NCBI GenBank assembly: GCA_002269645.1
Contig: NIVC01003112.1
Location: forward strand, 1-64,000
Origin: Macrostomum lignano
Taxonomy: Eukaryota
Reading direction: 5' to 3'
DNA length: 64,000 bases
Within the stretch, counting starts at the first letter, position 1. Every line of letters begins with the position of its first letter. The notes beneath the pieces were generated by a model. That model was not told the origin of the DNA. It saw only the letters and a list, made by a program, of their open reading frames with translations, and searched no databases. The translations under genes were made by a program, and so were the position numbers. This document shows positions 1 to 64,000 of this stretch, in pieces.

Positions 1-817
1 TTGGGAATTTCACTAGTTTCGCTGATCAAGCCTCAACTCCCTGGACATCCTCAGCCAGTCTCTCAAACATTCCATCATCACCCCGATGACTGTCTTTTCT
101 TGCAATTATCATGTTCTTAAACCGATCGCTTCCCATATTTAGATATTTTATACGCATATTCAAAATGTTTACCTCGAGAGGCGTTCGATCTGTAGACAAA
201 TAAATTGAGTCATTTTATGCTGTTCCTGTAAGACAAGAGAAATGGCAACAGCCAAGTTCAAAACAGCCTTTTCGTACCATAATTTCCATTAATTTAATCA
301 CCAGAATGGTTGGATTCGATCTCCTTGTCCGTAAGCTCCCTACTCTAACTGGGGGGGGGGGGCTGTTTAAGCCTTGGATACGCCCAGGCGCTGGCAACAG
401 AAATATGATTAGGGCGCGTGACAATTGAACATATTCCACCGTCTCTATGCTCTTGATCCCCGGCTACGAATATCGAGGGGGATATTTTCCCTAGGAGATT
501 GTGATTTCAATGCGGGATCGTCCCTACTCATTATAATATTCTGTGTTCTTTCGAGTTTTTATTTTTCAAACCGCCTGTTCGCTTAATCTAAATCAGCTGG
601 GTCGGCAACCTCCGACCCACGGGCCACATGCGGCCACGTCTCTATCCGGGGGCCCTCGGTCCTTTGAAAACTTCACAATATCAATCTGGCTTGCTCTCTT
701 CTCAGCTTTCTCCTCTCCCCTCTTCCTCACAGGTCTCGGTAGCGTTTTCTAGACTTCAGTTTGATGAAGTCCGAAGCAGCCTCAGACTAAACCAGCTGAA
801 TCAAACACGTATACAGT

Positions 818-943
818 GGGGTGTCAAGGATTGTCAAAGCGGGTGTCAGGGATTAAACAAGGCGGGTGTCAGGGATTGTCAAAGTGGGTGTCAGGGATCG
901 TCAAAGTGGGTGTCAGGGATGGCCAAGGCGGGTGTCAGGGTCG
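818..943. repeat. Degenerate 21-bp tandem repeat, about 6 copies
   Basis: Units of the form GGGTGTCAGGGATYGTCAAAG visible directly. Confidence 0.8.
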
Positions 944-1320
944 CCAGCTCCATCAGTCACAGAACGTGAAAGATGTACCACGGTAGTTAAAGAACTGCGA
1001 AAATGCGGAAGACCTTTTAGATGCTTCGAGTTGTTTAGCAAAAATAAAAGCAGTTTATAATTTGTGTTTACAATCGGGTCGGTTTCCAGCCTCATTGGCC
1101 AGATTAAAACAAAAAACAAAATGAGCTAATAACAAATTTAAATTGCCAGCCGTTAACAGAGCTGCTTACCAATATTTACAAAACCAAATTTGAAGTAATT
1201 TGTGTGCTAATTTTCATGCAAGTTGAACAGCAAATGTGTACAGTGCATGGCATGAATCATTGAAAAAATATAAAATTGTCCCATTATTTCACACACTAAC
1301 CCACAAAAACACATAGACCC

Positions 1321-1535
1321 TAAATATTGTCAGACACTCGTATAGATTATGTCAGCAGCTGGTAAATATTGTCAGACACTCGTATAGATTATGTCAGCAG
1401 CTGGTAAATATTGTCAGACACTCGTATAGATTATGTCAGCAGCTGGTAAATATTGTCAGACACTCGTATAGATTATGTCAGCAGCTGGTAAATATTGTCA
1501 GACACTCGTATAGATTATGTCAGCAGCTGGTAAAT
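1321..1535. repeat. 42-bp tandem repeat, 5 copies
   Basis: TAAATATTGTCAGACACTCGTATAGATTATGTCAGCAGCTGG repeated exactly, just 3' of the minus-strand HLH-like gene. Confidence 0.95.
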
Positions 1536-1563
1536 GATTATTTCATCGAAGGACGAAGGCAGA

Positions 1564-3042
1564 TCAGCCCAGTCGCACCGGCCCCAGGTCGCAGAGCAGC
1601 TCAGTCAAGTCGCTGACGGCAGCAGATGACACGCAGGTCAGCTCGTCCGCCTGCGGCACCGCTGATTCCGAGTCCTGACTGTCGGGCTGCCGCTGCTCCT
1701 GCAGTGCTGGAACTGAAATATTGCGATAGACTTGTTCCATTCAAGTCTGCTTGCACTGACGAATTCTCTGCCTTCCGCCTGTCTCCCTTCCCTCCCCGCC
1801 TGTCTCCCTTCCCTCCCCGCCTGTCTCCCTTCCCCCCTGCCTGTCTCCCTTCCCTCCCCACCTGTCTCCCTTCCCTCCCACCTGTCTCCCTTCCCTCCCC
1901 ACCTGTCACCCTTCCCTCCCCACCTGTCTCCTTTCCCTCCCCACCTGTCACCCTTCCCTCCCCACCTGTCTCCCTTCCCTCCCCACCTGTCTCCCTTCCC
2001 TCCCCGCCTGTCTCCCTTCCCTCCCCACCTGTCTCCCTTCCCTCCCCACCTGTCTCCCTTCCCTCCCCACCTGTCTCCCTTTCCTCCCCACCTGTCTCCC
2101 TTCCCTCCCCACCTGTCTCCCTTTCCTCCCCGCCTGTCTCCCTTCCCCCCTGCCTGTCTCCCTTCCCTCCCCACCTGTCTCCCTTCCCTCCCCACCTGTC
2201 TCCCTTCCCTCCCCACCTGTCTCCCTTCCCTCCCCGCCTGTCTCCCTTCCCCCCTGCCTGTCTCCCTTCCCTCTCCGCCTGTCTCCCTTCCCTCCCCACC
2301 TGTCTCCCTTCCCTCCCCACCTGTCTCCCTTTCCTCCCCGCCTGTCTCCCTTCCCCCCTGCCTGTCTCCCTTCCCTCCCCACCTGTCTCCCTTCCCTCCC
2401 CACCTGTCTCCCTTCCTCCCCACCTGTCTCCCTTCCCTCCCCGCCTGTCTCCCTTCCCCCTGCCTGTCTCCCTTCCCTCTCCGCCTGTCTCCCTTCCCTC
2501 CCCGCCTGTCTCCCTTCCCTCCCCACCTGTCTCCCTTCCCTCCCCGCCTGTCTCCCTTCCCTCCCCGCCTGTCTTCCTCCCCTCCCCGCCTGTCTCCCTT
2601 CCCTCCCCGCCTGTCTCCCTTCCCTCCCCGCCTGTCTCCCTTCCCTTCCCGCCTGTCTCCCTTCCCTCCCCGCCTGTCTCCCTTCCCTCCCCGCCTGTCT
2701 CTCCCCTCTGCTCAGCTCCTTCACCCTTCTCTCCCTGCCCCTCACCGCTCTCAGGCGCCATCACGCAGTCAGGTGAGACGCAAAAGTCCACCAGACGCTC
2801 AAGAAAGTCGGCGACGTCCTCGGTGGTGTCGCCACCAGGCTCCTGGAATTGGAGAGATACGATGGTTTGCAGAGTAACGAATCTATTAATGTTTTAGACT
2901 ATCAAATGCTACTTTGAGCAGCTGAGCTCACCGAGTTGGATGAGACTGGCGGCAGCATGTTCTTCAGCTTGCGCAGCGTCTTCATGAGCTGACGTCGAGA
3001 TGGCCGACGGTAGACGGGAATCCTTGATGCGTCAATTGTCAT
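1564..3042 (-). CDS. Small 3-exon protein (118 aa), probable divergent ID/Emc-like helix-loop-helix protein
   Basis: Exons 3042-2932, 2842-2746 and 1712-1564 have canonical GT-AG sites with matching phases (0, 1) and a GCCACCATG start. The protein is MTIDASRIPVYRRPSRRQLMKTLRKLKNMLPPVSSNS/EPGGDTTEDVADFLERLVDFCVSPDCVMAPES/VPALQ...PVRLG*. LRKLKNMLP and FLERLVDFC resemble ID/Emc helix 1 (SKLKELVP) and helix 2 (ILQHVIDYI). The gene structure is better supported than the family call. Confidence 0.65.
1771..2706. repeat. 21-bp pyrimidine-rich minisatellite filling intron 2 of the HLH-like gene
   Basis: Unit CCTGTCTCCCTTCCCTCCCC(A/G); source of the spurious 261-423 aa ORFs here. Confidence 0.95.
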
Positions 3043-3126
3043 GGTGGCGAAGATCTGAGCGAATCGTTTAGGACAGGAGGCGAAGCTTTTTACTATTTTG
3101 GTAAATCATGTCGCGACAAGATAAGA

Positions 3127-3720
3127 CCTGACTCTGTACCAGATAGAACCTGACTCTCTGTACCAGATAGAACCTGACTCTCTGTACCAGATAGAACCTG
3201 ACTCTCTGTACCAGATAGAACCTGACTCTCTGTACCAGATAGAACCGGACTCTCTGTACCAGATAGAACCTGACTCTCTGTACCAGATAGAACCTGACTC
3301 TCTGTACCAGATAGAACCTGACTCTCTGTACCAGATAGAACCTGACTCTCTGTACCAGATAGAACCTGACTCTCTGTACCAGATAGAACCTGACTCTCTG
3401 TACCAGATAAAACCTGACTCTCTGTACCAGATAGAACCTGACTCTCTGTACCAGATAGAACCTGACTCTCTGTACCAGATAGAACCTGACTCTCTGTACC
3501 AGATAGAACCTGACTCTCTGTACCAGATAAAACCTGACTCTCTGTACCAGATAGAACCTGACTCTCTGTACCAGATAGAACCTGACTCTGTACCAGATAG
3601 AACCTGACTCTCTGTACCAGATAGAACCTGACTCTCTGTACCAGATAGAACCTGACTCTCTGTACCAGATAGAACCTGACTCTCTGTACCAGATAAAACC
3701 TGACTCTCTGTACCAGATAA
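3127..3720. repeat. 24-bp tandem repeat, about 25 copies
   Basis: Unit AGATAGAACCTGACTCTCTGTACC. Confidence 0.95.
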
Positions 3721-4381
3721 GGGTAGGGGTCATTGCAAGCAGAGAAGACTCAAGATTTTTCTGTCTATATAATATAGGTTTGCGTGCCTCAGGCTGTAAG
3801 ACAGAGTCTTTACAGCAATACAGGCAGTAAATCTACAGTCATGACAACTATCGAGGCTAATCCGATCGATCCTATAAACAACTGTTAACGCCTCATAATT
3901 ACCCGCCCGCATGCATTACTTACCTGCCCTAGCAACTAAAATTTTAAAGCCGCGCCGCCAATCTCGCACCTTACTTCTCTTCTCCTCACTATAGAATCCT
4001 GAGCAAAGGCATATTTTCAAATGATTTTAATACACTTCGAGCTCGTCAACGAGCCGCGTCCCCACTCAATTGAAATCCTCTGAGGGTGTTGGGCGCGAGC
4101 TTGGCCAAGGAATCCCCGCAGCCTTCATGAATAATTCATCTCTCAGGCGTGAATGCGAATCGAGTCAAGAGCGCAAGGATTGAGCAGGACGGGGCGAGTA
4201 TCTCCCTCCTTGTCTCTGCGCTGTCACCCATACAGTTACCACCCGGAGTGTCTGCTCGCTTGGCTGACTTCCGCCCACATTGAAGCAGCTCTGTGGTCAC
4301 AGCGACTTCCGCAATACTCGTACCATTTTCCTTTGTCTCTCAATGAGGCGTCATGGTCAAGATCTGCGAGAACAGACTGGA

Positions 4382-4509
4382 GTAAGGAGAATGAGATTGA
4401 GTATGAGAATGATATTGAGAATGAGAATGAGTATGAGAATGCGATTGGGAATGAGAATGAGAGTGAGACGGAAAAGCTGAGGATAAGATGGAATGAGAGC
4501 ACGAGAACT

Positions 4510-4572
<63 letters not shown>
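4382..4572. repeat. GAGAAT-type hexamer run followed by (GA)n microsatellite
   Basis: Directly visible. Confidence 0.85.
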
Positions 4573-4575
<3 letters not shown>

Positions 4576-6319
4576 GAGACGAAAGTCTCAGCCATGCCAC
4601 GCTTCCTGGAGTCGCCCCCAAAATCTGCACAAAGAACTTCTTACGCAACCAGCTGGCCACGGGCACAGCAATAAGAAGATAGTTGTGAAGTGATTACTGA
4701 TTACCTGGTCCGCCCGGTTACCCCCAAATCCCCGGAGCCCCCGCTGGGACACGCTGTCCCCGTGTTGTCAAACTTCATTCCCGACTCCCTGAAGGGATCT
4801 GCAGGTTGCGCAGCCGGTCTGGCGTGGGTAAAATCCCCGGCTTTGATTTAATCACCCCTTGCCAGTTCCGCTGCAAGCACCACCCCCCCCCCCAGGGATT
4901 CGAGTTAGTGATGAGGAGGGGGGTAATTTTGTTGCTTACACAAAACAAAACAAAACAGAATCCCCGCTTAGCAATCAGGGGATTGCGGTGGCGCCTCAGT
5001 TATCTTGTATCCAGGCGGAACCGGGCCTGCCGGAGCTGTAAATTATCTGTATTAGACAGGTAGGAGAGTTGCCAGGGTCCACGCAGCACAGGTATTGCAG
5101 TTGCAGTTTCGGGTCCAGAGGCTTTCTTTAGATGGCTGTGGCGAGATACTCGCTCCAGACTCCCATTTCTAGCAAAGTGCCCCGCCACTCGCAGTTCCAG
5201 TTCTTCCTTTATCTCCACCTGGGATCTCCATCAAACTCTTAACTGGGCCACAGCCTCTTTAGAGTCCCTCCCATCTTCGTAAAAACAGCCCCAAGGCACT
5301 GGTGGGAGGTGGAGGTTTAACACTGGGGATATAAATTATTACGAGTTTGAACCCGGCCAGATGTCGCCCCAAGAGACTGCGGCAGTTCATAGGCATCATG
5401 CCGTCCATTAAGTTGGGTGTTTTGGGTCTTTGTACCCAAAGTCTTTATTATCTATCCCTGCAGTTTCTGAACATGACGCAGGCAACTCAGTCTTACAGCT
5501 TAATGCTACCTAGAACCTAGCCAGCTAAATTCTGAAAAAAAAGCAGAAAAATGCATTGTAAAACTTACCGAATTGTCAAACTGAGTGTAGGAGCGGCTTA
5601 GGCTTTATCAAAGGCAGAAGAAGTCTTAGTCGTTTGACTGCTTTGTTCTGGAATATTTATAAGACAAAGACCTCTAGCTGACTACTGGGGGACTGGCCCG
5701 CTCGCGTGCTTATTTTTCTACTTGTAGCCTCTCCTCAATCCTACTTCTGGTTCTGGAGCGGCGGGCGGGGTAGGGCGGATCTTATACTGATTATACTGAA
5801 GTGGGGGGCAGAGAGGGGGTGGTGGGCGCTCCAGGACCCGAGCTGGGGTTGGCTGCGGGTGACCCCCACCCCCCAAGCGTCTATAGCGAGACAGATGTCC
5901 CGACCAGGGGGGGGGGGGTTGGGAGCTGCGGGGCCCCGGCCCCCACCGCCCCCAACCGACGCCATGGGAGATGCGGGCGGCGGCCCTGCCAGCCTGTGAC
6001 TCGACAGGCTGTAGCATCAAAGTCTCTTTAGTCTGCTTTTGAAAATAAAAACAAGCAGGGTAAGAGGGATCGGGGATTTATCCTTTTATTTAGCAGTGCG
6101 GAGCCGAGCGGGAGAGCCGGTCTGCAGATGGTGCAGTAAGCAGGTCACGCTGGGGCTTGTCCCCAATTCGGTTTACCAGAGCCCCAAAATAGCAGCAGGA
6201 CTGGAGAACTTAAAAAAGAAAAAACCATTTGCCCAGGGAGTTCCGGATTCTTTGCTGGCCTTGGTCTATATTCTTCTACAATACAATGTTCACTCAATTC
6301 ACGCCTCACGCCTCAAGTC

Positions 6320-7132
6320 ACAGCACCATCACCTCAATTCACAGCGCCATCCCCTCAATTCACAGCGCCATCCCCTCAATTCACAGCGCCATCCCCTCAA
6401 TTCACAGCGCCATCCCCTCAATTCACAGCGCCATCCCTCAATTCACAGCGCCATCCCCTCAATTCACAGCGCCATCCCCTCAATTCACAGCGCCATCCCC
6501 TCAATTCACAGCGCCATCCCCTCAATTCACAGCGCCATCCCCTCAATTCACAGCGCCATCCCTCAATTCACAGCGCCATCCCCTCAATTCACAGCGCCAT
6601 CCCCTCAATTCACAGCGCCATCCTCTCAATTCACAGTGCCATCCCCTCAATTCACAGCGCCATCCCCTCAATTCACAGCGCCATCCCCTCAATTCACAGC
6701 GCCATCCCCTCAATTCACAGTGCCATCCCTCAATTCACAGCGCCATCCCCTCAATTCACAGCGCCATCCCCTCAATTCACAGCGCCATCCCCTCAATTCA
6801 CAGCGCCATCCCTCAATTCACAGTGCCATCCCCTCAATTCACAGCGCCATCCCCTCAATTCACAGCGCCATCCCTCAATTCACAGCGCCATCCCCTAAAT
6901 TCACAGCGCCATCCCTCAATTCACAGCGCCATCCCCTCAATTCACAGCGCCATCCCCTCAATTCACAGCGCCATCCTCTCAATTCACAGTGCCATCCCCT
7001 CAATTCACAGCGCCATCCCCTCAATTCACAGCGCCATCCTCTCAATTCACAGCGCCATCCTCTCAATTCACAGCGCCATCCCCTCAATTCACAGTGCCAT
7101 CCCCTCAATTCACAGCGCCATCCCCTCAATTC
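6320..7132. repeat. 21-bp tandem repeat, about 38 copies
   Basis: Unit CACAGCGCCATCCCCTCAATT, with occasional single-C deletions. Confidence 0.95.
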
Positions 7133-7774
7133 AGCCAGCCCCACCCGTCCAGATATCCTCCCCAGAAGAACTCTCTGGCTTGGCCATGCCACTACAGCGC
7201 AACTCAGCCACAGTCAAACAAGCCATTCTAATCCAATTCCAAAAACTCGAAAGGAACTCGATTCGACTCCGAATTGACCTACTTTCCGATCGCGCAGTCT
7301 AGACTGGAGGCTGGAGCCTCAGCCTCCCCCGGTTAAAACGGGATTGCAATTTCAACGGAGAAAAGTAGCGAAACTCGAAAAAAATCCGAACCACTTTTCA
7401 GTGCGTCTACGAGCTACTTTGCTGCTTTGATTGAAACCAAAAAAGAGTTGATGACGAAAGTTCGGATGGCTCCTTAGTTCGTTCATCATAAATTAATTTT
7501 TTCTCTCAGACACGGCATAAAATGGATGGTGAATGAATGAAAGTTGGGATCAGTTTCCGTCTCGTTCCAATTTTGTGACACGGGTTCTGCATTTGTGGAC
7601 AATCTAAATTCAAAATTCAAGTTTAGTCGCACAAGAGATTGATGGTTTGAATTTTCTTTTAGTGACTTCTCGAAATGCAACAACGGCTACGGGCTCCATT
7701 CAATATTTTTGGGACTTTCTCAGCTCACAGTTCAACTCAACCTTTTCAGATTTTGGACTGCCAATTTTGCTTAT

Positions 7775-8110
7775 TTGTTGGCGCCAGTTCAAATGAGTTG
7801 TTGGCGCCTGTTCTGATGAGTTGTTGGCGCCAGTTCTGATGAGTTGTTGGCGCCAGTTCTGATGAGTTGTTGGCGCCACTTCAAATGAGTTGTTGGCGCC
7901 AGTTCTGATGAGTTGTTGGCGCCAGTTCTGATGAGTTGTTGGCGCCAGTTCTGATGAGTTGTTGGCGCCAGTTCTGATGAGTTGTTGGCGCCAGTTCTGA
8001 TGAGTTGTTGGCGCCAGTTCTGATGAGTTGTTGGCGCCAGTTCAAATGAGTTGTTGGCGCCAGTTCTGATGAGTTGTTGGCGCCAGTTCAAATAAGTTGT
8101 TAGCGCCAGT
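7775..8110. repeat. 23-bp tandem repeat, about 14 copies
   Basis: Unit GAGTTGTTGGCGCCAGTTCTGAT. Confidence 0.95.
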
Positions 8111-9534
8111 TCCGCTACTGTTTTGCAGCAGTTTTATCGCGGGTTTCTTGCTCGGGTTCGAGATCTGAACTGAAAATGAAATTGCTAGTGAACTGGCATG
8201 CTGGGGTGCCGGGGTCAGCACTCAGCAGTGCCCAGCACACTTGCAGATCGAGTTTCTATCGGTCTTAAATGATAAATGAAATGCAAATTTGCTTGATAAA
8301 CATAGCCATGACGTCACTAATGAACGGCAGCTGCCTTAATTCATGCCCCCTCAGCTATCGGATTCCCAGGTGCCAAATGATGACCCCGCCAAGGTGTTGG
8401 GTTTCTCACATTATGTCTGTCATTTCGCTCTCTCGATGCAGTCTTTGTGACCGCCTGCCTGCCTGCCTGACCGCAGTTTAATTGAGGGAATTATGCCCTA
8501 AGACAGTTTTTTCTAGCCCTGTCGGTAACTTGATCCAAATTAGAACGCACACCGGCCCGAGCTGTTCCGATATGGATAATTCAATTTCACTTTTTTTACT
8601 ACAGGCTGCCCTAATTGGTAAATTATCTCACCTACCAGATGGATGTCCATGTGCTTTGTCTTCTGTTTCCCAGCCGTCCCTTTCTTCCTTTCCGCCTCCC
8701 TGCATGCTCATCTCATTCGAATCCTTTGCTTCTCTGTTGTGAACTCTGCTTTGCGTATTTGCTTTGAGAAAGCGATGGTTGGGCCATAGACATTCCGCAT
8801 CAATGCAGGTAACATGACTCATGGGTATTCACAGCAGTGACCTCGCCTCTGTGACCCATATCCCGCTAACCTGTTTCACTCCCTATGCTTAATCTCTCTC
8901 TCTCCCTCTGCCGAACCTCTCTCCCTCTGCCTAACCTCTCTCCCTGTTTGTATCCTGAAAATGTATTATTCTATCTTCACCTTAAATGTCTCATTGGTCA
9001 GAGTTCGCGCCAGACGACCGCACTAAATGCGCCCCAAATAAGTATGGACGCCATCAGACAGACATGATCAAGGAGCTGAGCTCAGCCTCTTGTCTCCCAC
9101 TCCCACATTCTTGCATTCACCGGCAGGCTCAGGCAGAAGCTCACAATTCAACTTGTGTGGTCTGGAGCGAAGCTTAATGCGAAATACGCTGGTAGTTTTA
9201 ATTCTCCTTATCTGGGAGTCGGCTCTTATCTCTTGACTACACAATTTTAATAGCTTTGTTGCGAATATTTCCCAGTGTGGCCACCTATGGCCGAGGCCAC
9301 GTGATCCGCCTGTCCGCCAGTCTGGTGGAGAGTAGGGAGGGGTTGGTCCGCGTCAAAACAAAGCCAGCTTGAACTTTAATTTTAGTCCGTAAACATCCGT
9401 TTTTATCTGATTTTGTCTCGTGCAAACTGAAACAGCTCTAAAACCGAATATTATGAGCCTTTTCACTCTAACCGATTTGCCGTTAACCGTTTGCTTTAAG
9501 TTTCAAAACGATGGAAAATTGAAATTGTTTGAGA

Positions 9535-9805
9535 GAGGAGGAGCGAAGGAGGGTAAAGAGGGTAAAGAGGGAACTGAGGGTAAGTAGACAGGTCAGTAGG
9601 GCACATGAAGACAGGGGACAGAGGGGACAAGAGGGACAGAGGGCACAGCTAGGGTACACAGAGGGCACAGGGGGACACAGAGGGCTCAGGGGGGACAGAG
9701 GGCACAGGGACACAGAGGGCACAGGGGGACACAGAGGGCACAGGGGGGACAGAGGGCACAGGGGGACAGAGGGCACAGGGGGACAGAGGGCACAGGGGGA
9801 ACAAG
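9535..9805. repeat. Purine-rich degenerate repeat (GAGGGCACAGGGGGACA-like)
   Basis: Directly visible low-complexity array. Confidence 0.8.
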
Positions 9806-10479
9806 GAGAATGGAGCATTAACATCAGCTCACAGCCCGCTAGGATGTGGAGCCAATGGGTTCAGGAGTTTCGAAAATAATTGTCCCCGGGGCCGCAGTGC
9901 AAACCAATAAAACGAGTTAGCCAGTATAATACAGGAGTTTTATGTTGCGACTAAAGGGGACAAGAGCCATCAATGCTTCGTTCTTTCGTTATGATTCGGG
10001 AGTCTATCAAAATTTATTATTTTCCACTGATAAGTGATGATTGCGCTTGCACTGAGGGGTTTTATTTTTGACACAAGAAGTCAAGTCACAAAAGTTTGAA
10101 GTCTTTGTCACTGCGAAAGATGGTAGATATTTTGCCTCATGCTTTTGCTTGCTTCCTTCCGATTTCTGCTAAACGTGGATCTCTGAAAGTCTAAGCCATC
10201 AAAAGTCTGTTGTGTGTTCTAAGATTTGCGCTTGAAACGAACTGAAAGAACACATGGGACATGAGGTATTGAAGTTATGAATTTTTTATTTTATTTTTTG
10301 TTTGCAATATATCCGTCTAACGAGTAGTACGAAACGCATTTGGTTGAGTATCACTTCTCTAATATTTATTAGTCAGAGAAGTTGCAGATTTTTTGCGTTT
10401 CGAGTGGGAAATGTAATATTTGCGATGCATAGTCAGCTGGCAAAATATTGTTCAACGTCAGTCAGCTTCAGCATGCAGC

Positions 10480-11574
10480 TCAGGTAGCTGTGACGGCGGG
10501 CCCTGAAACGGTCGAAGTTTTCCCTGTGTAGGTGGAGCCCGCGCGGCCCCGGCCGCCGCCCGGGTTGCCGAAGCAGCGGTCGAGGCGGAACGTGGCCACG
10601 AAGTTGGCGCGGAACCCCTGGCCCATGAAGTAGGCCATCCAGTTGAAGGCGTTATTCATAAACAGTAGCGCGTTCAGGTACTCAAAGATGCGATGTCGGT
10701 CGTTGAGGGGTATCCAGTCCAAGGCCCCGAAAGTCTCAGTGGCGCTGAGCAGGCTCCATGGGAGCGTGAACATCAGGAAGTTGACGTTGAGAATGACCAG
10801 CACCAGGCTGAGCCGAATGGCGCGACTCTTCCTCTTATCGTCGCCGTTGTTGGTCTCGCCGAGGCCGCGGGCGCTGCGCAGCAGCATGACGCAGATCAGC
10901 GTGGTGCCCAGCAGCAGCAGGACGGCCAGCATCAGGCGGCCAACATAGAGCTCGTACTGCGTGTAAAATATGTAATACGCATCGTCATCGACTACACTCA
11001 CGTCTCGAAGCTCCGGATCCCACTCGATCAGGTAGATGGTCAGGGCGGGGAAGGACACGGTCAGAAGCAGAACGATGGCTAGCAAGATGGCGCTGTTTCG
11101 TCGATTCATTAGCTGCTTGGCCTTCAACGGAAAACAGACAGCGACGGCGCGGTCGACTGTGAGGCCCAGCTGCAAAAACGGAGCCCCGAACACCAACAGG
11201 TAAGTAAGGATGTAATAGATGCGCATCACTACAGCGCTCAGACTGCGCACCGGCCGATACCAGGACTGCGGATTCGTGACTAAGATAGTCGTGATCTCCA
11301 AGTAGTAGATTGGGCCCTGGGCCAGAAGGATCACAGTATCGGTGGCGCTAATCATCAGCATGTAAAGCCGGCTGTTTCTAGGAAATGACTTTCTATTGGC
11401 AGCCGTGACGATGAAACAAGCGGCATTAAGAAAACCGCCGCTCAATACCAGGACTGGGAAGAGCCAAGAGAAGACGTGGCGAACGAAAAAGTTCCAGCTG
11501 GGATCCCAGTACCACGGCGTGTACTGGCCGGCTGCGCCGTTGCCTGTCGAGTCGTTGGCCGCAGAGGAATTCAT
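10480..11574 (-). CDS. Intronless class A (rhodopsin-like) GPCR of the peptide/FMRFamide-receptor-like type, 364 aa
   Basis: N-terminal N-glycosylation sites (NSS, NDS) and seven hydrophobic segments. TM1 GGFLN, TM2 SATD, TM3 LTVDRAVAVCFP, TM6 FTLPW, TM7 MNNAFNWMAY, then helix 8 GQGFR. A 3' splice acceptor lies 7 nt before the ATG. Confidence 0.92.
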   Translation of the reverse strand: MNSSAANDSTGNGAAGQYTPWYWDPSWNFFVRHVFSWLFPVLVLSGGFLNAACFIVTAANRKSFPRNSRLYMLMISATDTVILLAQGPIYYLEITTILVTNPQSWYRPVRSLSAVVMRIYYILTYLLVFGAPFLQLGLTVDRAVAVCFPLKAKQLMNRRNSAILLAIVLLLTVSFPALTIYLIEWDPELRDVSVVDDDAYYIFYTQYELYVGRLMLAVLLLLGTTLICVMLLRSARGLGETNNGDDKRKSRAIRLSLVLVILNVNFLMFTLPWSLLSATETFGALDWIPLNDRHRIFEYLNALLFMNNAFNWMAYFMGQGFRANFVATFRLDRCFGNPGGGRGRAGSTYTGKTSTVSGPAVTAT

Positions 11575-12461
11575 GTATGCGCTGCGGGTTAAGAATGGAA
11601 AATTACCCTAGTCTCAGTCCTTGCTTCAATGGCTTAAATCGTGCATTAACTGCAATAGCTAGACTGTCGGCTCTGAGAGCATTTGCTCTTAAAATCAGGG
11701 AGCATAAACATTCTTAGTGGAGCGCCTGCTAATGCGGGCAGGCAAATGCTTTTGGAGTATCTCTGCTATGCATGTTGGTTCTTGAAAAAGTCCAGCAGTT
11801 CAGAGTGTGCTGATCGAAATCATGTCACTGTTAGTAGCTTACCGGCTACACGGCTGTAGAGAGCGGATGAATTTTTGATCCCATCGCTCAGGATTCTTGG
11901 GGATGAAATTTATATACAAGCCCGGATTGAGTAGGTGGTGGGGCACACCGTGCGATCGCAGCATGTGCTGCATTCCCAAAGGAATTGTCTCCGATGGGTG
12001 TATCAAAGGATGCAGCTAAATTGGCTAACTGGAAAAGTGGCAGATGGATGGACAACTCAAAATTCAAAGCCACATTGCGGCTATCAAAGAAGCTTGAAAA
12101 GATTGGAATGGGGCCGTATTTTTGGGCAGCTCATCAATAAATAAAATCTATGCCTAGAGGGTCTAGACTCTTTTAGGGGCCGCCAAATGCAGTTCTTTGA
12201 TTGTTTGTTTATCCGCAGCAAAAAGGCTATTGGGATCGCGTGAGATGGTCTGGTCTTTGTTGTTCAGGCTGCCTTGCAACGGATGGCTACGAATCATTGG
12301 ACTCGACGCTACTGCTTGATCACTTCACCTAAATCGACCCTCCCGCGTTTGGTGTGCCTTTTTGATTGCCTTCGGGTCATACATGGAGACAGGTCATCGA
12401 AGATTGGGTCATTGCTCTGGCGCCTAAGTTTAAATGCACACGTACTCGATACTCGTAAGTC

Positions 12462-12612
12462 GGGGCATCACGAACCCGAAATATCACAAACCCGAAAGTG
12501 TTAGCAGCACCCAACGCTATTTTCGTTTTCGGAGTTGATTAGTTCGGATAGCTCGTATCTCGGGTTTGCGATATTTCGGTTTTTTACATTTCGGGTTTAT
12601 GATGGCGACCCC
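12462..12612. mobile_element. Short MITE-like element with imperfect terminal inverted repeats
   Basis: Left GGGGCATCACGAACCCGAAAT versus the reverse complement of the right end GGGGTCGCCATCATAAACCCGAAAT. Internal ACCCGAAA subrepeats occur in both orientations. Flanks GTAAGTC / GTAAGGC resemble a decayed TSD. Confidence 0.55.
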
Positions 12613-13320
12613 GTAAGGCCTACCGCAGTTTCAATGTACACGTAAGTTAATTTTATTAGGGCAGATATGCTTTAAACAGTACATCAGTAGTTTTAGCTTG
12701 GAAAATGTTAATGGATAGACAGAGAGTTGGAGAGTTTGCACCTAAAGGGATTAATATTAATATATCCACCTATTGAATTCTTGTTATAAATCTTTCAAAA
12801 AATAATCTCCTGGATTCCTTTCTCAATTCTTTAATCGCTAAACACTAGGATTAGGGAATCTCATGAACCTGGTGGGCAGCAACCTACAAATTAAAGACCA
12901 GTTAGTCCACTAAGATAGATCAGAAATAAACCAGTAGCCTAAACCGCGAGAGGACTGCGACTGCATAATCGATTCTCTTACTGATGACTGAATTTACCTA
13001 CGCGGTAAGAACCAGAGTTAGTTAGTAGCATTTTGCCATGTAGCCAAAATATTACTAGCCTTTTTCCAACCAGCCTACTAGTAAGTATTATAAACGAAAT
13101 TTTAACAAACAACAAGCAAGAAATGGAAGAATTTTAATTCGCAATATCTCAAAATGTACAACATTTTCAAACATGTAGATAAGCCGTCCATAAAATATCA
13201 CTCTTTTATTACAAGTGCGGTTATGCTAGATTACGAATAAAACCGAGCAAGTCGATAGAAACAGAAAATTTAACAAGTCTTAATTATTTGGAGATTGTTT
13301 AGAAACTGTACTTTTACAGT

Positions 13321-13824
13321 TCAGCCGCCGTAGTTGCCCGTCACAACGAGCTGCACAGGGGGCGGGTTAGGGCTGGTCCTGCTGCCCAGTTCATCGCGCA
13401 GCCACATGTCATACAGCAGCCGGGCGTCGTCATTCAGCGCCCCACCGCGTACGGTGAGGCCCCCGAAGTTGCCCTGCCACTGCCTGATGAGCTCCTTGAG
13501 TCGGCCGACCGTCTCCCACCTGGCCGCGTGGACCTCGAACTCCCGACCGTCAGCTCGGCGAACCCTGACAGTCATGGCGTCCGGCAGGCTCTCTCCGGGC
13601 GCGAGGCGGCCCACCAGTCGCAGGTAGGACTCGGCCACGGACTGCGCCTCCGACAGCAGGCCGGGCCGCGGTCGCCCTCCGGCCTGAAGCTCCGACTGCA
13701 GGTCCTGAGCTCGTCTCCGCTCGTTCTCAGCAACCTCCGATGCAGGCCCTTTGGCGGCACTGCCGTCGGCTACGCTGGCAATGGCTCTACGGGTGAGTTG
13801 CTCGCTCTGCTGTCGGCTGGCCAT
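13321..13824 (-). CDS. Ubl-A: ubiquitin-like protein with an ~83-aa N-terminal extension and exposed C-terminal Gly-Gly (167 aa)
   Basis: Intronless GC-rich ORF. MTVRVRRADGREFEVHAARWETVGRLKELIRQWQG aligns with ubiquitin [35 protein letters not shown], followed by GLTVRGGALNDDARLLYD (cf. RLIFAGKQLEDGRTLSD) and ending VQLVVTGNYGG*. TATA box upstream and AATAAA at 13205-13210. Confidence 0.85.
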   Translation of the reverse strand: MASRQQSEQLTRRAIASVADGSAAKGPASEVAENERRRAQDLQSELQAGGRPRPGLLSEAQSVAESYLRLVGRLAPGESLPDAMTVRVRRADGREFEVHAARWETVGRLKELIRQWQGNFGGLTVRGGALNDDARLLYDMWLRDELGSRTSPNPPPVQLVVTGNYGG

Positions 13825-13884
13825 GTCTCAATCTGTTGGAGCAGTCCGTGGATTTTACAGGGCCGAGCCATTGTGGCTGGCTGC

Positions 13885-13971
13885 TTTTATAGATGACAGT
13901 CTCCGGGGCTGCTGCGATTCTGTGTGTCGAAGTTCGAATCGGCTCTAGATGAGTCAGAGTTTTCGATTTCG
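13885..13971 (-). promoter_or_regulatory. Ubl-A promoter: TATA box, AP-1 site and IRF/ISRE-like element
   Basis: Minus-strand CTATAAAA at 13885-13892, TGAGTCA at 13950-13956 and minus-strand CGAAATCGAAAACT at 13958-13971. Confidence 0.6.
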
Positions 13972-14894
13972 ATGCTAAGTTTAGCAGTGACGTTGTCAGT
14001 TTTTAAAAAAAATCGTCAGTATGTGATCGTGCGTAGCCCTCCTATGCCTATTTTTGGATGAGAGATGCCGTTTGCTATTTCCTAGAAATGTTTTAGGAAA
14101 ACGACAATTTCTTAGAAACTGTTCGAAACATTTGTGAAAAAATCCTCACTTCTATATTCAGCTTCTACACTTCAAGGGCCAGATAAAGAATCCAGATCAT
14201 GGCCTTGAGAGATGAGAGAAGAGATAGAGACAGAATAGGAGGAGAGAAGAAAGGGATGAGAAGAGAGCTGAGAAGATTGAGCAGGCCGGATTGCTATTTT
14301 GAAGTTTCAAAGGACCCTGAGGGCCGGATAGAGAGGCTTCGCGGCTGACATGTGGCCTGCGTGTAGAATCTACAAGAATGCATCCATGAGACTACGAGTT
14401 CAGCATCCAAGCCTTTCTACATGTATAAGGCTGACCTCATGAGATAAATGATTTAAAAAATTCAATTCTACCACGAACTGAAGGCGCCAAGCTCTGACGA
14501 ATAAAAGTTTATTTTACCGGATTTGTTCTTTCAATGATTAGAGGATGGTTTAAAACATTGCAATTTTTCACCTTGTAGGCGTTTTGTAACGGCCAGAAGC
14601 AGCAAGCAGAAGTGTACGCTGCATGGCTTCATGCAGTGTTGCAGCTGCAGTCCAATTGTTCTATTTTTAGCACCCCGAAGGTGAAACATTTATTGTAGGT
14701 TGGATTTTCCAAGTTAGCCAAATGCCTCCTGCTCAGCAACTAAATATGTGGAATTAAAGATTAACAACGCGAGGGAGTCAAGGACAATTTTTAAACTTCT
14801 TAGGATTTTTATTATTTGGTGGACTTATATTTTCACACATTATAAGAAATATAATCAGTAGATGTTCCGCAAATCACAGTAGAAATCGCGGGCG

Positions 14895-15259
14895 GAGAGC
14901 AAGCTGGTCTGGCGCAGCTGCCAGCGGCAGCCCCCGGGGTGACGTCGAGGAGGGTCAAAAATTTTTTTTGTCGGCCGCTTTGATTCGGCAGAAATCGAGA
15001 AGCGAAATTATTTCAAATAGAAAAATTAACGCGCGAGTTTTTTGGTTTGTCATACGGACAAAGTCGAGAGTAAATAGAATATAATAAGCAAGCATAAAAT
15101 CAATCAAGCCCCCATGTGGGCCAGCATGCAGTTTTACAGCAGCGGTGCTTTTGACAAATATGGGATAAATTCCGACGCAGTTCCCGGACGCCCCCGTCTT
15201 CACCTGGTCGCCGTCGCCCCGGGGGCTGCTGCTCAGCTGGGCCAGACCAGCTTGCTCTC
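14895..15259. repeat. Imperfect ~55-bp GC-rich inverted repeat pair separated by ~250 bp
   Basis: 14895-14950 GAGAGCAAGCTGGTCTGGCGCAGCTGCCAGCGGCAGCCCCCGGGGTGACG matches the reverse complement of 15204-15259. Confidence 0.8.
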
Positions 15260-15607
15260 TCGCACCCAGACCGCTACTAACCGATCTCATAGGCTACAGT
15301 TAGCTTAGCTAAAGTACATTTATAAGATATAGATGAGCTCGCGTATTCAGGTCTTGCTATCGAAAATAGCATCGCATAGCAACACAAAAACACGCACGAA
15401 ACTCATCTAAATCTGTATAAATGGGATGCTTTCCGGCAGCCAGGTGAAGTTTCAGAAGCTCCAGGAAATGAGTCGGATTTTTTTCCCTCGGGATCATTTG
15501 GGACTTTAATATGTTTCCATACAGTTAGTTAAAATTCTCCGCTGCCATAAAGACTACTAGCAAAAAAGGGCAAAGCAAAAAAAGTTAACCGAGTGGCCGT
15601 CCAAAGT

Positions 15608-16090
15608 TCAGCCGCCGGCGTTGCGCACCGTGCTCTGCACTCTGGGCTGGCTGCCATTGGCAACCGTCAGGCTCCCCAGCTGGTTGCGCAGCCAAAGATC
15701 AAATAGAGGCCGGTTGTTGGCCACCGGCCGACCGTCCATGATGAGGCCGCCGCCGCCGATCCGCTCCTGAAGCGACTTCACGGTCTCCCAGCGGGGCACC
15801 GACACCTGGATCGGTCGCCCGTCAGTGCCGTGCACGCGGACCGACATGTTTCCCACCAGGCTCTCGTTCGGGGCCAGCCGACCGACTTGCCGCAGGTAGT
15901 TCTCGGCCACGGACTCGGCCTCGGACAGCAGGCCGGGACGCAGCTGGGGGCCAGCTTGGAGCTCCGCCTGGAGCTCGAGAGCTCGTTGCCGCTCCTGCTC
16001 CAAGTGAGCGGCTTGGCCTGCGCTGCCATCAGCGATGCTGTCGATGGCCCTTCGAATGAGCTGCCTTCGTGCATTCTCCGGTGCTGACAT
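15608..16090 (-). CDS. Ubl-B: paralog of Ubl-A with exposed C-terminal Gly-Gly (160 aa from ATG 16090)
   Basis: Starts AAAAATATG; the ORF track extends it from a non-ATG start. Shares RRAI.S.ADGSA, RPGLLSEA.SVAE.YLR.VGRLAP.ESL, M.VRV...DGR, RWETV and L.D.WLR..LGS with Ubl-A, and ends VQSTVRNAGG*. Confidence 0.85.
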   Translation of the reverse strand: MSAPENARRQLIRRAIDSIADGSAGQAAHLEQERQRALELQAELQAGPQLRPGLLSEAESVAENYLRQVGRLAPNESLVGNMSVRVHGTDGRPIQVSVPRWETVKSLQERIGGGGLIMDGRPVANNRPLFDLWLRNQLGSLTVANGSQPRVQSTVRNAGG

Positions 16091-16179
16091 ATTTTTCTTT
16101 AAACAAGCAGACGTTTCAAGAGTTCTAGAAGTTGAAGCCTTGCACTCGCTTAGCTCTTCCACGGCATTTCCTTGCCGTG

Positions 16180-16210
16180 TTTATATAGACTGTCGCCGTT
16201 TTCGATTTCG
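16180..16210 (-). promoter_or_regulatory. Ubl-B promoter: TATA box and IRF/ISRE-like element
   Basis: Minus-strand CTATATAAA at 16180-16188 and CGAAATCGAAAAC at 16198-16210. A further GAAATCGAAAA (16500-16510, plus strand) lies near TGAGTCA (16471-16477). Confidence 0.6.
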
Positions 16211-17435
16211 GCGCCAATTTTAGACATGACGCGGTGGTTTCATCATAAGCGAGCAATTCCGACCTTGGGACTGGGGCTCCCACGGACTGTCGGTACGGGT
16301 GCGGAGGGCGAATTGGACAGCAGAGAACAGCGCAGACTGAGAGCCAATAAGACCGTGTACTCTGTCAGCAAGTTGCTGAATGTTGCTTGGATTTTCCAAG
16401 AAAATTGAACTTATGCCCCACCTTGCAGTCCCGCTATGATATTTATAAAAAAATCTATTTCTGGAGCATCTGAGTCAGATCCAGAAGCGGTGTTATTTTG
16501 AAATCGAAAATTTTCGCTTTCGTTGTCATATTTTCATGGTGCTTTTGCAGCATCTTGCTCGGAGGGGTCTGATATTTGTACGTACTGTTGCCGTTGATGC
16601 ATTAAAAATTGTTTAACTGCGTACACGCCATATTGCCCGATGTACACTTACAGTATAGTGAGTCTCAAGCGTATGTATTTCTCAATCCCGTTAATAGAGA
16701 TTCATTACTTCTATGCACATTATTAACTAACTAATCTACCCCAAAAAGTTTGCAATGGTCCCGTATGACTTGTTTTGTGTCTAATCGATTAATTCATTTT
16801 GGCAATAAAATTTCCACTATTTTCATTGTTTCGAAAACTCAATAGAAATCAGATCTTAACACTTGAATTGCAATTTCGGGTAGGCTTCAAATAGCTAATT
16901 ATTCTACTCGTAGTAGAAAGTAAGACATTTTTGCAACGGAAAATTGCAGTACGTGGGTACAGACAATAGAGCGCTTGACTACAGACTAGATTTGCATGTG
17001 GCAATATTTTTTTAATGACACGAATAATAAATGTACACGTATAAAGTCGACCGTTTTCACTAGCATAACAATTCTAGTTGCTTAAACAAATTTTTCACGA
17101 ATGAAACGTCGCCACAAAAAACGAGGGCTAATATAGGCTATTAAAAGCTTCCTTTAATGTAATTAAGACATACATCCCAATAAGACGGATAGCCGTCCTT
17201 CCACACAGGTGTCAGAATGAGGGGGGGGCGTGGGGGGGCATGTCCCCACCACTTTTTTTAGCAATTTTTAATACATTTTCCTCCTAATAGAGTGCTTAAA
17301 TTGCTGGATGAGGACTTCATAAAAAAAGATAATTCTATGCAGGAGCGTCGCTTACCGAGGGTACAGGGGGACATGTCCCCAGCCCAGTAAAAGCTATGGG
17401 GGAACGCCAATTCTTTTTAAAACGTTCCGACGTCT

Positions 17436-17941
17436 ATGCTTCCACACTATGCTTCCCAGCTGTCTGTGATGGCCATGCAGCAATCGTTCACGAATCCCGA
17501 TCTGCGCGTCGTGATGAAGTTCCAGTTTCTGCAGAGCAAGCGGGCGCCAGAAATGGTTTGCAAGGCGGCTGCAACCGGTGTATACGGACTTTTGGCTCAA
17601 TCTGATCCGACGGGCGAAAGCGGTTCTAGCTGGTTGTTCAGGGAAGGACAAACGAATTATCTGGGAGGCCGCAGGCAGTGACTGGATGTCATGCACGTGA
17701 TTTTCTTTGATGTGCGAGGCGGCGTCCTGCTGGGCCGGTGCCAGGTGGTGCAGCTGTCAACAGCAACTACATGTACTTGCTGGCTGCTTCAGGAGAAATT
17801 TCGACATGCCATCCGTGTAGGAAGCGCCCGCAACTGCTGGAGAAGGATCGAGTCTTTATCTACTGGAATACGTGGAATACTCTCTGGAAATACGACTTGG
17901 GGGAAAAGTGCAGAGACCTTCGCGGTGGCTATGTGAACTGA
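17436..17941 (+). pseudogene. GC-rich coding-like region broken by stops/frameshifts; family unresolved (weak lectin-like hints)
   Basis: GC-rich island in AT-rich DNA with short ORFs in different frames (VYTDFWLNLIRR..., NSNYMYLLAASGEISTCHPC..., IYWNTWNTLWKYD). No single intact frame. Confidence 0.3.
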
Positions 17942-18264
17942 CCAAATGTTGTACATGTACTTACTGCCTTGACAGACGCGTGGTTCTAAAGAGGCAGCTT
18001 TGATAAAAATTTATCGCTTACCGAAAAAAACTGAATACACTGTAAGTTTAACAAGACCAAACTTTCATATTCATAGGATCTAAATTCCACAGCACCAAGT
18101 TTTATTGTATTATTAAGTTATCGATTTCATAAATTAAGACTTAAGTTATGAAATCCACTTTCTTAACTTAACCACTTTCATAAGTCTTATAAAATTTTGG
18201 AGTTGCGAAATGGCATGCTAATTTGATTGTTTGACAATGTGAAATATAGAGGATATAAAGGTTT

Positions 18265-18552
18265 CTACTGTTAGGTGACAGAGTCATGTCTACAATCCAA
18301 TTCTTGGGGGTTCGATTCTCGACCCACTCGGAACAATTTGTGTCCTTGAGCAAGACACTTAACTCTGCATTGCTTCAGTTCACCCAGCAGTGAAATGGGT
18401 GTGCCAGCATTAGCTGGGTGTGTAGCGAACCCCCTCCCAGTCCTTGGACTAAACAGCCATACGCAGCCTCAGATGCATGGCACAATAGCTAAGGCTGGGC
18501 TGTCAATTGCACACCTGTCCATTAGGGTAGGTGTAATCAATGATTATTATAC
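18265..18552 (+). mobile_element. tRNA-derived SINE with a CORE (MIR-like) domain, 5' end decayed
   Basis: B-box GGTTCGATTC at 18309-18318, then GTGTCCTTGAGCAAGACACTTAACTCTG...CTTCAG...GTGAAATGGG resembling the CORE-SINE consensus, and an (ATT)n tail. A second copy lies at 52118. Confidence 0.7.
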
Positions 18553-19853
18553 ATAGGCTGCTCCAATAACCAAATCTATGCATGGCAGTTGACAAAGCAC
18601 TAGGTATCTTTGTCAGGGTATACCTAGCCCTGGCAGAGTCAGCAGTAAGTACCTCTTGTACTAGCTGGGGTCACTGAGGGCACAACAGGTTGCTTAGACA
18701 GACTAGGCTACTGCAGCAATATTGCATTGTATTATTCATTGCTAATCTTGATATATTGTGTTAACATATTGTCAGTCTGTTATCCAAGGCAAGGCTCAGA
18801 TTTCAACTTCTTACCTGCCTATCAGTGCACAGTTTTTTTGCATATACTATAAGATATTTCCTTTGTATCTTTTCATTTTTTATTCTTCTATAAACAATCT
18901 CTTAATATCATTGCACTTTTTTAGTAACATTAAATATCATAATTAAAAAAATAAAGCAAATATTAAAAGCCATTGAGGTTTCATTTTATAGCACCACAGA
19001 TTAATTTTAAATACTCAAAATATAATCTCAATTCATAATAGGATAAAAATCAGTTCATATATTTATACTTGAAAAATCACAAAGATCTGTGACATTTGAA
19101 AATATATAATCAATATTTAGTTGGCTTTGTTTAATAGCAACAATCAAAAAGACAAGTATAAGAATATGTCAAAGTTGGGACATCATTTTTATTAAAACAA
19201 TCAGTTTTTATTGCAAAATAAGTAATAAACATGTAAAATAAACATTCTTTCTTCACTTGATGAACTTCACTTCACTTGATCATCAAAAAGTATAAGACAA
19301 TCTCAATACTGAATAAGCACCAAAAACAATATAATGTAATTGAGAGAAGTGCATCTGTTTTATATAAACGGACCTCCTTGCAGTTGAAGGACTTGATGTC
19401 TGATAGCCTGAAAGTATAAAGTGGATGCATGAAAATAAAGAGAATCAGTCATTTATTTTTAGGGTATATGGTTTTGTTGTATTTTGGTCTAATAGGTGAT
19501 TTAATCACTAATTGGTGATTAATAGGACTTGCTCTTCTTATTCTAAGTGTTGGGCACTGTTAATCAAAATCTTAATTTCCATTAATAGCAAAAGCGTTAG
19601 CATTAAAACAAAAAAACTTAACTTATTAACTCTTAATTTTGTTAAGTTAAGTGATAATTGTTAATAAGCATTAATCCATTTTAAGTTAACATAGAAAATA
19701 CAGAAATCTTACACTTTTTCCAAAACAGACTTCCTTAATGTACTGTCTTTGCTTTTCCACCTTTTTAGCAAAACACAGAGGTCATCTAAGGGATTTACAA
19801 GCTAAAAAAGTAATAAATAATAATTTTAAAAAACTTGAATGTATAATACTACT

Positions 19854-21695
19854 TCTTTTTCTCTTAGCTGCAGGGCTGTCCCGGAGGGGACACAGTGGGA
19901 AGGCACAGGCGCCCATTCCGCTAATCCCTGAACAGCCGACGCGTCGCTATGGACGGAGGGTTGGCGCCGCCCAGGGAGGTCCCCCAGTGTCGCCAGCAGC
20001 TATAGTGCTCTCTGGAAAGGAGAGTTCAGCCCTGTGGGTGGCCCAAAGGTAGCGCATGAGCTGATTAAAGTTTTCGGGTTTGCACGCTTCAGTAATAGAT
20101 GTGTGTGGCCCGAGGTAAGTGAGTCTGGCCCGCGTGAAAGCGGGACAGATGCTGACGAAATGCTCAGCGGTTTCGTCACCTGAGTTGCAGAAACTACAGG
20201 TGGCGTTGGTGGCGTTGCCCTGCAGGTACTGGTGCCTGGAGAAGCAGCCGTGACCTGAGAGGGTCATGGTGGCAGCCCGGATGTCTCTGCGCAAGAGGCG
20301 CAAGAGGAGCTTCCGGAGCTGGTGAGAGGGCTGAGGGACAGTGCCTCTGGATTGCCTGCAGTTTGTGCGGTTCGCCCAAGACGAGCGGTGCTGGGTCCTG
20401 ATCCACGCTTTGATGCGCGAGTCGATGACACAGCCAGGAATCGGGACAAGAGGTTCGGGGCCGAGAGAGGAGCCAGAGGCACCAACTTTTGCAAGGATGT
20501 CAGCCAGCTCATTTCCTCGGATCCCCACATGCCCCGGAACCCACTTAAGGGTAATTTTGTTGGCGGAACCCAACACGTTGAGAAGTTTGATACAGTCAAG
20601 GACTGTAGCAGAGTTCGTGCTGCAGCCACTGATGGCGTGCAAGGCAGCTTGGCTGTCCGAATGGAAAATGATGTTCTTGCCAATAACGCCAGTGGCGAAA
20701 AGCTCTGCAGTGCAGGAGCTGATGGCCAGAACTTCATTTTGGAAAACACTGGAGTTGACCCCAGTGTATTGAGCATGGGTAGCGATGACCCTCCCGTTCA
20801 GAAAGATTCCAACACCAAAGCCGGTGTTGGCTGACTGCTTAGAACCGTCAGTGTAGCAATGAAGCTCACCAAGGTTCCATTGGTCATTGATGTTATCGCG
20901 CGAGTTGATAGCTACGGAGTAGCGCTGTCTCAGGTTGAGCGTTGAGGCAATGCGATTGGTGAAAACGCGATTGGCCTGACACTCGTTGAGAAAGTTGAGG
21001 CACAGGTCGCTATGCGGGACAAGGTTCTGCTTAGCAGGTGCTCTCATGTAAATGAATTTGACGCTGGCATCAATTAGACGCCGCGTCGTTCTAGCCGCCT
21101 CACCCCTGACGAAGAGGTCAAGAGGCGGTAGATTAAGGAAGGCCCCCATGCCAGCAAAGGGCGTGGACCTGGTGGCGTTGCAGATGAGCCTACACGCTCT
21201 GCCTTGGATCGTGTTGAGCAGGTCTGCATGGCTTTTGACCTGGGTAGCGCTAACCCAGACAACTGAGGCGTATGTAATAGCAGGTCTAACTACAGAAGTA
21301 TAGATCCACCAAAGCCGCTTTGGGGATAGACCCCAAGAAGTGCCAAGTGCTCGTCGGAGCTGGGCCAGGATGGCTGAGGCACGCTTGGCTTTTGCTTTCA
21401 CGTGGAAGGACCAGTTGAGCCGGTGGTCAAGTGTGACCCCGAGACATCTGGTCTGGTGCGCCAAGGCAATATCTCTGCCATAGAGCTGCAGAGGTCATAT
21501 GTTCTAGCGTATTCTGCTGGTGAACATAATGGCAACAGTTTTGGGCTCGGAGAGTTCCAGACCATTGTCATTGGCCCAGGATTCTGCTTTGTGGATAAAG
21601 CTCTGCATCAGATCCCTGAGCGTGCTGGGAGACGGTCCTGCCACAATGGCCGTGACCGTGACGTCATCAGCATACCCGACTTTGAAGACGGGTTC
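19854..21695 (-). mobile_element. 5'-truncated non-LTR retrotransposon (RT C-terminal half, RNase H, CCHC; LOA/R1/I-group type)
   Basis: GYADDV at about 21660-21675, two in-frame stops, then LGVTLDHRLNW, RNase H CYTDGSK...SDSQAAL...WVPGHVGIRGNELAD and CSFCNSGDETAEHFVSICP. A 13-bp TSD GTATAATACTACT lies at 19841-19853 and 21696-21708. Confidence 0.93.
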
Positions 21696-21716
21696 GTATA
21701 ATACTACTAAAAGTAA

Positions 21717-23245
21717 GACAATTTTCCTCTTTCATTTGTTAAATTAATTTTTTGCTTGAACACGAATAGTAGTAACTTAAAACGACAAAAAATGATAATA
21801 GTATGTCGTGGAGACCTTTGTAGCATTTAGAAAAGCATGAAATTAAAATTGCACCAAGGTGTGTAAGAAAGTGAAGCAACAACTGTCTTTTAGCAACTGT
21901 CTATGGTTAAAACTGCGGGGATATCTCTAGAAAACTAGAAGGGGGTACAAAGAAAATAATTTATAAGTCCTCTTAAGTTTTTAGTCAGCTACTGCTCAAA
22001 AACATACAATTATATTTAACAACATGGCTGGTCACCCTGCAGCACCTACATTTATAGTATCCCCTGGGCAAGTGCAACCTGCACTGGAGCTATGCAACAT
22101 TAATTTGACAATGCGGGAGCTTGCCACTATCATGACAACACCTCGAGACATTATCAACTGGATGGCAACATACCATCTTATTGCAAACCAATGGTCTTGC
22201 TTGACCTACCTTGGAGGTGGCGCCGGCAATATAATGGCACAACAAATGCGATTGCAATGATGTATGGGTGACCCATTCTTACTCTTAGATGGACTGGCAT
22301 AGGCATGCACTAGCTGTCGTGCCCAGGTGTCAGTTTGGAAGGGCTCATTTTTTGAAGCTAGTCATCTTATGCTGCAGCAGCTGCTGGATCTTATTTAGTG
22401 GTGGGCTACAGAAGCAAAGCAGGGTAAATGTCAATGACAATGCAACATTGGTCATAATGCTATTGTTGACTGGCAAAACTTCATCAGAGACATCTGTTCT
22501 TAGTACCTGATTGACCATCCAGTGGAACTAGGTGGTCCTAGTAGAGATATAGAGATAGACAAATCCTATTTCTTTCACCAAAAGTACCACCATGGTGCCT
22601 ACTGGCCTAGAAGTAGGTACTAAGCATGGTTGAATGTGGTGCCAGGAAGTGTGTAATGATTGCTATTCTTAACTGCACTGCTGCAATGCTGCTACCTTTG
22701 ATTCAATGCCATATTCTCCCTAGTACACGTGTGATTACTGATAGATAGCAAGCATATGCCCAGCTCCAGAATCATGCTGTTGTCAACCACCAGCTCTTAT
22801 TTATTGACAAATTGGGAGACCCAACTGTGCATACAAACCTCATTGAGGGGACATAGGCACACTGTAAGGCAAAGTTCCAAGCTATTCATAGTACAAGCCA
22901 GGCCCTCTTTAAGTCACATCTCAAGGAATTCATATGGCGCACCTATAGAACACCTTTTTGGCAACATACTCTTGGATTGCCCACTATTACCCCCTATAAA
23001 CCAAACTTCAAAGTTTTGACTTTTGAAGTTCATCATGTTTTCTAGTGATATCCCTGCAGTTTTAACCATAGACAGTTGCTAAAAGACAGTTGCTACTTCA
23101 CTTTCTTATACACCTTGTCACAATTTTAATTTCATGCTTTTCTAAATGCTATGAAAGTTTTAACAACATACTGTTATCGTTTTAAGTTAGTACTATTTAT
23201 ATTCAAACAAAAAATAAATTTAACAAATGAAAGAGGAAAATTGCC
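21717..23245 (+). mobile_element. Decayed Merlin (IS1595/ISXO2-like DDE) DNA transposon
   Basis: About 210-bp TIRs (21717-21934 and 23039-23245) starting G(G/A)CAATTTTCC, with an 8-bp TSD AAAAGTAA (21709-21716, 23246-23253). Interrupted frames give ELGGPSRDIEIDKSYFFHQKYHHG, VVNHQLLF, HTNLIEG and HLKEFIWR motifs. Confidence 0.88.
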
Positions 23246-23852
23246 AAAAGTAAGCATATAGTAAAAGAATTAACTCATTTATTTGAAACTTGAAAGTTAA
23301 TAATTAATAATTTTATTGGTTAATAATAAAATACAAATAGGAAGGTTGTTTCAGTAGCATTAGCAGGCGCAACAGAAAGTTACAAAAGATTGGGAAAGAA
23401 GTGAATCAAAGGGATTGATGCTCACATACAAGCATTTAAAAAGTTCATTATTAAGAAGTTGGTACATTTGCATTATCATTGTAATGCCTAATTAAGAGAT
23501 TAATTAGGCATTTAGATAGATTTGAATACATTCATAATGTTGTAGCTTCTCATTAGACTTATATTTTTGTTCTTTCTTTGCATCTTTGGTCACTGACATT
23601 ATCATTAACATTAACAATGAATTTGTCATTAACTCACAAAAATATTAATGCAAATTCGTTAATCCATTAGTGCAAAATATCTTAACGGCAGTCTATTAAT
23701 GTTAATGAATAATCTTAATGCTTATTAATGGATTAATGCTTATTAATGGACTGGTGCCCAAAACTGCTTATTCTCAACAAGTTTGTAATTTATAATTGTG
23801 TTATGGTCAATGTAAAAGCAGGGAAATTTGAAATGACTTACATTTTTATCAT

Positions 23853-24047
23853 TCATCCAGAATTTCCTGCCTTCCTACGGGCATACACGCCGATGCACGC
23901 ACAAATTCCCAAGATCCCGATAGCCAATCCAAGAATCAAAGCGATTGTGTCACCAGCATTGAATGCATGAGCCTGTCCAAAGCAACATGCGATCGACAAT
24001 AAAAATAAGAAAATTCGAAAGTGCATGTTATTAATAATCGCAGTCAT
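23853..24047 (-). CDS. SMIM30: Small integral membrane protein 30 homolog (64 aa)
   Basis: Signal-like segment, then AFNAGDTIALILGLAIGILGICACIGVYARRK, matching the human SMIM30 pattern AVEAGDAIALLLGVVLSITGICACLGVYARKR. Acceptor TTTTAATCCAG lies 1 nt before the ATG. Confidence 0.9.
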   Translation of the reverse strand: MTAIINNMHFRIFLFLLSIACCFGQAHAFNAGDTIALILGLAIGILGICACIGVYARRKAGNSG

Positions 24048-24813
24048 GCTGGATTAAAATATAAATAAAAACGAGCAAGGTTAGGTAACAGTAAGAAATA
24101 CGTAAGCTGAGAATAGGAATGTACTGTCGGAATTTCAGACACATTTTCTAGGAAACAGCAACTACTTGAATATTAAAATTTGATAAACACGAGGGTAAAA
24201 CAATTTAAAGCTAACTTTTGTGTATGTAAAAATTTTAGGAGTTCTCTTTGCTGAATAAAAGTTTGTCTGATTTTGTACACATTGATTAATTGGATTGACG
24301 ATTTGAGAAGTTTGTTTTGGGACTGCCAGCATGCCGTGTCACGAGAATTGGTTGTCACGGAAATTTTGTTATTTTGAGAACCAGAATTGATAGGAAAAGG
24401 AAGAGCATTGGCCTTATTTAAACTATGTCAGCCATTACAGAAAATGTGACAATGTAATTCCAGAACTGGAACACGGCTCTGGAACCGATTCTGCAAGAAA
24501 ACGGAGCTAGTATTTTAAATTAAAAGGTTAGTTTTGAAACAAATTCTGGTTTCGAAACCGTTAATATGAAAGACCGATAGAGGCGTTGGGTGAAAACCAC
24601 TCGTTAATAGAATTGAAATGCTCCTTCATTACTTATATTTACAAAGGAATACGGCCCTTCTTTGCGTCGTACATGGCGATTCATTTACAATTTTACGCCA
24701 TTCAATCTCCATTCCATTTTTCTCCTCGGTGTTGGGCTTATGCGGTGTTGTTGGTGAAGCCTGGGCAAGTTTCAATTGCTACAGTGCAGACTGTACAGTA
24801 ATATTGCCTGTGC

Positions 24814-24907
24814 TTAATAGATTTACGTACATTCATTCAGATGGTTTAGAGTTATTGCCTGTGCTTAATAGATTTACGTACATTCATTCAGATGGTTTAG
24901 AGTTATT
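24814..24907. repeat. Two-copy ~47-bp tandem duplication
   Basis: TTGCCTGTGCTTAATAGATTTACGTACATTCATTCAGATGGTTTAGAGTTA occurs twice. Confidence 0.8.
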
Positions 24908-26014
24908 TGAAGGGCTACCGGGAGAAGAGAAGAACTACTAGATAACATTAAATTTTGGTCTCTCACTCTGCATCGATCTCCTCCGTCCAACCGTGGTGTT
25001 TGAGCGTGGCCGGGCCGGGGCTGCCTCTTCTCCTGCTTAAAAAATACTTTCTGTTTTATCACGCACTTATGAATTGGCTAAATTGTGCTATAAAATTTGG
25101 TCTTGCTAAGTTGCATATTGAAATTATAGTTGCACATAATACACCCATGGTTCAGCCGTATAGCTTTAGCTGGTTTAATAAAATGGCATTAAAGTTTGGT
25201 AATGCATTGGCGCCAACATATACAATTGTCCACACAAAAGTTCGCAAAAGATGATTGCATCGGACAGCCAGCACCTGCTTCGTCGAGACAGTCCGTAGCG
25301 GTTTTGAATGCCCGAGTCTGCTTTATATTTGCGAAAAAGTAAAATTTGCTTACCAATTTCGCCCTGCTAGCAGTGACATGGGCCACAGTGAGGGCTATCA
25401 ATAATTACTGTGCCTCACCTTGGGCAAAAGCTTTTACCTCACCTTAGCCATTTTGACAGAGCATGCGGAGCTGCAGTGTGTCACTTGCATGGCTGAGCAA
25501 GCTTGAAGAGCTGTCAATCCCATCACGAGACAGGCTTCCAGTCTCTCTGTTATCCTTCCCTGCAGTGTGTCAGCTGTCAGTTATGCCTATGAAAAAATGA
25601 AGCGTGCTTTCTCGGGGTGAGTTTTTCGCATGGCTGAGCTGAGCCAAAATTCAGCCCACTTGTAGCGACAGTGCCTGTGTAATGTGCCTGGCCAGGTAAG
25701 CCTGTAATGGTGACAGCTATTTGCTCATTATATCCCGGATGCAGCTGGCGTAGGTAGGCATCTGTCAACTCTGTCCTCACCAAATGTTTGGCGGTTTCTA
25801 TAGGCGATAGGTGTATTGTCTTGGGGAGAGAAACTGCTCTCTGTCTCTCTCTCTTTCCTGAGAGCTAGGAAAGCAAAGTTTGCTTATTGGCTAGAAGCAA
25901 CGGACCTGTTCCAGCGAAATTATGAATACAGCAGATTTTCCATAAAAATTATCGCCAAAACTATATCCTGGATGTCCTGACTTTAGCGAGAAAAATACAC
26001 TGAGGAATCAGGTC

Positions 26015-26991
26015 ATGCTTCCAGCTGTGGTGCCGCTGACTGTACTGTTCTTCAGCCAGATGCAGGCGGTGCTGGTCTGCAGCAGCCAGGCGCTGTTCGG
26101 TTTGAGGCCAGCCAGTTCTGTCCAAGCGTGATGCAGCGTTCGGCCTTGCCGAGGCGACTCAGTGGCATCGTCGCTACCAGCACCTGCGCCGTGGAGTGCG
26201 CCGCGTCGCCCAACTGCTCCGCTCTGCACCGCCTCGGCGCTGACTGCTACCTGGCCACCCGATCCGATTGGCAAGACGCTTGGAAGGCCTCGACAAGTTG
26301 CCATAGCAACGGAGCTGCCACACTGGTCCGCCTGCCGACAGCCCCAGCTAACTTGACTGACCGTCTGGTGGTCTGGCTGAGCCTGAGCGCCTCCCTGAGC
26401 AACCTGGCCAACAGCAGCGCCCGCCCGGCCGAGCTGGTCGGGCCGGCCGCCCTGAGAAATGCCAGCGGAGTCGTCCTGTCCTCCGGCCTGGGCGACTCCT
26501 ACTTGCTGCTGCCGCCGCCCGACGATTCTGGCCTGGAGGCCAGGACCGGCCCGCTCGGCCAGTTTTCCCTGTTTATCAAGGCCGAGTGGCAGCCGAGGAG
26601 CGGCAACTCAACCTACCTGGTCAGGGCCGCGTCCACTTCGAACACGGTTGTCTTCTGGGCCTACGAAGACTCGCAACGCATCAAGTTTGGCAACCGCAAA
26701 GCTGTAACCGTGAATTACTATACGGGACCCGTGGTTCCCGCCTCGAAGTCTGTCAACTCGTTTGGCATCTCCTACAACGGAGTCTACAGCGCCTACTTGA
26801 ACGGCAAATCGGAGTCAGTCAGTCAGTACAGCACCATTTCCTCCACCACCGCCATTGGAAGCGTCATCCAGCTGGGCGCCAAGCACGGAGAGACGGTGAA
26901 CGACGCTATGCAAGGCCGGCTGCTCTGCTTCGCTTACTGGGCCAGGGAGGTCTCTCAGGAAGAGTTCGCCGAGTTCGACGGCACGTGCTGA
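26015..26991 (+). CDS. Probably secreted PAN/apple-like plus LamG/pentraxin-like (ConA fold) protein; 5' end frameshifted or spliced
   Basis: Main frame 26131-26991 has a Cys motif TCAVECAASPNCSALHRLGADCYL, then a LamG-like region FSLFIKAEW...GISYNG...YLNG...IQLGA...MQGRLLCFAYWAREVS. The signal-peptide-like MLPAVVPLTVLFFSQMQAVLVCS (26015-26131) is in another frame. Confidence 0.7.
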
Positions 26992-27511
26992 GGGACTCCC
27001 TGCTTAGGATTCAAATTTTTCTGAAACAAAACATTTCTGTGTTCTGATGGCCCTTAAAGAAAAACTAAAGTGTACCCAAAATCGTTTCCACCAGCAAAAA
27101 TATACTAATATACGATCTAAAATAAGCGGGAGTATAAATGTTGGCATTCTTGGCAAACAAAATGGCTTTTAAGCTGTGTTTTCAGGCGCTTTTATCCCCT
27201 TAGCAGCCGTTTTTGTTCTGGTTGCAAGGCTCGCTTGCCGTTGTTTGAAAAAGGATACACTAAAATTTTGAAAGCCATATTTGCTTTGTAGGCCTGGGCC
27301 GTGGCGACGTTCTTCCCCGGTGACAATCAGTGCTAGAGGGGCAATTTAAAGTGTGAAGTACTTTGAACCCTGAAAATGCAATAAAAAAGGGCTGGATTGG
27401 CGTTTCAGCATGGCCTGTATGAGATAGACTAGGCTTACAGGCTATGGTCTGCGATGCTTCACGTTCCCGTGGGTGCTCAAGGCAGACCCTTAGGGCTGCT
27501 GGACAGACCGG

Positions 27512-28943
27512 TGTTAGAGTTTAGGATCTCCGCGTTTTAGGGTCTCCGGCCCGGAGATCACAAACTGAAAATTGTGTCATTTTAAGATCGCCCACACGGA
27601 GATCGGAAACCATAACATAGATAGAGTTACAGGTCTCCGCCGTGTTAGGATCTCCGCGGTTCTTTTCTATATGAAAATTATAGCTACTTCTATGTACATC
27701 GAGATTGGCACCCCAAAGTGTGAGCAGTCTTGCGTAACTTTCAATAGGCTTTGCACATTTTGGAGATCAGCTTTGTACTCATATTTTATGGGTGGCGGGA
27801 AGCGCTGTAAACATTTATATTGGGCAGATGATAAGAAAGGTTTGTGCTGTGTGATTTTCGTCGATTTCTGCATTTCAAAGCTTGATGGCTTCGCTCAATC
27901 AAATATTTTTCTACGTCCTAAACAATGAATATACGCAGGTACCAGCCAGATTGGACGCCAAAGATAAGGCCAACTTAAAAAGACGTATTAGAGAAAAGAG
28001 CAAGCGTTTCTCCATCCATGACGGAGCGCTTTACTACAGGGTGACTAATAAGGACGACAGTCAGCGAATGCGGCCTGAAGACCATCGCAGAGTACTTTTC
28101 ACAGAGGAAGAGATACGGGATAAGATCCGCAGCCTTCACTCGCAAGGAAGTCACGAGGGTGTCAACAGCACAGTGAGCCTTTTTACTGCACGATACTATG
28201 CTGACATCCCCGTCACACCGATTGCCAAGGCAGTGGTCGAGTCTTGTGACAGGTGCGAGCTGGTCACACCGTGGGAGCAGCTGGGGTTCAGGATCTGAAG
28301 CGAGGGGACGATCGGAAGGGTGGTAAGATGCGATACACTTGGAGTCAGCAAGTCTACATCGTGACCAGGTGTCTTGGTCAAAACGTGTACAGGCTAGGAG
28401 GACTAACCAGGTGTGTCAATGGGAAACACCTCAAGAGATGCTTCCTCCAAGCACCGGCTGAAAGTGCATCACCGGTTTTTCACTAAGCGGACATTTACTT
28501 CATTACTTTAACAGTAAACAGTTTTCCATTTAAATACACAGTTGTGCGAGCATATACTCGTACATATAAAACTAATGCTACGTTGATGATAAAAATGCCT
28601 TTCCACTTCTTATACATGTACGCGTTCAATACCATGACCATTGGTTTTACACAAATGGGGGGGGAGATCGGAAACCGGAGATCCTAAACCAGGACTATGT
28701 TTTTGCGGCCCTGACGGAGAGCTGAAACTGGTTTAGAGTCTCCTGGGGGGAGATCAGAAACTGGTTTAAGATCTCCGGGTGCGGAGACCTGAAAATGCCC
28801 CGGAGACCCTTAAACGGTTTCAGATCTCCTACCCCGGAGACCCATAACCGTTAGAAGTCTCCAGGGGAGATCCTAAACCGTTTAGGGTCTCCGCCCCGGA
28901 CACCCTAAACTGACCGGACCCCCGGAGATCCTAAACCATAACA
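27512..28943 (+). mobile_element. Internally deleted Ginger1 (Gypsy-integrase-related) DNA transposon
   Basis: TGTTA...TAACA ends with ~22-bp TIRs (TGTTAnnGTTTAGGATCTCCG), a CCGG TSD (27508-27511, 28944-28947) and many GGAGATCCTAAACC-like subterminal repeats. ORF 27885-28298 has an integrase H2C2 zinc finger (LH..GSHEG..T.....YY...CDRC). The integrase C-terminal part (KGGKMRYTW...LGQNVYRL...VNGKHLK) follows in another frame. No DDE core. Confidence 0.88.
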
Positions 28944-28947
28944 CCGG

Positions 28948-29072
28948 CACCACCGGATTTCCCTGCGCGAAACCGCAGGACCAGCTGCCCGTGGTGATCG
29001 CCAGGGGTTAGCGGAATGGGCTTTGACGCCTCCCCGCGGTATCCGGATGCCCGGAGTTCCCTGCAGCTGAGT
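28948..29072 (+). mobile_element. 3' end fragment of a LINE/SINE related to the 19854 element (target of the Ginger insertion)
   Basis: AGGGGTTAGCGGAATGGGC...CCCTGCAGCT matches the LINE 3' UTR AGGGATTAGCGGAATGGGC...CCCTGCAGCT. Confidence 0.5.
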
Positions 29073-29882
29073 CATGTAAGCCAAGAAACCAAGCTTTTCT
29101 CCTTTTTGCATCATTTCCTGTAAAACGACTGCATTGTTTGGAGGCAATGTTCACTCTAATCTTTTAAATCTAACCCGGACCGTGAGACTATAGCTACTAG
29201 TGACAATACACAAAAACTAACAAGTACATTGAGCAGCATAAAAACTATTTTAAGACAAAATTTTAAGCCTAAGAAGTCGATGACATTGGCGCACTTCTGT
29301 TAGCATTGATTCGCAGGCCGTCCGCTTCTTTGGACACACCAGAAAACAGTCGGAGTTGCTTCAACGTAGGTTCGTAGCTGGCTGATCAAAACTCCTGCTT
29401 TTACAGGATACTCAAGCAGCCAACCTACGAGCGACTTGAACCACAATTTCGCAGATTGGAATAGCGGAGGGCTTTATGGGACGTTGTAATAATGACTCAC
29501 AGCCGCAATGCTGCTGGTTCTGGTTTGGCTTAAAATACTAATGCACTGAGACAGATCTAGCAAACAGAGTCCAGATACACGCATTTCAGAGGATTGGTTG
29601 GACGCCATGTTTCTTATCTGTGCAAGTCGAGGTGTTTTAATTCATTTCACCTTTTTCCAGCCGTGCACGCCTCGGTCGAATCATTATCACATTGCTAACC
29701 CGAACTGGCGGTTGCGTATGGAATTGCATAAAATCATAGATAGACTCGGTTAGCCTTTCTTCCAACCCTTCCAGTTTGCAGTTGGTCAGCATAAGATCCA
29801 CATTGATCTACGCTCATAACTACAAAAAATTCTCTGTAATTTGCAAAGCGTTGGATTCCGGAAGAGAGACCTAAGTCTCAAA

Positions 29883-31190
29883 ATGAAGATATCAATTTTA
29901 TACTTTCTTTTGCTTCTCCTATGCAGCGATGCCAATGGCAATCCTCAACTCGGGGTTGCAGCTGGTACAGAATTTGAAGCTGGTATTACGGTTGAAGTAG
30001 GACAAGCAACAATGGACTCTACAGTTGAAGAAACAACACAGGAAACTGAAACGGAATCAACACAATTCGTCGATTCTTCGCCAAAAAGTACAGACAGCAA
30101 TTCAATCTCGCCGACAACTACAGTCAGCGAGTCAATCTCGCCGACAACTACAACCAGCGAGTCAATCTCACCGACAACTACAACCAGCGAGTCAATATCG
30201 CCGACAACTACAACCAGCGAGTCAATCTCACCGACAACTACAACCAGCGAGTCAATCTCACCGACAACTACAGTCAGTGAGTCAATCTCGCCGACAACTA
30301 CAACCAGCGAGTCAATCTCACCGACAACTACAACCAGCGAGTCAATATCGCCGACAACTACAACCAGCGAGTCAATCTCACCGACAACTACAACCAGCGA
30401 GTCAATCTCACCGACAACTACAGTCAGTGAGTCAATCTCGCCGACAACTACAACCAGCGAGTCAATCTCACCGACAACTACAACCAGCGAGTCAATCTCA
30501 CCGACAACTACAACCAGCGAGTCAATCTCACCGACAACTACAACCAGCGAGTCAATCTCACCGACAACTACAACCAGCGAGTCAATCTCACCGACAACTA
30601 CAACCAGCGAGTCAATCTCACCGACAACTACAACCAGCGAGTCAATATCGCCGACAACTACAGTCAGTGAGTCAATCTCACCGACAACTACAACCAGCGA
30701 GTCAATATCGCCGACAACTACAACCAGCGAGTCAATCTCACCGACAACTACAACCAGCGAGTCAATCTCACCGACAACTACAACCAGACAGCCAACTCAA
30801 GGGACAAGCTCTGCTGACACAGCAACCACGGGCCCAGACGCAGGTGGAGGCGGTGGCATCCTGACGCCCAGTCAGCTAGCGGCTGTAGTTCTTGGATCGG
30901 TGCTGGTCCTCTCAGTCATCTTCGGCGTAGCGGTTGTGGTGATCCGCCGCCACCGAAGCGAGGCCCGCTTCCGACGACTCCGCTGCGCCGGCTACTTCGA
31001 CGAAGAGGACGACGGCATAGTCGGACTTGGCGGCAGCGATCCGCCGTTGCCGCGAGTGCTGTTCGACGACCAGGGGATTAGCTTCTCGACAAGAGCGCCT
31101 GCATCGGGGAACGCACCGACGGTTGCAGCTCCAGGTATTCAGCAACAGTCGACAGCTAACGAATCATCACTGATTGACTTCAGCGACTAA
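29883..31190 (+). CDS. Intronless mucin-like type I membrane protein (435 aa from ATG 29883)
   Basis: Signal peptide MKISILYFLLLLLCSDANG, about 23 copies of SISPTTT(T/V)SE with synonymous codon variation, TM LAAVVLGSVLVLSVIFGVAVVVI, stop-transfer RRHR, and a cytoplasmic tail ending SLIDFSD. Confidence 0.85.
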   Translation: MKISILYFLLLLLCSDANGNPQLGVAAGTEFEAGITVEVGQATMDSTVEETTQETETESTQFVDSSPKSTDSNSISPTTTVSESISPTTTTSESISPTTTTSESISPTTTTSESISPTTTTSESISPTTTVSESISPTTTTSESISPTTTTSESISPTTTTSESISPTTTTSESISPTTTVSESISPTTTTSESISPTTTTSESISPTTTTSESISPTTTTSESISPTTTTSESISPTTTTSESISPTTTTSESISPTTTVSESISPTTTTSESISPTTTTSESISPTTTTSESISPTTTTRQPTQGTSSADTATTGPDAGGGGGILTPSQLAAVVLGSVLVLSVIFGVAVVVIRRHRSEARFRRLRCAGYFDEEDDGIVGLGGSDPPLPRVLFDDQGISFSTRAPASGNAPTVAAPGIQQQSTANESSLIDFSD

Positions 31191-32074
31191 GCTGACTCGC
31201 TACGCTCGTTATGCTTTGCTTGATTCATCACATCCGCATGGTAACTGGGGCGGTTTTTATCCCTACTTCGCTGACTGATTTCGCTCACATATATGAGCAC
31301 CAATGCTGAGGAGGCCTATTATTTGCATAGTAATGTATTATATTATTCATCTGCGAGCTTAGATAATCGAACTGATTGACTAACTTCCCGTTAATTATGA
31401 TTTCCGTCCCGCTTTTTCTGGCCACTATAGAAACTTCATCAGTTGAAAAATCTTTTTTTGGCACAAATCAGACAAGGACCTGTTCAAAATATTCTGAATC
31501 CCAATGCTTAATATCGCTATAATTTCTATTTTCCTTGTAATAAGAGTCTTCAAAATGATTTTCTAAAGACACTAAAGTCTGCTATGCATTCGCTCGCTTG
31601 CTTGTGAGTAGAGTAGTTCGGGTTTTTACGGATTTAATTACTTTTCAACCAAGTTGGACACGAAAATTGAAAAATAAAAGGCAGAGGATAGTTTAGGTGC
31701 TTTGGTTTCTTGCATTAAAAAGGAAAATTGGTTTAGTGATGCTGTGGCGGTGGCAGAAGTACTGACAGGACTATCATTGGTCCACGAAAGGGACGCTTTG
31801 TCTACAAGCGAAAATATGGGGTTTAGCAGTGATGGCTACAGGCAAATTCAGTTGGTAGTCCTGATGGAGCCAGCGATGCACAGGCTGTGATTATTAGTAA
31901 AGAGTTCAGAACCTGCCAATACAGGAATGATGAGACGGCTGTCGTTCGCGACTCATTTCATAAATATACTGTGAAACACAGAGATGCATTGGACATGTAA
32001 AGCTGAATTGGCTACAAGTTACAATGCACTGATGCGAGAAGAGTTGCTGCACCTGGCGCGGACTCAAGCTTGAC

Positions 32075-32245
32075 TATTTTGACCCAAAACTAGTACACTC
32101 TCCTGCACTGAATCATGCTTCAAAACTGGTACATCCTCCTGCACTGACTCATGCTCCAAAACTGGTACATCCTCCTGCACTGACTCATGCTCCAAAACTG
32201 GTACATCCTCCTGCACTGAATCATGCTTCAAATCTGGTACATCCT
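32075..32245. repeat. 36-bp tandem repeat, about 4-5 copies
   Basis: Unit GA(A/C)TCATGCT(T/C)CAAAACTGGTACATCCTCCTGCACT; reads SVQEDVPVL(E/K)H(E/D) on the minus strand but could not be spliced in frame to the neighbouring gene. Confidence 0.75.
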
Positions 32246-32339
32246 CCTGGTACAAGCCAGGAAGTGACTTTTTGGTGTCGCTTTTAACAAATAAATCTTT
32301 TCGGCCCCAGGGGGAACTCAATTACAAGTCTTTGCTGCA

Positions 32340-37091
<4,752 letters not shown>

Positions 37092-37194
37092 GGCTGCGGC
37101 GTGGCTGACGGGCAGATGCACTTTAGTTGCCTGAGTAACGAAGAGCAACGATGTGCGGATTTAGGGCACACACAGGCCTGATGTGCAGCTAATG

Positions 37195-37510
37195 TAGTGT
37201 TAGCATTTTTGGGGAGTTGCGGCTCTCGCCTTGTATACCCGGTCAGGGTGACAATCGCCCATTCCGCTGGCTCCTGAGCACATTCAAGCGCGCGGATACT
37301 CAAGACAGTCACACACAGAGTGTACTGCGGCCCTGACTTTCTAACCATCAGGCATGTACAGTCTCTGTGCCTTAAGGGCTGGCCCCCCATGGGTGTGATT
37401 CGCACGCAACTTAACCCCTAGCCAGTCTTTCGTACACGATAGCCCCAACTGAATGCGGGGTCCAGGGGTCGTGGCTTGGCTGCAACGCTTAGCCCCACCA
37501 CCCCAGTCTG
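37195..37510 (-). mobile_element. Probable retroelement 3' UTR fragment
   Basis: Carries the AGCGGAATGGGC motif (37257-37268) shared with the LINE 3' end; boundaries approximate. Confidence 0.35.
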
Positions 37511-38009
37511 CACTGGCGCTAAAGTGCCAATTGAAAATCGGTTGAATGCCCAGATTTGAAGAATGAGAAGATGGAGGACTGAAAAGTGGCTTCGGCGTAT
37601 TTTTTTCCTACACCAAAAGCAAGCAGATTCCCAATCCCCAGTCAGTTGAGCTCTCAGAATGGAGGGGAGAGCGGGAAGATGGGAAGCGAAAGCGAGCAGC
37701 GATTTTGGGAAGCAAAAGTGGAAGGCAGAACTCTGATCCTCCCAGCCTTCCCTTCGCCTGCATGCACCCCGCTCTATGCCCGGTTCAGCCATTGCACTGC
37801 AGTCGCTCATGCGCAAGCGCACTTGACCCAGCGGCTGCAGACCTGCCTAACTTGTGTGCACTTTCCGGACCAGGTTGAATGCGACTTGCCAATTTTGCCG
37901 AGATGCGACCTGGTTAAGCTTGGCAGTTCCCGAGCTGGCTGCGCTGCTCCTTTCTGTGAGGCCCTGCCCCTAAAATCAGGTCTTATCGGCTTCCTTTGCC
38001 TCAGTGCCA

Positions 38010-38850
38010 GTCGATCTCAAGTCTCCTCTCAGCCTACCTTTCAGCCTCCCCTCTCAGCCTACCTCTCAGTCTCCCCTCCCAGGCCTACCTCTCAGTCTCC
38101 CTCCCAGGCCTACCTCCCAGGCCTACCTCTCAGTCTCCCTCCCAGTCTCCCTCCCAGTCTCCCTCGCAGGCCTACCTCTCATTCTCCCTCCCAGGCCTAC
38201 CTCTCAGCCTCCCTCTCAGTCTCCTCTCAGTCTCCCTCCCAGGCCTACCTCTCAGCCTCCCTCTCAGTCTCCTCTCAGTCTCCCTCTCAGTCTGCCTCGC
38301 AGGCCTACCTCTCAGTCTCCTCTCAGTCTCCTCTCAGTCTCCTCTCAGTCTCCCTCTCAGTCTCCCTCTCAGTCTCCCTCTCAGTCTCCCTCTCAGTCTC
38401 CCTCAGTCTCCCTCTCAGTCTCCCTCAGTCTCCCTCCCAGGCCTAACTCTCAGTCTCTCTCAGTCTACTTCCTACGCTACCTCTTAGCCTCCCGCTTAGT
38501 CTCTCTCTCAGTCTCCCTCTCAGTCTCCCTCTCAGTCTCCCTCTCAGTCTCCCTCTCAGTCTGCCTCGCAGGCCTACCTCTCAGTCTCCTCTCAGTCTCC
38601 TCTCAGTCTCCTCTCAGTCTCCTCTCAGTCTCCCTCTCAGTCTCCCTCTCAGTCTCCCTCTCAGTCTCCCTCAGTCTCCCTCTCAGTCTCCCTCAGTCTC
38701 CCTCCCAGGCCTAACTCTCAGTCTCTCTCAGTCTACTTCCTACGCTACCTTTTAGCCTCCCGCTTAGTCTCTCTCTCAGTCTCCCTGCTACGCTACTCCC
38801 AGTCTCTCTCTCTCTCTTTCAGTCTCCTCAGTCTCTCTCTCAGCCTCCCT
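38010..38850. repeat. CTCTCAGTCTCC-based ~12-bp degenerate minisatellite with an internal block duplication
   Basis: Directly visible; the CCTAACTCTCAG...CTACGCTACC block occurs twice. Confidence 0.9.
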
Positions 38851-39284
38851 CAGGCTCAGCCTGTTAGATCAACAAGCCACCAAAAGCGAAGCCCGAGCTC
38901 CCAGGCTCACCTGCTGTTGGGCTGTCGTCCCAGTTGCGCGGATCGGCTCTGCCTGGCAGCGGTTGTCTGTCGCTCGCAGCGGTGAATCGCCGGCTGAATC
39001 CCCGGCCAGCTTCGGGCCGAGAGCGCGAGAGCTTTGCAGCCGGGCAGAGTGCGGCCGGGGCAGAGGGGGCCGCCGGGTCCCCCGAGCTGGACGCGAAGGG
39101 ACGTATCAGGCCACCGTCCATTGGAGGGGAGGAGCGCACTCTGCTGCCCGCCTCCCTTCCCCCACTCTGCCCGGATGCGCCTCCTCCTCATTCCAGCGAT
39201 ATCCCTCCCCAGCCAGTCTGCTTTCAGCTGCTTTGCCTGTCTTGAAACTGCCGGTTTGTGCTGCTACTTGCAAGGCTAGTTAAG

Positions 39285-39827
<543 letters not shown>

Positions 39828-40461
39828 ATTTCACACGAGCCGGAACCGTGTTCATTATGCGTGTCTCTCCGCATCCCCCAGGAGAGATCCTGGAGCCTGA
39901 GTCACCGGATTCATCCGCCATTTCCAAGTCACCCCTGGATCTCTCGCAGGCCTATAATCAAAGTCCAGCTTGTAAGCAACAGAGTAAAAAAGTATCACTT
40001 TGTTTACAAAGTTTTCCGCGCATATTCTGCGCCATTCCGCTCCTTCTGCCACTTTGATGTGGGCACTGCGGCTGCGGTTTGAGCGCCGCAGAGCCGGCCG
40101 GATCAGCTCATTAATGAGGCACGCGTGGGGCAGCTCCGAGACGGGGATAATGGACTGAGAGAGGCTCCAGGCAGGCGTGGAGGGGCCGGCGCAGGGCGAC
40201 AGAAGCTGTTTATAAAATCAACGAAGCGGCCTCTGCCAAAAAAGGATTTGAAGAGATTTTGGGGCAAGGGAGATTGCAAGGGGAGAGAGGTTGAAGGAAG
40301 GAAAAGAGGAAGATGGAAAGCGGGAGAAGGAGAGAGGTTGAGATAGAGGGGGGAAAGGGGAGAGGTAGAAAGGAGAGTGATAGAGGGAAATGGGAGAGGG
40401 AGAGGGAGAGAGTGAGAGGAAGAGAAGAGAGGGAGATGGCACTGCCTAATCAGTTAAAAAG

Positions 40462-41270
40462 GGCAAGCAGTGAGAGGTGGACAAGCAGTGAGAGGTGGGC
40501 AAGCAGTGAGAGGTGGGCAAGCAGTGAGAGGTGGGCAAGCAGTGAGAGGTGGGCAAGCAGTGAGAGGTGGGCAAGCAGTGAGAGGTGGGCAAGCAGTGAG
40601 AGGTGGGCAAGCAGTGAGAGGTGGGCAAGAAGTGAGAGGTGGGCAAGCAGTGAGAGGTGGACAAGCAGTGAGAGGTGGGCAAGAAGTGAGAGGTGGGCAA
40701 GAAGTGAGAGGTGGGCAAGAAGTGAGAGGTGGGCAAGAAGTGAGAGGTGGGCAAGAAGTGAGAGGTGGGCAAGCAGTAAGAGGTGGGCAAGAAGTGAGAG
40801 GTGGGCAAGCAGTAAGAGGTGGACAAGCAGTGAGAGGTGGACAAGCAGTGAGAGGTGGGCAAGCAGTAAGAGGTGGGCAAGAAGTGAGAGGTGGGCAAGC
40901 AGTAAGAGGTGGACAAGCAGTGAGAGGTGGACAAGCAGTGAGAGGTGGGCAAGAAGTGAGAGGTGGGCAAGAAGTGAGAGGTGGACAAGCAGTGAGAGGT
41001 GGACAAGCAGTGAGAGGTGGGCAAGAAGTGAGAGGTGGGCAAGAAGTGAGAGGTGGGCAAGAAGTGAGAGGTGGGCAAGAAGTGAGAGGTGGACAAGCAG
41101 TGAGAGGTGGACAAGCAGTGAGAGGTGGACAAGCAGTGAGAGGTGGGCAAGCAGTAAGAGGTGGGCAAGCAGTAAGAGGTGGTCAAGAAGTGAGAGGTGG
41201 TCAAGAAGTGAGAGGTGGGCAAGCAGTGAGAGGTGGGCAAGCAGTAAGAGGTGGTCAAGAAGTGAGAGGT
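40462..41270. repeat. 18-bp tandem repeat
   Basis: Unit GCAAG(C/A)AGT(G/A)AGAGGTGG. Confidence 0.95.
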
Positions 41271-42289
41271 ATGCCAGAGATCATAGAATGAGGAAGAGAT
41301 GAGGTAGGTGAGAGTGGGGAAAGCTCCAATATCTTGGATTAGTACAAATCGGTACAAATCCGTGATAACACGCGCGCATGTCGGACACTCAGTTTCCAGG
41401 CCAGCTGGTTGAAGACCATCAAGCCTCCGAGTATGACGGACGAGCAAGCTGTAGAGCAGGAGAGGGTTGGGAATGTAAAAGCAGCAAGGAATCCAGAGTG
41501 GATCGATAGAACCAGCATAACAGTTTCCTCAGCCTCCGTTCCTGTGCTAAAATACAAAACCTTTTAGGTCATTTCTCACAAATTTGACAGCAATCGGGAG
41601 CCTGCCTTTTCTTAGAATCTCGCCCTGGCTGGCTTTTTCCTGGGAGATTTTTGGGTCTTCCAGGCTCTCCTTTAGAACAGTCGGTAATTAAATACGGAAT
41701 GGGCGAAGATGTGCGAGGGAAAGGGGGAGAGAGGGAGAGGGGAGAGGGGAGGTGGGGAGGTGGGAAAACGCAGGACAATTGAGATAAAAGGTTCAATTGA
41801 GGAGATTATCTGAAGGAGAAGGTGGCCCAGTGTTTATCCAGATAGTGCTCAGCTCGGGGGGCAAGGCTGAGCATTGCAGGCAGTGAGCACGCACTGATGC
41901 CGTGGCGAGCACAGTTTGAGAAGTCACTACTGGCTGGAGGCAGAGTAAACAGACCCGGCACAGGCCGCTGACCGAGAGACCGGATGGCAGCTGCACCGTT
42001 AATAAGCAGGCAATATTGCGGGGAACATGCGCAAAGGGATGCAGTACATCTTGGAGAGGCTGGACCGAGTGCAAAATTGCTCAAGGAAAGATGAGATGCT
42101 ATCTCATTTCAGAATTATAAGGCTAAGACTCAGTGGTGAATACGCTAGATATAGTGATGAGATGTAGGCCCAACCGGGAGTGGAGGTGACTGTTCGGGCA
42201 GCTGCACCATTATTCACAATGAACTGAGGCATTGCAAGCCATTTCTCTCTGGCTGGTGGCTGGGAGGAGTGCCAGAGAGAGGCAGAGGG

Positions 42290-42500
42290 TGGAGGGAGCG
42301 GCAATGGCAGAGGGGGTAGAGGGCAGAGGGAGGACCAGAGGGAGGAGCGAGGGAAGAGCAGAGGGAGAAGAAAAGGGAAGAGCAGAGGGAAGAGCAGAGG
42401 GAGGAGCAGAGGAAGGAGCAGAGGCAGGAGCAGAGGGAGGAGCAGAGGGAGGAGCAGAGGGAGGAGCAGAGGGAGGAGCAGAGGGAGGAGCAGAGGGAGG
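42290..42500. repeat. 12-bp purine-rich repeat (GAGGGAGGAGCA)
   Basis: Directly visible. Confidence 0.85.
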
Positions 42501-42861
42501 GGCAGCTGATTGCAGTTTGCAACTGTTGCGGAGAGAAGCGTGCCCCGGGGAAATTTCCGCAGTCTTAATTATTAACATAAAATAGCTCATGGATTTGGCC
42601 GGCAGCTGTGAAAGCCACAGCGAACTATGAGAAGCTGTTTACCTTATGTCGGGGAGCATTTATCCGACCCTAAGCTCGCCGTTGTAGCGGCTGTCCGAGC
42701 AAAGGCGAGGCGAAGGCCAGAGTTTGTGGCCAACTTAAGAATCGAAACGCCCGGGGATGAGCTCTCTGTGCTCAGGAAGCAATTTGTTTGGCAAGCTTTG
42801 TGCTTATCTGTGCTTATCAGAATACAGATAAAACCGGTGACCGGCAACACCTTAGTAGCTT

Positions 42862-43392
42862 TGACGCCACCTAATTAGCCTTGTCGGTGCCACCTAATTA
42901 GCCTTGGCGCCACCTAATTAATCTTTTTGGCGCCACCTAATTAGCCTTGGCGCCAACTAAATAGCCTTGGCGCCACCTAGTTAGCCTTGGTGCCACCTAA
43001 TTAATCTTGTTGGCGCCACCTAATTAGCCTTGGCGCCAACTAAATAGCCTTGGCGCCACCTAGTTAGCCTTGGTGCCACCTAATTAATCTTGTTGGCGCC
43101 ACCTAATTAGCCTTGGCGCTAACTAATTAGCCTTGGCGCCACCTGATTAGCCTTGGCGCCACCTAGTTAACCTTGTTGGCGCCAACTAATTAGCCTTGTT
43201 GGCGCCACCTAAATAGCCTTGGCACCAACTAATTAGCCTTGGCGCCACCTAATTAGCCTTGGAGCCAACTAATTGGCATTGGCGCCACCTAATTAGCCTT
43301 GTTGGCGCCAACTAAGCCTTGTTGGCGCCACCTAAATAGCCTTGGCGCCAACTAATCAGCATTGGCGCCACCTAATCAGCATTGGCGCCATC
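42862..43392. repeat. ~21-25-bp degenerate tandem repeat with a TTGGCGCCA core
   Basis: Unit TTGGCGCCACCTAATTAGCC. Confidence 0.9.
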
Positions 43393-43797
43393 AAGTTTTT
43401 TTCGTCACCCAATTAAATTTATTGCCCTTTTGATAGCACTGGCGCCCATAAGAATAAATTTCTTTGCAAACTACTGGCACAGTGTCCCACACTCTCCCCT
43501 CCAGCCCCTGAGTACACTCAAAGCCCTCGTTGGCTTGACAACAGAGTAAGAGAATTCTCAGCAGCTCACTGAGTTCGCTGCCCCTGGCATCTTGATGAAA
43601 GACACCTGCTGAGGAGGGGTAGCCGCTGGCAGTGCAAACTTTTGCACACTGTACTCCGCTGGCATTGTCGAGTGTACACCCGCCTGCGACTCGGTGGGGT
43701 TGTCATAAAACAGACGCCCTGCATTGTCCGAAATGCCCAGTGGTTCAAGTCTTCTTTCTGACAGGCATCTTGCTGAAATTTGGCCACTAACTGCAGC

Positions 43798-53355
<9,558 letters not shown>

Positions 53356-54423
53356 CCTCCCGCAACAGCTCATTAACACGAGTTTTTATATAATTATTTA
53401 AGCACCCGACTAACCGAAATCCCAACAAAACCTCAGAAGATAATTAGGGATCAATGAAACTTGAACAGCAGACATGAGCACCGATTCCAAACGCTATATT
53501 TTGCCACATAAGAGTACATATCTGACACTCCTACTGAAATAAATAACACTGTTTATTAAGAGTTGACTCCAGATTTTAACAAGCGCACAACAATAACAAA
53601 GCAATATTTGCAGACTCAAAATGCTTGACGATTTCCGTACCGACGACTCACTTCCCAAAGCAGAGCCCCCAATCACTCCGTGTTGCCCCGGTTTCCTGAC
53701 AACTATTTCTTATACAGTATACTCGTATAACCGAGGCTTTGAACTGTAACCATATCGCATTTCTGCAAATGTGGCCTGCACTGGCTCTGGATGCTGCTAA
53801 CCCAGCCCAGCTAGCCCGGGATCGATGCGCTCCATGCTTCTCAACTCTGCTCACACTACTCAAGCCTGTCTCCCCTCACACCCTGCCCCGTGGCGGAATC
53901 TCTGGAGTGTGTATAGAACACCGGGGGCCGGGATGTTTCTCTTCTGCCCAGCCTCCCCTGCTCGGCCGGCGGGCCGCATCCTCTGCGTGCAGTCTTTCTC
54001 TTATTTCTTGAGTCTTGATTTTTCTGAGCCGCAAAATCCCGCCGCGCATTTGGCGAGCACCGGTGCTGGGAGCCAGCGGGCCCGCGTGACCCCGGAGATC
54101 GCGTGCGATCCCGGCGATTCTCTTGGTCATCGAGGGGAGACGTTGCTGCAGACAGCAGACAGAAGAAGAAATTTTTCTTGCCTGACTGAAACGGGCAAAC
54201 TCGATTGATTAGAAGCAGCTCCGCCTCTCCGCCTCCCGCTCAGGAGCGGAGTGTAACGAATTAACCGATGTTGAGACTCCATTTCTGTTCATGTAAACTT
54301 GCTTTTCCACTCCTCGCCCGGGTACAAATGCGCAGCTGACAGAGTTGAGTGGCACTGCGGCTCGAGTTGATGAATTCGATTTCGGTGGGGAATTGCCTGT
54401 CCGAGTAGCACAGGGGTAGGGTG

Positions 54424-57400
54424 GATTGCTAATCTAGCCAGTCATGGATTGCTAATCTAGCCAGTCATGGATTGCTAATCTAGCCAGTCATGGGTATTGC
54501 TAATCTAACCAGTCATGGGTAATGCTAATCTAGCCAGTCATGGGTATTGCTAATCTAGCCAGTCATGGGTGGCTAATCTAGCCAGTCATGGATTGCTAAT
54601 CTAGCCAGTCATGGATTGCTAATCTAGCCAGTCATGGGTATTGCTAATCTAGCCAGCCATGGATTGCTAATCTAGCCAGTCATGGATTGCTAATCTAGCC
54701 AGTCATGGATTGCTAATCTAGCCAGTCATGGATTGCTAATCTAGCCAGTCATGGATGCAGGAATAGAATGGATTGCTAATCTAGCCAGCCATGGATTGCT
54801 AATCTAGCCAGCCATGGATTGCTAATCTAGCCAGTCATGGATTGCTAATCTAGCCAGCCATGGATTGCTAATCTAGCCAGTCATGGATTGCTAATCTAGC
54901 CAGTCATGGATTGCTAATCTAGCCAGTCATGGATTGCTAATCTAGCCAGTCATGGATGCAGGAATAGAATGGATTGCTAATCTAGCCAGCCATGGATTGC
55001 TAATCTAGCCAGTCATGGATTGCTAATCTAGCCAGTCATGGATTGCTAATCTAGCCAGTCATGGATTGCTAATCTAGCCAGTCATGGATTGCTAATCTAG
55101 CCAGCCATGGATTGCTAATCTAGCCAGCCATGGATTGCTAATCTAGCCAGTCATGGATTGCTAATCTAGCCAGTCATGGATTGCTAATCTAGCCAGCCAT
55201 GGATTGCTAATCTAGCCAGCCATGGATTGCTAATCTAGCCAGTCATGAGTATTGCTAATCTAGCCAGTCATGGATTGCTAATCTAGCCAGTCATGAGTAT
55301 TGCTAATCTAGCCAGCCATGGATTGCTAATCTAGCCAGTCATGGATTGCTAATCTAGCCAGCCATGGATTGCTAATCTAGCCAGCCATGGATTGCTAATC
55401 TAGCCAGTCATGGATTGCTAATCTAGCCAGTCATGGATTGCTAATCTAGCCAGTCATGGATTGCTAATCTAGCCAGTCATGGATGCAGGAATAGAATGGA
55501 TTGCTAATCTAGCCAGCCATGGATTGCTAATCTAGCCAGCCATGGATTGCTAATCTAGCCAGCCATGGATTGCTAATCTAGCCAGCCATGGATTGCTAAT
55601 CTAGCCAGTCATGGATTGCTAATCTAGCCAGTCATGGATTGCTAATCTAGCCAGTCATGGATTGCTAATCTAGCCAGTCATGGATGCAGGAATAGAATGG
55701 ATTGCTAATCTAGCCAGCCATGGATTGCTAATCTAGCCAGTCATGGATTGCTAATCTAGCCAGTCATGGATTGCTAATCTAGCCAGTCATGGATTGCTAA
55801 TCTAGCCAGTCATGGATTGCTAATCTAGCCAGCCATGGATTGCTAATCTAGCCAGTCATGGATTGCTAATCTAGCCAGTCATGGATTGCTAATCTAGCCA
55901 GTCATGGATTGCTAATCTAGCCAGCCATGGATTGCTAATCTAGCCAGCCATGGATTGCTAATCTAGCCAGTCATGAGTATTGCTAATCTAGCCAGTCATG
56001 GATTGCTAATCTAGCCAGTCATGGATTGCTAATCTAGCCAGTCATGAGTATTGCTAATCTAGCCAGCCATGGATTGCTAATCTTGCCAGTCATGAGTATT
56101 GCTAATCTAGCCAGCCATGGATTGCTAATCTAGCCAGCCATGGATTGCTAATCTAGCCAGTCATGGATTGCTAATCTAGCCAGTCATGGGTATTGCTAAT
56201 CTAGCCAGCCATGGATTGCTAATCTAGCCAGTCATGGGTTGCTAATCTAGCCAGTCATGGATTGCTAATCTAGCCAGTCATGGGTATTGCAAATCTAGCC
56301 AGTCATGGATGCAGGAATAGAATGGATTGCTAATCTAGCCTATCACGGATGCAGGAATAGAATGGATTGCTAATCTAGCCTATCACGGATGCAGGAATAG
56401 AATGGATTGCTAATCTAGCCTATCACGGATGCAGGAATAGAATGGATTGCTAATCTAGCCAGCCATGGATTGCTAATCTAGCCAGTCATGAGTATTGCTA
56501 ATCTAGCCAGCCATGGATTGCTAATCTAGCCAGTCATGAGTATTGCTAATCTAGCCAGCCATGGATTGCTAATCTAGCCAGTCATGAGTATTGCTAATCT
56601 AGCCAGCCATGGATTGCTAATCTAGCCAGTCATGGGTTGCTAATCTAGCCAGTCATGGATTGCTAATCTAGCCAGTCATGGGTATTGCAAATCTAGCCAG
56701 TCATGGATGCAGGAATAGAATGGATTGCTAATCTAGCCTATCACGGATGCAGGAATAGAATGGATTGCTAATCTAGCCTATCACGGATGCAGGAATAGAA
56801 TGGATTGCTAATCTAGCCTATCACGGATGCAGGAATAGAATGGATTGCTAATCTAGCCTATCATGGATGCAGGAATAGAATGGATTGCTAATCTAGCCTA
56901 TCACGGATGCAGGAATAGAATGGATTGCTAATCTAGCCTATCATGGATGCAGGAATAGAATGGATTGCTAATCTAGCCTATCATGGATGCAGGAATAGAA
57001 TGGATTGCTAATCTAGCCTATCACGGATGCAGGAATAGAATGGATTGCTAATCTAGCCTATCACGGATGCAGGAATAGAATGGATTGCTAATCTAGCCTA
57101 TCATGGATGCAGGAATAGAATGGATTGCTAATCTAGCCTATCATGGATGCAGGAATAGAATGGATTGCTAATCTAGCCTATCATGGATGCAGGAATAGAA
57201 TGGATTGCTAATCTAGCCTATCATGGATGCAGGAATAGAATGGATTGCTAATCTAGCCTATCATGGATGCAGGAATAGAATGGATTGCTAATCTAGCCTA
57301 TCATGGATGCAGGAATAGAATGGATTGCTAATCTAGCCTATCATGGATGCAGGAATAGAATGGATTGCTAATCTAGCCTATCATGGATGCAGGAATAGAA

Positions 57401-58078
57401 TGGATTGCTAATCTAGCCTATCATGGGTGCAGGAATAGAATGGATTGCTAATCTAGCCTATCATGGGTGCAGGAATAGAATGGATTGCTAATCTAGCCTA
57501 TCATGGGTGCAGGAATAGAATGGATTGCTAATCTAGCCTATCATGGATGCAGGAATAGAATGGATTGCTAATCTAGCCTATCATGGATGCAGGAATAGAA
57601 TGGATTGCTAATCTAGCCTATCATGGATGCAGGAATAGAATGGATTGCTAATCTAGCCTATCATGGGTGCAGGAATAGAATGGATTGCTAATCTAGCCTA
57701 TCATGGATGCAGGAATAGAATGGATTGCTAATCTAGCCTATCATGGATGCAGGAATAGAATGGATTGCTAATCTAGCCTATCATGGATGCAGGAATAGAA
57801 TGGATTGCTAATCTAGCCTATCATGGATGCAGGAATAGAATGGATTGCTAATCTAGCCTATCACGGATGCAGGAATAGAATGGATTGCTAATCTAGCCTA
57901 TCACGGATGCAGCAATAGAATGGATTGCTAATCTAGCCTATCATGGGTGCAGGAATAGAATGGATTGCTAATCTAGCCTATCACGGATGCAGGAATAGAA
58001 TGGATTGCTAATCTAGCCTATCATGGATGCAGGAATAGAATGGATTGCTAATCTAGCCTATCATGGATGCAGGAATAG
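54424..58078. repeat. 3.6-kb composite satellite: 23-bp unit on the left, 40-bp unit on the right
   Basis: ATGGATTGCTAATCTAGCCAGYC grades into TGGATTGCTAATCTAGCCTATCAYGGATGCAGGAATAGAA. Confidence 0.97.
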
Positions 58079-58557
58079 AGCGATACATAATGGAATGCAG
58101 CCAGATATCAGACCCCAGTCTGCACCAGAGTGGCCAGCAATTTTTTGCGAAGCCGCAGAGGTTTGAACAGGTCAGTCGCACTATCAAAAACAGAGCAGTC
58201 AGAATTCGCACTATGCAAGGCGCGAAATCTGGCAGGCGAGCTGCTACCCCCCCCCCACTCCGTCACTGGCTGTCCGGCTCCGCCAATGAAATTTCTGCAG
58301 TCTTGAAGCTTTCAGTCCGGCGCCCTGCTGCCGGGGCTTCATCTCCCAACTTCGGGTAGCAACCAGCAACCTACTGAGGCGCGGTCTTCAATTGCCGAAC
58401 TCAAAACTCAGCCAACTCACGGAAAGCGGCGCTGAAGAGTTCCGACCAGTTGTTGCTTTGTCGACAGTCAGCTGACTGAGGGGCCCTCCGGTTTGCTGGG
58501 GTCGGCAGCGACGCCTGACAGGGAAGATGGCCGCCGGCATGTGACCGCACTGCGAGC

Positions 58558-58665
58558 ATGGTGGACTACATCAACAAGTTCGACATCGAGCTGGCCAAGC
58601 CGGTCTGGTACGCCGGCGAAGAGCTCACTGGTCACATAATCGTGGACAGCACGGAGAACTTCAAG
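58558..58665 (+). CDS. First coding exon of an alpha-arrestin (arrestin-domain-containing, ARRD-17-like) gene; downstream exons not identified in the window
   Basis: MVDYINKFDIELAKPVWYAGEELTGHIIVDSTENFK followed by donor GTGAGT; matches the arrestin_N start F.I.L....Y.AGE...G.V...... Confidence 0.82.
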
Positions 58666-58779
58666 GTGAGTCGATTGAGCTTTGAGAGCTGCAGATGGCG
58701 TTTGAGCAGCTGGCTTTAATTGATGGCTTTCGTCTGTGATGAGAGAGATGGCGCCATGCGTGTTATAAGGCGCCATGCG

Positions 58780-59282
58780 TGTGTTACAGGGCGCCATGCA
58801 TCTGTTTTGAGGCGCCATGCGTGTGCTAGGGGGCGCCATTTGATGCAAAGGAGCGTCATGGGGTGCAGGGGAGTGCCATGGGGTGCAGGGGAGTGCCATG
58901 GGGTGCAGGGGAGTGCCATGGGGTGCAGGGGAGTGCCATGGGGTGCAGGGGAGTGCCATGGGGTGCAGAGAGCGCCATGGGGTGCAGGGGAGCGCCATGG
59001 GATGCAGGGGAGTGCCATGGGGTTCAGGGGAGTGCCATGGGGTTCAGGGGAGTGCCATGGGGTGCAGGGGAGTGCCATGGGGTGCAGGGGAGTGCCATAG
59101 GGTGCAGGGGAGCGCCATGGGGTGCAGGGGAGCGCCATGGGGTGCAGGGGAGCGCCATGGGGTGCAGGGGAGCGCCATGGGGTGCAGGGGAGCGCCATGG
59201 GATGCAGGGGAGCGCCATGGGGTGCAGGGGAGCGCCATGGGGTGCAGGGGAGCGCCATGGGGTGCAGGGGAGCGCCATGGGG
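58780..59282. repeat. 20-bp tandem repeat in the arrestin intron
   Basis: Unit ATGGGGTGCAGGGGAG(T/C)GCC. Confidence 0.95.
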
Positions 59283-59964
59283 TGAAAAGGAGCGCCGCAG
59301 GGAAGCGCCCTATCCAACTGTATCGCCTTCAACTGCCCAAGTGGCATCACCAGTTTAGTCAGAAATTTTCACATCCGGTCTGCAGGTGTGCAAAAGCAGC
59401 AGTTTTGCTTCCACCTCGTGGCAACGCAGGAGGCCTGGATAACCGCGATGCAATCAGCTGCAAGCCAGAAATCAGCACAGGGGGCACAGGAAAGCCACAA
59501 TAAATGCCGTTTATGTCTGCCCTACCCTCGGTCGCTCATTTCGGGCCTAGGGCTGTTTGCCCTCCGTGTCGGAGCATTGCAGCTGCTCTGCTTTCTTCTC
59601 TCTGTTTGCCCACCTGCCGAGAGAGTCTGCATACTCGTACCTGTTCGGCTCCCTCCTCAGCAACGTCTCTGTCGTCTTTCTTTCCTTCTTGGCCTAATTT
59701 TCTTCTCTCGCTCTGTCCGTCCGCTTAAGTGGACAGTTGGAACAGAAGGTTTCGCTCTCCGCCTCTCTTCCTCCAGCTGTCTCCTCTCCTCTCTTCTCCC
59801 TCCTCATCAATTATGCCCTGGTTGGGAGTTGATCCCTACACCGCAAGCCCAGTAGCCAAGCAGGTGCTGCCCCCCATCCTGCTGCCATCGGATGCCCGGC
59901 TGCAGTGAGCGATATTGGGATTAGTTGAAGTTTGGCGAGTGGAAAATCGAATGTCCTTGGACTA

Positions 59965-62472
59965 GTCACTAATGACTAGGATTAGTCACCCAATGACTTG
60001 GATTAGTCATCCAGTGACTTGGATTAGTCACCCAGTGACTTGGATTAGTCATCCAGTGACTTGGATTAGTCACCCAGTGACTTGGATTAGTCACCCAGTG
60101 ACTTGGATTAGTCACCCAGTGACTTGGATTAGTCACCCTATGGTGTATTAGTCACCCAATGACTTGGATTAGTCACCCAATGGTGGATTAGTCACCCAAT
60201 GGTGGATTAGTCACCCAATGACTTGGATTAGTCACCCAATGGTGGATTAGTCACCCAATGACTTGGATTAGTCACCCAATGACTTGGATTAGTCACCCAA
60301 TGACTTGGATTAGTCACCCAATGACTTGGATTAGTCACCCAATGGTGGATTAGTCACCCAATGACTTGGATTAGTCACCCAATGGTGGATTAGTCACCCA
60401 ATGGTGGATTAGGCACCCAATGACTTGGATTAGTCACCCAATGACTTGGATTAGTCACCCTATGGTGGATTAGTCACCCAATGACTTGGATTAGTCACCC
60501 AATGGTGGATTAGTCACCCAATGACTTTGATTAGTCACCCAATGGTGGATTAGTCCCCCAATGGTGGACTAGTCACCCCTTGATGGATTAGTCACCCACT
60601 GACTTGGATTAGTCACCCAGTGACTTGGATTAGTCACCCAATGGTGGATTAGTCACCCAATGGTGGATTAGTCACCCAATGACTTGGATTAGTCACCCAA
60701 TGACTTGGATTAGTCACCCAATGGTGGATTAGTCACTAAATGATGGATTAGTCCCCCAATGGTGGACTAGTCACCCCTTGATGGATTAGTCACCCACTGA
60801 CTTGGATTAGTCACCCAGTGACTTGGATTAGTCACCCAATGGTGGATTAGTCACCCAATGGTGGATAAGTCACCCAATGACTTGGATTAGTCACCCAATG
60901 ACTTGGATTAGTCACCCTATGGTGGATTAGTCACCCAATGACTTGGATTAGTCACCCCTTGATGGATTAGTCACCCACTGACTTGGATTAGTCACCCCTT
61001 GATGGATTAGTCACCCAGTGACTTGGATTAGTCACCCAATGGTGGATTAGTCACCCTATGGTGGATTAGTCACCCAATGATGGATTAGTCACTCAATGGT
61101 GGATTAGTCACCCAATGACTTGGATTAGTCACCCAATGGTGGATTAGTCACTAAATGATGGATTAGTCCCCCAATGGTGGACTAGTCACCCCTTGATGGA
61201 TTAGTCACCCACTGACTTGGATTAGTCACCCAGTGACTTGGATTAGTCACCCAATGGTGGATTAGTCACTCAATGATGGATTAGTCACCCAATGATGGAT
61301 TAGTCACCCAATGATGGATTAGTCACCCAGTGATGGATTAGTCACCCAATGGTGGATTAGTCACCCAATGGTGGATTAGTCACCCAATGATGGATTAGTC
61401 ACCCAATGGTGGATTAGTCACTCAATGGTGTATTAGTAACCCAATGGTGGATTAGTCACTCAATGGTGGATTAGTCAACCAGTGATGAATTAGTCACCCA
61501 ATGATGGATTAGTCACCCAATGATGGATTAGTCACCCAATGATGGATTAGTCACCCAGTGATGGATTAGTCACCCAATGGTGGATTAGTCACCCAATGGT
61601 GGATTAGTCACCCAATGATGGATTAGTCACCCAATGGTGGATTAGTCACCCAATGGTGGATTAGTCACCCAATGATGGATTAGTCACCCAATGGTGGATT
61701 AGTCACCCAATGGTGGATTAGTCAACCAGTGATGAATTAGTCACCCAATGGTGGATTAGTCACCCAATGGTGGATTAGTCAACCAGTGATGAATTAGTCA
61801 CCCAATGGTGGATTAGTCACCCAATGGTGGATTAGTCAACCAGTGATGAATTAGTCACCCAATGGTGGATTAGTCACCCAATGATGGATTAGTCACCCAG
61901 TGATGGATTAGTCACCCAATGGTGGATTAGTCACCCAATGGTGGATTAGTCACCCAATGATGGATTAGTCACCCAATGGTGGATTAGTCACCCAATGATG
62001 GATTAGTCACCCAATGATGGATTAGTCACCCAATGGTGGATTAGTCACCCAATGATGGATTAGTCACCCAATGATGGATTAGTCACCCAATGGTGGATTA
62101 GTCACCCAATGATGGATTAGTCACCCAATGATGGATTAGTCACCCAATGGTGGATTAGTCACCCAATGATGGATTAGTCACCCAATGATGGATTAGTCAC
62201 CCAATGGTGGATTAGTCACCTATTAACTGTGATTAGTCACCTATTAACTGTGATTAGTCACCTATTAACTGTGATTAGTCACCTATTAACTGTGATTAGT
62301 CACCTATTAACTGTGATTAGTCACCTTTTAACTGTGATTAGTCACCTATTAACTGTGATTAGTCACCTATTAACTGTGATTAGTCACCTATTAACTGTGA
62401 TTAGTCACCTATTAACTGTGATTAGTCACCTATTAACTGTGATTAGTCACCTATTAACTGTGATTAGTCACC
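59965..62472. repeat. 2.5-kb 19-21-bp satellite with a GATTAGTCACC core and successive variant domains
   Basis: Variants CAGTGACTTG, CAATGGTG, CAATGATG and TATTAACTGT follow the shared core. Confidence 0.96.
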
Positions 62473-63639
62473 CAGCCCCTGCACTGAAGTCGCCACAAAG
62501 TGCTGCTGCAGAGCCTTCAAAACCAGAAGTCGTTTATTGCAATTCAGCATCTCAGCTCCATCAGCTTGCCCGCTCAGAACCCTCATGAAGCCCGATTGGT
62601 TTCCTGGACGCCAAAAAACAAATAATTACAAGTGTCAGGCACTCAGGGGGCGCAGGAGAGGGAGGCGAGCTCTGGAGTGGCCCCGTCATCTACTCGAGGG
62701 CGCGTCACTTGAGCAGGTGAGAGCCGCGATCCCCAGTTTGACGCGCTGATCCCGTCCGGTTTTGTCACGGCGTGCGGCGAGGCACGAGGATGATGGGCGA
62801 GGCCACAGCGGACACCTGGGCGTGACAGAACCCCTCCTTCTCTGCTTTTCTCCTCTCCTTCTTGACTCCCCCCCCCCCTGCTTGCCGCAAGATAAGCTGG
62901 AGGCGGGCCCGCCCCCGCTGCTTATCCAGCTGAACTGGGCGGCCATGCGATGGCAAAGCCGATAATAGAGGTGGGGGGGGGGGGCTGGGGAGCCCTGCCG
63001 CTGTCACGAGCTTGCTGTCGGCTGCAGAGCCTGTTTAGCTGAAGCTGTCAGAAGCCGGCTGACCCCGCCCCCGGTCCCATCCGACCTGACAGCGAGGTCC
63101 CTTGTTTCCCGGTAGAGCCTCGGCCGGAGCTGGATTTCCCAGACTTAGTTTGGGTCCTGGTTGCACTTTAAGCCGCAGAACAGCTATGAAGTTTTCCTAC
63201 ATTCAAAAGCTATTCAGTTTTTGTCTTTCAGAAATTTCTGTCCGCAATCAATAAAAGCACTTCTCTCCCAACCCACTCTTTGCTCCCCTTGTCTTTCCTC
63301 TCCTTTCTTCTCCTACCTCCTATCCCTACCTCCTCTCTCTACTTCTTTCTCTACCTCGTATCTCTACCTTCTCTCCCTACCGGGAGCACGAGAATTGCCC
63401 GCAGACGAATTTTGCGCGCCGAGGTTTGTCCGCAATGCTTTTTTTCCTGCAGAGCATTTAGCCACAGCTGTAGCTCGCAAATGAATAGCTGACAGATGCA
63501 CCCTCAAGAAGAATATGCGTTTAATGTATGCAGTTACCATCGAAACGTTTTGATTCTTAAATCTTTATTAAGACTTACAAAGCATTAGGGGGGGGACAAT
63601 GCAGAAAAATTGCCGCGTGGCCAAATGCACTGCAGGACC

Positions 63640-64000
63640 TCCCTAAGTCCTTCTAAGTCCCAGGCTCGTATTGTCGTATCCGGTCTCAAACAATCTGCGA
63701 AGGTAGGTAGCTCCGATGAAGCTCAGAATCTGGGACTCAATCAGCTTTGATTTTTCTCTTCGTCGTCCCAGAGCTGATTGGGATTCGATGTCCCTAGAAT
63801 CAGGCGGGCCACTGCCGGGGCGGAGATCAGAGATGAAGCCAAAGGCGGTAATTAGTTCTACTCGAATCGCAGCCCCCCAGAAGACACGCGCAGGTATCTC
63901 CTGGATAAAAAGTCGCACAGCTCCTCGTCCGTTCCGAGTTCCTGTTGCACTGAGAGCAATTTTGGCTGTCTCAGGTGATGCTGCCAGGTCTAATTAGGCC
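63640..64000 (-). mobile_element. Possible decayed C-terminal fragment of a non-LTR retrotransposon ORF
   Basis: Interrupted frame ...HHLRQPKLL...RLILGTSNPNQLWDDEE...ILSFIGATYLRRLF resembles LINE ORF2 termini; no diagnostic catalytic motif in the window. Confidence 0.3.

Follow-up and report, generated by a model that had tools for sequence, protein, structure and literature searches.

Do two small neighboring genes in the flatworm Macrostomum lignano encode a new ubiquitin-like protein tag, one that is made with its C-terminal glycines already exposed? Animals are known to have only about a dozen kinds of ubiquitin-like modifier, of which the lineage-restricted ones, ISG15 and FAT10, proved to be immune effectors. 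We analyzed the two genes, here called A and B, together with their surroundings in a window of 64 kb (the whole stretch of DNA under study) and their relatives elsewhere, and we regard their products as credible candidates for a new protein tag.

Two intact tandem genes

Genes A and B lie on the minus strand, separated by 1,783 nt, and their products align over the full length at 55% identity (BLASTP E value of 3e-44); they are paralogs (Table 1). The preliminary description had reported two intronless, same-strand paralogs about 1.8 kb apart, each protein stopping straight after N-x-G-G, and both points held: the C termini read VTGNYGG-stop in A and VRNAGG-stop in B, neither ORF is interrupted, and in the NCBI annotation of two sister contigs each gene is a single exon as long as its ORF here. 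The B-then-A pair recurs on two other contigs (95 to 97% identical), with neither ORF disrupted in any of the three genomic copies. Among NCBI proteins, the product of A is 98% identical to PAA58158.1 (BOX15_Mlig030606g3) and that of B is 92% identical to PAA58157.1 (BOX15_Mlig027467g1). The whole protein has a predicted mass of ~18 kDa.

The remainder of the window contains a rhodopsin-type GPCR, a retroelement RNase H fragment, an integrase fragment, a calpain exon, and minisatellites; no E1, E2, or DUB gene lies within its 64 kb. Lysine is scarce in the encoded proteins (two residues in A, one in B, and none in the homolog X described below). We gave lysine poverty little weight as a functional signal because further coding ORFs in the window share the Arg-rich, Lys-poor bias at a GC3 of ~0.8.

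Table 1. Features of genes A and B and their flanks, with positions counted from the first nucleotide of the window
Feature	Position	Strand	Description or basis
Gene A CDS	13321..13824	minus	167 aa + stop, intronless, ends GNYGG-TGA
Gene A, three-helix N-terminal domain	13579..13824	minus	aa 1-82; AF2 of domain alone
Gene A, ubiquitin-family beta-grasp	13339..13578	minus	aa 83-162, ~10-aa insertion at aa 145-156; AF2, Foldseek, hhalign
Gene A, tail G-N-Y-G-G, free C terminus	13324..13338	minus	Sequence; stop codon 13321-13323 immediately after
Gene A, poly(A) signal AATAAA	13205..13210	minus	~110 nt past stop codon, read from sequence
Gene A, TATA box TATAAAA	13885..13891	minus	61-67 nt 5' of ATG, read from sequence
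Gene A, upstream conserved block	13953..13992	minus	13-mer CGAAATCGAAAAC at 13959-13971, ISRE/IRF-like GAAANNGAAA core
Gene B CDS, from first ATG	15608..16090	minus	160 aa + stop, intronless, ends RNAGG-TGA
Gene B, three-helix N-terminal domain	15851..16090	minus	aa 1-80; aligned to gene A
Gene B, ubiquitin-like beta-grasp	15623..15850	minus	aa 81-156; profile alignment to ubiquitin and family alignments
Gene B, tail N-A-G-G, free C terminus	15611..15622	minus	Sequence; stop codon 15608-15610 immediately after
Gene B, poly(A) signal ATTAAA	15505..15510	minus	~100 nt past stop codon, read from sequence
Gene B, TATA box TATATAAA	16180..16187	minus	90-97 nt 5' of ATG, read from sequence
Gene B, upstream conserved block	16192..16231	minus	Identical 13-mer CGAAATCGAAAAC at 16198-16210
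Palindromic ISRE-like core pair GAAATCGAAAATTTTCGCTTTC	16500..16521	none	~420 nt upstream of gene B

A restricted family under purifying selection

When 1.84 billion protein representatives were searched exhaustively with HMMER, the full architecture was recovered in M. lignano only, plus one SRA sequence (homolog X); the remaining 62 matches were polyubiquitin or multi-Ubl proteins that aligned on the Ubl part only. Homolog X is encoded on a Logan contig from SRA run SRR28338163 and ends in RNVGG-stop; the contig starts 45 nt ahead of the ATG, ends at AATAAA, and is thus mRNA-like. Apart from one Logan contig, all full-length relatives returned by a word-index search of 5.8 billion proteins came from M. 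lignano. A third paralog, C, is 30% identical, has two introns, and ends in GSG-stop; ARAGORN gave no confirmation for a tRNA-like stretch within one of its introns. From these searches the family appears to be small and so far limited to M. lignano and one sequencing sample. Literature searches found no paper on the BOX15 gene ids and nothing relevant on Macrostomum ubiquitin-like proteins or on the SRA run, and Pfam gave nothing above threshold, in agreement with the earlier proposal of a lineage-specific group outside any described family.

A horizontal origin from bacteria, raised at the same time, gained nothing from our searches, in which the best matches outside the family were polyubiquitin-type repeats of the eukaryotic kind. 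EACC1, a bacterial conflict-system Ubl (PF19953), scored 15.2 bits against a cutoff of 23.6 bits, over residues 83 to 115 only, and we rejected a bacterial source. The BFVD viral fold library returned generic viral ubiquitin-likes only and thus gave no sign of a viral source.

Genes A and B are under purifying selection. Among A, B, and X, dN/dS is 0.25 to 0.42 (0.37 for A versus B) at a dS of ~1, which argues that these are not chance ORFs; values against paralog C are saturated and uninformative. Constraint differs along the protein, with an omega of 0.30 to 0.58 in the Ubl domain versus 0.26 to 0.32 in the helical domain, so the Ubl half is the less constrained. Within the helical domain, A and B agree at 86% of residues 53 to 80, where omega is 0.09 to 0.24.

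A predicted ubiquitin fold behind a new helical domain

The AlphaFold2 (AF2) model of full-length A places three helices (residues 4-20, 29-47, and 56-70) ahead of two strands (83-90 and 95-101), a helix (106-117), two further strands (122-125 and 128-130), a helix (137-143), and a final strand (158-162), the last two separated by a low-confidence loop (145-156). This bb-a-bb-a-b topology follows the order of ubiquitin, beta-beta-alpha-beta-beta-(short helix)-beta. Foldseek matched the model to the ISG15 C-terminal domain, NEDD8, and ubiquitin (TM score of 0.76 to 0.81, E value of ~3e-4, probability of 1.00, among the best 50 matches listed), and the same 50 include chains solved within E1 and protease complexes. 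An hhalign comparison of the family profile with ubiquitin, NEDD8, ISG15, and FUBI gave a probability of 83% (E value of 9e-6), and the family HMM matched PDB entries for single ubiquitin at an E value of ~3e-3 and for polyubiquitin at 1e-27; a single-sequence search of the PDB gave no meaningful match. The Pfam ubiquitin family (PF00240) reached 13.1 bits against a gathering cutoff of 25.4 bits, a score that stands beside the hhalign and PDB profile matches. Across both proteins and seven family members, the Pfam matches to EACC1, ubiquitin, and Ubiquitin_4 were all subthreshold and fell on residues 83 to 118.

Because the profile alignment pairs residues 84 to 140 with ubiquitin residues 1 to 59, about 10 extra residues precede the last strand. 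Model and alignment therefore agree with the preliminary description, which had read ~80 aa at the N terminus and then a ubiquitin-like pattern interrupted by an insertion ahead of its final strand, and had proposed a structure prediction as a check on the beta-grasp. As modeled, the C-terminal part is a genuine ubiquitin-family beta-grasp. The equivalent of ubiquitin Gly47 is invariant across the family; the Ile44 position holds T in A, I in B and X, and L in C, and the Leu8 position holds A in A, T in B and X, and I in C. The hydrophobic patch of ubiquitin, the canonical E1-binding patch, is thus only partly retained in the aligned residues.

When modeled alone, the N-terminal domain of A again forms three helices (residues 2-20, 30-47, and 56-71; pLDDT of 82.6). 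A PDB fold search with this model gave a best match of only E = 4.7, and hence no fold neighbor, and Pfam found nothing on the domain in either protein or in any of the seven family members. On these predictions, the ~80-residue N-terminal domain is new and has no recognizable relatives.

The glycine tail

All available A-type, B-type, and X-type sequences carry Gly-Gly directly before the stop codon. The terminal glycine (G167) is one of 23 columns invariant across the four subfamilies, whose tails read GNYGG (A), RNAGG (B), RNVGG (X), and RCGSG (C); it and the stop position are retained even in paralog C, where the penultimate glycine is replaced by serine. In the AF2 model of A, residues 161 to 167 have a mean pLDDT of 53, in line with a flexible tail, which extends 4 to 5 residues past the last strand. 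The earlier claim that selection maintains the diglycine survives in part. It is favored by the Gly-Gly-stop ending in all A, B, and X sequences and by a synonymous change in the penultimate codon (GGA GGC in X, GGC GGC in A and B), but retention does not clearly exceed general constraint, since any chosen pair of residues would be kept together in ~30% of cases at 55% identity, and C ends in GSG.

The residues before the glycines bear on which enzyme could activate these proteins. Subfamilies B, X, and C have an arginine at the position of ubiquitin Arg72 (R-x-x-G/S-G; Arg156 in B), in a register counted back from the C terminus, as hhalign spans ubiquitin 1 to 59 only; the A tail, T-G-N-Y-G-G, lacks it. 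For ubiquitin E1, Arg72 is strictly required, whereas residues 71, 73, and 74 can vary and serine is allowed at 75 (PMC3731359), so the B, X, and C tails fit its published minimal rule, while A may use another E1 or none. In the ubiquitin cascade, transfer from E2 to E3 is blocked when positions 74 and 75 of ubiquitin carry nonnative residues (PMC3731359), so a modifier that borrowed this pathway would stall if it had no dedicated enzymes. The tails match neither LRLRGG of ISG15 nor CYCIGG of FAT10.

A shared promoter element

The DNA flanking the two genes, described earlier as unrelated, is not wholly so: A and B have in common a ~40-nt promoter block that contains the exact 13-mer CGAAATCGAAAAC within 108 to 147 nt 5' of each ATG. 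This 13-mer occurs twice in the 64 kb, both times in these promoters, compared with 0.05 occurrences expected. Interferon-response-like GAAANNGAAA motifs, whose cores we take to resemble an ISRE, cluster around both genes. A and B are probably coregulated through the common upstream element with its IRF/ISRE-like GAAANNGAAA core.

Possible functions of the A/B family

We favor the reading that the A/B family is a conjugated ubiquitin-like modifier, at a probability of roughly 0.4, ahead of an adaptor and of a C-terminal degron. The entire protein would be a ready-made modifier, in size and logic akin to the two-domain ISG15 and FAT10: an E1 would adenylate the free C-terminal glycine, the modifier would then be transferred to target lysines with no need for a maturation protease, and the conserved helical domain would serve as an effector surface shown on the modified target. 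The arginine tails of B, X, and C would suit ubiquitin E1, and A may engage a different E1 or none. In favor of conjugation we count the fold matches, the free glycine end, the Arg72 tail rule, the retention of a Gly-Gly that matches a degron consensus, and the signs that the genes are real and regulated. Against it we count the weaker constraint on the Ubl domain, the partly kept patch, the GSG end of C, the background level of Gly-Gly retention, the E2-to-E3 block, the lack of E1, E2, and DUB genes in the window, and the subthreshold Pfam ubiquitin score. A more elaborate scenario is a long shot: an inducible conjugation system resembling that of ISG15 would have arisen independently in macrostomid flatworms, with a helical-plus-Ubl modifier that is made with its Gly-Gly free, switched on through the IRF/ISRE-like GAAANNGAAA elements clustered at the locus, and attached to targets by an existing E1 (ubiquitin E1 for B, X, and C and another E1 for A). 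If true, this would give invertebrates a convergent equivalent of ISGylation.

A nonconjugated Ubl adaptor is possible and has to be taken seriously. Here the helices would bind a partner and the Ubl domain would dock, for example, onto proteasome or ubiquitin receptors, or pack against the helices, with Gly-Gly as a relic of a ubiquitin-type ancestor, retained because the last strand and the tail belong to the fold. Such a role would suit a protein constrained most in its helical domain, at residues 53 to 80, rather than in the Ubl domain, as well as the serine in C, a diglycine conserved no more than overall identity predicts, and the partial E1-binding patch; the full-length model, with its pTM of 0.64, also suggests that the two domains may pack against each other. 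It accounts less well for a stop codon placed right after the terminal glycine in all four subfamilies despite indels elsewhere and a dS of ~1 or above. Adaptor Ubl domains are seldom known to stop precisely at an exposed Gly-Gly. Such an end would also be a liability, since CRL5-KLHDC1 and CRL2-KLHDC2, which bind NEDD8-like Ubl tails, have a C-terminal Gly-Gly as their consensus degron (PMC11568203); keeping the diglycine therefore needs a functional reason.

That liability could itself be the function, with the exposed diglycine read by a KLHDC1/2-type cullin-RING ligase and the protein short-lived, for instance as a pulse-like inducible regulator. We consider this unlikely. The Gly-Gly end required of KLHDC1/2 substrates is present in A, B, and X, the Foldseek matches include a ubiquitin variant in complex with KLHDC3 (9d1z), and the TATA promoters of A and B share a possibly inducible element. 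The GSG end of paralog C, however, has none of the penultimate residues listed for KLHDC consensus degrons (PMC11568203), and a degron leaves the complete beta-grasp immediately upstream unexplained. Degradation through the tail is, moreover, compatible with the modifier and adaptor readings and exclusive of neither.

It is very improbable that A and B are nonfunctional retrocopies or chance ORFs amid repeats. The two genes are intronless where paralog C has two introns, minisatellites and retroelement fragments are plentiful in the window, and no transcript of A or B was found in the collections searched; against this stand the dN/dS values at a dS of ~1, the ORFs intact in every genomic copy, a TATA box and poly(A) signal for each gene, the promoter block conserved in both, and the mRNA-like contig of X. 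Hardly credible is a sulfur carrier of the URM1/MoaD/ThiS type, which would likewise bear a free Gly-Gly on a beta-grasp and use it as a thiocarboxylate, given that the sequence and fold neighbors are essentially all ubiquitin, NEDD8, and ISG15, with no URM1, MoaD, or ThiS among the best 50 Foldseek or best 60 PDB profile matches and no ThiS/MoaD-family match to the A/B family in Pfam, and that an 80-aa helical extension and lineage restriction are unlike housekeeping sulfur transfer.

If the A/B proteins are conjugated, they would represent an independently evolved modifier in which a genuine ubiquitin fold and a new helical "cargo" domain come together with a ready-made glycine end and a cluster of interferon-response-like promoter motifs; if they are not, they still offer a clean example of a gene family both young and taxonomically restricted. 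The family may have arisen when a ubiquitin-type exon was joined to a novel domain, followed by intron loss and tandem duplication. Transgenesis and RNAi are feasible in M. lignano, and the conjugation claim is therefore directly testable.

Comparison with known ubiquitin-like systems

Some adaptors share the general layout of A and B: SF3A1 and RENi/NIP45-type proteins have a helical or coiled N-terminal part and a Ubl at the C-terminal end. They are not known to end in an exposed Gly-Gly, and no sequence relationship to them emerged from Pfam or protein-database searches.

Ubiquitin and NEDD8 share with the flatworm proteins a homologous beta-grasp, the invariant Gly47, I or L at Ile44 in three of four subfamilies, Arg72 in B, X, and C, and the Gly-Gly end. 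The flatworm proteins differ from them in their low identity (~20 to 25%), the ~10-residue insertion before beta-5, the 80-aa N-terminal extension, and their poverty in lysine.

FAT10 (UBD), a mammalian tandem-Ubl modifier of ~165 aa, has a pre-exposed Gly-Gly, needs no processing protease, and uses UBA6. The flatworm proteins resemble it in having a free C-terminal Gly-Gly as made, in size, and in their taxonomic restriction; unlike FAT10, they have a helical N-terminal domain, and sequence similarity does not go beyond the generic Ubl signal.

ISG15, the interferon-stimulated modifier of vertebrates, resembles the flatworm proteins in several ways, with two domains in ~160 aa, a C-terminal ubiquitin-type beta-grasp ending in Gly-Gly, and a C-terminal domain that is the best structural neighbor among the 50 Foldseek matches listed. 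It too is lineage restricted and fast evolving, and the GAAANNGAAA cores clustered around the flatworm genes may be ISRE-like. The tandem beta-grasp pair of ISG15 and FAT10 is nevertheless absent from A and B, whose N-terminal domain is predicted to be a three-helix bundle and not a second Ubl. The flatworm tails (RNAGG and GNYGG) likewise differ from LRLRGG, identity to ISG15 is ~20%, and we know of no UBA7-like E1 in flatworms. The flatworm proteins also have no C-terminal propeptide, so that, unlike ISG15, each would leave the ribosome with its glycine end already free.

A tandem pair of intact genes for ubiquitin-like proteins

The window is DNA of Macrostomum lignano, a flatworm with a free-living habit. 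ORF A and ORF B, both on its minus strand, encode ubiquitin-like (Ubl) paralogs that share 55% identity over their full length (BLASTP E, 3e-44) and lie 1,783 nt apart. The preliminary description of two paralogous Ubl ORFs ending in a free Gly-Gly was confirmed, and the layout that it gave (an N-terminal region of ~80 aa, a Ubl pattern, an insertion before the last strand, and N-x-G-G-stop) was accurate. Both genes carry signals that are ordinary for small eukaryotic genes. PAA58158.1 (BOX15_Mlig030606g3), labeled automatically in UniRef as "Ubiquitin-like domain-containing protein," matches ORF A at 98% identity, and PAA58157.1 (BOX15_Mlig027467g1) matches ORF B at 92%. The B-then-A pair also occurs on two further contigs of GCA_002269645.1 (loci L002 and L003), and all six ORFs are intact. 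Because the matching stretches are 93 to 99% identical to the window, intergenic DNA included (main blocks, 95 to 97%), these pairs are homeologous or allelic copies and do not count as independent evidence.

The B-to-A spacer measures 1.8 kb in the window (13825-15607), 2.0 kb in L002, and 3.9 kb in L003 (NIVC01000406.1; L003 2066-6000), so that one homeolog or allele carries an insertion of ~2 kb between the genes. The spacer also holds an inverted repeat, shared with L002 and L003 (arms ~59 nt, 84 to 96% complementary, ~250 nt apart), which looks like a foldback or MITE-like insertion.

Features of the window around genes A and B and beyond
Feature	Position	Strand	Details
ORF A	13321-13824	minus	Uninterrupted; 167 aa; C-terminus ...VQLVVTGNYGG-TGA
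ORF B	15608-16090	minus	From first ATG; uninterrupted; 160 aa; C-terminus ...VQSTVRNAGG-TGA
Gene A TATA box	13885-13891		TATAAAA
Gene A AATAAA	13205-13210
Gene B TATA box	16180-16187		TATATAAA
Gene B ATTAAA	15505-15510
Shared promoter block, gene A	13953-13992		Contains exact 13-mer CGAAATCGAAAAC
Shared promoter block, gene B	16192-16231		Contains exact 13-mer CGAAATCGAAAAC
GAAANNGAAA sites	12521-12530, 13961-13970, 16200-16209, 16512-16521	minus
GAAANNGAAA sites	13258-13267, 16500-16509	plus
Spacer inverted repeat	14895-14953, 15203-15259
Rhodopsin-family GPCR ORF	10483-11607	minus	Pfam 7tm_1, E 2e-10; intronless; 375 codons stop to stop
Retroelement remnant	19950-21494	minus	ORF with RNase H domain, E 1.5e-10
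Retroelement remnant	27855-28295	plus	Integrase zinc-binding domain ORF; weak match, E 4e-4
Calpain exon-like ORF	44472-45005	plus	Pfam Peptidase_C2, E 2.4e-27; N-terminal half of protease domain
Minisatellite/microsatellite arrays, very dense	1775-2701, 3132-3719, 6293-7133, 30095-30787, 33512-34934, 38015-41270, 45682-47422, 47928-50104, 54422-62474

A novel helical domain joined to a beta-grasp

The AlphaFold2 model of ORF A, built from an alignment of only three sequences (pLDDT, 72.9; pTM, 0.64), has three helices (aa 4-20, 29-47, and 56-70), then strands (83-90 and 95-101), a helix (106-117), two short strands (122-125 and 128-130), a helix (137-143), a low-confidence loop (145-156), and a last strand (158-162) leading into the tail GNYGG. 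The predicted order of elements after the three helices is that of the ubiquitin beta-grasp. Foldseek matched the model to the ISG15 C-terminal domain, NEDD8, and ubiquitin in the PDB (E, ~3e-4; probability, 1.00; target-normalized TM, 0.76 to 0.81; identity, ~20%). Sequence comparison agrees, more weakly: the Pfam ubiquitin score is 13 bits, under the cutoff, while hhalign of the family profile against ubiquitin, NEDD8, ISG15-C, and FUBI gives a probability of 83% (E, 9e-6), with residues 84-140 aligned to ubiquitin 1-59. Single ubiquitin chains in the PDB are matched by the profile at an E of ~3e-3, and a nine-repeat polyubiquitin at 1e-27. In the hhalign register, the Gly47 position is invariant in the family, and the Ile44 position is T in A, I in B and in X (a homolog on a Logan contig), and L in C (a third M. 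lignano paralog). About 10 extra residues with a conserved L-G-S-x-T motif precede the last strand. Modeled alone, the N-terminal domain again forms three helices (pLDDT, 82.6); it has no Pfam match and no PDB fold neighbor better than an E of 4.7.

Genes A, B, and X encode no cysteine, and their products are very lysine poor and arginine rich (K/R, 2/21, 1/18, and 0/21, respectively; X at L001 46-543). Other coding ORFs of the window, at a GC3 of ~0.8, are also lysine poor, so this bias is partly compositional. A modifier without lysine could not form self-chains.

Distribution, history, and constraint

By word-index searching and by an exhaustive HMMER scan over 1.84 billion representatives, the full architecture was recovered from just two sources, M. 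lignano and one Logan contig; the family appears to be lineage restricted, as had been proposed. X (P0003; 165 aa; run SRR28338163) ends in RNVGG-stop and is 58% identical to B; its 1.3-kb contig is mRNA-like, running from 45 nt 5' of the ATG to an AATAAA, and matches the window only in the coding region. Alongside the A and B types, M. lignano has subfamily C (PAA62498.1, PAA59051.1, and UniRef A0A1I8H5E3), whose protein is 189 aa long when counted from its real start and shares 30% identity with A. The remaining matches, outside the family, were polyubiquitin or multi-Ubl proteins, aligned over the Ubl part only, and lend no support to the bacterial origin that the preliminary description had raised. 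A viral origin is unsupported as well, the viral fold library having returned only generic ubiquitin-likes.

The C gene (locus L004, NIVC01001929.1) has three exons, and a phase-0 GT...AG intron (L004 10328-11023) separates the helical domain from the first Ubl strand precisely at their junction (...DDVE/FEYS...). ARAGORN did not confirm a tRNA-like stretch in this intron (L004 ~10690-10760). The absence of introns from A and B, together with the domain-boundary intron of C, suggests that the domains were fused at the exon level and that intron loss or retroposition came later. Plausibly, a ubiquitin-type exon and a novel helical exon were joined, a copy without introns then arose, perhaps by retroposition, and a tandem duplication of this copy yielded B and A.

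Nei-Gojobori dN/dS is 0.37 for A versus B (dS, ~1.0), 0.25 to 0.28 for B versus X, and 0.26 to 0.53 for near-identical genomic copies, leaving out the A copies of L002 and L003, which are one synonymous change apart. Given these low values between copies and paralogs, the genes are real. By these estimates, constraint is strongest on the novel helical domain (0.26 to 0.32; helix-3 block, aa 53-80, 0.09 to 0.24 and 86% identical between A and B) and not on the Ubl domain (0.30 to 0.58). Overall, the A/B family is a new Ubl-domain variant in which a helical domain of a novel kind precedes a true ubiquitin-type beta-grasp and the Gly(-Gly) end is pre-exposed.

Promoters and genomic neighborhood

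Apart from one block of ~40 nt, the promoters of A and B are diverged; the exact 13-mer CGAAATCGAAAAC of this block occurs in the window only at these two places (0.05 expected). Its core, GAAANNGAAA, looks like the IRF/ISRE element that interferon-stimulated genes of vertebrates carry. Nine GAAANNGAAA matches occur in the 64-kb window, six of them within 12521-16521; the stricter pattern GAAANNGAAAMY has six matches, each of them in this same interval, for which local Markov simulation predicts 0.33 (six or more in 0 of 5,000 simulations). Two of the six sites form a palindrome upstream of B (16500-16521), and the independent sites number five because the two promoter copies are paralogous. 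A diverged IRF3/4-like gene is known from a planarian (PMC13563047).

No ubiquitin-enzymology genes lie near A and B in the 64-kb window. Gene A is followed, ~1.7 kb downstream and in the same orientation, by the GPCR ORF, and minisatellites flank the calpain exon-like ORF. The minisatellite and microsatellite arrays (periods, 4 to 40 nt; up to 345 copies, or 128 at longer periods) give rise to long spurious ORFs and account for the strong GC and AT skews of the composition profile.

Possible roles of the free Gly-Gly

Selection on the Gly-Gly, as put forward in the preliminary description, has points both for and against it. Gly-Gly-stop closes all A, B, and X sequences, with a synonymous difference in the penultimate Gly codon (GGA in X versus GGC); just 23 columns are invariant across all four subfamilies, the terminal Gly among them, and each subfamily keeps its stop codon in place despite indels elsewhere. 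However, two given residues would both be kept in ~30% of cases at 55% identity, and the penultimate residue in C is Ser (GGC AGC GGC TGA, or G-S-G-stop). Such a pattern fits selection acting on the glycine end but is not proof of it.

The cullin-RING ligases of KLHDC1 and KLHDC2 have C-terminal Gly-Gly as their consensus degron and bind NEDD8 as well (PMC11568203). A retained free Gly-Gly would therefore serve conjugation or act as a degron, or else be tolerated at a cost. We consider a candidate conjugatable modifier the best single reading (probability, roughly 40%), slightly ahead of a non-conjugated adaptor, which we hold to be a serious possibility; a C-degron is unlikely. The family is a good candidate, cheap to test in a tractable animal, and would not yet surprise a specialist.

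For a conjugatable modifier, the tails can be compared with rules established with ubiquitin itself. Counting backwards from the C-terminus, B (V-R-N-A-G-G), X (V-R-N-V-G-G), and C (G-R-C-G-S-G) have Arg at the position of ubiquitin Arg72, whereas A has Thr and one extra residue (T-G-N-Y-G-G). In phage display, Arg72 is a strict requirement of ubiquitin E1, with relaxed specificity at 71, 73, and 74 and Ser accepted at 75; NEDD8 E1 accepts no positive charge at 72, and E2-to-E3 transfer is blocked when 74 and 75 hold non-native residues (PMC3731359). By analogy, at the level of the tail peptide, a ubiquitin-type E1 could charge B, X, and C but not A, and onward transfer of any of the four through the ordinary ubiquitin cascade would be doubtful.

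Follow-up and report, generated by a model that had tools for sequence, protein, structure and literature searches.

Two adjacent genes in the genome of the flatworm Macrostomum lignano encode ubiquitin-like (Ubl) proteins, and their upstream regions raise the question of whether these genes are switched on by promoters comparable to that of vertebrate ISG15 in an animal that lacks interferon. A sequence-only reading of the locus had proposed such an ISG15-like inducible architecture, based on a TATA box, an element resembling the IRF/ISRE core, and nearby AP-1 sites in both genes. Here, we evaluate the encoded proteins, the promoter elements, and the competing explanations for those elements. 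Our analysis was conducted on a 64-kb window, which is the whole stretch of DNA that was analysed, from M. lignano contig NIVC01003112.1. The features under discussion are listed in Table 1.

Table 1. Positions of the Ubl genes and of their promoter elements in the 64-kb window.
Feature	Positions	Strand	Description
Gene A (Mlig030606-type)	13321..13824	-	Intronless CDS, 167 aa; ORF and GenBank gene call
TATA box, gene A	13884..13891	-	TATAAAAG, 59 bp upstream of ATG
AP-1/TRE TGAGTCA	13950..13956		2 bp from the gene A ISRE-like element
Conserved promoter block, gene A	13959..13992	-	3' end is CGAAATCGAAAAC (13959-13971); 5' end is CGTCA
GAS/STAT-type palindrome, gene A	14078..14088		TTTCCTAGAAA, matches TTCYNRGAA
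Second GAS/STAT-type palindrome, gene A	14108..14118		TTTCTTAGAAA, 30 bp from the first
Gene B (Mlig027467-type)	15608..16090	-	Intronless CDS, 160 aa; paralog of gene A
TATA box, gene B	16180..16187	-	TATATAAA, 89 bp upstream of ATG
Homologous conserved block, gene B	16198..16231	-	Identical 13-mer at 16198-16210, 10 bp upstream of the TATA box
GAS/STAT-type palindrome, gene B	16393..16403		TTTCCAAGAAA
AP-1/TRE TGAGTCA	16471..16477		22 bp from the GAAATCGAAAA arm of the gene B distal palindrome
Distal palindrome, gene B	16498..16524		TTGAAATCGAAAATTTTCGCTTTCGTT; two inverted ISRE-like half-elements

The Gene Pair and Related Loci

Genes A and B are tandem paralogs that are both intronless and both encoded on the minus strand. 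Their products share 55% amino acid identity, and their coding sequences share 70% nucleotide identity. Divergence between the two is substantial (dN of 0.37, dS of ~0.96, and dN/dS of ~0.39) and only 48% of four-fold sites are identical, placing neutral sites close to saturation. The same gene pair was identified at two further loci, L001 (NIVC01002405.1) and L002 (NIVC01000406.1), which retain every promoter motif and have upstream regions that are 98% identical overall. The three loci are homeologous or allelic, and because they are 98% identical throughout, they provide no independent evidence of conservation or constraint. Footprinting with L001 and L002 was uninformative on constraint for the same reason.

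Pfam scans of 20 large ORFs revealed no E1, E2, or E3 near the genes. The same scans identified a GPCR, an RNase H retroelement, and a calpain exon. Full-text literature searches for expression of Mlig030606 and Mlig027467 returned no match, and neither gene has an entry in the supplements of PMC5816591, PMC12732829, PMC7806878, PMC5946080, or PMC12896417.

Ubl Proteins Encoded by Genes A and B

The products of genes A and B are divergent ubiquitin-like proteins with a C-terminal GG followed by the stop codon. The gene A product comprises a helical N-terminal region followed by a ubiquitin-like domain. The AF2 model contains three N-terminal helices, within a helical extension of 80 residues, and one beta-grasp unit (residues 83-162; mean pLDDT of 74.5) with the secondary-structure order bbabbab. 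A profile of A and B matched polyubiquitins with E-values of 1.8e-13 to 1e-3, summed over repeats, and PDB polyubiquitin chains with an E-value of 1.6e-17; the E-values for PDB chains of single ubiquitin or NEDD8 were only ~0.1-1. These matches span positions ~44-143 only, and mostly 78-135, and the Pfam ubiquitin model matched the gene A product alone at an E-value of 0.08. The profile and the AF2 model thus identify the ubiquitin homology and the beta-grasp fold that characterize a Ubl modifier.

The C-termini of the two paralogs are ...TGNYGG and ...VRNAGG, with GG directly preceding the stop codon in both paralogs at all three loci. Judging from this directly encoded end, the proteins could be candidates for Ubl conjugation without processing. 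No full-length homolog outside M. lignano was detected among 1.84 billion representative proteins, and the family is lineage-restricted and evolving fairly fast.

ISG15 has two tandem ubiquitin-like domains and a C-terminal LRLRGG. The A and B proteins have a single beta-grasp unit, have neither that terminus nor homology to ISG15, and no ISG15 chain was found among the PDB matches of their profile at E <= 1. They are not ISG15 orthologs. Since they have one Ubl domain, an NYGG or NAGG end, and no full-length homolog outside M. lignano, the term 'ISG15-like' denotes an analogy only and not family membership. The architecture proposed in the sequence-only reading is supported in part: the promoter motifs are non-random and conserved and are accompanied by GAS-type palindromes, which would fit an ISG-like layout, but the proteins do not belong to the ISG15 family.

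Promoter Elements Shared by Both Genes

The 13-mer CGAAATCGAAAAC is present in exactly two copies in the 64-kb window, one upstream of each gene and both on the minus strand in gene orientation (Table 1). In shuffled sequences, with up to one mismatch allowed, the mean number of matches was 0.05 and none of 100 shuffles reached two. The claim that both loci carry a common element in the same orientation is therefore correct, apart from a start (13958) that was one base off. The claim of a canonical TATA box in both genes was likewise upheld; both boxes match TATAWAWR in gene orientation, and their distance from the ATG is as expected for a TATA box. Between the 13-mer and the TATA box there are 67 bp in gene A but only 10 bp in gene B.

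The 13-mer forms the end of a 34-35-bp upstream block with 79% identity between A and B (local score of 36; null scores averaged 21.7 +/- 2.4 and did not exceed 28), and this block is the only significant local alignment of the two upstream regions. The CGTCA at the 5' end of the gene A block is a CRE half-site. A second, weak block aligns positions 13984-14014 with 16425-16455 at 71% identity. Global alignment of the promoter pair with MAFFT misplaced the motif and was uninformative. The loci had been described as not aligning outside of the coding sequence, which is true of a global alignment but not of the 34-35-bp block. That this block still aligns although dS is ~0.96 indicates that the 13-mer is probably under constraint.

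The elements match the IRF/ISRE core GAAANNGAAA (ISRE: GAAANNGAAACT), as had been proposed, and the two promoters together contain three copies of GAAATCGAAA and one of GAAAGCGAAA. At their 3' end, the elements carry AC or AT where the vertebrate ISRE has CT. The core was observed nine times in the window versus 2.2 expected, and four times in the two 500-bp promoters, for which local dinucleotide shuffles gave 0.14 and none in 5000 reached four (P < 2e-4); these and all other motif statistics reported here refer to the single 64-kb window, and some of them were selected post hoc. An earlier concern, that the motif could be at background frequency or part of a repeat, was not borne out in the window, where the promoter copies exceed background and lie outside of repeat features. 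An extra ISRE-like match is present at positions 12519-12531, inside a MITE-like hairpin element. Collectively, the promoter elements resemble the IRF consensus, which fits a candidate role in binding a factor of this type.

On the gene B side, roughly 300 bp upstream of the 13-mer, two ISRE-like half-elements form a palindrome with arms GAAATCGAAAA (16500-16510, plus strand) and CGAAAGCGAAA (16512-16522, minus strand). The former had been described as a third copy of the shared element. It does exist, but on the plus strand, opposite in orientation to the genes, as one arm of the palindrome. GAAA units in these elements are either repeated directly every 6 bp or arranged as palindromes with a 3-bp spacer.

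GAS/STAT-type palindromes are a motif class that the sequence-only reading overlooked. The sequence TTTCNNNGAAA, an extended version of the GAS palindrome, occurs five times in the window versus 1.06 expected, and three of these five copies are in the two promoters (3 versus 0.06 in local shuffles; P = 2e-4). All three promoter copies match the GAS palindrome consensus TTCYNRGAA. At L001, the version of the site at 14108 is TTTCTAGGAAA in gene orientation, which still matches the consensus.

Perfect AP-1 sites had been noted at 13950 and 16471, and both are indeed present beside ISRE-like sites. However, the frequency of TGAGTCA in the window is at background (14 observed versus 11.8 expected), and AP-1 sites as such do not appear enriched. 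The probability of TGAGTCA being within 30 bp of at least two of the three ISRE-like sites by chance is ~5e-4, a post-hoc figure. Among 500-bp windows in the 64 kb, ISRE-like, GAS-like, and AP-1 motifs are present together only in these two promoters. The observation that the two genes share promoter motifs is confirmed.

Interpretation of the Promoter Architecture

The motif set suggests switch-on-demand expression. We consider it about an even prospect that a compact composite promoter has persisted in both genes since they were duplicated, and that signal-activated factors acting on it would render Ubl expression stimulus-dependent. The parts of such a promoter would be the TATA box, the proximal GAAA direct repeat CGAAATCGAAAAC, the GAS-type palindromes, and the AP-1 site beside the ISRE-like element, with an additional inverted pair of the ISRE-like motif in gene B. 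We infer that these elements are binding sites of signal-activated transcription factors. For the GAAA repeats, an IRF-family protein would be the best consensus match; the TTCYNRGAA palindromes may be recognized by STAT or another factor that reads TTCC/GGAA; and a bZIP protein is a possible binder of TGAGTCA. Together with a TATA core and short, intronless genes, these sites would permit rapid bursts of expression on infection, wounding, or stress, and the product of such a burst would be a Ubl with a free GG end that may be conjugated without processing.

Several components of the required background have been described in flatworms and other animals. An IRF has been cloned from Schistosoma mansoni (SmIRF) and a planarian homolog exists (PMC2194728). 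M. lignano is reported to retain RIG-I-like receptors (PMC8476169) and has at least six Mx genes (PMC11789081). In Nematostella, genes induced by poly(I:C) are enriched in TATA boxes and IRF/STAT motifs (PMC8476169). In an older survey, by contrast, IRF3 and NF-kB were scored as absent from Schistosoma (PMC4117786). Also counting against the stimulus-dependent reading are the unequal spacing of 13-mer and TATA box in the two genes, the AC end of the element, and the background density of AP-1 sites. We searched with the human IRF1 DNA-binding domain, using a query sequence that was confirmed by 100% matches; the matches listed were all of 202 aa or less, nearly all of those that were named were vertebrate, and none was from M. 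lignano. A literature search for flatworm STATs yielded nothing usable.

Alternatively, the motifs could be real cis-elements that serve different factors, possibly specific to flatworms, and that drive constitutive or tissue-specific expression (e.g., reproductive or gland), with their likeness to ISRE and GAS being coincidental. We regard this as possible but somewhat doubtful. The motifs are short, and TTTCC/GGAAA cores could equally suit Rel-homology or NFAT-type factors. The family is lineage-restricted and fairly fast-evolving (dN/dS of ~0.39), a profile that is also reported to be typical of Macrostomum reproduction-related genes (PMC7336406). Moreover, a planarian IRF3-like gene has been described as diverged with 'no clear homolog', and it had no role in the single innate-immunity readout tested (PMC13563047). 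However, two immune-type consensus classes and AP-1 co-cluster at these promoters only, each motif class matches its vertebrate consensus fully, and the combination of a TATA box with an intronless structure is typical of inducible genes (PMC8476169).

A more specific form of the stimulus-dependent reading holds that a basal flatworm independently evolved an ISGylation-like system, in which IRF/STAT-type factors would act via ISRE/GAS-like elements, without interferon, to switch on a lineage-specific Ubl whose GG-stop end makes it ready for conjugation. We consider this unlikely. If true, inducible protein-modifier genes would have come under ISRE/GAS logic before interferon existed or independently of it.

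The 13-mer could instead be functionless, having survived by chance from the ancestral duplicate or having been homogenized by a short gene-conversion tract. Because A and B are tandem duplicates, their promoters share ancestry, and weak colinear blocks do persist between them. Yet with 48% identity at four-fold sites and a dS of ~0.96, a neutral match at 13 of 13 positions would have a probability of ~0.48^13, or ~7e-5, while the remaining promoter sequence no longer aligns. An isolated 13-bp conversion tract in otherwise unalignable sequence is unlikely, and this explanation also leaves aside the non-homologous motifs nearby, namely the distal palindrome and the three GAS-like sites. We consider lack of function quite improbable.

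HSF recognizes nGAAn as its half-site, and the classic heat-shock genes include those for ubiquitin. The GAAA-rich elements might accordingly be variant heat-shock elements (HSEs) of HSF-driven proteotoxic or heat-stress genes similar to those for polyubiquitin, a suggestion that gains from the strong, HSE-driven heat response of M. lignano (PMC12801592). Nevertheless, heat-responsive promoters in M. lignano carry canonical HSEs (PMC12801592), whereas the canonical nGAAnnTTCnnGAAn was found in neither of the two promoters, which contain no more than isolated matches of two units (at -484 in A, at -40 in B). In addition, direct repeats with a 6-bp period and palindromes with a 3-bp spacer do not have HSE geometry. 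We therefore rejected the heat-shock element reading, which is very improbable given that the canonical HSE is absent from both promoters.

Least probable of all, to a degree that led us to reject it, is the origin of the motif in a dispersed repeat or transposable element, since MITE-like inverted repeats are indeed nearby (12466-12604, which contains the ISRE-like match at 12519-12531, and 14895-15259), but the 13-mer is confined to the two promoters (in the window and in the scanned related-locus positions 4500-10100) and its copies there have no surrounding terminal repeats or TE features.

If the motifs in the proposed composite promoter work as their consensus suggests, genes A and B would become the first candidates in a flatworm for targets of IRF/STAT-type regulation, and they would parallel ISG15 and other inducible Ubl modifiers independently of interferon. 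If the motifs work otherwise, the locus would provide a clean case of a short cis-element that old paralogs of a lineage-specific Ubl family have both conserved. A transgenesis method is established for M. lignano (PMC5730564), such that the 450-bp gene B promoter can be directly tested as a reporter. This promoter might also serve M. lignano as a compact inducible promoter.

Comparison With Known Systems

In vertebrates, ISG15 and other ISG promoters contain an ISRE that is bound by IRFs/ISGF3, and genes A and B similarly have a GAAANNGAAA-type element near the core promoter of a Ubl gene. GAS-type STAT palindromes occur in ISGs such as IRF1 and GBP, and palindromes of this type are likewise present in the A and B promoters. 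Unlike vertebrate ISG15, however, genes A and B belong to an animal without interferon, in their products a three-helix N-terminal region precedes the one Ubl domain, and these products end in NYGG or NAGG followed by the stop codon. Their element ends in AC rather than in the CT of the vertebrate ISRE.

Invertebrate IRF-ISRE antiviral circuits are reported to include the cGAS/STING-TBK1-IRF circuit of oyster (PMC8218723) and the IRF-Vago circuit of shrimp (PMC4602278). Like Nematostella (PMC8476169), these animals lack interferon, and their induced antiviral genes are linked to IRFs, ISRE-like sites, and TATA-rich promoters, a setting that the A and B promoters may resemble. Those circuits are documented by expression and partly by binding data, whereas A and B are known from sequence, and what they control are cytokine-like genes or classical antiviral ones rather than a lineage-specific Ubl.

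Within the same phylum, IRFs with an IRF DNA-binding domain represent candidate trans-factors. These include SmIRF (PMC2194728) and the diverged IRF3/4-like gene of Schmidtea, for which no effect was reported in a single assay (PMC13563047).

Relative to the Type I modifiers ubiquitin and NEDD8, A and B differ in their 80-residue helical N-terminal extension, in directly encoding the mature GG end, and in a per-domain similarity that is very low, as reflected in the E-values against the single ubiquitin and NEDD8 chains. What they have in common with these modifiers is the predicted beta-grasp order of strands and helices, a weak but consistent profile similarity, and the C-terminal di-glycine.

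Ubiquitin-Like Paralogs and Their Surroundings

Best protein match and exact-sequence look-up placed the window on Macrostomum lignano contig NIVC01003112.1 (assembly GCA_002269645.1); positions in the window are identical to those in the record. Genes A and B, tandem ubiquitin-like (Ubl) paralogs, have 55% amino acid identity and 70% nucleotide identity across the CDS (dN 0.37, dS 0.96; four-fold degenerate sites 48% identical). Their Mlig names come from the transcriptome-guided annotation of the M. lignano genome (PMC5730564), and therefore transcripts of both presumably exist. The pair also occurs on NIVC01002405.1 (L001) and NIVC01000406.1 (L002), where gene B encodes 160 aa from the ATG. 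The GenBank CDS of gene B in L003, on the window's own contig, encodes 178 aa (7681-8217; window 15608-16144) from a TGC start upstream of the ATG; this gene model is probably either incomplete at its 5' end or wrongly started. The B-A spacer is ~2 kb longer in L002 (6066-10000) than in L001 (8028-10000) or L003 (8218-10000), and the difference is therefore an insertion or deletion polymorphism among homeologous or allelic loci.

The gene products are ubiquitin-like. Against Pfam, protein A alone gave a sub-threshold ubiquitin match (E 0.08). A profile of A and B searched against 1.84 billion representative proteins retrieved the two paralog clusters first, followed by polyubiquitin-type proteins only, each aligning several times over to profile positions ~78-135 (best E 1.8e-13, with E-values summed across repeats); no full-length homolog from outside M. 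lignano was found among these proteins. Among PDB entries, the profile matched polyubiquitin chains; its matches to single chains of ubiquitin or NEDD8 were weak. An AlphaFold2 model (mean pLDDT 74.5, built from only 5 aligned sequences) comprises three N-terminal helices followed by strand-strand-helix-strand-strand-helix-strand across residues 83-162, the predicted strand/helix order of a beta-grasp. Both proteins end in Gly-Gly immediately 5' of the stop codon. Identity with ISG15 was rejected, as each protein has one Ubl domain rather than two, terminates in NYGG or NAGG in place of LRLRGG, and lacks ISG15 homology; unlike ISG15, both carry an 80-residue helical N-terminal extension. The label 'ISG15-like' is thus acceptable only as a putative functional analogy.

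Pfam scans of 20 large ORFs revealed no conjugation-enzyme gene nearby; neighboring ORFs include a rhodopsin-type GPCR (absent from the gene calls returned for that part of the record), an RNase H ORF that is probably a retroelement fragment, and a calpain exon. Nested inverted repeats flank ~250-310 bp of the A-B intergenic region and represent a foldback or MITE-like insertion. Strand composition is extreme at 2001-3000, 34001-35000, and 38001-42000 (GC skew -0.60 to +0.57; AT skew as low as -0.77). These stretches overlap long ORFs in multiple frames, a pattern suggestive of low-complexity or satellite-like DNA.

Features of the Ubl locus and the remainder of the window
Feature	Position	Strand	Details
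Gene A (Mlig030606)	13321-13824	minus	single exon, 167 aa
Gene B (Mlig027467)	15608-16090	minus	single exon, 160 aa
13-mer CGAAATCGAAAAC, gene A promoter	13959-13971	minus (gene orientation)	exact match
13-mer CGAAATCGAAAAC, gene B promoter	16198-16210	minus (gene orientation)	exact match
Gene A TATA box TATAAAAG	13884-13891		canonical, 59 bp before ATG
Gene B TATA box TATATAAA	16180-16187		canonical, 89 bp before ATG
GAS/STAT-type palindrome TTTCCTAGAAA	14078-14088		upstream of A; consensus panel
GAS/STAT-type palindrome TTTCTTAGAAA	14108-14118		upstream of A; consensus panel
GAS/STAT-type palindrome TTTCCAAGAAA	16393-16403		upstream of B; consensus panel
TGAGTCA	13950		
TGAGTCA	16471		
Third ISRE-like copy	16500-16510		inverted relative to genes
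CGAAAGCGAAA	16512-16522		
ISRE-like match CGAAAACGAAAAT	12519-12531	minus	in loop of hairpin element
Small hairpin or MITE-like element	12466-12604		nested inverted repeats
Nested inverted repeats	14895-14953 / 15203-15259		arms 26 and 31 nt, 84-96% complementary
Rhodopsin-family 7TM ORF	10480-11574	minus	single exon, 364 aa; 7tm_1, E 1.8e-10
TATATAAA upstream of 7TM ORF	11909-11916	minus	
RNase H domain ORF	19947-21464	minus	505 aa
Calpain exon-like ORF	44475-45008	plus	protease domain, N-terminal half (Peptidase_C2, E 2.4e-27)

A Motif-Dense Promoter Common to Both Genes

Two old paralogs share a conserved, motif-dense, TATA-containing promoter. The sequence-only reading had placed an ISRE-like element upstream of a canonical TATA box, in the same orientation, at both genes; this holds, with exactly two copies of the 13-mer in 64 kb (shuffles with one mismatch allowed averaged 0.05 matches), lying 67 bp (A) or 10 bp (B) from the TATA box. 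These promoter copies belong to no repeat family. The reported third copy exists in inverted orientation, forming a palindrome with CGAAAGCGAAA. An extra ISRE-like match in the loop of a hairpin element is probably irrelevant. Across the two 500-bp promoters, GAAANNGAAA occurs 4 times versus 0.14 in dinucleotide-preserving shuffles (0/5000 reached 4), and GAAA/TTTC tetramers are ~3x denser than across the whole window.

Local alignment of the 800 bp upstream of each gene returned, as its best match, a block of 34-35 bp that terminates 3' in the 13-mer (CGTCAcTG-CTAAAcTTaGCatCGAAATCGAAAAC; score 36 versus 21.7 +/- 2.4 when shuffled, maximum 28), which a repeat finder also recovered (D4, 79% identity). 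Global alignment fails outside this block, such that the earlier statement that the loci do not align beyond the CDS is correct globally but overlooks one aligned segment. Descent of the promoters from one ancestor, with indels, is evident from weak colinear blocks (D5, D7). Since neutral divergence between A and B approaches saturation, the perfect 13/13 match is best explained by purifying selection. L001 and L002 retain every promoter motif, but because these loci are 98% identical throughout, they provide no independent evidence of conservation.

A consensus-site panel applied to both promoters revealed a second motif class absent from the earlier account, GAS/STAT-type palindromes, all three of which fit TTCYNRGAA. 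The window contains five TTTCNNNGAAA matches (1.06 expected), three of them within the Ubl promoters, where 0.06 are expected from dinucleotide-preserving shuffles (P = 2e-4). The AP-1 sites noted previously are present, but across the window TGAGTCA occurs at its background rate (14 versus 11.8 expected), making this claim weaker than stated; the chance that two or more of three ISRE-like sites have TGAGTCA within 30 bp, a cut-off set post hoc, is ~5e-4. In a 500-bp sliding scan of the 64 kb, ISRE-like, GAS-like, and AP-1 motifs co-occur only in the two Ubl promoters. The GAS-like sites and this clustering render the shared-motif observation somewhat stronger than originally claimed.

Proposed Regulation and Comparison with Known Systems

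The promoter looks like, and possibly works as, an ISRE/GAS-type inducible promoter. GAAA direct repeats are candidate IRF-type sites, TTCYNRGAA palindromes candidate STAT-type (or Rel/NFAT-type) sites, and TGAGTCA a candidate bZIP site; jointly, these may confer stimulus-dependent transcription on small intronless Ubl genes whose products would be ready without C-terminal processing. We consider the chances about even that these are functional, signal-responsive cis-elements of these kinds. Judged from motif content, an immune-inducible, IRF-driven promoter is a reasonable hypothesis, while a complete IRF/STAT-driven, ISGylation-like Ubl system is improbable. The layout of TATA box, ISRE-like, and GAS-like motifs resembles that of vertebrate interferon-stimulated genes. 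A heat-shock promoter was rejected, as the consensus scan found no canonical heat-shock element (HSE) in either Ubl promoter, unlike M. lignano heat-responsive promoters, which have canonical HSEs (PMC12801592).

Among flatworms, Schistosoma mansoni has a cloned IRF whose DNA-binding domain is tryptophan-rich, with a planarian homolog marked in the authors' table (PMC2194728). An older survey scored Schistosoma as lacking IRF3 and NF-kB (PMC4117786). A planarian IRF3/4-like gene was termed diverged and had no effect in that study's assay, and clear IRF3 and NF-kB homologs were not identified in Schmidtea (PMC13563047). M. lignano reportedly retains RIG-I-like receptors (PMC8476169) and has at least six Mx genes (PMC11789081). 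With their TATA boxes and IRF-type and STAT-type motifs, the A and B promoters are like those of poly(I:C)-induced genes of Nematostella, in which TATA, IRF, and STAT motifs are enriched (PMC8476169).
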